From the NCBI GenBank assembly GCA_051362555.1, contig CM120647.1, positions 10,044,001-10,108,000 of the forward strand: 64,000 bases of DNA, given 5' to 3'. The notes beneath the pieces are model-generated. The model ran no database searches. It was not told the origin of the DNA and saw nothing but the letters and a program-made list of their open reading frames with translations. This document shows, in pieces, positions 1-64,000 of the stretch; the stretch's first letter is position 1; each line of letters starts with the position of its first letter. This stretch comes from Lingula anatina (lineage: Eukaryota; Animalia; Brachiopoda). A program made the translations under genes and the position numbers.

Positions 1-590
1 GACAATTTAATTCCCTGTGTAGTATCTAACAATGTGTCAAAATTACAGTAAAGAAAGGAAGAACTTTCCCACAAAGTGTGGCGCATTCCAGCACGAAGAG
101 CGTTGTCAGTGAACACTTATCTGATAACCTGACGATCTAGCAGTAACGGGACACGGCAATTTCTCTGTGTCACGATACACCGATCTTAGACAAGTATATA
201 CTAGAACATGTAAATCGTACTTCAGCTTTGGTGAAAAACAAAGACATTGCGCTTTCGCAAAAGAACAATGCCGTTCAAACTCGAGATGCATCTTTTATTT
301 TTTGATCTCATACCCATAGAGACACCTTCGATTTACGTGGATCGACCGATCTATGCGGGGACTCTCGTTAAGTGCAATCAGCTTAATTGGATGACACGCC
401 TCCTTCTGTTTCCAACACACTCAAATAATCACCAGCTTTTCTGTACTCTATTTAAAACCAGGAGGAGGTGTGTTAATCTGATAAGCTGATTGCCTTCAGC
501 GAGAATCCCTGCAGTGCTGGGTCAATCCACGTACCATGGTGTTAATGGGAATGCACCCTTTGTTTAACAAGACGAGGTGGTCAGGGTGGG

Positions 591-591
<1 letters not shown>

Positions 592-624
<33 letters not shown>
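592..624. repeat. poly-G homopolymer (33 nt)
   Basis: Uninterrupted G run; it explains the poly-Gly and poly-Pro spurious ORFs at 496-754. Confidence 0.9.
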
Positions 625-625
<1 letters not shown>

Positions 626-3296
626 GTCCATACACATTTTAGCCAATCTGTGAGGCCATACTTGGACACTGCCCTTGCACGCTCATTTGATAACGGCATT
701 TTCGCTCTAAAAGTTGCACATGTACAATACCGGTATCTACTCACAATGCAGTAGGTGCGCTTAAATTAGGAAGACCGCGTATTTTGGGTCCAACTGCAGA
801 ACTTTTTAAAGGCATTGCTGTGATTTCGAGCCACCCTGTAAGGAACGGCAGACGTCCCTCGACAGAAGAGATAAAAATGGCGACTAGCCTGATAACGAGG
901 GGTAGGTTATCTTGTTGTGTATGTTTACTGTTGATCAACGTCTGTTTACCCGTTTGACGATAATAAAGCTGTCGGAATAAAGCATAATGCACTACACAAA
1001 GAGCCAACTCTCCAACCAGACTCACTAAGAACAGTACTAGTAATAAAGAGAAAACACTAAAAAATATCTTTAAATAGACCGGCTGCATGGGGACCCATGC
1101 GTAATCGGATCGACTTGTGACATCAACTGGTCTACTTCCGGTCTACTAAAGTTAGGCTGGTGTGAACCCGTACCGCCGAGTGGGTTATTCCTAGGTTTAT
1201 GGATGAGAAAATAAAGATAACATTTGGAAGCGTATATGAAAAAAATGTTTAAAATTGTAGCTATATAGTGTAAAAGCGAGTATTTGCCTGCGTTTGTCTT
1301 TGAAATTATTTTTTTTCGAGAACGTGCGAGCGCGTTTCATGGGATTTTGGGCATAGTCGTATCCTTAATCCGCTATAAGATACGTTAGAGTAATTTCCCA
1401 TCTCACCCCAGCTTATCTCTTTACAGATATCATGTGCCGATTGTTGTGTGCCAACTTTATCTGTGACATAGTATACGATCGTCGCTGGTCTTTCTTCGCA
1501 CAGATATCTCGTTTTCATTTCAAGATACCGAATCTGACGATGTTGTATACTTTCGAAAACGAGACCTTCGCTCGGAGATCGAGAGCAATGGGGCTGCAGC
1601 AGTACCCCAATAGAAACGGGGCAAATGGGGCTTGACAGTTAAGGCACATGTGGGACACTGAATGATGCATTAATTCTGTATTAATTGGGTGGCGATATGC
1701 CGTACACGTAACAGGCGTGACCGTAGCAAGGCGGTGAGAAGCGTAGCTGAATTTGTTGAACTTCTGGTGCCGACAGAGTAAAAAAAAAAAAAGAGCGTCC
1801 ACCATTGCGTCCCAGGAGCAGGAATCGTTAGGTCAAAATTAACAAATTGGCAACAGATATTATTGGTAAGTATAACACAATATGCTTCTGGCAGATGCAA
1901 GATTTTACTTAGGAGAAGGGAATAAGGGAAGGGGGAGTATTAAAGGGTCATAACAGAGCGCTGTGTACGCTCTACAAGATTACAGCTACTTGGTAGGCTA
2001 TGGCGTCATTTATGAAATTCTTTGAAAAAAGTCGTCCCTGAAATCTACCGAAAATTGCACAGAATAAGCCAGATATATTGGAAATATCTAGTAAAATAAC
2101 TTTTTATTGTGACTCTGGTAGAGGGTGCACAAGCGGTGATGGGGGTGGGGGTGGAGGGGGGGGGTACGAGTCAAACAAAAACAGGCGAAGCTACTTGTAA
2201 AGAAAACCAAAGCACGTCCAGCGCCTCCAGTTCTTTTGGTTTCGCCTTTAAATAAATATCAACCATATACAATGGATTTCAAATACAACCAAGATATACC
2301 TGTTGATAAGTATACAGTGTAAATAGACTGGAACAGTTTTACAACGTTATCGGTCAAGTCGCTATTTTACAGCGTCTTTAATGATTAGAACACTAGATTT
2401 GATTATACACCTGTCTGCCAGTGAACAACGCTGAAAGAATCATAAACCTGCCATTTACATTATTTGTATAACGCGTACTCAGAATTTCTTTTTTTAAATT
2501 TAATTTCTTTTTCTTCCTATTAATTTCTTTTGTTTTTACAATTTTGGAATTCCACCCGGCACTGTAGTCTATGACGCATACCAGTAGGCGCTTTCTTTGT
2601 ACAAATTTGGACAAATTTGGAATTTTGTCTTTGACAACTTACTTTAGTATTGCAACAGATGTTCAAAATGTGCTCTTGAAAAGCAGATGATTATCATTAT
2701 GGTAAAGTGTCCGTAGATTCTAAAATTGTTTAAATTTTTTAAGACACTTGAAAAAGGAAAGGGTAGAGAAATGGGATAATGATAGTTATTGAAAGTCACG
2801 CTGTGGATTAATGATTTGTTGTAAATGTGCAATATCATCTCAAATGTAGAATTAATCACCACCTACCAGTTGTGCTTGATAAATGGTTGAAATATTATAT
2901 CAGCTATGAGGTAGATAAAGGTAGTTTATCCCTGTTTACGCGACTGACCGGTAAGTACGGTGATTAATTTGTTACACATGATTGTTTAATATATTCAGAA
3001 AAAATCATGAGATATGACGATTTGAGGGAGAGGTTCAGATTTCGTTTGTTGCTGGATGAGTGTGCATTTTATATGTTAGAATATAGAGTTTTTCTCTCAC
3101 TTTTGATTTTCAGTTGATTGAAAATATACAGCATGTTCATTCGCTTACAGAAGACAACCGGTGCCTAACCTTAAGACCTACACTAGATTTCTCTGACAAT
3201 TGTATGGTTCATGATAAGTGAATTACATATTTATGCTTGGAAAATGAGCAACTCTTATAATTTCTCTTATATTTTTTTCTAAATGATTTTCAGAAA

Positions 3297-5080
3297 ATGA
3301 CAAAGTCATACATAATCAGCGACCAGTTGTCGGTGGACGAGAACAAGGTGGAGCGTCTCAGTCGGCCGTCCAGCGTCCACGACACCCAAGACCGGTGTGG
3401 GGTCGGCGTCCTTCAATGCTGCGCCAACGTCAAAATGTTTACGACCAACTTCGCCCTCATCATGTTGACGCATAGCATTATATATACCTATCTCAGCTCT
3501 GTAATCACAACCATAGAGAAACGCTTCGGACTAAACAGCACGCAGACCGGTCTCTTGGCGAGCGTCTACGAAATAGGTTCCATCGTCAGTATAATAGTGG
3601 GGACTTATTTATTAAGCCGCGTTCATGTGCCGAGGTACATCTCCATTGCAACAGTTATTGCCGCCATTGGAGCGTTGGGTATGGCAGTCCCGCACTTTGC
3701 GTATGGGTCGGGTGTGACAGAGTTTGTGGATAATAATTCAACACAGCAGACGACATTCGCGTTGTGTGGGAACTCCTCCAATAGTAACTCTTCTTGCGAG
3801 TCAAGTGCAATAGAAATAACGCAAGGCAAGATCATATAATTATGAACGGGGTTCTGGCACTTTACGTACAACGCTCCTCTTATTAAATACAGTGTATGGC
3901 TTGATTACGTAAATTTTATAGGAATGAGGATATTTAGCAGAATATAGAATGCTTTTTATGCACACTGTAAGAAGGGAAATTGTGCCATATGCGCTCCATG
4001 TCTGTTTCAGATTTTAGTATTCTACAAGTTAGATTTTAATTTTAAAAATATTTGCTGACATTTTGGAAAGTTATTCCCATTCAGAAATCAAGAAAAGGGG
4101 CTGTAATATCTTGAGTGTAAACGAGGTTGGAGAAATGTGAATTCAATTTGAAGCACTTTATCGAAGCTTTGTGATAAAACAAAGCTGAAAAATCACCAGC
4201 TTAACGTTATTATTATTATTATTATTTTTATTATTATTATTATTATAGAGTCCAGCATGGCGTTCTTGATGTTCATACTGTTCCAGTTGTTAAACGCTCT
4301 AGGGTTTGCCCCTGCCTACCCTCTCGGGGTGACTTACATAGATGAAAATGTGCCCAATACCCAAACGGCGGCATACTCGTGTGAGTCGTAGAATTTATTA
4401 TTTGATTCATTTGTTTAATTGTTTGAATGTCTTTTGTTAGACTGTGCGTTTGTTGGTCTATTTATTATTTCTATCTGGCCGGTGAAATGCTTACTTTACA
4501 AAGAGTCAAAGAATTCATTATTTCGTTGAACCTTTGTTTATTAGATTGTTTGTTTCTTGGTCTATTCATCGCGTTTATTATCTCTACCTTACTTGTGCTT
4601 GTTTTAAGCAAAAGTGTTATTTTTTTTACCAAAAAGTCGCCTCTGGGACATTGGTGTATTTGTCTTTAATCTTTAGTAGAATGCAGGAAGAGAAAATGTA
4701 ACATAACTGCCGTGAGATGGGCGCCATGACCAAAAGTTTGTTCTGTTTCAGCTATCGTGTTTGGCGTGAACATTATTGGACCTGTGATTGGGTTCGTCTT
4801 AGGGGCAGTAACACTTGCCTATTATGTAGACTTTTTGGAAGGTATGTGTCTCAATCTCGAGCTATCTGTCTTTCTTTCTCCTTCTCTCTGATAGCGATCC
4901 AGAGAGATCCTAAGCTTCACTTATCTCATTTTCTTTTACTTTCATCCATTTGATTTATTTTGTTAATGCAAAAAGTAGTGGTCTTCAAGGAAGAAGTCGG
5001 CGACTTATAAGGGGTTCGAGAAAGCTAATATTACGATTAACGAATGTCGCATTGTGTAATGGAACCATTTTAACAACATA

Positions 5081-5114
<34 letters not shown>

Positions 5115-7784
5115 GAGAAAGGCGAGAATAGTGAATTTCTTTTTGCCCAAACGAAAGTAAGTACCTTAATATAGCGGTTTGAGTGTGTGAAAAAGTTAGG
5201 TTATGGATAACAGAAACAATTTATTTAAAATCTTTACAGGATTCAGCCTGCCCAGGTCGCATCCTCAGTTTATAGGAGCCTGGTGGTTAGGCTTTGTCAT
5301 CATCGCTGGCTTGTCTTTACTCTCAGCACCCTCTATGGCTTTGTTTCCCCGCCACATGCCTAGCAGGAAGCACACTGACAAAGAAGATGGAACGGCGAAA
5401 GAGAAATCTTTCGCAAAACTAGTTAAAGGTTTTTTTTAGGGTTTTAAGATTTTACTTGTTTTAATTAAAATTAATTTTGTCTATTTCTTTGAAATAGGTT
5501 TTCCTTGGCACAATTTACAGAGAGAAAAAAAGGACATTAAACATTGCTTTTACTTATTAAAATCTTGTTTTCTCAACGACTAGTTTTATCTATGGAGTAC
5601 ATGTACGTCCATCAGAACTTAGTACATGCACCTGCTATATATAAGTTTCCATGTAGAATATAAAGGAAACCAGCTTTTAAGACGAAAAAATGGAAGTCTT
5701 TGTTCTAGCATGTTGTCTACAACAATTTGTGACACTACCTAGCTCGATATACATATATATTCAATTTTTAATTTATCATTTTTTTTGTATAGAATTTCCC
5801 CGCTCTGTCAAGCGACTGTTCACAACGCCGCCATTTTTGTGTGTGACTCTTGGGATATGCTGTGAATTGTGGATGGTTGGAGGGTATATGATATTTCTAC
5901 CAAAGTATCTGGAGACGCAGTTCAAGGCACCGGCGTTCCTAGCCACTCTGATAACAGGTAGAACAGACGAGTTCGAAATGATTTTTTTACACGTGTACAT
6001 TGTACAGGAGTGAAACCCGATAATCATAATAAAATATACATGATAATATAAACATTTAAACAATGTTTAAATAAGATATAATTAAAAACTAATAGAAAGA
6101 AAGAAATTATATTGGTGCCCTCAACAATTTTGTAAAATGTACTACAGGTGCAAACATACAAAGCCTTATGCTCAATACAATGTCTAAAATAGCCTACGTA
6201 TAAGCCAACAAAAAATTTTACAAAAGTAAATATATACAATAAATATATGTACAGTGTAGGCCTACTGGTCTAAACTCTACCGTATGTGTATATGGATCTT
6301 AATAACTAAACTCACTATTTCAGCTTTTGTGGCAGCAGTTGCCAGCGTTCTTGGAATCCTCCTTGGTGGGTTCCTGGGGTCAAAGTTCAAGTTTCACTCC
6401 CTCCAACATGCCCGGATGTTACTGTTTTGTAGCGTGGTCAGCACGCTGTTGTTTGTGGCTCTCTTCTTCCTGGGCTGTCCCTCGCTGGACATTAAGGGCC
6501 TGGAGGGGTGAGTTTAGGGGATGGAGGGTTGTGTTAAGGGTTGGAGGGTGGGTTAAGGGGATGAAAGGGTGAGACAAGGGGATGGTGGAGTGGATTAAGG
6601 GGTTGGAAGGGTGAGATAAGAGGGTGAGTTAAGGGGATGGCGGGGTGAGTTAAAGGGCTGAAGGATTGAGTATAGGGGCTGGAGGGGTGTGTTAAAAGGT
6701 TGGGGTGAGTTTAGGAGATGGAGGGGTGAGTTAAGGGGCCGAAGGTGCGAGATAAGGGGATGGTGTAGCGAGTTAAGGGGTTGGAGGGGTAAGATAATGG
6801 GATGTTGAGGTGAGATAAGGGGATGGGGGGTAGATTTTAGGGGCTGTAGGGGTAACATGTAACTATGCAAGTTCTGCCTTGATAGAAAATTTGCAAAAAC
6901 AGAATTTGATGCTCCATATATTGATGCTAAATCAGGGCTTTAAATTTGGTTGTCACATTGTGCATAACAATTTTGAGTTTAGATTCTTAAACATTTTTGA
7001 AAAATATTTTATAGCAACAACTCACTGTCAGCTTGCGGCACGACATGCAACTGTGCCACGTCAGATTTCAGTTTGGTGTGCGGCGCCGACAACGCCACCT
7101 ATTTATCTGCATGCTACGCTGGTTGTGCTGCGGCAGATAAGAAGGTATAATCACATTGGGTTTGATAAATTTAAGTTTTTCATTTTTTATAAAACACATA
7201 CCTATTGTGCATTAATTATGATATATCACGATCATGCAACCCAGTTTCACCATCGTGCTTGCATCAAAGTACACATACTCAGCAGTCGGGTTCCACTAAA
7301 TACTAATTAAATGAAGTAATTAAATAAAGTACATGTAAGCCTAAATCCCTGTAAGACGAAAAAAGGGATTACATGCCGTCTATATAAATAGGTACTTTAT
7401 CGCCATTACTAAAAAACGCAGTTTGGTCAAATAATGTGCCTCTAGGTATCACTCGTACTCGTGTTCATGTTACCATATACATGTACAAGAAACGAAAATA
7501 CCATTTAGAATGTATGAATATTAGAGGCAGATAATTTGGTGGAAACACCAGTGTTAAATTCTTTCTGAAACAGGACGACAGTACAGTGTTTGAGGACTGC
7601 AGCTGCATCTCTGGCACCAACCAGACGGCTGTCCTTGGCGGCTGTGACACAGGGTGTAATATGCTGTGGCAGTTCTCGGGAGTCGTATTTGTGTTTGCCT
7701 TCATTGCTGCTATGAGTAGTCCGTCTGCTATTGTTATTACTCTAAGGTCAGTTGGCATGGCTTGTCTGGCCCTGTTTACATAAA

Positions 7785-7840
<56 letters not shown>

Positions 7841-8893
7841 GCGCGCGCTGTCCATATATTTCTAAAACCCTTAGCCGGTAATACGTTATATTTATGTTTC
7901 AAAGCGTGAACGAAAAATTTGGGATGCGTATCGTATCGTATCAGTAAGTGAACACTTGTTATACATGTACATTTAAGGTGAAGGATTTATTCACGATATG
8001 GATTATACCACGAGGGAAATAAATCATACTGATTTTGGCAGAATATCCAATTTCTTCTGTCGGTTGTACCGAAAATATTATAACAATAACATACATTGTA
8101 TGCTGAACGAATAAAACATTGTTTCTTAAAGGTCTGTACCAAAGGATTTCAGAGCGTTTGCTTATGGAATGAACGAGGCTATTGAGGGTGTACTGGGTAC
8201 GTATGTGCGTCATCACAATGGGCACATTCAAAACAGCAAGCTAACAGATCCGCGAATCAAATATGGCTGTTCCACTTGAATGCTTGTTACGTTATCCCCG
8301 CGGGAATTCTGTTCAGTGTCTAATCGGGAATTAAGCGGCAAGCTTTTTAGTTGGTTGCCGGATTTGATCCATGTACATTTCATTTTCTCAATTTGTGTCA
8401 TTTTACACTTCGTAGACGTTTCTCTATTTTAAAATGATGTACCATCCACCGCGACTATTACAAAGTGAAATACCAAAAATACCACCAACAGTTTCATGTT
8501 GTAAAAGTCAAACATTTTGTCATTCTGCAGTCTGTAATGAGAATTATAACTGTTATCATCCAAATTATTTTATATTTACTTGACCTAGGCAACATCCCGG
8601 CTGCCGTATTGTATGGTTACGTCATCGATGGCACGTGCACACTGTGGAAGACCTCCAAGTGTACCGGTGAAAAGGAAAACTGTCTGCTCTACGATAACAC
8701 AAATTACCGGTTACATTTCCACGGTCTCACCCTGGGCATCAAGGCTTTGGGTGCTCTCATTTACTTCCTTCTTTGGTGGAAGAGTCACGGCCAATGGACA
8801 TATTACTGGGATGATGATGATGAAAAGGCAGATAACGAAAGTGAAAGTGGTGAAAGTAAGATAGACTTGGAAATGCAGTCTGTGCGCTTTTAA
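3297..8893 (+). CDS. SLCO: Organic anion transporting polypeptide (SLCO/OATP family, MFS fold with Kazal-like extracellular loop), 10 coding exons, about 653 aa
   Basis: Phase-consistent exons: 3297-3825, 4249-4380, 4752-4841, 5240-5428, 5793-5957, 6324-6507, 7015-7144, 7574-7746, 8132-8196, 8589-8893 (1962 nt, no internal stop). OATP motifs: ITTIEKRFGLNSTQTG, YEIG, LGVTYIDEN, GPVIGFVLG..YVD, IGAWWLGF, FLPKYLETQF, Kazal-like CNC..FSLVCGADNATYLSACYAGC, YGYVIDGTCTLW..C..C.LYDN. Subfamily not determined. Confidence 0.95.
4207..4246. repeat. (TTA)n microsatellite abutting the SLCO exon-2 acceptor
   Basis: ttattattatt... runs directly into TAG at 4246-4248. Confidence 0.85.
6491..6856 (+). repeat. 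Degenerate G-rich minisatellite, about 21-bp unit (approx. TTAAGGGGATGGAGGGGTGAG), at the SLCO exon 6/intron 6 boundary
   Basis: Repeated ttaagggg..ggaggggtgag units. The first unit overlaps the exon end and the donor. Confidence 0.85.
7788..7848. repeat. (CT)n(CA)n(CG)n compound microsatellite
   Basis: Seen directly in SLCO intron 8. Confidence 0.9.
8219..8372. mobile_element. Partial, diverged copy of the 10920-11094 MITE in SLCO intron 9
   Basis: Shares tcaaatatggc..tccacttgaa..ttcagtgtcta..cggcaagctttttagt with 10958-11041. Confidence 0.6.
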
Positions 8894-10919
8894 GAATGTA
8901 TATTATGTAATGCACTGCAGGTGGCGGGAGAAAAACTTACCTGTAATGACAATAAGTATTTAAATGCTTGAAACATACGTCCTATTTATGATGATTATTT
9001 TTTTGTAAGTAGATTGATTTTTTATGTTTGATTGAGACCGTGCTAAATTGTGGTCTCAAGCACTTTATATTTGCACATGTGAAATGAGCACAGTGATATT
9101 GTATTATGCCTTAGCTATATTTTATTGGCGTATTTGTATAAAATATATGTGCTGATGACCAGCTTGCGCTTACTACATGTAGATATTGGCTAGACGGCTG
9201 TATTAATACGCGTTGTGTTTTATGCTTTAATTTTGTATATGTGTAGCTTTTCTGTTGATGTTTTGAACGTACTGAAGTGTTTACGGCGTACAGAGTTGAT
9301 TTTTAAAGGAAGAGATTGAAAACCATTACAATGTATTGATTGCCTCTTTAATTAACTTGAAAGCAATATTAAGTAATAGCTATATCAAGTTAATTAATGA
9401 GACAATCAGTGCATCGTTGGTAAGCTGATTAAAAGATAGACAGCAGCATTAATTTAGCGTAAATTGCACATGACAAATTGCATTTCTTTCTTTCTTAATT
9501 TATTAATGAATTTATTTATTTATTTATTTTTTGCTTATGTGTTAATGGGATTTGTTGCATATTATGTCGGATACTGGCTTATTCACGTACGTAGTTGTAT
9601 TTGTGATGTTTGTAATAATATTTGTATTTTGAATTGTATAATAGGTGAAATGATGTCATTATAATGTCTCAATTAAAGAGATGAGGTCCGTAGGCTTGGC
9701 GGGCGCACAATTTGTGTATAAGCTGAGTCACTGTGCTTCTGGCGCGGGCAGTTCAGCTTTTAGACTCCATACTGGATTTCAACCGAGAGCTTAATACATG
9801 TCTAAGTTAATTCCGTACAAAAATGCTTGTTGGGCATACGAAAAAAAACGTCTGAAATTAACCAGAGATATGTGTTAATATGAAGGGGAAATTAACAAAT
9901 GGTCCTACATCATAGTTGAGGGTAAGTACTTAGTACTTGATAAACAGCGCTCCGAACAAGTATGTCATATTAATGCACCTACATGAGTGGCTCAGATTGT
10001 AGACCACAATACATACCTGTGTGACAGGAATAGTAGTACAGTAGTCCGTTTCCATTACTTTTTACAGGAGACATTCGTCCCAAATACTAACTCCAATACT
10101 CCGAACCTGTGCTAACCATATAGGACCCAGGATATTTGTTCTTAGGACTACTTTCCTGTCACGCAGGTCTTAGAACTTAAAGGTGGTGGTCTGGGACTTA
10201 AGTGTAGCCTATTGTAAATATCCCTTACTTATTTTACAGAAACCCCCCTTATCTCATCGGACTCGGAAATTACACCAGATACGAAAATGTGATCTAAGTA
10301 GGTATGCTGATGTATTTGGAGTGTCCGGGCAATTTGTCCAGAAGAAGTCTAATGTGGCCGAAAATGAGGCAGATTTGAAATGAAAAAGATCGATATACAG
10401 AGTACAGTATAAGTATTTTGGTGTATGAGGCATCCGGCTTAGTTAAGTCTCATTTGAACATATTCTTGTAGGTTTTACATGTACAGAGTTTTGGTAGAAA
10501 TAAAGACACTTACGTTTTTGTAGTGTTTATGTGTTGTTTTTAAGTTATACCATCGCTATCACGTTGCATCAGAAGAAACCGTATATATGAAAACCTCGTA
10601 AATGGATCTATTGTTTTATACTTTTGTAACAAACTTTGAGGAACAGATTCTTTGGCACTCATGAGCATCGCCCAACTGGAATATTAACATTGCTTCATTT
10701 CCCTTTCAAAGCCGTTAATGCAGAGTCTCTTGTACCTAAACAGTCACATAGTTTGCACACTCACATTTCACAGCTTTTCATTATCTGATTCTACCTGTAT
10801 GTTTGAAGAACATCAGCTTATTCCAAATAATGATGAATTAAAGAAACCTGAAGTCTGTTCGCTGTTTCCTGTTCTCTGGAGTCTAACAATGACGTCAAAT
10901 CTCCTCTGATGAAGTCTTA

Positions 10920-11094
10920 GGCCGCATTCAGAAGAGTGAACTTACTAGTCCGAGGGTCAAATATGGCCGATCCACTTGAACTCTTCCCGACGAGGAATCT
11001 ATTCAGTGTCTATTAGCAGATAAGACGGCAAGCTTTTTAGTGGGTCGCCATATTTGACCTGCGGATCAGTGAGTCCACTGTTCTGAATGCGGCC
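10920..11094. mobile_element. MITE with GGCCGCATTCAGAA terminal inverted repeats (PIF/Harbinger-like)
   Basis: ggccgcattcagaa...ttctgaatgcggcc; hairpin-like arms (gtcaaatatggc/gccatatttgac). TSD not clean. Confidence 0.7.
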
Positions 11095-11271
11095 TGTTAT
11101 GTGTGTGTTTACAAGTGAGTGATATTAAAGACCTGGTAAACGAGACTTTGGTGAGAGGCGAAATGGCGTTTTTGCAGGGTAACCTAACGTAATGAGTAAA
11201 TAAATAGATGGAGATGTAAGACAACGTTTTTTTTTATTGTACACAAAAATATGAAAAATAAAAAATAAAAA

Positions 11272-11277
<6 letters not shown>

Positions 11278-11322
<45 letters not shown>
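11278..11322. repeat. (TAA)n microsatellite
   Basis: Seen directly; it explains the poly-Tyr ORF. Confidence 0.9.
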
Positions 11323-11324
<2 letters not shown>

Positions 11325-12921
11325 CTATTGTTATTTGGATAAAATTGCACAAAAACTTTCAGCATGTATCACTAGAAATTGTATGTTTTGTTTGACGGCA
11401 AGTAGCTTTCTTCGGAGGGAAAACTCCGGCAGCATACCAGTACCAGTATCAGATTTCCAGCAAATCTGTTTTAGCGCACTGCACTGTAGCACGCTATTTA
11501 AAATGATACTTGCTGTTTCTGAAGTTGGACGTATATTTCCCCCTGACGTAAAATAGCAATGTGCACTTATTTTCATTAAAAAAACGCGCGTTTTAAGCAA
11601 ATCCATACGGCAGAATTGCTTGATAACGACCGTAGCGTCCACGAGAAATCACAATAATCACGCAGAAAAATTGTCACGCTGCTTATAAACAATGAGGATT
11701 AGAAGCAAGGGCGACGTGACAGGAATGGAAGTCCGCAAGGAACCGCAGTCCGTTTCCCATTACTTTGTACAGGTGACATTCGTCCCTGAACTAACCCCAA
11801 TACTCCCAATGCTGCTTGTTACTATTTTTCTGCCTAATTTAATTGTTTTTTGTCTTTTTTTGTTCGGTTGTGCATTCTTTATTATCCCTGCATGACATGC
11901 GTTTACCCTCTCTTTCAGAACTGTTGCTTGGTAACGAATCTCACCACGCAGGACGGATGTACGAAGGATAATTGGTGTATTAAACGGTTTTCTGAAATAC
12001 TTACAAACAGTAACAATAAACCTTTGAAAATAAAAGACAGTTTAAAATAAATCGTGATGAACTTTCACTTACCTGTTAAAAACCGCGGCGGGAGTTTAAA
12101 GCAGGTCTTTTTGACCAGCAAAGGCCTGATGTGTGAGATCCGTTTGTGATAAAAAAAATAGTTGTAAAAAGTGCAATCACGATAAAAATTCAATAAAACA
12201 TTAAAGGAATAAGTAAAGGGAAAGTAGTTTCAATTTAAATGCATATATTACATTTCTTGACACAAAAACACTATCACGTATATATACAAAGGTAGTAAGA
12301 ACAAATTCTTATCAATGTCAGGTGTCGGTTCACTGCGTTTTATATGCCTGAATATCAAAAGGTAAAAGTTTTCTCTCCGTTTTCATTTTAAGAACCTCAT
12401 GGCTCCTTTTTTGAAATTCTGCTCGACATTCTACCTCGAAGTCTTTTACAGTGAACTTGGAACGTAGAAAGAACGATTCTCTTGCCTTCTTTTCCAAGGC
12501 ATTATACTTTTGTCTATCTACTATACTCTGCAATGCCGTGTCTATCTTTTAGTCTAGTGGGATTTCCACAAAAGATGAATAGTAGGGGCATTTTGGGGTA
12601 AAAGTTGGGAACCATGCTAATTAGCATAATTTTGAGATGCTGAATCCGATTTTCCCGGTTCCCAAGCGATATTTTGCGTTTTTAACGGTCTAATTTGCAA
12701 AAAAAAACAAAATGGCCGCCAGATTTCTTATTTTCTGCAATATCTCTGGGACTAGACAGGTGAACATGACAAATTAAGTGTCTTTACCTATATTTTCAGG
12801 GTCGAGGAACATTATTAAGATGTTTCTGTTAGAAGTAGATTTACGCAATTTTCCTAAATATGCAAATTAGGATCGCCTGTAACTAGGCAAGCAAACATAA
12901 CAAATGAAGTGTCTACACCTA

Positions 12922-13539
12922 CAGCATTGGTCAAAAAGGTTGTCCCACCCCCATTTCCATGTACTTTTATTTACAAATAAAACCGCCTTTGAGTCCTGAT
13001 ATTAATCCTACTGAGCACCTGTGGCATAAATTAGAATGTGCATTGCAGAGGAGAATCAATTCCTAAATAATCTTGACCAATTCCGCCACGCTCTTTAGGA
13101 TGAATGGGACAATATCCCACAAAACAGAATTGTTACCCATGTTGAAGTCTTGTTGCGCCATCTACAGGAGATAATTGCAGTACGCGGTAGACGAACACGC
13201 TGTTAGGCACGTGACCTTTAAGAAGCACACCCTAATGCTTATTGTGTGTGAATTTGGTGACATTTGATGGCGTCTTTTCAATTTTATAGACATTTCTTTA
13301 CATCTGTAGAAGTCACAGTGAAACAGTCGATTTGAGGGGGTACCTCTTATAAATTTTACTAAATGGTATAAAATATGTATATTTTTACCACTATTTTGTA
13401 TTTTTTAAACCATTAATCACGTAAGACACTGTATCCGTAATAAAAAGCACTATTTCTAACAATTTACGGCCGTAAGGTTATCATTTGTAAATAAAAGTAC
13501 ATGGAAATGGGGGTGGGACAACCTTTTTGACCAATGCTG
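12922..13539. mobile_element. Tc1/mariner-derived MITE (TIR CAGCATTGGTCAAAAAGGTTGTCCCACCCCC..., TA TSD) nested in the left Academ-like arm
   Basis: About 55-bp TIRs with TA on both sides. The empty site is visible in the opposite arm (about 15890-15905). Confidence 0.9.
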
Positions 13540-14299
13540 TATGTTCTCAGGGTCAGGGAATGTGATAAATCAGATGACTTGTCTTATGGGTAGCACTGAC
13601 TTTGTAAATCGTGTCCGAGTAGCATCTTTTATTGTTTCTTCCCTGTATCTGTCAAACACAAGTCAATCTGCTGATAGTTAGAACCTGCCTTCAGAACTGC
13701 TTTTACGTTAACTAGGCAAGCAAACATGACATATGAAGTGCCCACACCCATGTTTTCAGCGTTAGGAAAAGTGATTAAGACATTTTCACTATAATCAAAT
13801 CAGCAATGAGTGCTACACAGTCACACTGTAGCAATTATTCGAATCTGAATTGAATTTTGCGCTGCCTTTGTGATGTAAACATATTGGATCACTCAACTGC
13901 CCCTTTCACTTAGATTTAAAAAAGATAATCTTATTAATGCAATGGAGGGATTTGCTGAATCAAGTAATTCATTTGATGCAAAGTACAGACTTCACATTTA
14001 AAATGGATTTCTTTCAAACATATTTTCTTTGAATTTTTCCCATATATTAGTAATGGGTGAAAAAACACTTGTTATCGTGTTCGATATGGCTTTAACAAAT
14101 CAACCCGTGTGAATACATCATCAGAAATTTAATTTAAATAATAATTTAATATTCAAATCAGCGTTATTAACAGCGCATGGATAATTTTATAGCTGATGAC
14201 GAGGTATTAAATTCTTATGAACTCGATATTATCAAGAATATCAGTTGGTAAGGATTTTCTCTCACACAAAAGAATCATCAATACAAATGTGAAAAATGG

Positions 14300-15262
14300 A
14301 AACTGCTAACAACGCGTGCAGCCTCTTCTAGCTGCAACCAAAGCCCTCATTCCATGCAGAGAGGTTTCTGAGAGTTTGATCCAGTATTGTGTTACATGCA
14401 TTAGTCAGAGCTTGCCTAAGCTTGTGCCGATTTGTAGGGTGGACGGGTAAGCTCTTGATTCTGCTAGCGATTTATGCCCACAGGTTTTCTATAGAATTCA
14501 TGTCAGGGGAATTTCGTCGGCCAAGGCAACTGGTTTACCTCTTGGTTTTGCAGCAAGCAGTTATTGCATGGGCATGACGTGGTCGGGCATTGTCATCTTG
14601 CAGGATGAAGTTGTCCTGGAAGTACCTTCTTGCAAATTGCAAGCAAGTATTCTCTAAAATGTCCTTGTATTTTATCTGGTTGAGGTTTCCGTCAATTGCC
14701 ACCAATAGTGTTTTGGCTCCAGAGTGGAAACCGGCCCATACACAGATACTGCCACGGCCACAAGTCACTGTAGTGTGACACAATCCTCGTGCAGTAACTC
14801 GTCTGGAAACCTACTGACTCTGATTCAGCCATCGCGGTGGTGGAACTCAAACCTTGCCTCATCTGTAAAAATCTACATGAACCCAGTGCTGTGCCTGGAA
14901 CCGCAAATGGCGTCTAGCCCACCATGTTGCTCTGTTCATAGAGTTAACCAGGTAAAAGTAGCCTTGCATTTACTAGAGTTCTAGAAACATGCTTTTGAAT
15001 GGTAATTTGCCACTCATTTTGTACAGCAAGAGTTGTATTTGTCCGGTTGTTGCGACATAACCGTAGAAGCAAGCGGTCTTCCCTTCTGGTGGTGACTTTA
15101 GGACATCCTGGCCGTGGTCTCTGTGCTAATGCACCAGTCTGTGCGTGTTTCTGTAAGATGTTAGAAACTGCTCCCTGGGACACATTCAGCTGTCTGGCAA
15201 TAGCAGTTTGCTTCTGTCCATTCTGGCATAACGCAACAATAGTGTGACAAGTTGCTGCCGTT
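14300..15262 (-). pseudogene. Degenerate Tc1-family (DD34E-type) transposase fragment
   Basis: HTH region ..QTAIARQLNVSQGAVSNIL..RPRPGCPKVTTRREDR; catalytic motifs IFTDEARF, VWAGF, FILQDDNARP, SPDMNSIENLW, broken by frameshifts. Confidence 0.9.
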
Positions 15263-16341
15263 AGTTCACATACCGTAAGGTCAGCTAAGAGTCTGCAAAA
15301 TATCAAACTCTTCTGACTGGAAGTTGTCGAAATATAGATAGTTATTCTGTAACCAACCAAAGAGGACTGCTCAGAGAAACTGCCACATATTACGTAAGGC
15401 GTGCCCTGACCTCCCCCTCTTCTTCGAATTCTGGTTCCCCTCCCTTGAAAATATAATTTTGACTAGCTGAATCATAGTTGTAAACCATACCAAATGGCAT
15501 CGTTTGCCCTCTTAAATACCAATTTGTGTGGTCCTTCAACAGGCCCCTAACCCGTTACCAAGTGGGGGGGGGGGGGGGGGGGGGGGGCTTTGCATCCGCG
15601 GACTCACCCTTCAAATAATCCTGGATCCGCCTCTGCTCACCTTGCCTTATAATTGATGGGAAATCACTGACAATTTCACTGGGAAAGCCTGACAATGCAG
15701 TGACCTTTGGTAGTTTGGCTGACACGTACTTAAGAGCAGTTCTGAAGGCAGGTTCTAACTATCAGCAGATTGACTTGTTTTTGACAGATACAGGGAAGAA
15801 ACAATAAAAGGTGCTTCTCGGACACGATTCACAAAGTCAGTGCTACCCATCAGACAAGACATCTGATTTATCACATTCCCTGACCCTGAGAACATAGGTA
15901 TAGACAATTCATTTGTCATGTTTGCTTGCCTAGTTACAGAGATACAGAAGTAAAACGGTTTTTCAGTAATGGCGATCCTAATTTGCATATTTAGGAAAAT
16001 TGCGTAAATCAAATTCTAACAGAAACATCTTAATAATGTTCCTCGACCCTGAAAATATAGGTAAAGACGCTTCATTTGTCATATTTGCCTGTTTAGTTCC
16101 AGAGGCATTGCAGAAAATAGGAAATCTGGCGGCCATTTTGTTTTTTTGCAAATTAGACCGTTAAAAACGCAAAATTTCGCTTGGGAACCGGGTAAATCGG
16201 ATTCAGCATCTCAAAATTATGCTAATAAGCCTGGTTCCCAACTTTTACCCCAAAATGCCCCTTGCCTCTTATGCAGAGCCTTTTTTCAAAAATATCACTA
16301 GACTATTTAAGTGTTTTGGCGTTTGATTCCCGTAGCCTTAA

Positions 16342-18525
16342 AGGAGAATAGACTCATAAAAATCCATTTTTCGAATTCTGAAGATTCAGCACTCAGTCTA
16401 TACACTAGAGGTATGTTTTAATCGATCCCCGCCATTTAGAAATTATAAAAAAAACAACAATCTATTAGTAGAAAAAAGCGTTTTAGTAAACCTCACGTGG
16501 TACTGTGACGACAATTGGGATAGAGGTCTATGAGGCTCAACTGAGCTGCATGGTGCATACAGATGGAGAAGTTTAGAAAAGTTGTGTTGAATAGAATTGA
16601 CCAATTTTCGTTATGCCTCGGTGTGTTGCCGTGGGATTCACCCAAATTGCAGCTCTCGTTGACAATCTTTCTTTGTCTGTGACGGTCTCTTGTGACTTAC
16701 TTACTAACTTCGGTGCTCGAGATCATGGTCACCTCAGGAGGTTTAGATTATATCAGGAGCTGGTAGTCTTTCAGATTAACTGTCATTAGTTGGCGAACTT
16801 ACTGATTCCTGATGCATTTTAAATGCATTGTAGTTGACCAAGAGCTCGTTTACAACAAACCTGTTAATTATGCACCGTTGCACTTCCCAACCCAGGTAAT
16901 AACAGGTATCAAAATCGTCTTGGTGGGCTTTCATATTTTTCAATATATCTCATTTATCTCATGGGGTTATTTTATTGGTATTTGTAAATGACGTAAAATA
17001 TCAATATTTAAGCAATTGAGTTTAAACACCGTCGCGAACATTAATAAAAGTAATTGCTCTCAGGCTATCTTGAAGCATGCGTATGCCCAGGCATTACTTC
17101 CGTGGAAGAAAACGTGTTGAAGAACAAACAGAAAAAAGAGTGGTATATTAAAGAAAAAATGGGAACTTATGTAATAAAATGGTTCGAAATCCTAATTAGA
17201 TCATGTTTTGAGGATTTGTTTCTGAAGGTTATTTCATCTGAAGTATAAAACAATTTAAAATATTTATTATTTTATACCTTGAAATACAAGTTCTGCGTCT
17301 GTACACAAAACTTTTTGCAAATTTGTATGCTTTGTCAAACCCAAAACCATGTAGCAGATCAAGGTAAAAGAGAATTGTTTGCTATAAGTAGCATGGAAAA
17401 AATCATTACTTGAATGTTTACTAAATGTGCCGTTTTACATACGCTAGTATAAAAAATTTAAAAAAATCCAAGCACGTACAGCAAAATGTAGATTAACGCA
17501 AAACGTCAAGAACAACGTAATCACAGCAAATGTGCCCCATATAGTAGCTTAATTTCCATTAATAATAAAATCATCATTTAAGTCAAAAATTGTCTGGCGA
17601 TTTAATAAAATTTCCAATTTACCCAGAACGGTATATTTATTTAAAAGGAGGCTAACTGAAATATAGTTTTATTATTTGTTTGTGAAAATTGCCCATGTCA
17701 CCCTGTTAGTTAAGAGGTCTAAGCTGGATCAAGTCCGTGCTAAATTCCTATGAAGCTGTGCAGGAAAAATTCTTCCTTTGTTTCTCTAGCTCCTCAATAA
17801 ATCTGGTGTTCAGATTTTATCTAGTACCCCCAGGTCTGCGGGAGCTGCTCTTTGAAACTTACGCACAGGTAGATTTTTACCTGAGATAAATATCGCCAGC
17901 CATTTAACCCTCTAATTAAGAGGTAAAGGAAGTTCCAGTTAGATAGATGATTAGATAGGACTTGTAAAGGTAACGGGCATTGTTTACCTCAGTTTAAGAA
18001 AAGTATGCAAGACGGAGTGTCAGCGGTTTAATAAAATTAATTGAAATTAACAAATAACATGGCCCTCATATGCAATAATCAACAGTACCCTTAACTCATT
18101 CAAATGCAGTGTTATACAACTTGGGATGACCATAATTAAAGGCTTGTTAAAGAATTGACTAGAAGGGAATGGTTTTACACAGCTTCACGAGGATTCAGAC
18201 CCCTCGGGTAAGAGATATGAATGAGTATTATTTTTTATTAGAAGCCAGAGAAGTCATCTTACAGGTAGACAATGCAGCTCAGTTTGACAGCTAAGCACGC
18301 TCTGTTCTCCGGGTGGCTCGATTCTCGTCATCGGACCACGTGACCACGTAGCTCATTAACTCCCAGGCCAAGCAAATAGGACGTTTCTTAAAGCCAAAAA
18401 TTTACAAAATGAGCTTTTAATTTGTTCACATACCGTAAGGTCACATGTTTTCATGTTTTCGCATGTTTTCTGAAGAATACATGTATGTTCCGTTGAGGCC
18501 ATTTTGACGGTATGCCGCAAACCCT
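16342..18525. mobile_element. TTAA-specific insertion with AGG...CCT termini (Kolobok-like, non-autonomous or composite)
   Basis: TTAA at 16338-16341 and 18526-18529. Removing it restores the paralog codons ..GAA GCC CTT AAG GCT ACG (EALKAT). The termini match only over AGG/CCT. Confidence 0.7.
17465..17697 (+). repeat. Dispersed direct repeat (about 235 bp); other copy at about 38465-38696
   Basis: caagcacgtacagcaaaatgtaga...ttgtgaaaattgcccatgt at both sites. Confidence 0.85.
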
Positions 18526-20974
18526 TTAAGGGCTTCAGTGAGATTAACAGATTTTTGTTTTCTTGTATATTATTCAAGTACCTTTCGGTAGCGATCATGT
18601 ACTAAGCTAAGATTTCTAAGTGTAACTGGCTTTTCCTCGTTGGAGAAGGTTCATGTGGTATTTTTAGCTTTAACTGTTGTCCTGATTTGATGTTCCATAG
18701 CGATCTGTGGCGTTGTTTCGTTGGTGTTGTTTTCCAGGTTGTCCTGCTGCAGGGAATTGTTTTCATGTTCCACATTGGGTACACTGTCCTGGTAGTGCAG
18801 CACTACGACCCTGTAGTCAGTGCGGCCGACTTCCACGCATTTTACTTTCTGTTTGCTACAGTAATTACAAAGCAAGTGTGCTTCCCTCTGGACATTTTCT
18901 AAGACGACATACGTTGCCTTTCCTTTACGATCTTCACTTCGATTTTGACACACATAATATGTTTCATTGGGAACATTAAACGTCTTTGTCGGAATTTCTA
19001 CATTTGCACCCTTCTGTCCTTGTTTAAATGGTTGAAAAATTCCCGCATTTAGCCAAGTAATCAAGCTCGACCCCGCATTACCGCACGTCTGTCGTTAACG
19101 AATACCTACTGACTACAAAATTACTAAACCATTGAATTTCCTAGTGTGATTGGTACAACATAATTGTCCTTGATTGACAAAAACACCCTGAAACACCCTG
19201 AAATACCGGCTAGGTTGGGTCTCTTCTGAACACACTTTTGTACATTTTACAATGTCTTGGTTGAAATGAAAGATATTAAAATGTGTATGAGTTGTAAGTA
19301 TTTTTGTGTTGTTTTTAAGTTATAGGGCCTCTTTTCACAGTCGTAACACCTTTAAAATGGGGTCATGTCGATACCCCCCCCCCCCCCCCGTACCGTTACT
19401 CCCCCGCACCGATACTCCTCCGCACCATTTCTCCCCCGCACCGATACTCCCCTTGTCAGGAACCAAAGTATGTAAAAAGTGTAATTAGTACTTTGAACTT
19501 TCATACATGATGTTATATTAACTCAATGTGTAACAGTAAAAAGGCAGAAATTAATATTTTTCCAGTCATGGTTTCTTGTTGATGTAGAATTCATTCTGCG
19601 ATATTGGGGTCGCTAAAGTCATAAGCATAAGAACACGTTTGATCCGACGAAGGAATTGTCTCTGCATTGGAGAGAGGTCGTGTGTGGACGAAAGTTAGTT
19701 TCAGTCTGAGAAAGAGTGGGTGTAAATAGATATGTTAGGATTTCCTTCTCACAGGGGTGGAGAAGTTAAAAATATTGCCCTCAAGTTATGATTTATATAT
19801 ATATAGTTCTGAGTATGGATGTGTGAAGGCATAATTATATTCAAACAGAGTTCTAGTGACCATAATGGATAACAAAAAGTCTTACCTTTTCCGTGGGTTA
19901 AGGAATTTTCAGGCAACCGTGCCAGCTTTGGCCAGGGCAGGTTTGGTTGGTCTGGGCGCAGGTGCGCATTCGTCTCAGACAATATGGGAATTCTTTTACT
20001 TGATGGGATCGGTGGCTTGTTAACGTTTTGGCCTCACTAAGGACAAGAAAGAACGGGGCGTGTTTCCTAAGAAATAATTGACAGGTAATTGTTGGTGAAT
20101 AATCTCCTGGAGTTGGAGATGTTTGGCTGGAGAAAGCCGGTGTTGGGTTCTCCTTGTTAGAGGCAGGAGACACATTTTTGGGCCGGCCGGTCCGGACCTA
20201 AAGTGGTCAGTTAATTAATATATTCCATGGAGATGGAGATGGATTATAGGATCCATGGCAGTATGTGCAGTATATTTTTAGTTTAATTATTAGTGAGTAA
20301 TAGGTGAGAGATGTTTACGTCGAGTATTAAGACGGGATCGACCCAAGGGACACAGTTGTGGCTTGGTATATCAGTCCAGCCAACTTGGTGACTCTAACCA
20401 GGTGGTTGCATAGCCAGTCAATACTCAGGCAAAATAAGAACATGGGCAAGGTACAGTTAATAAGTACATTGGGAGATAAGTAAATATCACCTGTGTAGTT
20501 AGATATGCATGGCAATAATAATCTTATATTGAATCTTTAACCTTGTATTTGTTGCAGTTATACAGTGGTGGAGAGAAAAGAAGATGTGTATTCTACTTTT
20601 CATAGGGTAATCATATTTTTTAAATTAATTTTTCCCCACTTGGGGAGCGTGTTTTTTTTTTCATACTTTCAGGTTAACGGTGCGTCTTACACCAGGCACT
20701 GAGATCTAAGCAACGCTCGTTTCGTCTTCATCCGGGGTATACAGAAAGTCAACGACAGTGTGGTGTGATAGCTAGGGATTTTCCACCTGCGGAGGCATCG
20801 TTGATCTCCAAACTTCGAGTCGTCTTTCAAATACGTAACGCTCTGGCAACCTGCAATCTCCGATGCGGCTGGGCCCGTGATCAGCGCCATTCCTATCATC
20901 ATCGTGGGCTACGTATTTCCGTAATTTTATGAAGAGATCCTTACTACGCAAGTGACTACGCGCATGATATACAT

Positions 20975-22075
20975 GTACCTTAATACATAATCTACAGTTT
21001 CCCTATAACAGCTAGAGGTTGTGATTTATCATTTATTAAGACTTTAGGGAATGTTTGTGTGTAAAGTTTTTTCATGTATAACTATTAAAAACTCTATTTT
21101 TTCTATGCTTGTTCAACATGACTGAGACCAGGAAGAACCATTTTGCCATTCCTTGATATGCAATTAATTTAACAAAAGTGGTTTTATCTCAAAATACTGT
21201 GGCAATGAGCACCATCACATCTTTTGACGAACTTTTAAGGGATAAAAAATTTTCTTGAGCTGTGCTGGCTGTTGCTAATGATAACATATATTGGTAATCA
21301 GTGTACTTAAATTTGTCATATTATTTTAGGTTTGAACCACCAAAAGAAAGGTATATTCAGTTAAACAATACATTGTTTTTAGTTTAATATGCAAGTTTTC
21401 TGCGCAGATGACATGGTTTGTTTGCAAAAGTGCTATTTATTAAAGATAAATCAATTCAGATGCAAATATGAACTGATACTGGACCTCAGGTAAATTTGTA
21501 AAATTTAATTTTTTGGCTAGAATTGAAGAGTGGTCCAAGTTTTAAAAGGGAATTTAGTGTTCATTGGCTAATTGTCTTAAGTATAAAATAAAATAATCAC
21601 CACATCAAAATAAAAACTAACCATTTTTGTATTGCTTTAATCACTGTTGGGTGTAACAATATTGACATATTTTCATTGCTGGTACTTTGTTTTAGATGTT
21701 ATACAAGTTGCTCGAATGTTGAAATAAAGCAATATCAATCGATGAAAATATTTCTTTCATTTTTCTTTTAATGAATTTAAATTATTAGTTGGCCTCATGT
21801 AATATACAAAATATAAACAAAAATATGTATTCATGAAATTTTATTTAGAATCATACTAAGTACAATAACTTATTTTCATTTCCCCAATTTTCCGGTTTAA
21901 GCTTTTCTCTACCTGGTATATAAGCAATAATGTGCCAAAAAAGAAAGAAACGAGGCTGGCATACGGAAATTGCAAGCACTACTGTTTTGTGTACACGGCT
22001 GTGAATCGAATGTGTCATTCCTAGATGAAGGTAAATTTCCTTTACACGCCTTCACACGACAAAAAGAATTTAAAA
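20975..22075. repeat. About 1.1-kb segment (block B') in inverted orientation relative to 61678-62786
   Basis: Continuous reverse-complement similarity, e.g. cgaggctggcatacggaaa / tttccgtatgccagcctcg. Confidence 0.9.
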
Positions 22076-22759
22076 CTAGACTGCAACTGGCTAAAGCCAG
22101 TGGCGGAGGATTCCCCTGCAAAATAGGTGTGTAAATGCTCTTACAAGGTCATGTGAAGGTCATGGGTTAAATTTGACCCCATATTCTGAAAGAGCATGTG
22201 TGAATTGGGGGGGGGGGGCAGCAAACGACGCTTTTAGCCCACTTCGATATTCCTCCATGGAATAGCCAAATGACCTTGAAAATGAGGGCCAAGGTCAAAT
22301 TTGACATTTGATTTGGGGGCTTTGGGCATATGTTTAGGGTAGTTTACTATAGCATGCTATGACCAAAAACCAGTGTTTCATGGAGAAATTGCCAAACTCA
22401 AGATTTCTGCAATGTCATAAATATTTAAAAATCTACATTAAAAAAGTAATTAGGCAATCGCTACCAAACTACGGCTAACCTTAGATAAATATGTAGGGCA
22501 TCATTTGCCACTATGATCGGGGCTCTGGACCTTCCGGTTTTTCAGATCTCGGAAACCTTTTTTGAGCCCGTTTGGCCATTAGCGACCTTGACCTTGACCT
22601 ACTTGCATAAAAGTAAGTCATTATCTGTGGATTTGGCTAAGTATCATTGGCCATAAGGCCCTTTGCCATATGGCTTATACTTTAGGCCTAATGGTAATTT
22701 CAAATTTTACAAATTTTGTCTTTAAAAACCACTGTGACCTTGAAAAGTAGGTCAATCTG

Positions 22760-22928
22760 CAAAAATACTTAAGTTATTGCAGCCTCCTTTGCAGTCCCCT
22801 GCAAAATATTTAAGTTATTGCAGCCCCCTTTGCAGTCTGCCTGCTCAAGGAGACTGCACACTGGAGCCCCAGACTGCAAAAGGACAGTCTCACTGGCAGT
22901 CTCTCTGGCAGCCCCATTCTAGCTGGGT
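22760..22928. mobile_element. Probable right end of an EnSpm/CACTA-like element (...GCTGGG terminus, subterminal tgcag repeats)
   Basis: Short tgcagtc/gactgca repeats ending in ctagctggg|ta. Partner end not identified. Confidence 0.4.
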
Positions 22929-24240
22929 AAATATAACGTTATAAGTATAACATTATAAGAGCTAAGCATTAGACCTCGACAAACTAATGTCCATTTTTAA
23001 ACAACAACCAGAAAAAAGGGCGCCATGTCAAAGTTATGAGCTGACAAATTGCTTTAAACCTTATAATAATCATCCGTTTTTCAGATCGCACAATGGAAAA
23101 AGAGATAAATATATTTAAAAGTAAGTGAAAAGGTTTATATAAAAAAAAAGAATAGGAAAAATATCGAGCAGTGGCACAAGGACAATTTAACTCCAGCGTG
23201 GAACAGGGAAAAGACTGACAGCGTGATCACACTATACATGTATAAAGTACGGGCAATTAACGATGAATGACAGCGGTTAACAGAGGAGGGGGGACCTTAC
23301 AAATGCTGGCAATCTACTGTTAAACACGACGGCTATCATTTCTAAAACAAACTTAAACCAGGCCTAAATAATAAGATAGTTTAATAAGATTATTGCTGTA
23401 AAATAATAATGTTAATTCAACGAAGAATGTGTCATTCACAATGTTAATAAAATAAGACTGGTTCAAGCCAATTATCCATATTAAATAAATCTATTTAGTG
23501 ATTGAGGCTACACTTCAGCTTGTTCTGTAAATATATTTTTTAATGTTTTAATATTAATGTTGCTTTCTTTGTTACTTTTAATCTTTATTTAGGATGGAAA
23601 TTTATATACGGGGCATCTTTAATCTTCAAACTTTTTGGCCATTATCATTCATAATTTATAAATACTCTCTGCAATAAGAATTTTGAGACAATTGTTCATC
23701 ATGCTGAAGCACAATGCTGTTGCTTATATGCATGTTAATCAAATTCAGTTTTTGACTACGGAACACTTCATACTGAATTAAATAACTGATACCAAATTAA
23801 ACTAGAAGTTTGCTAGCAACACTTAAAACATAATCAGCTGCGCGTGCAAAGCTAGTAAACAAAAGGACAGTTCGCTATAGGAGACGGTTTATTGGCACGC
23901 GGTAGCATGGGTTCTAGCCTCTTAAAGCTATAATCCTACCGCCGCAACAAACAAAAGGGACGTTCTGGCTGATGTATCCTGCTGTTAATTACACCTAGGC
24001 ACAGTTGATTAGAGCGCTGAAGTTTCAAAAACGAACCTGGCAATCAGAAACTAGTGTCGTTTTTGAAAAACGATTCTGGCAACCAGAAACTAGTGTCATT
24101 TTTCAAAAAAACGATTCTGGCATCCAGAAGCTAGTGTCGTTTTTCAAAAACCGATTCTGAGAAGCGAGAATCGTTTTTGCGAAGAGAAACAGGGGTGGGC
24201 AGAGGGAGAGCCAACCAGAGGTGTGCGTGCACCGCGACTA

Positions 24241-24372
24241 GGGGACCGTTCACATGGAAAGTCTATTTTCTAAAAATCTATTTTCTATTCGAGGTATCTT
24301 GTGATCACGGAAGTAACTGGCTCGCGCTGCCAGTAATTACGCGGCGGGATATTCAGATCACAGACCGTTTCT
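24241..24372. mobile_element. One-arm fragment of the 28955-29476 MITE family
   Basis: cgttcacatggaaagtctattttctaaaaatctattttctattcg is shared. Confidence 0.8.
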
Positions 24373-25114
24373 GATGCCCAGAGACCAGTGTCGTTTTTTG
24401 AAATATTCATTAAAATTAAAAATTACACTTCAAACTACAAAGGGAGGCCACGGGGGCCCCTTCCCCCTCTTCAACCTCACCCTCATTTCCCATCCCACCC
24501 CCACCCCCACTTAAACATTGCCGGTGTGACGGAACTGAGAGTCCGGTGTGAGGCAGAGTCCGGGACTGTCAGATTCAGACACCAGGTGTCCATAGGACAG
24601 TCTGCTTTGAAATACAGGGTCCCTTCAGACCCTGAATAATTTTAATATTTGAGTGTCCCCCGGACTCTCTTTTATACTAGACCCCACGTTCCGTTACAGT
24701 TATGGCGAAACAGAGAGTCGGGAAGTCCGATAATAAATGAGAATATTATGTATTTCTGTCTTCTAGTTATATGTTATCCGTGTCTATAGGTTAAAAAAAA
24801 GCTTAAACTATTGAGCCGATGAATTTCTAGGTGGTTGGCCCAGCGACCTCATGGACGAGTGGAACAGCGTCAGGCACTTATGACCAATGTAAGTAGAGTA
24901 CAGGTTGTCCTTGCGTTTCGTGTTCGATCCCTATACCTCCTTTAAATTATAATTCATTTATTTCGTTACCATTGCAATTTTATTATTTTTAATAATGATA
25001 AAAATGAAAAATTTTATGACACAGTAGATTGATGGTTATATCACAGCAAAAATACCCTTAACCGAGATGGAATAGGCAAATAAATGTAACTGAAAACATG
25101 TAATCGAGCACTTG

Positions 25115-25121
<7 letters not shown>

Positions 25122-25172
<51 letters not shown>
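25122..25172. repeat. (TA)n microsatellite
   Basis: Seen directly. Confidence 0.9.
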
Positions 25173-25175
<3 letters not shown>

Positions 25176-27146
25176 CCGAGCACGCCGTTATCTTTCGCCT
25201 GAAGTTACTATGGACAGGAGCTGTTTGAAGATATCTACGAGATGGAAGTTATCAAGCGGGCACCTAAACGTAGCATAAGAAGAGCTGCTGTAAATCATTA
25301 TAAAGTAGTTTTTTGTATCCCATCTACCAATACTACGCTCTGTTAAAAATATAAAATATTTTATTAAAGCTGCAATAAGCCCGTATCTGTTGATTGATAT
25401 TAAATATATTATGCACATTTCATGAGATAAAGTTTTCATATGGTCTTCTTTTGCAGCTTGAAGAGGGTATTTTTTAATATCAAAGGGAAAGAACGACTAC
25501 TAATGTAGAAGATGGTGAAAAAATAACGGTGTGGAGGGAGTGGAGAAATGTAGAAGAAAATGAGGAAGGAATAACCACCATAATACAACAGCTGTACAAT
25601 GAAAGTATGTTAAAATTGATTTACAATAAATAAATCTTAATTTTTTACTTATGTCTGACACAAGATCGTGTCAAACCCTGAATTGCTCTAACTTCAAAAT
25701 TCATATTTCCTAAAAGAATGCTTGAAATTATTTCTTTCTATAACAGGGGGTACTGCACAATGTTACCTGAGACCATACGTGGTAGTGGAAAGGATAAAAC
25801 GAAGGGGACCTACATGTGGCCAGACAAATGTGGTGGGAAACTTAAGACCATTGTTTATAAATAGTGTTATAATATTGTAGTATGATATGATCATTTTCTA
25901 TTAAACATATGCTCTAATACTAAATTTCTATATTACAGAACATTACCAGAAGACGACGAAGCTTAACCACAGCCATCTACGAGTGGAATAAATGAAAATT
26001 AATACAAGTCAGATTGAATAAATTTGATTGTCATTCTTTCTTTGTATTTGTTTACTTATTGTTTACTTTTTCCATCCGCATTAAGTAGTTTTCTTAGCAT
26101 GTTAAAAATACCGTAAAAGGGCAGGACTCTCCCTTTCGTTTTACCGCCGTCAAGCAACACAGAGTCCTACATGTACCATTTTAGGTTCCGGCGGACCCGG
26201 TGTTTTAAAACTGAGAGTCCGGCGGGCTCCCTGTCTCGAAATAATGGGTCCCTGACTCTATGTTCTGAAATGTAAAGTCACCCTAGACACTCTTTTTCAG
26301 TACGGAAAGTCTTAAGACCCTACGTTTTAATACTGAAAGTCCGCATTGAAGAGCAATAATGAAATCTCACAATTAAAACTTGCAATTTAAAAATGACATT
26401 GAACATGATATTAACTGATATGGAGGAAAGAATTATAACAATTAGAGGTAAAATAAAATTTATTAACCTCTGTTAAAGTGTATCTCGTAGTATAAATGTG
26501 CATTGTTCGCATTTCATAAACTTTAATTTGCAGGATTATATTTTGTATGCAATTGAGAAAGAACATCACTTAAGAAATATACATTTATTCAGAATACATA
26601 AGTGCCTCTGGTGAACTTTACAAAAAAAGTTTATTTTATTAATCAGTATAGTAATTGTTTTTTTTCCCCATTGTCCGTTGTCACCCGCATTTCCATCATC
26701 ATGCAAACTTGATAAAACATCTGTGCCAGTGCTTCGTCTAAAATGAGAAAAATATTATCAATAGTTTCACATTATGAATATATTTTAAAGTACATGTAGA
26801 TATCAAATCCTTTCTTGTTGATACAATCTTGCTTTATTGTTGTCCATATAATACACAATGGAAAAACTTTAATTAAGATTTCTAATGTTATTGAGAAACA
26901 TGGAATACATTCCTTTTGGGTTGATTCCATTTTAATTTAGGGTATGCAACTTAAATTAAAACGTTATATAAATTGTTAAACAAAATTAAATGTGTACATT
27001 TTCAATTACACTCCATAAGCATGTATATTTAATAACTAATTAATTTCGTGAGTTTCCAGAAAATACATATTTTGCACAATTTGGCATTGATGCACTGTAT
27101 AACGCTAGCTGTCACACATTTATGAGTGGAAGTCATTGTAGCTTAA

Positions 27147-27360
27147 GGCTGTATTCCCAGAGCTTTTAGATCGATCTATCCCCGCGGGGAGTCTCACTAG
27201 ATAACTTTCAGATAATCCGGCTTAAATGTCCGTCCCGCCTACTATTAGCTGTAAAGGAGTAATTAACTTCCGTGTCCGCTCGGCTGACAGCTATTTAGCA
27301 TGAACCCCCAGGGAGTTAGGTCGATCTAAAGTAGATCGATCTAATCTCTGGAATAGGGTC
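27147..27360. mobile_element. PIF/Harbinger-like MITE with TAA TSD (tagatcgatcta family)
   Basis: taa|ggctgtattccc...ggaatagggtc|taa. Relatives at 43421-43616 and about 53538-53781. Confidence 0.75.
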
Positions 27361-28954
27361 TAAGTCACGCGTATAGTCCAGTGAAAAGAAACGTTTTGCA
27401 CAGTTTAGCATCGATTCATTGTGTACCACTAGCTTACACACATGTACGAGTGGTATTCAAATAAGTCACGCGTATATATAGTCCAAAGCATCAAAATGCA
27501 ATAGGATGTGTGTGAAATATATTTTAAGTAAGTCCAATTAAAAAAAGGTATGACATGTAATCTAAAGTAAGTATAAAACATTTTATTGCGGAATGAAACA
27601 CAATAAATGGACAGGAAGTTGAATATTTAACTATAAATTAAAAAAACAAGAGTGAAAATAGAGGCGTAATAAAGTCAACATCAGGGTGGGACTATTGGGA
27701 TATTGTTAAATTACTACATACTTCCCTGTCATTGGATACCAAAGTAGATTCATCACCAGTGTCGCTGTCCACTACACCACCAGGTCGTTGTGCAAACCAT
27801 CACCGTTTTGTTATGTTATATTTACTTGTATCAAGGGTTTGCTACATTATAATTCTATTATACCCAGATTGTCATTTTAAAGCGCTTTTACTAAATATCT
27901 ACTGTTCTACAGTATGACCCTAGCTTTTGGACCCAGTTCTTTTGTATGACGGGCGGACTCTGTGTTTCGTAATAGCTGTCATGAAACGTAGGGTCCGGTT
28001 AAATGCAGGGTCCGGGGGACACTGTATATTATGTCCAATTACTATGATACAGAGTCAAGTAGGACCCCTGGTTTCTGAAATAACGGGTCCCGGATTTTCT
28101 GTCATGGGGGACCTTCTGGTACATGACACTGGCTTCCACTGTGCAGGCTGCCTGTGACTGGTAGCGGCGGTCAACTCGGCCTCACAGGGCGGCGAGGAAA
28201 GATCGTAACACTGTAAATACCCTGTCAAGCTTCTACGATGAGAGTTGCCCGTACCCCGTAGGCAATAATCGGCGACCCTCTCGGTCTCAGTGCACGTCGA
28301 CGAGATACCGTAAGACCCTGTCCGGCTTTCGCGGTGAGGGTTACCTAGTCGCGTTTCACGCACACCTCTGGTTGCCTCTCCCTCTGCCCACCCCTGTTTC
28401 TCTCCACAAAAACGATTCTGGCTTCTCAGAATCGTTTGTGAAAAACGACACTAGTTTCTGGATGCCAGAATCGTTTTTCGAAAAACGACACTAGTTTCTG
28501 GATGCCAGAATCGTTTTTCGAAAAAAGACACTAGTTTCTGGTTGCCAGAATCGTTTTTGAAAAACGAATCTGGAAAATAGAAACTAGACACTAACTTCAG
28601 CGCTCTCAGTTAAGTTTTGTGTTATTCCACCTAAGCTATTGTGTTTGTGGGTTTGAATTTTGAAGGGATTAATACGGCTCTCCATTGTTTGCCCGCCCCC
28701 TTCTATTCACAGGACAGGAATTAAAACATTTCAAACATTGTTAAACCGGCGTACAACGGAACATAATTGTTACTACCATTGTAAGTAGGCGCTATGTTTG
28801 CACTGAACTATTATCTTTCAAATCATAATTCAGTGGTTTTCGTCATGAGAGAGTATGTATTTTGCAATTTTATAATTATACGGGAGAATATTGGAAATGA
28901 GCTTTTGATCGTGACTCGACTATTTTTCTCTGTGAGAAAAACGTGGTAGATCTA

Positions 28955-29476
28955 AGGCTTCGTTCACATGGAAAGTCTATTTTCTAAAAATCTATTTTCT
29001 ATTCGCGGTATCATATGATCACGGTCTGTGTCCTGAATAACACGGGGAGTAATTACTGGCAGCGCGAGCCAGTTACTTATACAAAGCTGTAATTAATTCT
29101 CGGCTTTGCTCGCATTCTATAAAACCTCATCCTCCGTTGCCGCATCGCTTGCCATCGGATCATGACGGTTGCACTCGTATCTGTCGTGTATATAGCTTCT
29201 TCATCTTCGTCATCATGTTGTTGCACAATATCGACAAACACATTTTTCAGAGCAACTGCGACCGCCATTAACTTTCGAACTTCCTACTGCGCATGCGTCA
29301 AGGTATCAGAATCTCCTCCGAGCACAGCCGAGAATTAATTACAGCTTTGGAATTAACTGGCACGCGCTGCCAGTAATTACGCCGCGGGATATTCAGGGCA
29401 CAGACCGTTATCACAAGATATACCGCGAAAAGAAAATAGATTTTTAGAAAATAGACTTTCCATGTGAACGAAGCCT
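28955..29476. mobile_element. Palindromic MITE (AGGCTTCGTTCACATGGAAAG TIR, arms over 100 bp), Harbinger-like
   Basis: Near-perfect inverted arms flanked by TA on both sides; short internal ORF at 29077-29268. Confidence 0.85.
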
Positions 29477-29953
29477 TAGACACGTAGTATAAATGTTTTC
29501 ACTCTACAATGTTCTTTCAATTCATAGTTCAGTGATTTTTGTTAAAAAGAATTTGTGGGTTTGATAATACTATAACTTTCTCGACGGGAAAATGTTGGAA
29601 ATGCATGTGCAGCTACGTACTGTAAGTCAACGGACTGCTACCCCCGCGTGAATAATCCGTCAGAACGGTTTATTAACTACGGCGGTTTCTTCACGTGACA
29701 CCGGCTTGACAGGTTGAGTTATGGTTTCTTCTCATGTATTCTCGGAAGTTAACGGAGTACTCTGTTGATTTCCCGTCGCTTTGGCCTGTCACTCGTACAC
29801 GTTGTTCTGCCCCTCAACAGACATAGGACAATAGAATGCCACCTATTCCCATTTACTCCAATATAAGTCCCTTCCCCTACCCTAGTAAAAAGTGTTCCGA
29901 TATGTAGATTAGGTGCTGTAGATGCGCATGGTCAGCACACCCACTGCATTAGA

Positions 29954-30835
29954 GACCACTTTGTTCTCACACCAGGTTTTGTATAGCACGGCGGTTCGTG
30001 TAACGTTCTTCTAACTTCGATCATCAGAACAACGAGATCATCACAGATCAACTGGTAGCAGGTTTTACAGGTTCTAGAAAGGTATATAAAGACAATATAA
30101 TCATTTTATCTCTCTCTCTGTCTTTCCTTTTGTGCGAGATAAACACAAATGTAGAGCATTTCATGGGATCCAAGTCTTCAAATACTGATGGCAAGTGCCA
30201 TGAGGCATGCAGTGTTACAAATTGTATCCCGGGTTGTAAGATATAAGTGAATATACACTGACTAATTATATCAGCCAATACATAAATTAGGGAAATAAAA
30301 AGAAGATAATTAGATAAAGGTAATTTTAAAGGATCTTTGTTTGTAGATCATCTAGTGTAATAAATGTATGCTTTAACCTATACATGTAGTATGATTGATA
30401 CTTTATTTTTAACCAGCGGACCACTTTGTTCTCAAACCAGGGCGGGCGTACCTGAAACATCAGCCACGTGCCTATTAATCAGAACAACAATATCAACACA
30501 GATCACCTTGTAGCAGTGTTTAAAGGTGCCAGAAAGGTAAATAAAGACAATGTAATCATTCTATCTCTCTCTCTTCCCCTTTTGTGCGAGATAAACACAA
30601 ATGTAGAGCATTTCATGGGATCCAATTAAGTCTTCAAATACTGATGGCAAAAGCCACAAGGCTGGCAGTGTTACAAATTGAATCCCGGGTTTTAAGATAT
30701 AAATGAATATAAACTGACCAATTAAATCAGCCAATACATAAATAGGGATACATATGTAGGGGGAAATAACAAGCTAATTAAATAAAGGAAATAGAAAGGA
30801 TTTTTGTTTGTAGATCCTCTAGTGTAATAACAAAT
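29954..30835 (+). repeat. Diverged tandem duplication, about 465-bp unit x ~2
   Basis: gaccactttgttctca starts at 29954 and 30419; ttttgtgcgagataaacacaaatgtagagcatttcatgggatcc occurs in both units. Confidence 0.85.
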
Positions 30836-31213
30836 GTTTTATTTAATTTATAAATGTACTAAATTAGTTGGCATTTACACATTTGACATCTTACGAGTGA
30901 CGTGATAATTGCTATTTTAGCGTAAAAACTTAAAATCGATTTTTTAATACTCCTTACACCCAAATTCAATATAGAGGTGCATTTCTAATGCTGAAGTGTA
31001 AAAAAATTTTAATGAATTCAACGTTGTATTCAGTTTTTAAACACATACATGAATATAGAACAAAAATCCACAACTGTCTCAATTTTAATTCAAATTGTAA
31101 TTTTTACCTTGCCTTGTACTCCTAAAAAGTGAAGCCCTAAATGGTAACGTATGTTCTAAAAAACGTACGGCAACGTATGTTACAGCACGAGGGAAAATAA
31201 TTTATTTTCCCCG

Positions 31214-32040
31214 TTTTTATGTACAGGTACAGATGTGTCTGTACATATATCCCTCACCTGCCTCCGTCGTCGCCGTTGCCATGCACTTTTACCGATAACA
31301 TGAAAAGTGAAAAAACGTTTTTTCTTTTGAATTGAAACTTACAGAATTGGTGACTATTCATAATACGCAGTTCAAGTTCAAAAATCAGTATGGTCGGGTC
31401 TTTTGTAGGGAAGTTATGCTGTTTTATCACTTTTTTCGGCATACATGCAGCACCGATAACACGATAAGTGAAAAACCATTTAACTTTTTGGCTTGAAACT
31501 TACAGAACTGATGAATATTCATAATACGCAGGTCAAGATCGAAAATCAGCATGGTCGGATCATTTTTAGGGAAGTTATGCTGTTTTTTTTTTTACACTTT
31601 TTTCAGCATTTTTATTACACCGATTACATGATAAATGAAAAACTGTTTTACTTTTTGGCTTGAAACTTACAGAACTTATTAATATTCATAATACGTAGGT
31701 CAAGTTTGAAAATCATCTTGATTGGACTAATTTTACAACAGTTCTGCTGTTTTTTTTCTTTATTCGGCATAAATGCAACACTGATAGCGCATTTTAAGGA
31801 AAACCATCGGCCTTTTGTCTTGCAACTCACAGGAGTGATTAGCCTGCCTAGTATACATATCAGGTTTGAAAATAAGCTTGATCAGTTAAGTTTTGATGAA
31901 GTTATTAGCATTTTTATGTATGTGGTTTTTTCTTCAGATTTAATTCTTAAGCATGTTAACAGTCTTATTATGGAACTAATTAGATATATAAAAGTGCTGT
32001 TTTGACATTTTCTGCTTCTTAACAATATTATTAGTTCATT
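31214..32040. mobile_element. Helentron/HINE-like non-autonomous element with internal 160-167 bp tandem repeats (about 4 units)
   Basis: Starts in a T-run, then a short ccgtcgtcgccg tract, then units beginning accgataac (31291, 31452, about 31619, about 31780). The family call is inferred from this architecture. Confidence 0.5.
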
Positions 32041-32047
32041 ATATGAT

Positions 32048-33335
32048 AATCTATCACCAACCCTATTTGCCTTATATATTAATGACTTAGCTCAAGAGAT
32101 AAAACGGATATCGAAAGGTGTTGAAGTAGGAAAAACTTTGTAGATATATTATTATATGCAGATGATGTGGTATTTATTGCTTCTACTGAGGAAAACTTGC
32201 AAGCTATGCTTGATAAGCTAAGTGAGTGGTCTTATAAATGGAGTTAATTTGTCAACCAAAAGAAAAAAAATCGTACATTTTAGAAAACCAGGTGTTGAAA
32301 GGAGTAACTTTCAGTTTAATTTCGGTGGAGTGCAACTTGATTATGAAAAGTCTTATAAATATCTTGGAGTTACCTTAGCAGAGACACTTAATTATAGTAC
32401 AAATGCAGATGTGATGTCTCATGCTGCAGGTAGGGCATTGGGTTCCATAGTAGCTAAGTATAAACATCAAGGATATATGGGGTATTCTACGTACATAAAG
32501 CTTTTTGATTCTTGTGTTAGTCCCATTCTAGAATATGCAGCAGGTGTTTGGGGATATAATGACTATAAGCAGCTAGATAAAATTCAGTTTAGAGCCGCCA
32601 GGGTATTTCTTGGGGTGCACAAATTAACTCCTCTTCTGGCCATAGAAGGAGATATAGGATGGATGAATACTAAGTATAAAAGATGGTTGCACCTTATAAG
32701 ATTGTGGAACAGACTTTTGAGCATGAGTGACGATAGGATTACAAAACAAATTTTCCTTAGAGATTATGACTTGGCAAAAGAGGGTAACATTAATTGGTGT
32801 GCGCATGTCTCTCAAGTTTTAGCTGTTTGTGAAATGGAGCCTTTGTTTAATGATTTAGTTTATTGTGATGTTGGCGTTATAAAGAACATATTATTTAAAC
32901 TGCAGGAGAGAGCCTGGAAAGAAGTCGTATTAAAAAAACCAAAGTTAAGGGTCAATAGAAAACTTAAAGAAAATTGAGTTGTGGAAAATTATGTCAAGTA
33001 TAATTTAAAAGCTGCAGAAAGATCGATCATGGCCCATTTTAGATCAGGGGTTCTTCCATTATATGTAGAAACGGGCCGCTTTGTTAACAAAAAATTAGAT
33101 GACAGACTATGTATTCTTTGTAACACAAAAAAAGTAGAAGTGCTTTTCACAGATTTTCATAGAAGCTCAACGAGGTTTCTCTTTAACTGCTTCCAGGTCA
33201 GAAAGAAGCTTCTATATAACTAATGTTTGGTAGCCGGTGACTTTGTAAGCCCATAGGGCTGGGCCGTTACTAATATATTCACATTATTGTATTATATTTG
33301 TATATATTCGGCATTGTCACGGAAATAAAACAATT
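32048..33335 (+). mobile_element. 5'-truncated, decayed non-LTR retrotransposon (LINE) ORF2: RT C-terminal half and 3' end
   Basis: LSPTLFALYINDL, VDILLYADDVV, YKYLGV, SPILEYAAGVWG, FRSGVLPLYVETGRF..RLCILC. Frameshifts and a stop are present; AATAAA near 33324. Clade not determined. Confidence 0.9.
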
Positions 33336-35734
33336 TAACTATATAAAAATGACAGTAAACCTGTTATCGTCCATTTTGTAATAAAGTATCAAAAATGAAA
33401 ATGAAGTCATATCATTGCAGTTCTTCAGAATCCATCTTTCACTAAGTTAAGAATCTCAGAATGGAGCAAGTTGGATTGATATTTTTCCTTTGACAACATT
33501 TTTTTTAAATTGATCATATAAAAATGACAGTAGATTAATTATTTTGTTTTATGTAAAAAAAAAGGTGTTGAAAATGGAAAACAACTCTTTTCAATATTAT
33601 TGAAATATTGCATGAAAATTGAACAAAACCCTATTTTGGGCACTGCCTCCGTGAAAGGGAAACCATGTCACTTACTCTTCTCACACTTACAGGAAAGAAA
33701 CATAGGACTGAAATACAGCTTCAGTTGGGAATTTTGTCTCATTAGTTAATTTTCTGGAAGTCATACAGTTTTTTGTGAAAAATTTTATCTTATATTGGAA
33801 TTTTCAGTGTGGACTCAGAGCTCCCTTCGGCATGAAGCCCAGTGGTAATCACATTTTCTTAATGTCCATGTTTTTAATAGTAGATATTTAAATATTGGTG
33901 GTATTTATACATTTAAATCATTATTTAATTTTGCATCAAATTTAACAAAAAACCTACTTTGTGCACTACCTTCATAAACGTTATGGAAAGAAAACTGTGT
34001 TATTTTCAATATTTTTAAAACTAATCTTACAAGAATGATTCTTAGGATTGACATACAGCTCATATGAGAAAACCAGCTCTATTGGATTATCATTGTTATT
34101 AAATTTATGCTTAGTTTGTGAAATTTTCATTTTTCTCATTCTGGCACTTTCAAAGTGTAAACTTGAACTCTGATGGGCCTGAAGCCATAGCTTTTACTTT
34201 CATCAGTGTTACCTGTTGTGCATAATTAAAATTTGATGTTGACTGTGCTGTTAAACATAATGTATTATTGCATCAGAATTGGCAGTCTCCTATTTTGTGC
34301 ATTATTATTTTCTGCTTTTCTTAAGGTGTGACTTATGGGCCTGAAGACCTTTGAGAGTGTCTGTCTGTAAATTTCCTTTGGGTATCACTAGGCTAAGTTC
34401 GGAGTCATTTGCTTAATTAAGTGGCCATTAAATGAGATTACATAAAGCACACTTGTTGATATTTCCCTGTAAACTCCCAAAGGTTAAGCTCTCTGCTAGA
34501 TTACATTGTCCATAATAAGGAAACGTGATAATTATGCAGGTAAATTTTGTTTAATATTGCAAAGTTTTAATATACAGGGTAACTACTTAATTTGGAATAT
34601 TTTTTATCATTGTTATTTTTGAGTGCTGATTAATTTTTTTTTTACTTGATTCATCAAGAAGAGTATGTCACTGAGTGATAAAAATATCCAGTCTTCTATT
34701 GTGAGATATCTGGTCAATAATATTAAATTTGACATAAAATGTCATTCAAAAGAAAAGAACACCCCAAGGAAACCATATCAACAGATTGATGTCAGTATTA
34801 ATTTTAAGCTATGATATTAAAGATAGCCTCTGGACAGTGATATGATACACGGTCAAAGAACTCACTACAGTAAATCATGAAAAATCAGTAATTGCGGGTA
34901 TGACCCCCAGCAGCCGCTTGTAGCGCCCTCATCCTACATGGCACTTTTTCAATTTATTAAACCTTTGAGCCCTACGGCTCATCAGAATATAAAACAGTGA
35001 CAATATAAAGTTATATCTAATCAACTACCATTACTACAACAACTATTAGTGATACAAACAATAATAATAATAATGATAATAATAATTCATCAGATTGACA
35101 TTAATCTTAGTTCCGGTGTACATTTCAGGCATTTTCCCTAATTGTTTAATTGTGATAAATTGTTAAGTGATAGTAATTTAATTAATTTAAAGACTCTTGG
35201 CTTTGTATAATAAAATTTCTTAATATATTTCTGCCTAATCGTGTTGTAGTGAGGGCATTTGAGAATAAAATGAAATTCATCCTCTACATCGTTTAAATTG
35301 CATCACTTACAGATTCTTAATTTCTTATTTGTGTCTGTGTATCGACCAGTCTCTACAGCTAGATTATGTGATGAAAGCCTCAATTTTGCGATAAATTCCT
35401 TATTTTCTGTGAAATTGGCTTATTCAAGTAAAATTACACTATGAATTATCAACAAGGTGTTGATACAAAATCCCTTTACTCGCTGTGAATATTTCTCCTG
35501 TCAGTACTTGTCTAAAATGGCCCTTCAATCTTTGTTCTATCAAGGACAGTATATAAACATCTGACACGTTTTCATAAAAAGTAAATGACAGACCCATTAA
35601 TTCAAGGTTATTCCGTATACAATTTATCCACTTTATTTATTTATTTATTTTTTATTATTGTAAAGGATATCTTTATAGCATGTTTGTATAATACAGTTTT
35701 TTGAAAAGCGGATTTTCAGCCAATAATTAACTCA

Positions 35735-37208
35735 AACCCTGCCTCATCTGTAAAAATCTACATGAACCCAGTGCTGTGCCTGGAACCGCAAATGGCGTCT
35801 AGCCCACCATGTTGCTCTGTTCATAGAGTTAACCAGGTAAAAGTAGCCTTGCATTTACTAGAGTTCTAGAAACATGCTTTTGAATGGTAATTTGCCACTC
35901 ATTTTGTACAGCAAGAGTTGTTTTTGTCCGGTTGTTGCGACATAACCGCAGAAGAGAGCGGTCTTCCCTTCTGGTGGTGACTTTAGGACATCCTGGCCGT
36001 GGTCTCTGTGCTAATGCACCAGTCCCGGCGTGTTTCTGTAAGACGTAAGAAACTGCTCCCTGGGAAAAATTCAGCTGTCTGCCAATAGCAGTTTGCTTCT
36101 GTCCATTCTGGCATAATGCAATAATAGTGTGGCAAGTTGCTGCCGTTGGCTCACATACCGTAAGGTCAGCTAAGAGTTTGCAAAAAATTAAACTCTTCTG
36201 ACTGGACGTTGTCGAAATATAGAGACTTATTCTGCAGAACTGCTGCCCTTTTATACGCATTATATAACCAGTCAAAGAGGACTGCTCAGAGAAACTGCCA
36301 CATATTACGTAAGGCGGGCCCTGACCCCCCCCCCTTCGAATTCTGCCCCCCCCCCCTAGAAATTATAATTTTGACTAGCTGAATCATAGTTGTAAACCAT
36401 ACCAAATGGCACCGTTCGCCCTCTTAAATACCAAAATGTTTTGGCCCTTCAACAGGCCCCTAACCCGTTCCCAAGTGGGGAGGGGGGGGGCTTTGCATCC
36501 GCGGACTCCCCCTTCAAATAATCTTGGATCCGCCTCTGCTCACCTTGCCTAATAACTGATGGGCAAGCACTGACAATTTCACTGGGAAAACCTGACAATG
36601 CAGTGACCTTTGGTAATTTGGCTGACACGTACGTAAGAGCAGTTCTGAAGGCAGGTTCTAACTATCAGCAGATTGACTTGTGTTCGACAGATACAGGGAA
36701 GAACCGAGAAAAGGTGCTACTCGGACACGATTCACAAAGTCAGTGCTACCAATCAGACAAGAATTCTGATAAAACACATTCCCTTACCTTGAGAACATGG
36801 GTGTAGACACTGCATTTGTCATGTTTGCTTGCCTAGTTACAGAGTTACAGAAGTAAAACGTTTTTTCAGTAATGGCGATACCGATTTGCATATTTAGGAA
36901 AATTGCGTAAATCTAATTCTAACAGAAACATCTTAATAATGTTCCTCGGCCCTGAAAATATAGGTTAAGACACTTCATTTGTCGTATTTGCATGTTTAGT
37001 TCCAGAGGTATTGCAGAAAATAGGAAATCTGGCGGCCATTTTGTTTTTTTGCAAATTAGACCGTTAAAAACGCAAAATTTCGCTTGGAAACCGGGTAAAT
37101 CGGATTCAGCATCCCAAAATTATGCTATTAAGCCTGGTTCCCAACTTTTACCCAAAAATGCCACTTGCCTCTTATGCAGAGCCTTTTTTCCAAAATCGCA
37201 CTAGACTA
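35735..37208. mobile_element. Second, left-truncated copy of the Academ-like composite element (Tc1 fragment plus right arm)
   Basis: Collinear with about 14849-16305, including the same Tc1 HTH ORF and the TFGNLADTYVRAVLKAGSNYQQIDL remnant. Ends in CACTAGACTA. Confidence 0.9.
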
Positions 37209-37863
37209 GACAGTTAAACAGTCGATTTGAGGGGGTACCTCTTATAAATTTTACTAAATGGTATAAAATGTGTATATTTTCACCACTATTTTGAATTTTT
37301 TAACCATTAATCATGTTAGACACGGTATCCGTAATGAAAAGCACTATTTTGAACAGTTCACAGCGGAATATGTCGGAGACATTTAATAATTCATGGACGA
37401 TGTAAATAATTTCAAGTCATAACTTTTATTATTCTCCATAACACATTGTGTCAATTTTGAAGAGGCTGAGTAAGGCTTGTTTACCTGTCGCATTAAGAAG
37501 CCAGTGATAAGATGTGCATGAAGCCATTGGCTGGAGTACGTACTAAAAGTGTGTAATATTGAATAGAGAATCAGAATGTACCTGAGCAGGCAACGAGTTC
37601 ACATTAAACGATTGAAACTGGTAATTTTTGTCAGTGTGGATTTCCTATGTAGCGTTTAGACGTAAAGATTTCGACCGCGAATCTGGAAGGTTATACTCAA
37701 GCGTTATCCTATCTAAAAGTTTCCAACGGTGTCCGTATTTCGAGCCTAATTCTAAATTACGTTTATATCTAAAATTGCGTGGTTCCGGACAAGCAGTGAG
37801 GTGATCATTTGTAAATAAAACTACATGGAAATGGGGGTTGGACAACCTTTTTGACCAATGTTG
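37209..37863. mobile_element. Right part of a CAGCATTGG-family Tc1 MITE
   Basis: aaacagtcgatttgagggggtacc... and terminal ggacaacctttttgaccaatgttg|ta. Confidence 0.8.
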
Positions 37864-39243
37864 TATGTTTTTAACTTTGATTTGGAAATTTTCAGTAAAA
37901 GTTTGTCACCAGACCTCAGGGATCTTTGAGGGCTATAATGTTTTACTAGATCAGTAATATATGGTGGAGCTAGGTTATAAAAAGCAGCATAAGAGCACTA
38001 CTGATAACTTAGTTCATTGTATATAACTTATTAAATCATGAAAAGCGGGAGATACCCGATTCTTTTAAGTATGACGCTACAATTGTTTTAATATTGATTT
38101 AAATCCCCTCTTCGACAAATTGTATAATAACACCATGCTATACAGATCTACTCATGAAAAAAAATTTGCTTGGGTAAAATTGAGTACGGATTGAACTGGA
38201 GACACTTGGCTTGTCATTAAGTTTACAAGAAAATATGTCAGATAACTTTATACTGTCTTTGAAAGAGTAAATATTGAAAGATAATTTTAGACAAACTTTG
38301 ACGGGGGAAATATCAACAAAGAGTAAAGGGGTGTTGCTGTTGAAAAATCTACACTGCAATTCTATTTAAATAAGCTAAGGAACTAATTGCCAAATTTAGA
38401 CTTTCATCAACTAACAGGGGCATAACCAGACCTGCAAAAATTGTACGCACAGATTTAAGAAAATTACAAGCACGTACAGCAAAATGTAGACTAACGCAAA
38501 ACATGAAGGACAGCGTAATCACAGCAAATGTACCTTATAAAGTAGCTTAATTGCCATTAATAATAAAATCATCATTTAAGTCAAAAATATTCTCGCGATT
38601 TAATAAATAGTCTAATTTACCCAGAATGATATATTTATTTAAAAGGAGGCTAACTGAAATATAGTTTTATGATTTGTTTGTGAAAATTGCCCATGTAGTC
38701 TTGCACGCTAACCACTACACAGACGAGCTGAAGTTGCAAACCTCTCCTTTTTTGTCTCATATATGGCTCACCAGAAGGATTTCATATACATTGATAGTTT
38801 TATCATTTAACAGTATAATTAGATAAGGATAGGACTTTCAAATGGCCGGACTTTTATTACTGTCATAGGTGTAACAGGAATAAAAGTCCAACAGTAATAC
38901 AAGTCCTATTTACTATAATTATGAGCCAGGAACCTAAGTCCCTGTAAGACTACTATTCCCAAGTAATGTTAGTCTACAGACCTCGGTTCCTGGAGGACTT
39001 GGATTGCTGTTACACTGGCCATGGTGGGGTGGGTTTCAGTTGTGTCTCCGTACAAGACTGCGTGGCGTCCCCCAAAATACTGCTAAGATGGAAGTTTTCA
39101 CTACTACTGCTAGGACTATTAACTTTTTCGCTTTTTATTATTAGATTTTCCCATAGCTCCTCATAGCTAGTCGTGTGACATGCAGGGTGTAGGGTCAATC
39201 GAAGTAACGGCGAAACGTGACCTGGTTATAGCACTGCAACATC

Positions 39244-39400
39244 CCAGCGGGCAAATTATGTTGTTTTAACATTGAAACAACGTTGAACCATAACGTTGAG
39301 AAGACATTGAATAAACGTTGGATTTGAAAGTTTTGTCAACCTCAGATAACAACGTTGTATCAACGTCAGAAAACAATGTGATATCAACCCCACCTAGCGG
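39244..39400. mobile_element. Small EnSpm-like terminal fragment (CCCAGC start, caacgttg subrepeats)
   Basis: cccagc followed by repeated aacgttg motifs. Confidence 0.4.
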
Positions 39401-39450
39401 GAAATAAGCCTGGATGTGTTTAGCAGTAGGACATGTTTGATGGCTAAATA

Positions 39451-39991
39451 CAGCATTGGTCAAAAAGGTTGTCCCACCCCCATTTCCATGTACTTTTATT
39501 TACAAATGATAACCTTACAGCCGTAAATTGTTAGAAATAGTGCTTTTTATTACGGATACAGTGTCTAACGTGATTAATGGTTTAAAAAATACAAAACACA
39601 ATTAGCATAAGGGACAATATCCCACAAAACAGAATTGTTACCCATGTTGAAGACTTGTCGCGCCATCTACAGAAGATAATTGCAGTACGCAGTAGACGCA
39701 CACGCTGTTAGGCACGTGACCTTTAACAAGCACACCCTTATGCTAATTGTGTGTGAATTTGGTGACATTTGATGGCGTCTTTTCAATTTTATAGACATTT
39801 CTTTACATCTGTAGAAGTCACAGTGAAACAGTCGATTTGAGGGGGTACCTCTTATAAATTTTACTAAATGGTATAAAATATGTATATTTTTTACCACTAT
39901 TTTGTATTTTTTAAACCATTAATCACGTTAGACACGTTGTAAATAAAAGTACATGGAAATGGGGGTGGGACAACCTTTTTGACCAATGCTG
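39451..39991. mobile_element. CAGCATTGG-family Tc1 MITE, internally rearranged, TA TSD
   Basis: Both TIRs intact, with TA at 39449-39450 and 39992-39993. Confidence 0.9.
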
Positions 39992-40073
39992 TATATGTAG
40001 GGTATAAATGTATGGCCTTTAAGTTAAATTTTCCAAGGTTTAAATTAATATATAATATAGATCTTTTCTTATA

Positions 40074-41734
40074 CAGACTTGACATTTAATATGGAATATT
40101 TTTTCCAAATCATTTTTCATCAGTTTTTTTCCTATTTTACTGACTGATAAATGAAAATAAGGATTAAAATCGTGTTCTAATAACTTTTAATTATCTCTTT
40201 GATGTCATTGTGACATCAGTTCATTAATGGAATTCGCCAGAGAAGCAAACAAAAACACATTGCCTTTTCTACTTCATACGGCAACCATTAAATGAGATAT
40301 TTTAGATCTCCATATTTTCCAAATTATTGTCTGTAAAAGAGTTACACGCTTCACAAAGGACCCTCATGTCAGTGTCTAGTCACAGTAACAGTCGCTGTTA
40401 CGCCTGACCTCTTCTGGCTGCTACCAGCGCTCTCAAGCGGCAAGGCATTCCTTGGGATATGTTTTTAGAGTTCAATCTGGAATAACATTCCAGGCATCGG
40501 TCGAAATCTGTCCAATTTGGCCCAGTTTTGTTGTAGGACATGTAGGCCATTCATTTGGCGAGTAATGGCCTACCCACATATTGTCTACGTGGTTCAAATA
40601 TGGCGGTTTTGATGACCAAGGTAGCTGTTCATTCCCTTGGTTCTCTAAGTAATCTGTTATTAAAAGTGCTCTGTGTGAACCGGCAATCCCACCCTACAAC
40701 CTAAAATTGTTCTTAAGGTGCCCCCTATCAAATGATAGTCAAGTGGTTCCCAGATTATTCCTTTATTTAATCTGGTTCAGGTTTTTGTCGATGACTGCCA
40801 TTGGTGTTTTGGCACCAATGTGGTATCCACTTCAAATACTGACGCTGTTAATGACCTAAGTCACTTTAGAGGCGGCACACTCTTCGTCGTTGGCCTCTTC
40901 TGGATGTCTGTAAACTCTGTTTTGACTAGTTGAGCGGTACAGGTGAAATCTGACCTCAATAAAGAAAGCCACGAGGTTTCAGTGTTCAACCCAGAAACGG
41001 TCATGGTCCCTAATTCATTAGAGAAACATACAACGATGTTTTGCTGTTTACAGTGGGTTCCTCGGAGGTCGTCTGATATTCTAACCTGCAAAAACCAGTT
41101 TGGTTTTCGCTAAGGGCCTTGAAAAATGCGTTTTGGTGGCAATTTACCCCTCATTCTGAACGGACTGGGTGGTTTTTGTTTAGTTGCAACGGCATATCCT
41201 GAAAGACAGTGGGTCCTGTACTCTGGTGGTAAGATTTAAATACATTGGGTGTGGCCTCTATGTAGGTACATCAGTCTGGGCATTACTCTATAAAACTGTG
41301 CGGACCGTTTCGTTTGGCGCAATTAACTGTCTGGCAATGTCTGTCTTTTTCGCGCCATTTTGCCACAGATTAACAAACTTGCAAAGCACTGCATAGCTCA
41401 TTTTACACACTGCAAAACCGACCACTTGCATGCAAAATTTCAAATTCTTCTATGCAGTAGTTGCCGACATATGGATACTTTTTTGACAGAACCGTGCTTT
41501 GCCAAAGCCAAGCTTTGACCTGCCCAAAGGAGCACTACCCAATTAAATCAATGCATATTACATAATGCAGCAGCGTAACAAACCTGGTTTTCAGTTAATT
41601 GGAAGCGACACACCTGACTACACACTTCTCCATTCACATATCTTATATGAGATATTAGTTTTTAGAAAAAAGAACGCATTTCTACCTAGGCACACCTTCG
41701 AAACTGAAATATTCCATATTAAATGTCAAGTCTG
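40074..41734 (-). mobile_element. Full-length decayed Tc1-like transposon (1661 bp; 28-bp TIR CAGACTTGACATTTAATATGGAATATTT; TA TSD)
   Basis: TIRs and TA at both ends; minus-strand remnant ..WQNGAKKTDIARQL.. resembles the Tc1 HTH at 14944-15262. Confidence 0.85.
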
Positions 41735-42244
41735 TATATCTTTGACCGCATTCTCTCGGCTCCGTTCGCCATGCAGAAGCTACCTGAGAAATATTAAGTG
41801 CGCATGCTCATCAGATAAACTCGTGGTGAAGAAAGCATGGCGGCTGAAGGCGATCGAAGGAATAAAGCTCTTCTGTTCTATTATCTTTCAAAACAGAGAC
41901 GAAAAAGGAATGAATTGGCCCGTAGAGCAGCAATGAATCGACTATCTACGGAGATAATATCACTAGAGATATTCACGGAGATATTCATGTTCGGAGCCGA
42001 GATTTAATTACTGTACCCCGCAGGGACGACGTGTGGGGAGGCGTGTGAAAGGCGGAGAGACCATTAAAAGATTAGGCGGTTTTTCTTTCATGTACGTCCG
42101 CCATTTTTAGTTCTCAGGATTTGTAAAGCCTGGCTCAATTTGTTGAGATTGCGGTCATAATGTCTGTCTCAAGGTTATAATCAGTGTGAAGAGGGTGTTG
42201 TGCCTCATTTAAAAAGGATGTTGTTATTCATACTGGTTGTTGCT

Positions 42245-44165
42245 TAACTTATGCCAATCTATCATGTACAAATATGGTTTTAATAAACCGCCAAAATTAT
42301 GACGTTAATGAACATTGTGTATCAAACGTTTTGATACGATTTAAATAAATGGACGAGAAAGATTACGGTATTAGTTACTATATATTTACCTCTGACGTTA
42401 ACTTCGCCCTGCTATATAAATGAACAAATGTTGCAGGTCGTAATAAAAAACTTTCTTATAGTGTTTTTATGATATATGATTTACACATTTGATAGTGAAA
42501 CACTCCTCGACTTTAACGAATCACCTGACGTAAATTGTCTAGCCACGCTCCCCGAAAAAAATTCTTTTAATTTCGAAATAAATTTCTTTTAAGACAAAGA
42601 AGTCCATTAACCTCTTATGACTCATTGTCATTGTACAGCATGTTGTAATCGATATTTAAAAAGTTAATTTTTTTTACTCCGCTTTTCAGTGTTCATCCTG
42701 ATGCTTTTAGGTTACAATTACGTCGCTCGCCTAAATTCATATGCTACTGGAATATATATTTTAGGACAAATTAAGCTTTGTAAAGTCCCTATTGTCACAC
42801 ACCATAGATACTTTATTTTGTCTTGAATGAAAAAATAGCCTCAAATTTTCGTTTTGTGCTTACACCTTTCATAACTTGAACCAAGATCTGATATACAGTG
42901 TACTATAGCTACTATGACATTCATCAAGTTGGGTCTGTTGGGGTAGCGGAGCATTTAAATGATAAACGAGGAAGTGTATCTGCAAAAGCAGTAGCAGTGG
43001 TTTAAATGATCGTTATCTCGGCTCCTATTTCTTTGACAGCAACATAAAAAGTGTTTAGGGAGAAAGTAACACAAAGACCCGACGTCATTTTGTCTTCAGC
43101 ATTTCCTCTTCCTTGTTTACTGCAATTACTATCGTCAATTAATGAAATCGAGAAAGCAATTAAGTGACGGCACATTGAATATAGACACTAGGTGCATTTC
43201 GCTGAGTGTTTACAAGATCTAGCGACACATTTTATCGCCACGCGTTCTAGTCTGATTTATCAGTGGGTGTTTGTTATGAATCGGGGAATAAGGATATATG
43301 TCCCTAAATGGGGAGATTCTCGAGGAGACCAGTAGTGTTGAAAGTTCTGAATAATTTTGTCTGAAAAATGTGGAAACTAGCTTAGATTATCATACAATGA
43401 ATGGTATCATATGTGTCTTAGGGTCTATTCCCACAACTTTTGATCGATCTATCACCGCGGGGAATCTCACTAGATTACTGTCAGATAATCCCCTGTAAGC
43501 GTCCGTCCCCGCCTACTACAAGCTATAAGGGGTAATTAACTTTCGTGTCCGCCCGGCTGACAGCTATTTAGCGTGAACCCCTAAAGTAGATCGATCTAAT
43601 CTATGGAAATGGGATGTTAGATCTTCAGTGTGTGCAAAAACAAGTGACGCAAAAACGACAAAATGTAAGCAAGGAGGCATGTGTTTGTTTATGGGGGGGG
43701 GAGGGGAGGGGGGGGCGGAGGCAGTTAGTGGTATTTTGTATGTGTAGTTGGATAAAATAAAATAGTCCAGAATAGTGTACGTACAGGTTTGAGAAGTTGA
43801 ACATGAAAACGTTTTCGACTGATAATAATAAAAAAAAATATCAGGAAAAAAACGAAACATAATTTTTAGAAATTTAAACAGTTACTCTAGCAGCTTTTCG
43901 TCATTGCTAAGAATCTGACATTGAATTTAGTACAAAATATTGGTAAATTCAGAATTATTAGCTAAAACGTAAATTGCCCTAATTTATCAGATAACCAAAA
44001 ATGTCGGTGATCCAAGCGGAGGGTACGCTTTCCTGAAGGTAGCGGCGACGAACGGCGACGATATTTTTCTGAACAGTGAACCTGTATTAGTTACGAAAAG
44101 CCCCCTTTTCAACAGGCGTGTTTTATTAATTACTTCATGTAACAAAGTAAATTTATACAGGCAAA
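42245..44165. repeat. About 1.9-kb segment (block A') inverted relative to 59585-61270
   Basis: Continuous reverse-complement similarity, e.g. ttcctgaaggtagcggcgacgaacggcgac / gtcgccgttcgtcgcccctaccttcaggaa. It carries an extra MITE that the other copy lacks. Confidence 0.9.
43421..43616. mobile_element. Harbinger-like MITE with TTA TSD
   Basis: tta on both sides; the empty site is visible in the paralogous block at about 60115-60125. Confidence 0.85.
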
Positions 44166-45892
44166 ACTTTATTCAAGGAAATAGTTTCACGAAATGAACG
44201 AATGTAAAATATAAGTCGGCACAAATATAAGTCATACAACAATGAGTCATGTTATGGGTCATGTTATGGGCCATGTCGGATTATAATACCTTGATGCAAA
44301 ACAGTCTATCGTATCTTCCACCGCGAGACCCTTTATTTAATTTATTGTATTACTCATTACCCATTTCATTTGACACTTTCTCTTTTTCTCTCCCTTCCCC
44401 TTTCTCTTGTTAGGAGGGTAAATAATTAAGTGCCAGTTTTTTTAAGCACCAGACAAGTGCGGCAAGGTGAGGGTTCACAGAATTTGACCTTATTGGTCTG
44501 AAATACTTGCCTGAGGACCCTTTTAACTTCTGCCAAATGTTATGCCATAAAACTGTATTTCAGGGGATTTATGCCCAATTTTCTGTTTTTCCAGCTTTCG
44601 AAGCAGATTTTCAGTTATCATACACGTCACTCATATATATGCTTATTATACTGTTATCTAGTAATATATTTACTATGTACATGTATGATGTATTTTGTTG
44701 ATCAATATTCTTCCCCCCAAGACATTCAAACTAAAAATATAACCCACCTTGTCCACACTGTACACACTTTTTTTACCCCACCCCCCAAAACTAAGTTTAC
44801 GCATGGCGATTTTCATAGGGTCATATGCCCACTAGTAGAGGACCTATGGCTGTCAAACCTGTATGGGTTTGTAAAGGAACATTAAAAATATAAAGTACAA
44901 AGGAGATCCTCATGGCCTTTTCTTTTGTTGGCGATATATTTTAATATCAAAATAACCGAAAATTGTACAATTTGGATGGGTGTTGCTCTTGTCTTGGCCT
45001 GTAATACCTGCTCAATTACTCTAATCACGGCAGAATTGACCAATAGACTTTACAAGAATAGGCAATTGCCCTACAACAGAGCCTACCTTTGGGATTTAAA
45101 CCGTCATATTCATATTTTGATGACTTGTGATCGAAATTTATGTAGCTTTGGTCAAGACATAAACCCTTTTTAACCTGCTTCTTGGCCTCAAGTTTTTACC
45201 CTTTGCTCAATAGCTTCCATCTCGATTGTACACCTGGGAATGGTATTTCCTTAATACTATAGCTTACAAAATTAATTAAAAATATTTTTAGTCTAATAAA
45301 TTTAATTATTCAGAAAAAACGACAAACAACCCACATTTTCTTACATTTAATCATATAAAGAAAACTGCATTCCCATAACATTTCTTTTGATCTTCTACTA
45401 CAACAATAATTCAACAATAATTGGACACAAGTGGGCACCAATCACACACACAGCTTTTAATCAATCAACAATGTTGCATAATGCATAATCATCTCTTTAT
45501 TGGATCTTTAAAGTTTAAGTATAAATAAGCAAATTATTTGGAAGTGTAGCAAACAATTCAAATCTTCAAACTGGAAAATACTTATTACCAATAACTTAAT
45601 AAATGGGTGGAAGGCATTGTAACTGCCATTCAAGACTACTCCTGTCACCCTTAACTGAATAAGACACCGACAAAGTTTTGACTCAATATTTAAGTGAATG
45701 TTTCAAAAAAAAAAAAAAAAGTACACTTGATTTTCATTCTACAAAAACATCAAAGTAATGCAAATCTATATTATCCATCTGAATCCCCTTCCTGAGAAGA
45801 ATGAAGAAATAAGTTGAACTTATGCAATGGTGTAATTCATGGATTATTTTGCACTACTCAGGACCAGGAACATATATTGCTGCTTTCAAATA

Positions 45893-47554
45893 CAGACTTG
45901 ACATTTAATATGGAATATTTCAGTTTTAAAGGTATACCTAGGTAAAAATGCGTTCTTTTTTCAAAAAATTCAGATCTCATATAAGACATCTGACTGGAGA
46001 AGTGTAAAGTCAGGGGTGTCGCTGCCATTAAACTGACTACAAAGTCTGTTGCTCTGTTGCCTTGTGTAATATGCAGTGATTTAATTGGGCAGTGCTCCTT
46101 TGGGCTGGTCAATGCTTCGCTTTGGCGAAGCATGGTTCTGCCAAAAAAGTATCCATATGTCGGCAACTACTGCAAAGAAGAATTTGAAATTTTATATGCA
46201 AGCGGTGGGTTTTGCCGTGCGTAAAATGAGTTAAGCAGTGTTTTACAAAATTGTTAAGCTGTGCCAGAATGGCGCGAAAAGCACAGACATTGCCAGACAG
46301 ATTATTGTGTCAAACGGAATGGTCTAAACAGTTTAATAGAGTAATGCCCAGACTGATGTACGTACACAGAGACCACGCCCAATGCATTGACATCTTACCA
46401 CCAGAGTACAGGACTCACTTTTCTTCAGGATATGCTGCTGCAATTAAACCAAAACCACCCAGTCCGTTTTGAATGAGGAGCAAATTGTCATCAAAACGCG
46501 TTTTTTCAAGGCTCTTAGCGAACACCAAACTGGTTTCAGCAGATTAAGATACCAGATGACCTCCGAGGAAGCCACTGTAAACAGCAAAGCAGCGTAGCCT
46601 GTTTCTCTAATGAATTGGGGATCATGGGCGTTTCTGGGTAGAACAATGAAACCGCGTGGCTTTCTTTATTGGGGTCAGACTTCACCTGTACCGCTACACT
46701 GGTCCAAACAGAGTTTACAGACATTCTGAAGAGGCCTACGACGAAACGTGTGCCACTTCTTAAGTGACCAGGGTCATTGACAGTGTCAGTATTTGGAGTG
46801 GATACCACATTGGTGCCAAAACACCAATGGGAGTCATCGATGAAAACCTGAACCAGATCAAATAAAGGAATAATCTGGGAACCACTTGGCTATCATTTGA
46901 TAGGGGGCACCTTAGGAACAATTTTAGGTTGCACGATGAGATTGCCGGCTCACACAGAGCACTTTTAATAGCAGATAACTTACAGAACCAAGGGAATGAG
47001 TAGCTACCTTGGTCATCAAAATCGCCATAATTGAACCACATAGACAATATGTCGGTAGGTCATTACTCGCCGAATCAACGGCCTGCATGTCCTACAACAA
47101 AACTGAGCCAAATTGGACAAGTTTTAACCGTTGCCTGGAATTTTATTCCAGATTAAACTCTAAAAACCTACCATAAGGAATACCTTGAGGCTTGAAACCT
47201 CTGGTAGCAGCAAGATGAGGTCAAGAGTAACCGCGACTGTTGCTGTGACTAGACACTGACATGGGGGGCCTTTGTGGGACGTGTAACTCTTTTAAAGATA
47301 ATAATTAGGAAAATATGGAGATCCAAAATATCACTTTCAATGGTTGTCGTATGACTTAAAATAGGCAATGTATTTTTGTATGCTTCACTGGCGAATTCAA
47401 TTAATGAACTGATGTCACACTGACATCGAATAGATTATCAATAGTTATTAAAACACGATTTTAATCCTTATTTTCATTTATCAGTCAGCAAAATAGGAAA
47501 AAACTGATGAATTATGATTTGGAAAAAAATATTCCATATTAAATGTCAAGTCTG
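45893..47554 (+). mobile_element. Second full-length decayed copy (1662 bp) of the CAGACTTGAC Tc1-like transposon, opposite orientation
   Basis: Same TIRs and TA flanks; reverse-complement similar to 40074-41734 throughout. Confidence 0.85.
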
Positions 47555-49821
47555 TATATAAGTCAAACTGATCTTTTGCTCCAAGGAATAAAAATATGAT
47601 ATTCAATATCAATATCTCAGTAAGATCTTATCCCATTTAAAGGTGGCATTCACGGATATCTTCAGTAAAATGATCCTAGGTTTAAAAAAAAAAGAACTCC
47701 GAACATTTATTATGGGACTCAACGCCTAAGCGGCCAGAGGTCCAGGACACCTTGAATTGAATTAAAAATGCGATTTGAATTGTTTGCTACACTTCTGTCT
47801 GTATGTGAATTCGGTGTGTTAATTAATTATACGGATGTGACGAATGTCACCTTTTTAATTACCTGGGCCCAACGAACTGAATATCTTGGCTTCGTCTTGA
47901 TAAAAATTTGGATACACTGTGCATGAAAGCTCCCGCTTGGTCCGAGCAAGGAAAGTCCTACAATAATAACTTGGTCCGAAGAAGTAGTTGACGTGTTCTT
48001 GCAGCTCCCCAAAGGACCCACAGCATGTGACGATGCGCTGGACACACGACTGAGTCGAGCTCACTCTCCATTTCCTCTGATGATGACACTGCCTCTCATT
48101 AGCCTCTCACTCTGCATGTAACTTTTAGCATCGGGAGGTGACCCCAATCATCTTAGTCGTATCTCCTGAGTATCGCACAACCTTTCCGTCTTTGTAACGG
48201 TCTACAGAACAACAAAGTATGCGCTTTGCTGCTTGAAATTCGGAAAATCTGCAGTGCATTCGTCTGCCACCACTGCTACTTGAAACTGTCATGGCAGCCT
48301 ACACGAATTTAGTTTCGAATGCATGTTTACCCCCGTATTTGAACTTAGCAAATACTTAATATCCAGGAACTAACGTTGAAATTAACTTAAACATCCTTGA
48401 ATGCAAATCGAAACTGTAGGAAGCAAAAATGTTTTACGATAATGTACCCGGAAAATAGAAGAATTTGCGTCGCTGTTGCAAAATTTGTAGGGAAAAGGCC
48501 ACGCCAGTGTTTTGATTTATGGTAGGCCCCTTGTCCATATTTTCAGTAAATATCAGTGATGCTATCTATGGCTCTATTAGTGGAGATATAAGGCTATTTA
48601 CAGGGTGGTATCTGCGTCAGTCATCAAGTGACCTCAAATAACCTCGGTAGTTTGTAACCATAGCAACGTATTTATGATATAAATCTCTGTCGTTATAAAG
48701 ATTATATATCCATCTTTCAATTGTGGTATTGACCGAAGTAATGTATTGATCACTTGATGCACATTTGTGAAGAAAACTTCGTTGAAAAATACACCACTCA
48801 CACAGCTGAAAAGTGAGACGGGAGCCACGCGAGGCAGTGAAATATGCATGTGGCTGTATCTCGACAATAACGCAACGGAAAGCTTTGATATTTTACAGTT
48901 TAATTAAGGTCACAAAGGTGATTAACTGTGGGCAAAATGAGTGTATTCTGTGAGAACCCCACCTTGCCGCTTTTTGGCTGATTTGCCTGGTGGTTAGAAA
49001 AACTTGCACTTAAGCACTCAAAATCTGCATCACCAATTTTCAGAAAAAATAAGTCAACGAACCAGTGGGCTGATCCACAACACCCGGCACAGCAGAATGA
49101 ATCAAATAACAGCTAGCACAAATTTATATGCAGATAGCTATAGTGTCACTACGTACATAATCAGCTGCACGCGCGAAGCTGTTGAACAAAAGGATAGTTT
49201 GCTACGGAAGACCGTTTTATGGTAAATGGTTCACTTTTTCAGAAATAGAACCCTCTTTTGTAAGTGATGGCTATAGGCCTGGTTTAACTTATATACGCCT
49301 TAAAAACTTGGTTGAAACTTAAATGAACTATGAATTCATGTTGACAGGCTCATTATCAGCGAAGCATTGATTGGCTTAAAAACCGGAAACTGAGGAAAAT
49401 GAACCAATCGTTTACTTTGGCTTAAATACCCTTCGTTTTGAACATGTAGGCAGTCATGTGACGCGGGAGTCTCGTGAAACTTGTGAAGTTTCGTGTTTCC
49501 GATCGAACAGTACGATCAGTCGGAAGTCGGGGAAAAAATAAAAATATTTTTGGTTTCAATTTTATTTTTTTCTAATTTGGCCATTTTGAGGTCGGCGGAG
49601 CTTGAGAAACATGTTATTAAAAAAACTGCCTTATAAGACAACATTCTAGCATGAAAAGACATTAACATGACCTGGAGTGTTTTTATTTTTTATACAAAAA
49701 CACAGGTGCCTGCTTTGTCTAATTTTTTAACGCATTTAGCTCCTAAGCATCTCCTAAAGATGTTACATGCTTTAAGCCTGGATGTGTTTAGCAGTACTAG
49801 GACGCGTTTGATGGCTAAATA

Positions 49822-51722
49822 CACCATTGGTCAAAAAGGTTGTCCCACCCCCATTTCCATGTAGTTATATCTACAAATTATTACCTCACAGATGTAAATT
49901 GTTATAAACGGTGTTTTTTATTCCAGATACCATGTCTAACATGATTGATGGTTCAGAAAATATTGTGAAAATGTAAACATTTCATACCATTTAGTAACAT
50001 TTATAACAGGAACCCCCTCAAATCCAATGTTTCACTGCGATTTCCACAGATGTAAAGAAATGTCTATTAATTTAAAAAGACTCCATCAAATGTCACCAAA
50101 TTTACACGAAATAAGCATTAGGGTGTGCTCGTTAAAGGTCATGTGCCTAATAACGTGTGCCTCTGTGGCGTACCGCAATTATCTCCTGTAGGCGGCGCGA
50201 AAAGCCTAGCCTTAAACATGGGTAACAATTCTGTTTTATGGGATATTGTCCCATTAATCCTAAAGAGCGTGGCCGAATTGGTCCTGATTATTTGAAAATT
50301 GCACATTCCAATAACCGGTGCTCAGTGGGATTAATGTCAGGGCTCAAAGACGGTTGTCCTATCTTTAGATCCCCGTTTTTCTGAAACAAATCGCTTGCCA
50401 GACGAGAGCTGTGAGCAACTGCGTTGTCACAATGATGCCTGTAGCATCCCTGAAGTCACCTCTTGCAAATGGAGTGAGCAACAGGGGTATCTGTTGAGAA
50501 TGTTACAGTAAAAGGTCCCAGTTACGTTTTGTTCCAATAGGAACAATGTTTTAATATCATTGGCTTCCAAGAGGCATTTTTCAACATTTCGACGGACCCT
50601 CATTTGACCATCGATGGGATACAAGATCTTGATTCTGCATCAAAACCTACTTCCTTCCAGTGATGGATGGCCAGGTTCAGGTGCCTGTGGGATCACTGCA
50701 CATAGCACTCTCAGCTGATATCTCACTCCACCTTCAAAAACTGGATTTGGGGTTAACTCCAGGCTTCATTATGGCAGCACACTTGCTCACACCTCTCGCC
50801 TGGCAAGTGATTTGTCATAGAAACACAATGCTCTTAGGATGGAACCACCATCTTTGAACCATGATATTAACCTAACCAATCAACTGTGACATGAATTGGA
50901 GTGTGGAATGTAGAGGAGAACCAATTTCCAAATAATCTGGACCAATTCCGCCATCACTGGTTCCATCCTTAGAACATTGTGTTTGTACAACAAATCACTC
51001 ACCAGCGAGTTGGAGTTAACCCCAAAGGCAATTCTTGAAGATAGAGTGAGATATCAGATGAGAATGCTACGTTCAGTGATCCCACAGGGACCTGAACCTG
51101 GCCATCCATCACTGGAAGGAAGTCGGTTGTGCTGCAGAATCAAATTATTTCTTGTATCCCATCGATGGTCAAATGAGGGTCCGTAGACATGTTAAAATGC
51201 CTCTTGGAAGGTTGTGTGCAGGATAATATTGCCTGAGGTGTTATATCAGTCGGTATTTGGGAAATATTCCAAGCCCGTGGTATTAGTACATTGTTCCTTC
51301 TGGAACAAAACGTAACATGGGAATTTTACATTAACATTCTCAACAGAAAGCTCACTCCATTTGCAAGAGGTGACTTCAGGGATGCTACTGGCTTCATTGT
51401 GGCTACGCACTTGCTCACAGCTCTCGTCTGGCAAGTGATTTGTTGATGAAACACAGGGCTCTAAGGATGGGACCACCGCCTTTGAGCCCTGATATTAATC
51501 CTACTGAGCCCATGTGGCATTAATTGGAATGTGCATTGCAGAGGAGAACCGATTATGAAATAATCCAGACCAATACCGCCGAGCTCTTTAGGATGGATGG
51601 GGCAATATCCCACAAAACAGAATTATTACCCTTGTTGAAGGCTTGTCGCACCATATACAGAGATAATTGCAATACGCGGTAGACGCACACGCTATTAAGC
51701 ACATGACCTTTAACGAGCACAT
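49822..51722. mobile_element. Longer CAGCATTGG-family Tc1 derivative with transposase remnants and an internal inverted duplication; right TIR absent
   Basis: Left TIR ta|caccattggtcaaaaaggttgtccc; DGQMRVRR-like remnant; arms about 50124-50761 and 51010-51720. Confidence 0.75.
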
Positions 51723-52437
51723 CATAATGGGGTTTTGGGGTTTTCTCTGTGCGTCCTTACGTAAATCTATCCACCAAGTAAGACGAAAACGTAATGTCCT
51801 ATTTCGAGCCCGTGCTTGAATTAAGCGTACGGAAATTATTTAAGTTTAGGACATTCATTCCAAATGTATGAAAGGGTTCATTACAGTATGTTCCCTTTTG
51901 GGCTTAGAAGATGATTCCATGAGAGTAAAACTTAGATACAATCTTCTTCGTGTGGAACCCTAAAATAACCAAACATCGTTTGTAATCTGAGCACTAAATA
52001 TTTTTGGAGCATGCCTGTCACATCAATTGCACCTCTATATTGGGTGTGGGTATTTTACCCGAGCACCCACGCTACGTTTCAACGGCAATTAAAGGACACT
52101 ATTTAGTACTATACAATCCTGCCATCGATTTTCCTTTAAAGTCTTAGTTCAGATTTTATTGTTGATTGAGTAAAATAATGCCTCTGTTTAATGGAAACCT
52201 GTAATTAAGGGCTCAGACCCCCATAAGAAATGCATTTAAACCAAAATGACGGCACGGGATCGCAGCCTATAGGGGAGACCGGGGCTAGTTGGCCCAGTTA
52301 GACACTTTTGGCCTTGTAGAGCCAACTAGAAATGAGTCCGAGTAACAAAGCCGGTTTCAATGTGCGGCCCCATGAACTAAGCTACGTATGCAACGTCATT
52401 TGTTTTCAGATATAATGCCAGATGGCTCATAATTTGA

Positions 52438-52472
<35 letters not shown>

Positions 52473-52877
52473 GTAGTTGACATCAGGGGGGCAAGTTGGC
52501 TCCAGGGTCGGGGCAAGTTGGCACCCTTTACGAAAATGACGTAAGTAAACGCATTGAGCGTTTTTGATGAATAAATAGTTCAAATGAGGCACATTTATTG
52601 AGGTTTCCGTACGTCACGTTGCATGTGTTGCAAGAACCAAAATATCTGTCAATAAAATTTGTTTCGTTTTAATTAAGAATAAATTAATAATGGTACACCG
52701 TAAAAACAGTGTTTAGCTCCTAAACACATTTTTAAGGGGCTGTTTTGTCTCATTTTTTCGACGCGTTTAGCTCCTTAACGTGTAACACGCTTTTAACAGG
52801 TTGACGCCTTTGACGCTTAATAAATGCTGGGTGTACTTGTTTAACTTTTAGGTACTTAGGGCTTCAACTGGTTTAGT

Positions 52878-52928
<51 letters not shown>
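52878..52928. repeat. (CA)n microsatellite
   Basis: Seen directly. Confidence 0.9.
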
Positions 52929-52930
<2 letters not shown>

Positions 52931-53537
52931 AATCACGGTCATCTTTAACTGCTACAGCTATCTCTATCTATGACAGGGTACTGGGAACTGTCAACATCGT
53001 AAACGTCACAACATCGCCTTTACAGCTGGATTTATTCATCCTTGTGTTAGCTGACCTTGCGAGGTAGTTTATTGGAATGTATTTCTGAAAAACAAGTTAG
53101 GAAAATTCACTAGTTCTCTAAAGACACAAAACAACAATCACTTTTACTTTAAAACGCATTTTTTTTTCATATTTTGATAAAATGCGTTATGGTATTGATG
53201 TCTATTTATTTTTTCCGGAAGTAATGAACAATAGAACATCAGGTGATGGTGGGTTATTCGTTAAAATGGTTTATTTAAGCTTTCATCACATGCTGGGTAT
53301 TTCGGTACCAATAGTCCGAATATTCTGCAATTCTCAACGTTCTAGTCGCCGACTAAACCCAAGCCCATTTTGGAATTAACCGCTAACTGTAGTTCAAACA
53401 GCATAAGACATGTTTTGGTTATTTATAAAAAAAGGTTTTCAAAACATTATATACTGTTTTTCCGGAATGTTATAAAAACGCTGATAAAACACCACAAAAT
53501 AACGTTATCATAAAAGTTTGTAGAAACGGCCTTATAT

Positions 53538-53781
53538 AGACCATTCCCACAGATATTTAGATCGATCTATCTCCCTGGGTAGTCTTACTAGATTATTGTC
53601 AACTTGCTTAAATGTCTGTCACGCCTAGTAAAGCTGGTAGGGGGTAATTATCTTTACCCCCTTAGCTGATTCGGTAGGCTTGACAGACATTTAAGCCGGT
53701 TAGTTGACAGCAATTTAGTGAGACTCCCCAGGGAGTTAGATCGATCCAAATGGATCGATCTAAGTATTGGTGGGCAGTCTT
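53538..53781. mobile_element. Diverged tagatcgatcta-family MITE
   Basis: Similar to 27147-27360; ends decayed. Confidence 0.6.
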
Positions 53782-54034
53782 GGAAACTTTCTACAAATTA
53801 TAACGTTACTATAATGTGTTTTGTTAGCTGGAGTTAAAAACACCCCTAACGTTACCATAATGTTGATTGCCAGGAACACGTATAAACCACTTCTATTAGA
53901 TTCTTACATGACTAAAATAAAGTCGACATGCCTAGGGATAAAATGAATAAACCACTCGATCAGCCACAAAAAAAAAAAAAAAAAAAAAAAAGATTTAGAC
54001 TGCTCCTTTCTTTAAATTTTTTATCAGAAATTTA

Positions 54035-54637
54035 GGCCACACTTTTTTATTTTTATGGATGACATCCTCTGGGGACCCCAAAATCGGTGCGAGCGGGCGA
54101 AAAAAAAAACTGCTTAAGAAAAGTTGTGTTTTCAGTACACAGCGGGAAACACTAATTTACCACAGAAACACGTATCAAACTAACAACATGTCTTTATCCA
54201 TGCTCTCAAAATATTAAAGCATTGTGAATAGGGCCTACTTCGTACAAAGGTAAAAAGTCATGAATATAGGGGCCTATATGCTGCATATTACCAAATCTAT
54301 TTAAGGTTATTTCATGCATTCTGTTGGTATAGCAATCGATAAAACAAATATCAAATAAACAGCGTGTCTTTATTTGTACTCTCAGAAAATTAAAGCATTG
54401 TAAACACTTCACAGAATTGTTAAAAAAATGAAGCAAAGATAGGCCTATGCTTCCTACTACCAAATCTAAAAAAGTAATTTCGGTCGATGCCATTTTGTCT
54501 ACTTCGACTCACACATAGCAGCCAACTATCGGGTGGCCTGTCCGACCTTCAGTCCACCAAATACCACGACGCTCTTGTCGACCCTTTTTTCGTTACAAAA
54601 AAATTCAATAATGACGTTTGCGACAACCGACTTCCTT

Positions 54638-54681
<44 letters not shown>

Positions 54682-54743
54682 GAGAACGGACGAAAATCGG
54701 TGCGCGCGCAGGATGTCATCCATAAAAATAAAAAAGTGTGGCC
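54035..54743. mobile_element. MITE with GGCCACAC termini and TTA TSD (Zator/Harbinger-like)
   Basis: tta|ggccacacttttttatttttatggatgacatcct...aggatgtcatccataaaaataaaaaagtgtggcc|tta. Confidence 0.85.
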
Positions 54744-55045
54744 TTAACCTACTTTTCTGACCCATGTATATACAGGATAGTAAGCTAGCAGAAAAATCCA
54801 TTCAAATATCATTTTTCGGGTAATATGAAACAATGTCTTTTGGTTATTCTCTACATTATACTGTTTGAAACTATATGCTGCATTTGGTTGGTTTTTTGGC
54901 CAAAAATTACTTTGTGTGCATCTTTAATAGGCCCATTTTAAATAAGCATACGTTACTGCAAGGAAGGACACAAAGCGTTGGAGTAGGCTGCTCTACGCCT
55001 TCAACAGCTGTACACGTTTACAAGGGGAACTGTTAAACCAAATCG

Positions 55046-55256
55046 GATGGCGGACCTACATTAAAAGAAGACCGCTTAGTCCTGTAATGGTCCCTCCACC
55101 TCTCACACGCCTCCCCACGCGTTGTCCCTCGACCGATTTAATTGAGCCGAGATTTAATTGCTGTGCCCCTGCAGGGAAGGCGTGTGGGGAGGCGTGTGAG
55201 AGGTGGAAAGACCCTTACAGGATTAAGCGGTCTTCCTTTCATGTGGGTCCGCCATA
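55046..55256. mobile_element. Palindromic MITE-like hairpin; half copy at about 41993-42105
   Basis: atggcggacc..cacacgcctccccac / gtggggaggcgtgtg..ggtccgccat. Confidence 0.7.
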
Positions 55257-56554
55257 TTTAAGTCGCGGCCGTGCCAGCACTCAGCTCTTCTCAATCTGAA
55301 TGGTCCCCTATTGCAAAGCCATATGTTAAGCAGTTCCACGCGCTTAGCAGGGGAAGTGCTTAGCCAATGTGCTTAGCTTTGTGACAAACTATTATAGAGC
55401 CATATACCGATGAAGCTAGACACATAGCTAAACGTGTGACGCTGTCAAACGTATCTAGCATTTTCTTCTGTGACAAGCCTGAAAAACTATACGTGTTTAG
55501 CTTTTACACATATTTCTAAATGCGTTCAAGTGCTAAACGTGTGTTGTATGTATTTATATCTAAACACTGTATTTAAAGTGTATAAAGCAGGTTTTTAATG
55601 AATGAAAACAAATACTACATTTTCGTTTTAAAGAAAGTTATAGAATCAGTTCTAAACCATCGAGTTTGTTTCAACAATGGTCTCTAGCTCTGTTGCGCAC
55701 AAAGGTTTGTGGGTAATATGAGGGTCCAACTTGCCCCGAGTCAAGGGGACCAACCAGCCCCGGGTGCACATTTTTTTTTATATTAAAGGATGACAGCCAT
55801 TTATGTTGAGCAAAGATTATACATCTCTGTAAAACTTGAAACAATGAGCTTCAGTTTGATGCCCTATACATACATGTTTATTATATTCGATCAAAAGCCT
55901 ATGAAAATAGATTTTGACATCTCAAACAAAATTACTTGAAGTGCAAAAGTCTTTTATTTTGACTCACCGCTTAAGTAAGACGTCCGACATTTCCTTAGCA
56001 TTGTAGGCTACGGTCACTTTACAAGAGTATGTGGCCAATTTTTTTACCACGTAGTTCCTTTTCCATAAATTGACGGGGGGAGGAGGGACTTCCCCCGGGG
56101 TCAAACTAGCCCCGGTCTCCCCTACACTCGTGATCTACTCTGCCAATTTTCGTGATAAAATCTTGTTAAGGGATGAAGTTACTCCCATACCGATTCGAGT
56201 TGCCTATGCTTTTACATTGCAACGAGGAACATAAACGCCGGTTTTCATATTTTCGAGTGTGTTTTTTATTCTTTTACATCAGTACAAAGATAGGTGCATT
56301 GTTGAATGATGGCATGCAAGAAAAAACTTATTTTCGGTATATGGATGGTAATAAAGGGTTAAAATATCCTTAATTTGCTAGCTTTCTCTTTCATGACGGC
56401 TAATATTACAAAATCTCTTAAATGAAATTTTAATGACATTTTAAAATATCTACATTCTGGAAAAATATCCATACGACAGAGTTAACCTCTAGCACATGCC
56501 GAATGAAGAGCTGAGATAATTATATCTGAATTTTTTCTTCAGAGCTGAGAAGAA

Positions 56555-58555
56555 ATGGACCACAGCCACGACTACACAGATCTTGACTGTAGTGCGTCAT
56601 CTAATAGCAGTGAGGTTATACATTGTCACAATTTTCCCTGTTTCAAGAAAGCGGATGTTGCCTGTGTGGATTGTTGTTACAGTCCAATAATAGCAAATTT
56701 CTGCCGGAAATGTAGTGAACATCACCACCCTGATAAACTGTCGGAGATTCACCATAGGATACCACTGAGCTCGCAGGGTGAATGTAACCTTTCGCAGTTT
56801 TCTAACAGGAGATATGTGTGTGAGAATATATACAGAAGAGAAAGTTGCGAGGGAGAAGCAGCGACTGCATGTTTAGACTGCATCCAATTTCATTTAATAT
56901 TGAGATGTTCCGCATGTGACATATCTAAGCACACGGGCATAGAGGCAAACCACCGGAGAATACGACTCCACCCTGTCAGCAGTGATAGTGAATTAGGCGA
57001 CTCTAGTTCTCATACAATAAGGATTGAGGAGGATGGTGGGGAGAGCTACGGCAAATGTCTGTGTTGCCCCGATGAAGCAGTTGAAGCGTGCAATGACTGT
57101 GATATTGTTGGTTGCCCCGCCCTGTGTTCCCGTTGCGATAATAAAATACACAACAAAAAGCTAATCTCATCTCACACCAGGATACCCGTAGAACAATTGC
57201 TACAACTGAAACAAGGACAGATGGATAGAAATATAGAAATTCCGACGTTTGATGTTCCCAATGAAAAATTTTATGTGTGTCAAAATCGAAATAAAGATTG
57301 TGAAGGAAAAGCATCATATGTTGTCTTCGAAAAAGACTGGAGTGTAGCCAGTTTGCTTTGTGATTACTGTTACAAACAGGAAATGAAAGACCCGAAACAC
57401 TACTGTAGTCCATACACAGTCGGAATGCTACACTACGAGGATATTTCCATGACTAATCAGGACAATGATAACTCCGTCGCAAGTGAAGATCAGAATTCAA
57501 CGACTGGACATGATACTGACAATGTCGATAGGGAATACGCCGATGCAGCTACACAAGCTTCACAGCAAGAAAGAAGCAGTGACCACGATAGTGACAACAG
57601 TGTTGATGCAACGCCAGAGAATGCACCGATGCAACAAGTTTCTCCACAATATGAGAGGCATGAAGTGCCAGAAGTGCAAAGGTCTCACAATGCCAGTGGC
57701 CACGATAGTGACAACAGTGTTGATGCAACGCCAGAGAATGCACCGATGCAACAAGTTTCTCCACAATATGAGAGGCATGAAGTGCCAGGAGAAGAGCAAA
57801 GGACTCGCAATGCCAGTGGCCACGATAGTGACAACAGTGTTGATGCAACGCCAGAGAATGCACCTATGCAACAAGTTTCTCCACAATATGAGAGGCATGA
57901 AGTGCCAGGAGAAGAGCAAAGGGCTAACAATGCCAGTGGCCACGATAGTGACAACAGTGTTGATGCAACGCCAGAGAATGCACCGATGCAACAAGTTTCT
58001 CCACAAACTTCTCGTGATGAAGAGTATTCTGACCACGCATTCTATAAATGCGACAGGTGTGAGAAGCCGGCGGAGTCATTGTGCATGGATTGTGAAAGAA
58101 ATCTCAACAGATTTTGTAAAAGGTGCTTAAGCACAAAGCATAAAACCCCAGGACTGAAAAGGCATTTATTGCTCAAAATACCAAATGCTAAAACTAGGGC
58201 TAAACCAGTCACTTTACGAAACCTTAGCTTAGTGCACGAGCGTTATCAAAAGGTGTTTGAATACACCAAAAAAGAAAAGCCAAGCACTCTCGCCGAAGCC
58301 CTGAAAGCAACAGGTGTAAAACGACAAACTCTCATAGATAGACACGGTATTGCGGAACTGTTTTTAGTTGACAGGAAAAAATTCGACGAATTGGAAAGGA
58401 AAGCCAAAGAATCCTTCTTCGGCTCAAAATTTACAGTTAGGGATTTTGAACTGAATTGTCGCGAAGAACTTCAAAAAAGGAGGGAAAAAGTTATAAAAAT
58501 GAAAACAGAAGGGAAACTTCTACCTCACGATATTGAATTATACAAAACGCAGTGA
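56555..58555 (+). CDS. 666-aa protein: multiple B-box-like zinc fingers, 40-aa acidic tandem repeats and a C-terminal CCDC106-like (HTH-like) domain
   Basis: Uninterrupted 2-kb ORF preceded by a splice acceptor (ttttttcttcag, 56531-56542). It has four C..C....A...CxxC....CxxC...H.......H motifs plus one degenerate one. The C-terminus ERYQKV..TLAEALKATGVKRQTL..GIAELFLV..C..KVIKMK..KLLP matches the CCDC106 pattern as I recall it. A diverged paralog in the same window supports real coding status. Confidence 0.9.
   Translation: MDHSHDYTDLDCSASSNSSEVIHCHNFPCFKKADVACVDCCYSPIIANFCRKCSEHHHPDKLSEIHHRIPLSSQGECNLSQFSNRRYVCENIYRRESCEGEAATACLDCIQFHLILRCSACDISKHTGIEANHRRIRLHPVSSDSELGDSSSHTIRIEEDGGESYGKCLCCPDEAVEACNDCDIVGCPALCSRCDNKIHNKKLISSHTRIPVEQLLQLKQGQMDRNIEIPTFDVPNEKFYVCQNRNKDCEGKASYVVFEKDWSVASLLCDYCYKQEMKDPKHYCSPYTVGMLHYEDISMTNQDNDNSVASEDQNSTTGHDTDNVDREYADAATQASQQERSSDHDSDNSVDATPENAPMQQVSPQYERHEVPEVQRSHNASGHDSDNSVDATPENAPMQQVSPQYERHEVPGEEQRTRNASGHDSDNSVDATPENAPMQQVSPQYERHEVPGEEQRANNASGHDSDNSVDATPENAPMQQVSPQTSRDEEYSDHAFYKCDRCEKPAESLCMDCERNLNRFCKRCLSTKHKTPGLKRHLLLKIPNAKTRAKPVTLRNLSLVHERYQKVFEYTKKEKPSTLAEALKATGVKRQTLIDRHGIAELFLVDRKKFDELERKAKESFFGSKFTVRDFELNCREELQKRREKVIKMKTEGKLLPHDIELYKTQ
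57581..58006 (+). repeat. Coding tandem repeat, 120-bp unit x ~3.5 (first unit 117 bp)
   Basis: cacgatagtgacaacagtgttgatgcaacgccagag starts at 57584, 57701, 57821 and 57941. Confidence 0.95.
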
Positions 58556-59584
58556 ACCGACGCCTGACATGAAAATTTGTTAACTGCATTTGTATATAAA
58601 CGTGATATTGTATTAGGGTTAAGCATATGTAATATATTCATTGAAAAGTGAAACTTCTTTATCACTTTATTTCGTTTTTACGGTGATTGTACGTTTTACA
58701 ACTATGGTGAGATCACAAACGGGTCTAACACATCAAGTCTTTGTAGGTCAACCAGACCTGCCTTAAACTCCCTTGCAGATAAAAGATGCTGCTGTTTTGT
58801 TGAATGCACCCGTTGCTGAGATAAAAAAGCTGATTTTAAATATAAAATTAACAGACTGCCATCCAGCATTTCAGAACTCACTTGTTGTAATTTAACTGCT
58901 GTTCAGGTGAGATGTATTTACTTAACTGAGAATTGATAAACTCACCATCCATCCCCTATGATTTCAATGACCCCGTTTCTTTGAATTTCGCTGTCTAATG
59001 TCTGTTTATAATGGGGAAGGTATTAAATAATTAAAATGTGGGTACTCTAAATTTATTTTGCAATAAATAACTTTATATTCAAGGTCTATCTACGCTGATT
59101 GTGAGCCATTACAGAATGTATCGTTAAGTTAATATCTTAAATGTATATCTTTCATTATTTGCTTTTCATGATTAGAGAATAAAAAAGTATATGATAGGGA
59201 GTTATTGACCACAAGTTTAATTTTCTTGAGAAGCAACAAGAGTAGCAACTGTTTTAAAGTTGGCAAAAGAGGGCACGTTACAGATAAAACAGTTTGGTTT
59301 GATGAGCTCATTACACGACGTAATTCTACCACGAGCTAATCACCCAAAAGACAATAGAACAAAAACAAATAATGTGTGATCAGTACGGAAAATTGAATAT
59401 AATTCCTTGTGAGTTTGTATGAAAAATAAGTCGTTGAATAAACGGTGATCTTTAGTGTTGATCTTCACGAAGCTTGGCCTTTTGCTCTTCATAATATCGC
59501 AGTCCTCTGTTAGCTTAATTCATCGCAGTAATGTAGTTTTTCCAGCATTCTGCAGGTCTGGTTGCGTCCAATGCCTTCATCTAA

Positions 59585-61270
59585 TGCCTTATCATAAATT
59601 AACTTCGTGACATGAAGTAATTAATAAAATACTCCTGTTGAAAAGGGCCTTTTCGTAACTTATACAGGTGCACTGTCAGGCAGGTAAATTGTTAAAAAAA
59701 AAACATTGTCGCCGTTCGTCGCCCCTACCTTCAGGAAGCTTATCTTCCGCTTGGATCACCGGCATTTTTTGTTATCTGACAAATTAGGGTAGATGTCAAT
59801 TAACGTTTTAGCTATTAATTCTAAATTCAAAAATATTTCGGACTAAACTCCATGTCAGATTCATAGCCATGACGCAATGCCACCAGAGTAACAGTTTAAA
59901 TTTCTAAACATTCTATTTCGTTTTTAGCCTGTTTTTTATTATCAGTTGAAAACTTTTCCATGTTCAACTACGTAAACATGTTTGTACACTATTCTAGACT
60001 ATTTCATTTAGCCAACTACACATACAAAAAGCACTAACTGCCCCCCCCCCCCATAAACAAACACACCCCTTCCTGCTTACATTTTGCCGTTTTTGCGTCA
60101 CTCGTTATTGCACAGATCTAAGGCACGTATGATACCATTCATTGTATGATAATCTATGCTAGCCTTTACATTTTACAGACTAAATTCCTCAGACATTACA
60201 ACATTACCGGTCTCCTCGAAAATCTCCCGTCTAGGGACATATCTCCTTATTCCCCGATTCAGAATAAAAATCCCCTGATTTATCAGACTTGAACGCGTGG
60301 CGATAAAATGTTTCGCTAGATCTTGTTTACACTCAGCGAAATACGCCTTGTGATTATATCCAATGTGCCATCACTTATTAATTGCTTTCTCGGTTTCATT
60401 AATTGACGATAATACTTGCAGTAAGGAAGAAGAAGGAAATGCTGAAGACAAAACAACGCCGGGGGTATGTGTGACTTTCTCCCTTAACATTTTCTATGAT
60501 GCTGTCAAAGAAAAAGGAACCGAGATAGCGATCATTTAAACCGCTTCTGCTTTACAGGTGAACTTCCTCGTTTATCATTTAGATGCCCCCTCCCTCCAGA
60601 CCCAACTTGAGGAATGCCATAGTAGCTACAGTACAGTACACTGTATATCAAACCTAGGTCCAAGTTATGAAATGTTTAAGCACAAAACGATAATTTGAGG
60701 GCATTTTTTCATTCAAGACAAAATTCAATAACTATGACGTGTGACAATAATGACTTTACAAAGCTTTACTAGTACTTAGATATATTCCAGTAACCTATGG
60801 AGATAGGCTAGCGACGTACATGTAATTGTAACCTCATCAGGCAGTGTCCCCAATGAAAGCAAGTACCACAATAAACACTAAAGGCGGAGTACAAAAATGA
60901 CCTTTCTTAAATATCGATTACAACATGCTGTACAATGACTGAGTCGTGAAAGGGATATTGGACTTTTTTGCTCTAAAAACAAATTCATATCGAAATCAAA
61001 AGAGCTTTTTTGGAGGGGCGCGTGGGGGGCATAGTAAACGTCGGGTGATTCGTTAAAGCCGAGGAGTGTCTCACTATCAAATATGTAAATCATATGTCAT
61101 AAAAACACTACAATATACAGTAAGTACTACAGTAACTCATTCCGTAATCCTTTTTGCACATTTATTTAATCGTATCAAAACGTTTGATACACAATGTTCA
61201 GTAGTGTCATAATTTTGGCGATTTATTAAAACCATATTTGTACAAAGTAGGTTAGCACAAGAAGTTATAA
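59585..61270. repeat. Block A (inverted partner of 42245-44165)
   Basis: See 42245-44165. Confidence 0.9.
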
Positions 61271-61677
61271 GAGAAGGAGTAGAAACAAGGGGTTTCCTTT
61301 CATCCTATCCTCGTAACGGGCTTAGTAATCCTAATAATTACCCAGCTTGTGGTCGTAGGGAGAGCTTGTGCCGAATACATATTCAAAAGACCGTCCACAT
61401 GGGTTGCTTCCGCTATTTGGGATAAAGCCTAGCGAAGTCTCTAATAATCTCACAGAGAAAACATGTTGGGATTACAGAAAGGTGTAAAGAGAGAATTCAA
61501 GCCTGGATGCAACCATTTTGGGAAATAAAACTCAAATCATGTGAGATACACCTCCATTTGATCTAGAGTCGATCACTTATACAAAAATTAGTTTCACATC
61601 AAGAATGTATGAGAACAATTTCACAAACCCACCTTCAACGCTAAAATTTGCACCTGTAGAAGTCTCATTTTTATTTT

Positions 61678-62786
61678 AATTTTTTTTGTCGTGTAAAGGA
61701 AATTTACCTTCATCTAGGAATGACACATTCAATTCACAGCCGAGTACACAAAACAGTAGTACTGTACTTGCAGTTTCCGTATGCCAGCCTCGTTTCTTTC
61801 TTTTTTAGCACATTATTGCTTATATACCAGGTAGAGAAAAGCTTAACCAGGAAAATTGGGGAAATGAAAATAAGTTATTGCACTTAGTATGCTTCTAAAT
61901 AAAATTTTATAAATAAATATTTTTGTTTATATCTTTGTCTATTACATGAGGCCAACTAATAGTTGATTGATAGTTTAAATTTATTAGAAGAAAAAATGAA
62001 ATAAATATTTTTATCGATTGATATTGCTTTATTTTAACCATCGAGCAACTTGTATAACATCTAAAACAAAGTACCAGCAATGAAAATATGTCAATATTGT
62101 TACACCCAACAGTGATTAAAGCAATACAAAAATGGTTAGTTTTTATTTTGATGTGGTGATTATTTTATTTTACACTTTGGACAATTAGCCAATGAACACT
62201 AAATTTCCTTTTCAAACTTGGACCACTCTTCAATTCTAGCCAAAAATTAAAATTTACAAATTTACCTGCGGTCCAGTATCAGTTCATATTTGCATCTGAA
62301 TTGATTTAACTTCAATAAATAGCACTTTTGTCTACAAACCATGTCATCTGTGCAAAAACGTGCATATTAAACTAAAATCAATGTATTGTTTAACTGCATA
62401 TACCTTTCTTTTGATGGTTCAAACCTAAGATAATATGACATATTTAAGTACACTGATAACCAATAAATGTTATCATTAGCAACAGCCAGCACAGCTCAAG
62501 AATATTTTTATCCCTTAAAAGTTCGTCAAAAGTATTGATGGTGCTCATTGCCCCACAGCATTTTGAGATAAAAGGCACTCCTGTTATATAAATTGCAGAT
62601 CAAGGAATGGCAAAATGGTTCTTACTGGTCTCAGTCATGTTGAACAAGCATAGAAAAATAAGAGTTTGTAATAGTTATACATGAAAAAACTTTACACACA
62701 AACATTCCCTAAAATCTTAATAAATAATAAATCACAACTTCTGTTATATAGGGAAACTGGTAACTGTAGATTATGTATTAAGGTAC
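61678..62786. repeat. Block B (inverted partner of 20975-22075)
   Basis: See 20975-22075. Confidence 0.9.
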
Positions 62787-64000
62787 TTGATAGCTTGACT
62801 GAAATTATATCCAAAACCATCGATGGCTACCTCTTATGCACTATAGTTTAATGTTTGTGGTGGTAAGAAAACAGAGCCTTGTGCCTCATCAAGTTGCTGC
62901 TGGAAACAATCATTTTGACTCTTCAGTTGTGGCAACATCTGCCAGTTCACCTAAAGATCTTTCAACCTGAAATGAGTAAGTGCGGAATTCATTATAAAAT
63001 ATAACTCTATATCCTAAACGAAACTCTGCAAACATCATATTGCAATAAAAAAAATTTTAAAAATTCCGAGAGAGTTCCCTGTCATCATATTTTGGACCGG
63101 CCATTTTGAAAAAGTCTGATGAAAAGTTGTTTATTTGAAACGATGTTTTTCATCTAAAGGATTGATTCATTTAATATCACAGTGCTATATTGTAATGGTG
63201 CACGTACTTGCTTCACTAACTAGAAAAACATAAATTATATGCATACACCACGTTAAAATTACCAAAAAATGTCATGTCTCGCTTCCGGAAAACAAGAAGA
63301 TAACCCTCTTTGTTGTTTGATACAGCTATCTTTATTTCCAACAAAGGAATGTGGTAAAAAACTGAAATAAAATAAAGAAAACCTATGTCAAAATGCTGAC
63401 GATGATATTTCCATTACTTATTGTGGCACTTACAGGCCACCGTACCTTACAAAACGAGCGTGAAACGTGCAGCATTCTTGCAATGACAAGTTTAAATGTA
63501 AATACATAATAAAAGCAGTTTATAGATACTAAAAATGTTCTTAACACAACCACAATTATCAAAACTATATAAAATGTGGAAAACTCACGGTGTGCGTGGC
63601 CTATCTTTAGAAAAAACTCTGTACAGTCTATTCACGAGCGGCTGCTGATGAGCGAGCATGGAGCCTCGACATGAAAAACTAGGTCAAATACGGAGGCCCG
63701 TAACAACACACTCCTCGCATGATATCTGATTGATATCACTATTTAACTAATACAATAAAAGTCAACTATAAAATAGAATGCACAACATATACTAAGTTTA
63801 GACCTAACTTAGCCACTAAATATGTAGTGTTTTGCTATTAAATCCCTCCTACATGTTCGCAACTTTACCAACTGTCAATCAAAAGAATAAGTTCACATAT
63901 TGGTCTGACATATTTCACAGATTTTCCATCTTTCACTGTTCTGACCTCCACAGTTCTGACTTTACTGTCACATCCACTGGGAAAAACATTTTCTACTACT

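Follow-up and report, generated by a model that had tools for sequence, protein, structure and literature searches.

What kind of protein is encoded by the frame of 666 codons (P0001) that lies among dense repeats in the genome of Lingula anatina, and is it a product of mobile elements, a lineage-specific invention or a member of an older family? In the window, that is, the whole stretch of 64,000 nucleotides that was analysed, the initial annotation had singled out this frame as intronless, and it does run without interruption through four B-box-like zinc fingers and one degenerate finger, an acidic repeat linker and a C-terminal CCDC106-family domain (Table 1). The ATG is preceded, 9 nt upstream, by an in-frame TGA, and since an acceptor-like tract ends just before that stop, a 5' UTR intron with a non-coding first exon is likely; no spliced reads were seen at the acceptor-like site. 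Alternatively, a nearer AG may serve as the acceptor, so that the TGA would be skipped. No poly-A tail was found 3' of the frame.

Table 1. Features of the P0001 locus and of its broken paralog (positions are those of the window).
Feature	Positions	Strand	Characteristics	Source
Acceptor-like site and short leader	56530..56554	+	pyrimidine tract and CAG (end 56542); in-frame TGA at 56546-56548	sequence
P0001 reading frame	56555..58555	+	666 aa, uninterrupted	ORF list and translation
B-box-like finger 1	56624..56755	+	aa 24-66/67; 8 ligands, widened spacing	
B-box-like finger 2	56819..56953	+	aa 89-133; 8 ligands, first gap 8 residues	
B-box-like finger 3	57056..57175	+	aa 168-207; strict type 1 spacing	
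Degenerate finger 4	57278..57370	+	aa 242-272; middle CxxC lost	
Acidic linker repeat	57577..58006	+	120-bp tandem repeat, 3.6 copies, 96% matches; 40-aa acidic linker unit	
B-box-like finger 5	58049..58165	+	aa 499-537; strict type 1 spacing; Pfam ANCHR-like B-box below cut-off	
CCDC106-family domain	58196..58552	+	aa 548-666; predicted LEAFY DNA-binding-domain fold, N-terminal arm and helices	
Predicted helix-turn-helix	58286..58339	+	aa 578-595	
3' flank	58556..58772	+	alignable to the broken copy; AATAAA at 59062 and 59178	
Broken paralog, 5' piece	18525..19028	-	like aa 218-333 and 550-584; two in-frame stops	
Broken paralog, 3' piece	12090..12547	-	like aa 594-666 and 3' flank; frameshifted	

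At the four sites where B-box-like fingers had been proposed (fingers 1, 2, 3 and 5), a pattern scan found all eight Cys/His ligands, and aa 1-300 hold three fingers against at most one in 5000 shuffles. What we take to be the strict B-box type 1 spacing is followed only by fingers 3 and 5; wider gaps have to be allowed for fingers 1 and 2, and finger 4, already described as degenerate at about aa 242-273, fails the pattern and most closely resembles finger 2. Against a profile of homolog fingers, finger 2 scored 10.6 bits, with all 500 shuffles lower (best 8.1). The profile matches expected at the outset were obtained for the CCDC106 domain taken alone, whereas those for the B-boxes stayed below threshold: finger 5 matched the Pfam ANCHR-like B-box at E 7.9e-5 with 23.1 bits (cut-off 27), and aa 1-300 scanned alone matched no Pfam family at E<=1. 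In a single-sequence model, pLDDT was below 50 over finger 5, and a complex prediction for aa 496-666 as a pair of chains with zinc, made without an alignment, gave no verdict (score 0.00). B-boxes occur in ubiquitin-linked TRIM proteins. Fingers 3 and 5 resemble the B-box type 1 of TRIM/RBCC proteins and of ANCHR/ZFYVE19 (PF22586) in their Cys/His spacing, but P0001 has no RING by pattern scan or Pfam, in agreement with the initial annotation, and no coiled-coil family match behind the fingers, and is not a TRIM.

The acidic linker, also correctly recognized, contains 42 D/E against 10 K/R. With its repeat units matching at 96%, it appears to be a young expansion, one that preserved the reading frame; in the broken copy of the gene the unit is not repeated. 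The C-terminal domain is basic, as described before (31 K/R against 19 D/E), and when aa 536-666 are searched alone its match to the CCDC106 family (PF15794) scores 38 bits and so passes the cut-off of 30.2, whereas the whole protein reaches 29 bits, just below it. The match is limited to profile positions 121-217 of 220 (125-217 for the C-terminal domain match that passes the cut-off), leaving the N-terminal coiled-coil half unmatched, and the family is matched by 34 of the 38 alignment rows at E<=10. The motif TLAEALKATGVKRQTL (aa 578-593), previously noted for its helix-turn-helix-like spacing, covers a pair of short model helices that take just such an arrangement. By these measures P0001 is a CCDC106-family member through its C-terminal domain. 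Human CCDC106, likened here via the Pfam family since the human sequence lay outside the proteins compared, is a 280-aa p53-binding nuclear protein; P0001, by contrast, combines zinc fingers and a repeat linker in 666 aa and lacks a match to the coiled-coil half of PF15794. The human protein's C-terminal domain (CTD) is likewise predicted to be compact and helix-rich, and the accessible part of the same structure paper does not mention a helix-turn-helix (PMC10713525). In the accessible parts of the cancer literature, CCDC106 is studied only as a partner of p53 and ATF4 (PMC10713525, PMC9208459).

The architecture was initially thought to be lineage-specific. Searching aa 496-666 against 1.84 billion representatives returned 37 proteins at E<=0.001, mainly via the CCDC106-like domain, and a family profile search returned 31 proteins, 28 of them new; those with a named source come from the corals Desmophyllum and Pocillopora, from Branchiostoma species and Haliotis rubra, and from the ichthyosporeans Chromosphaera perkinsii and Sphaerothecum destruens. 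In all 94 proteins compared that have the CCDC106 domain, it is found at the C-terminus or close to it, and 16 carry a B-box-like finger before it, 15 of them one finger and only P0001 several. Of the 15 single-finger relatives, ten are amphioxus proteins that carry a name and fall into three paralog groups, and one is from abalone. The amphioxus (for example Branchiostoma belcheri LOC109482678) and abalone (Haliotis rubra LOC124276851) proteins have a finger, a linker and the C-terminal CCDC106 domain in common with P0001, but their one finger stands at least 100 residues before the domain, whereas the last of the four fingers (plus one degenerate) of P0001 abuts it. In the tree, P0001 sits on a long branch with no supported set and is not grouped with these proteins. 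Three relatives bear a SAM or SAM-like module, clear in P0005, a metagenome record (E 1.4e-12), and weak in the ichthyosporeans (E 0.06 and 0.1), yet in register with the SAM of P0005; none of the three matched SAM_LFY (PF01698). Other relatives have coiled coils before the domain. The family plan comprises an exchangeable N-terminal module, a low-complexity linker and a conserved C-terminal domain, the module being SAM-like in ichthyosporeans, one finger in amphioxus and abalone, a coiled coil in human CCDC106 and some relatives, and several fingers in P0001. Because a single finger is joined to CCDC106 in 15 other proteins, including those of several amphioxus species and an abalone, the fusion is old and widespread and the idea of a lineage-specific fusion is not supported; the local novelty lies in the multiplied fingers. 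P0029, P0030 and the cluster members P0041-P0054 (cluster of 57 members) have an N-terminal Cys/His knuckle and a coiled coil before CCDC106. Two word-index searches, with aa 495-666 (nothing at 366-1166 aa) and with the family profile (nothing at 796-2270 aa), gave weak negatives; metagenome contigs (one protein query) and prokaryote genomes (one query) yielded no relatives, and PHROGs no match for P0001.

What the conserved domain might do is suggested by its predicted structure. Compared with 48,161 chains, the model of the CCDC106 domain matched LEAFY, the flowering switch of plants, 7 Z units above every other chain, over 89% of the model, in order and with the N-terminal arm included. 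The model contains the helix-turn-helix that a fold check had been expected to reveal, and it matches the LEAFY DNA-binding-domain fold, in which the helix-turn-helix is set within a seven-helix domain (comparators: PDB 2vy1, 4bhk, 8s8q, 9fwy and 9g19; Pfam C_LFY_FLO PF17538 and SAM_LFY PF01698). We therefore predict a LEAFY DNA-binding fold for the C-terminal domain of CCDC106 proteins; the initial annotation had identified the domains of P0001 correctly but overlooked this fold, and its suggestions of transposable-element (TE) origin and lineage-specificity are not supported. The match comes from one confident model and is without significant sequence support. When aa 496-666 were folded from the single sequence, the model was poor (pLDDT 49.6), a viral structure library gave no match to the domain at E<=0.001 (best E 0.97), family profiles retrieved only chance-level rows from PDB sequences, and the ESM Atlas had no usable match for the P0001 domain or for amphioxus P0024.

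For comparison at the sequence level, LEAFY loci from metagenome contigs (75) were reduced to 23 distinct domain sequences, a set with three full-length members confirmed by Pfam and PDB. P0001 did not match C_LFY_FLO in Pfam at E<=10, and HHalign of the family against the LEAFY profile gave P 0.24, with 51 of 150 column shuffles scoring as high; the power of this comparison is low because the LEAFY profile is shallow. Helix-block searches with three proteins were equalled by 97, 7 and 166 of 250 shuffles, not significant in two cases and marginal in one. A hand-set block comparison with 14 of 78 positions identical, seven highly conserved family columns among them, was picked post hoc and is discounted. 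The contact register between P0001 and LEAFY derives from range end points and non-significant alignments: HHalign and the block search, neither significant, arrive at one register, with R590 on K307, I594 on R311 and D595 on residue 312, and the block search adds K584 on R295 in two of the three proteins. The structural match begins with R548 on R237, which in LEAFY is reportedly the minor-groove arginine. There is no correspondence between N291 of LEAFY and A580 of P0001, nor between R311 and I594. Among 48 relatives, R or K occupies column 584 in 32, column 590 in 38 and column 594 in 41, while column 595 has D in 33, so that Ile594 of P0001 departs from a conserved basic residue of the family; R at column 548 is found in only 8 of 40. 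The accessible part of one study lists N291, R295, K307 and residue 312 as DNA contacts of LEAFY (10.64898/2026.04.13.717636).

P0001 differs from LEAFY/FLORICAULA in several respects: sequence similarity is not detectable, the matched span is about 30 residues shorter (119 versus 149), B-box-like fingers take the place of the SAM, absent by Pfam, and N291 is not kept; the dimer residues H387/R390 of land-plant LEAFY lie outside the aligned range. LEAFY is known from plants, whereas P0001 comes from outside plants and its DNA binding is putative. Because there is neither a SAM nor a sequence match, P0001 is not classed as a LEAFY member. In the accessible parts of the literature, LEAFY is described as plant-specific or as missing in mammals, and where its domain came from is left open (10.64898/2026.04.13.717636, PMC8287900, 10.1101/2022.11.22.517060, 10.1101/2024.12.23.629732). 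A literature search that covered few subscription papers found no paper that links LEAFY (LFY) with CCDC106 or treats CCDC106 and the helix-turn-helix together; ECOD, CATH/TED or AlphaFold clusters could already group both domains.

Given the LEAFY DNA-binding fold predicted for its CCDC106 domain, P0001 is likely to be a gene regulator. Our preferred reading, which we hold with fair though not strong confidence, is that it works in the nucleus much as LEAFY does, with the C-terminal helix-turn-helix on DNA and the fingers assembling copies or recruiting partners; we infer the nuclear location, the DNA contact and the assembly. The N-terminal arm would contact DNA through R548, in the place of LEAFY R237, and the recognition helix would read it through K584, R590 and D595, on LEAFY R295, K307 and residue 312. 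By analogy with the SAM of LEAFY, which polymerises according to the accessible part of PMC4844672, the four B-box-like fingers might gather protein copies or partners, and the acidic repeat might act as a spacer or an activation-type region. For the ancestry we infer, with chances that we consider even, a SAM-linker-helix-turn-helix factor of early eukaryotes from which both the LEAFY domain and the CCDC106 domain of animals and their unicellular kin descend, the SAM having given way in animals to B-box fingers or a coiled coil; human CCDC106 and P0001 would then be unrecognised LEAFY-class DNA-binding regulators. The SAM-first plan of that putative ancestor is still seen in ichthyosporeans.

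A LEAFY fold could also serve as a protein adaptor, its basic surface gripping acidic activation domains and the fingers directing partners into ubiquitin-linked turnover; sequence-specific DNA binding would then be slight or absent. The TRIM connection of B-boxes and the loss of the family's basic residue at 594 in P0001 fit this account, and it is the main rival because, in the accessible part of PMC10713525, the human CCDC106 CTD binds the activation peptide p53(15-29) with a Kd of 0.32 uM and lowers p53. A basic DNA-binding face, however, can presumably also pull down an acidic peptide, conserved basic residues fall on LEAFY DNA-contact positions and the RING pattern is absent, so that we regard the adaptor account as unlikely, if worth keeping in view.

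The setting of the gene had suggested a derivation from transposons, either as cargo or as a domesticated part, and an uninterrupted coding sequence in repeat-dense flanks, a broken inverted copy nearby, relatives some of which fall in clusters of dozens, and weak HTH_psq matches (E 0.006 at best) in 5 of 38 family members could all be taken that way. Against this, of 292 inverted-repeat pairs at 48-64 kb the 25 longest include none that encloses the gene, what the two copies have in common is confined to the coding part plus about 220 bp of 3' flank, without element ends, and no transposase or reverse transcriptase in the window is linked to it. Tc1-like remnants lie at least 20 kb away, one of them within the insertion that splits the paralog, the best DNA run has a depth of 37-70 over the gene versus thousands over the flanking repeats, viral contigs gave no relatives (three single-protein queries), and no transposase HTH occurs among the 50 listed structural matches. 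A transposon origin is accordingly improbable. The Tc1/mariner-like remnants (14844-16305, inside the 6-kb paralog insertion, and 35729-37208) are 91% identical and have paired-like HTH matches. Inverted duplicate pairs of 1.0-1.7 kb with 78-91% identity and no Pfam match (40070-41737/45890-47558; 42456-44156/59594-61113; 20972-22048/61690-62789) are probably non-autonomous elements, and nested palindromic MITE-like elements with very high depth in DNA runs lie upstream (50116-51729, 53555-53751, 54031-54747 and 55047-55255). Pieces of open frame at 32222-33220 (+), without a Pfam match at E<=0.01, resemble a LINE reverse transcriptase in its C-terminal tail. The window also contains a multi-exon OATP/SLCO organic anion transporter gene at 3261-8890 (+), of which seven ORF pieces match Pfam OATP in profile order; this gene and the Tc1-like remnants point to an animal as the likely source of the DNA.

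Among ten contig runs under the species label, two hold most of 56400-58900, two a small share and six none, which could reflect presence/absence variation, strong divergence or filtering. One DNA run among the non-holders has zero depth over 57612-58679 at 90% likeness, RNA run X5 (6% read) has no reads on the frame and RNA run X11 (25% read) has about 1x over 56544-57077 and at most 0.12 beyond, holes of a kind that filters or divergence can cause; no RNA run is listed as holding the P0001 stretch.

That the LEAFY match arose by convergence of small helical domains, or by bias of the model towards a trained fold, so that P0001 would carry an unrelated module, is just as improbable as a transposon origin, considering the extent, order and margin of the match, a template-free model built from alignment rows without detectable similarity to LEAFY, and the recurrence of the SAM-first architecture.

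The dead paralog and the fast turnover proposed earlier are both borne out. The paralog, with its stops and frameshift, is divided into two pieces separated by about 6 kb of repeats, including the Tc1-like remnant, and has neither finger 5 nor the repeat expansion; no trace of fingers 1-3 was found in it. Over 98 codons of the C-terminal domain, P0001 and the broken copy differ at pS 0.79 and pN 0.16, with nearly all differences silent, whereas over 80 codons around finger 4 (aa 218-297) pS is 0.22 and pN 0.25 (dN/dS about 1.2), and silent divergence differs between the two regions with P 6e-10. The copies are a mosaic, in which an old duplicate of the C-terminal domain would have been kept under purifying selection and the finger region exchanged later, unconstrained or diversifying. 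The 3' flanks (12090-12332 (-) and 58556-58772 (+)) are alignable right past the stop, although the adjacent pS of 0.79 is saturated; either conservation of the 3' UTR or recent conversion of the tract could account for this. That selection on the intact copy was relaxed recently, and that this duplicate is being lost and has no current function, as the death of its sister, the degenerate finger 4 in a region with dN/dS about 1.2 and the Ile at 594 might suggest, is highly improbable for a 2-kb open frame with four complete ligand sets, an in-frame expansion and a strong purifying signal in the domain, though that signal is summed over the past of both lineages.

What appears new in Lingula is a multi-finger, recombining version of an old, uncharacterised CCDC106 family, and on the strength of the structural model this gene may point to the origin of LEAFY. 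Because the CCDC106 domain is predicted to have a LEAFY-type fold, both that origin and the function of human CCDC106 become directly testable. With a whole-domain structural match in a family found in ichthyosporeans, in corals, in a mollusc, in amphioxus and, through its Pfam profile, in humans, the question of where LEAFY came from would receive a concrete, testable answer, and CCDC106 would be recast from a partner of p53 and ATF4 to a candidate DNA-binding factor with named residues. If the shared ancestry is true, LEAFY would not be a plant invention.
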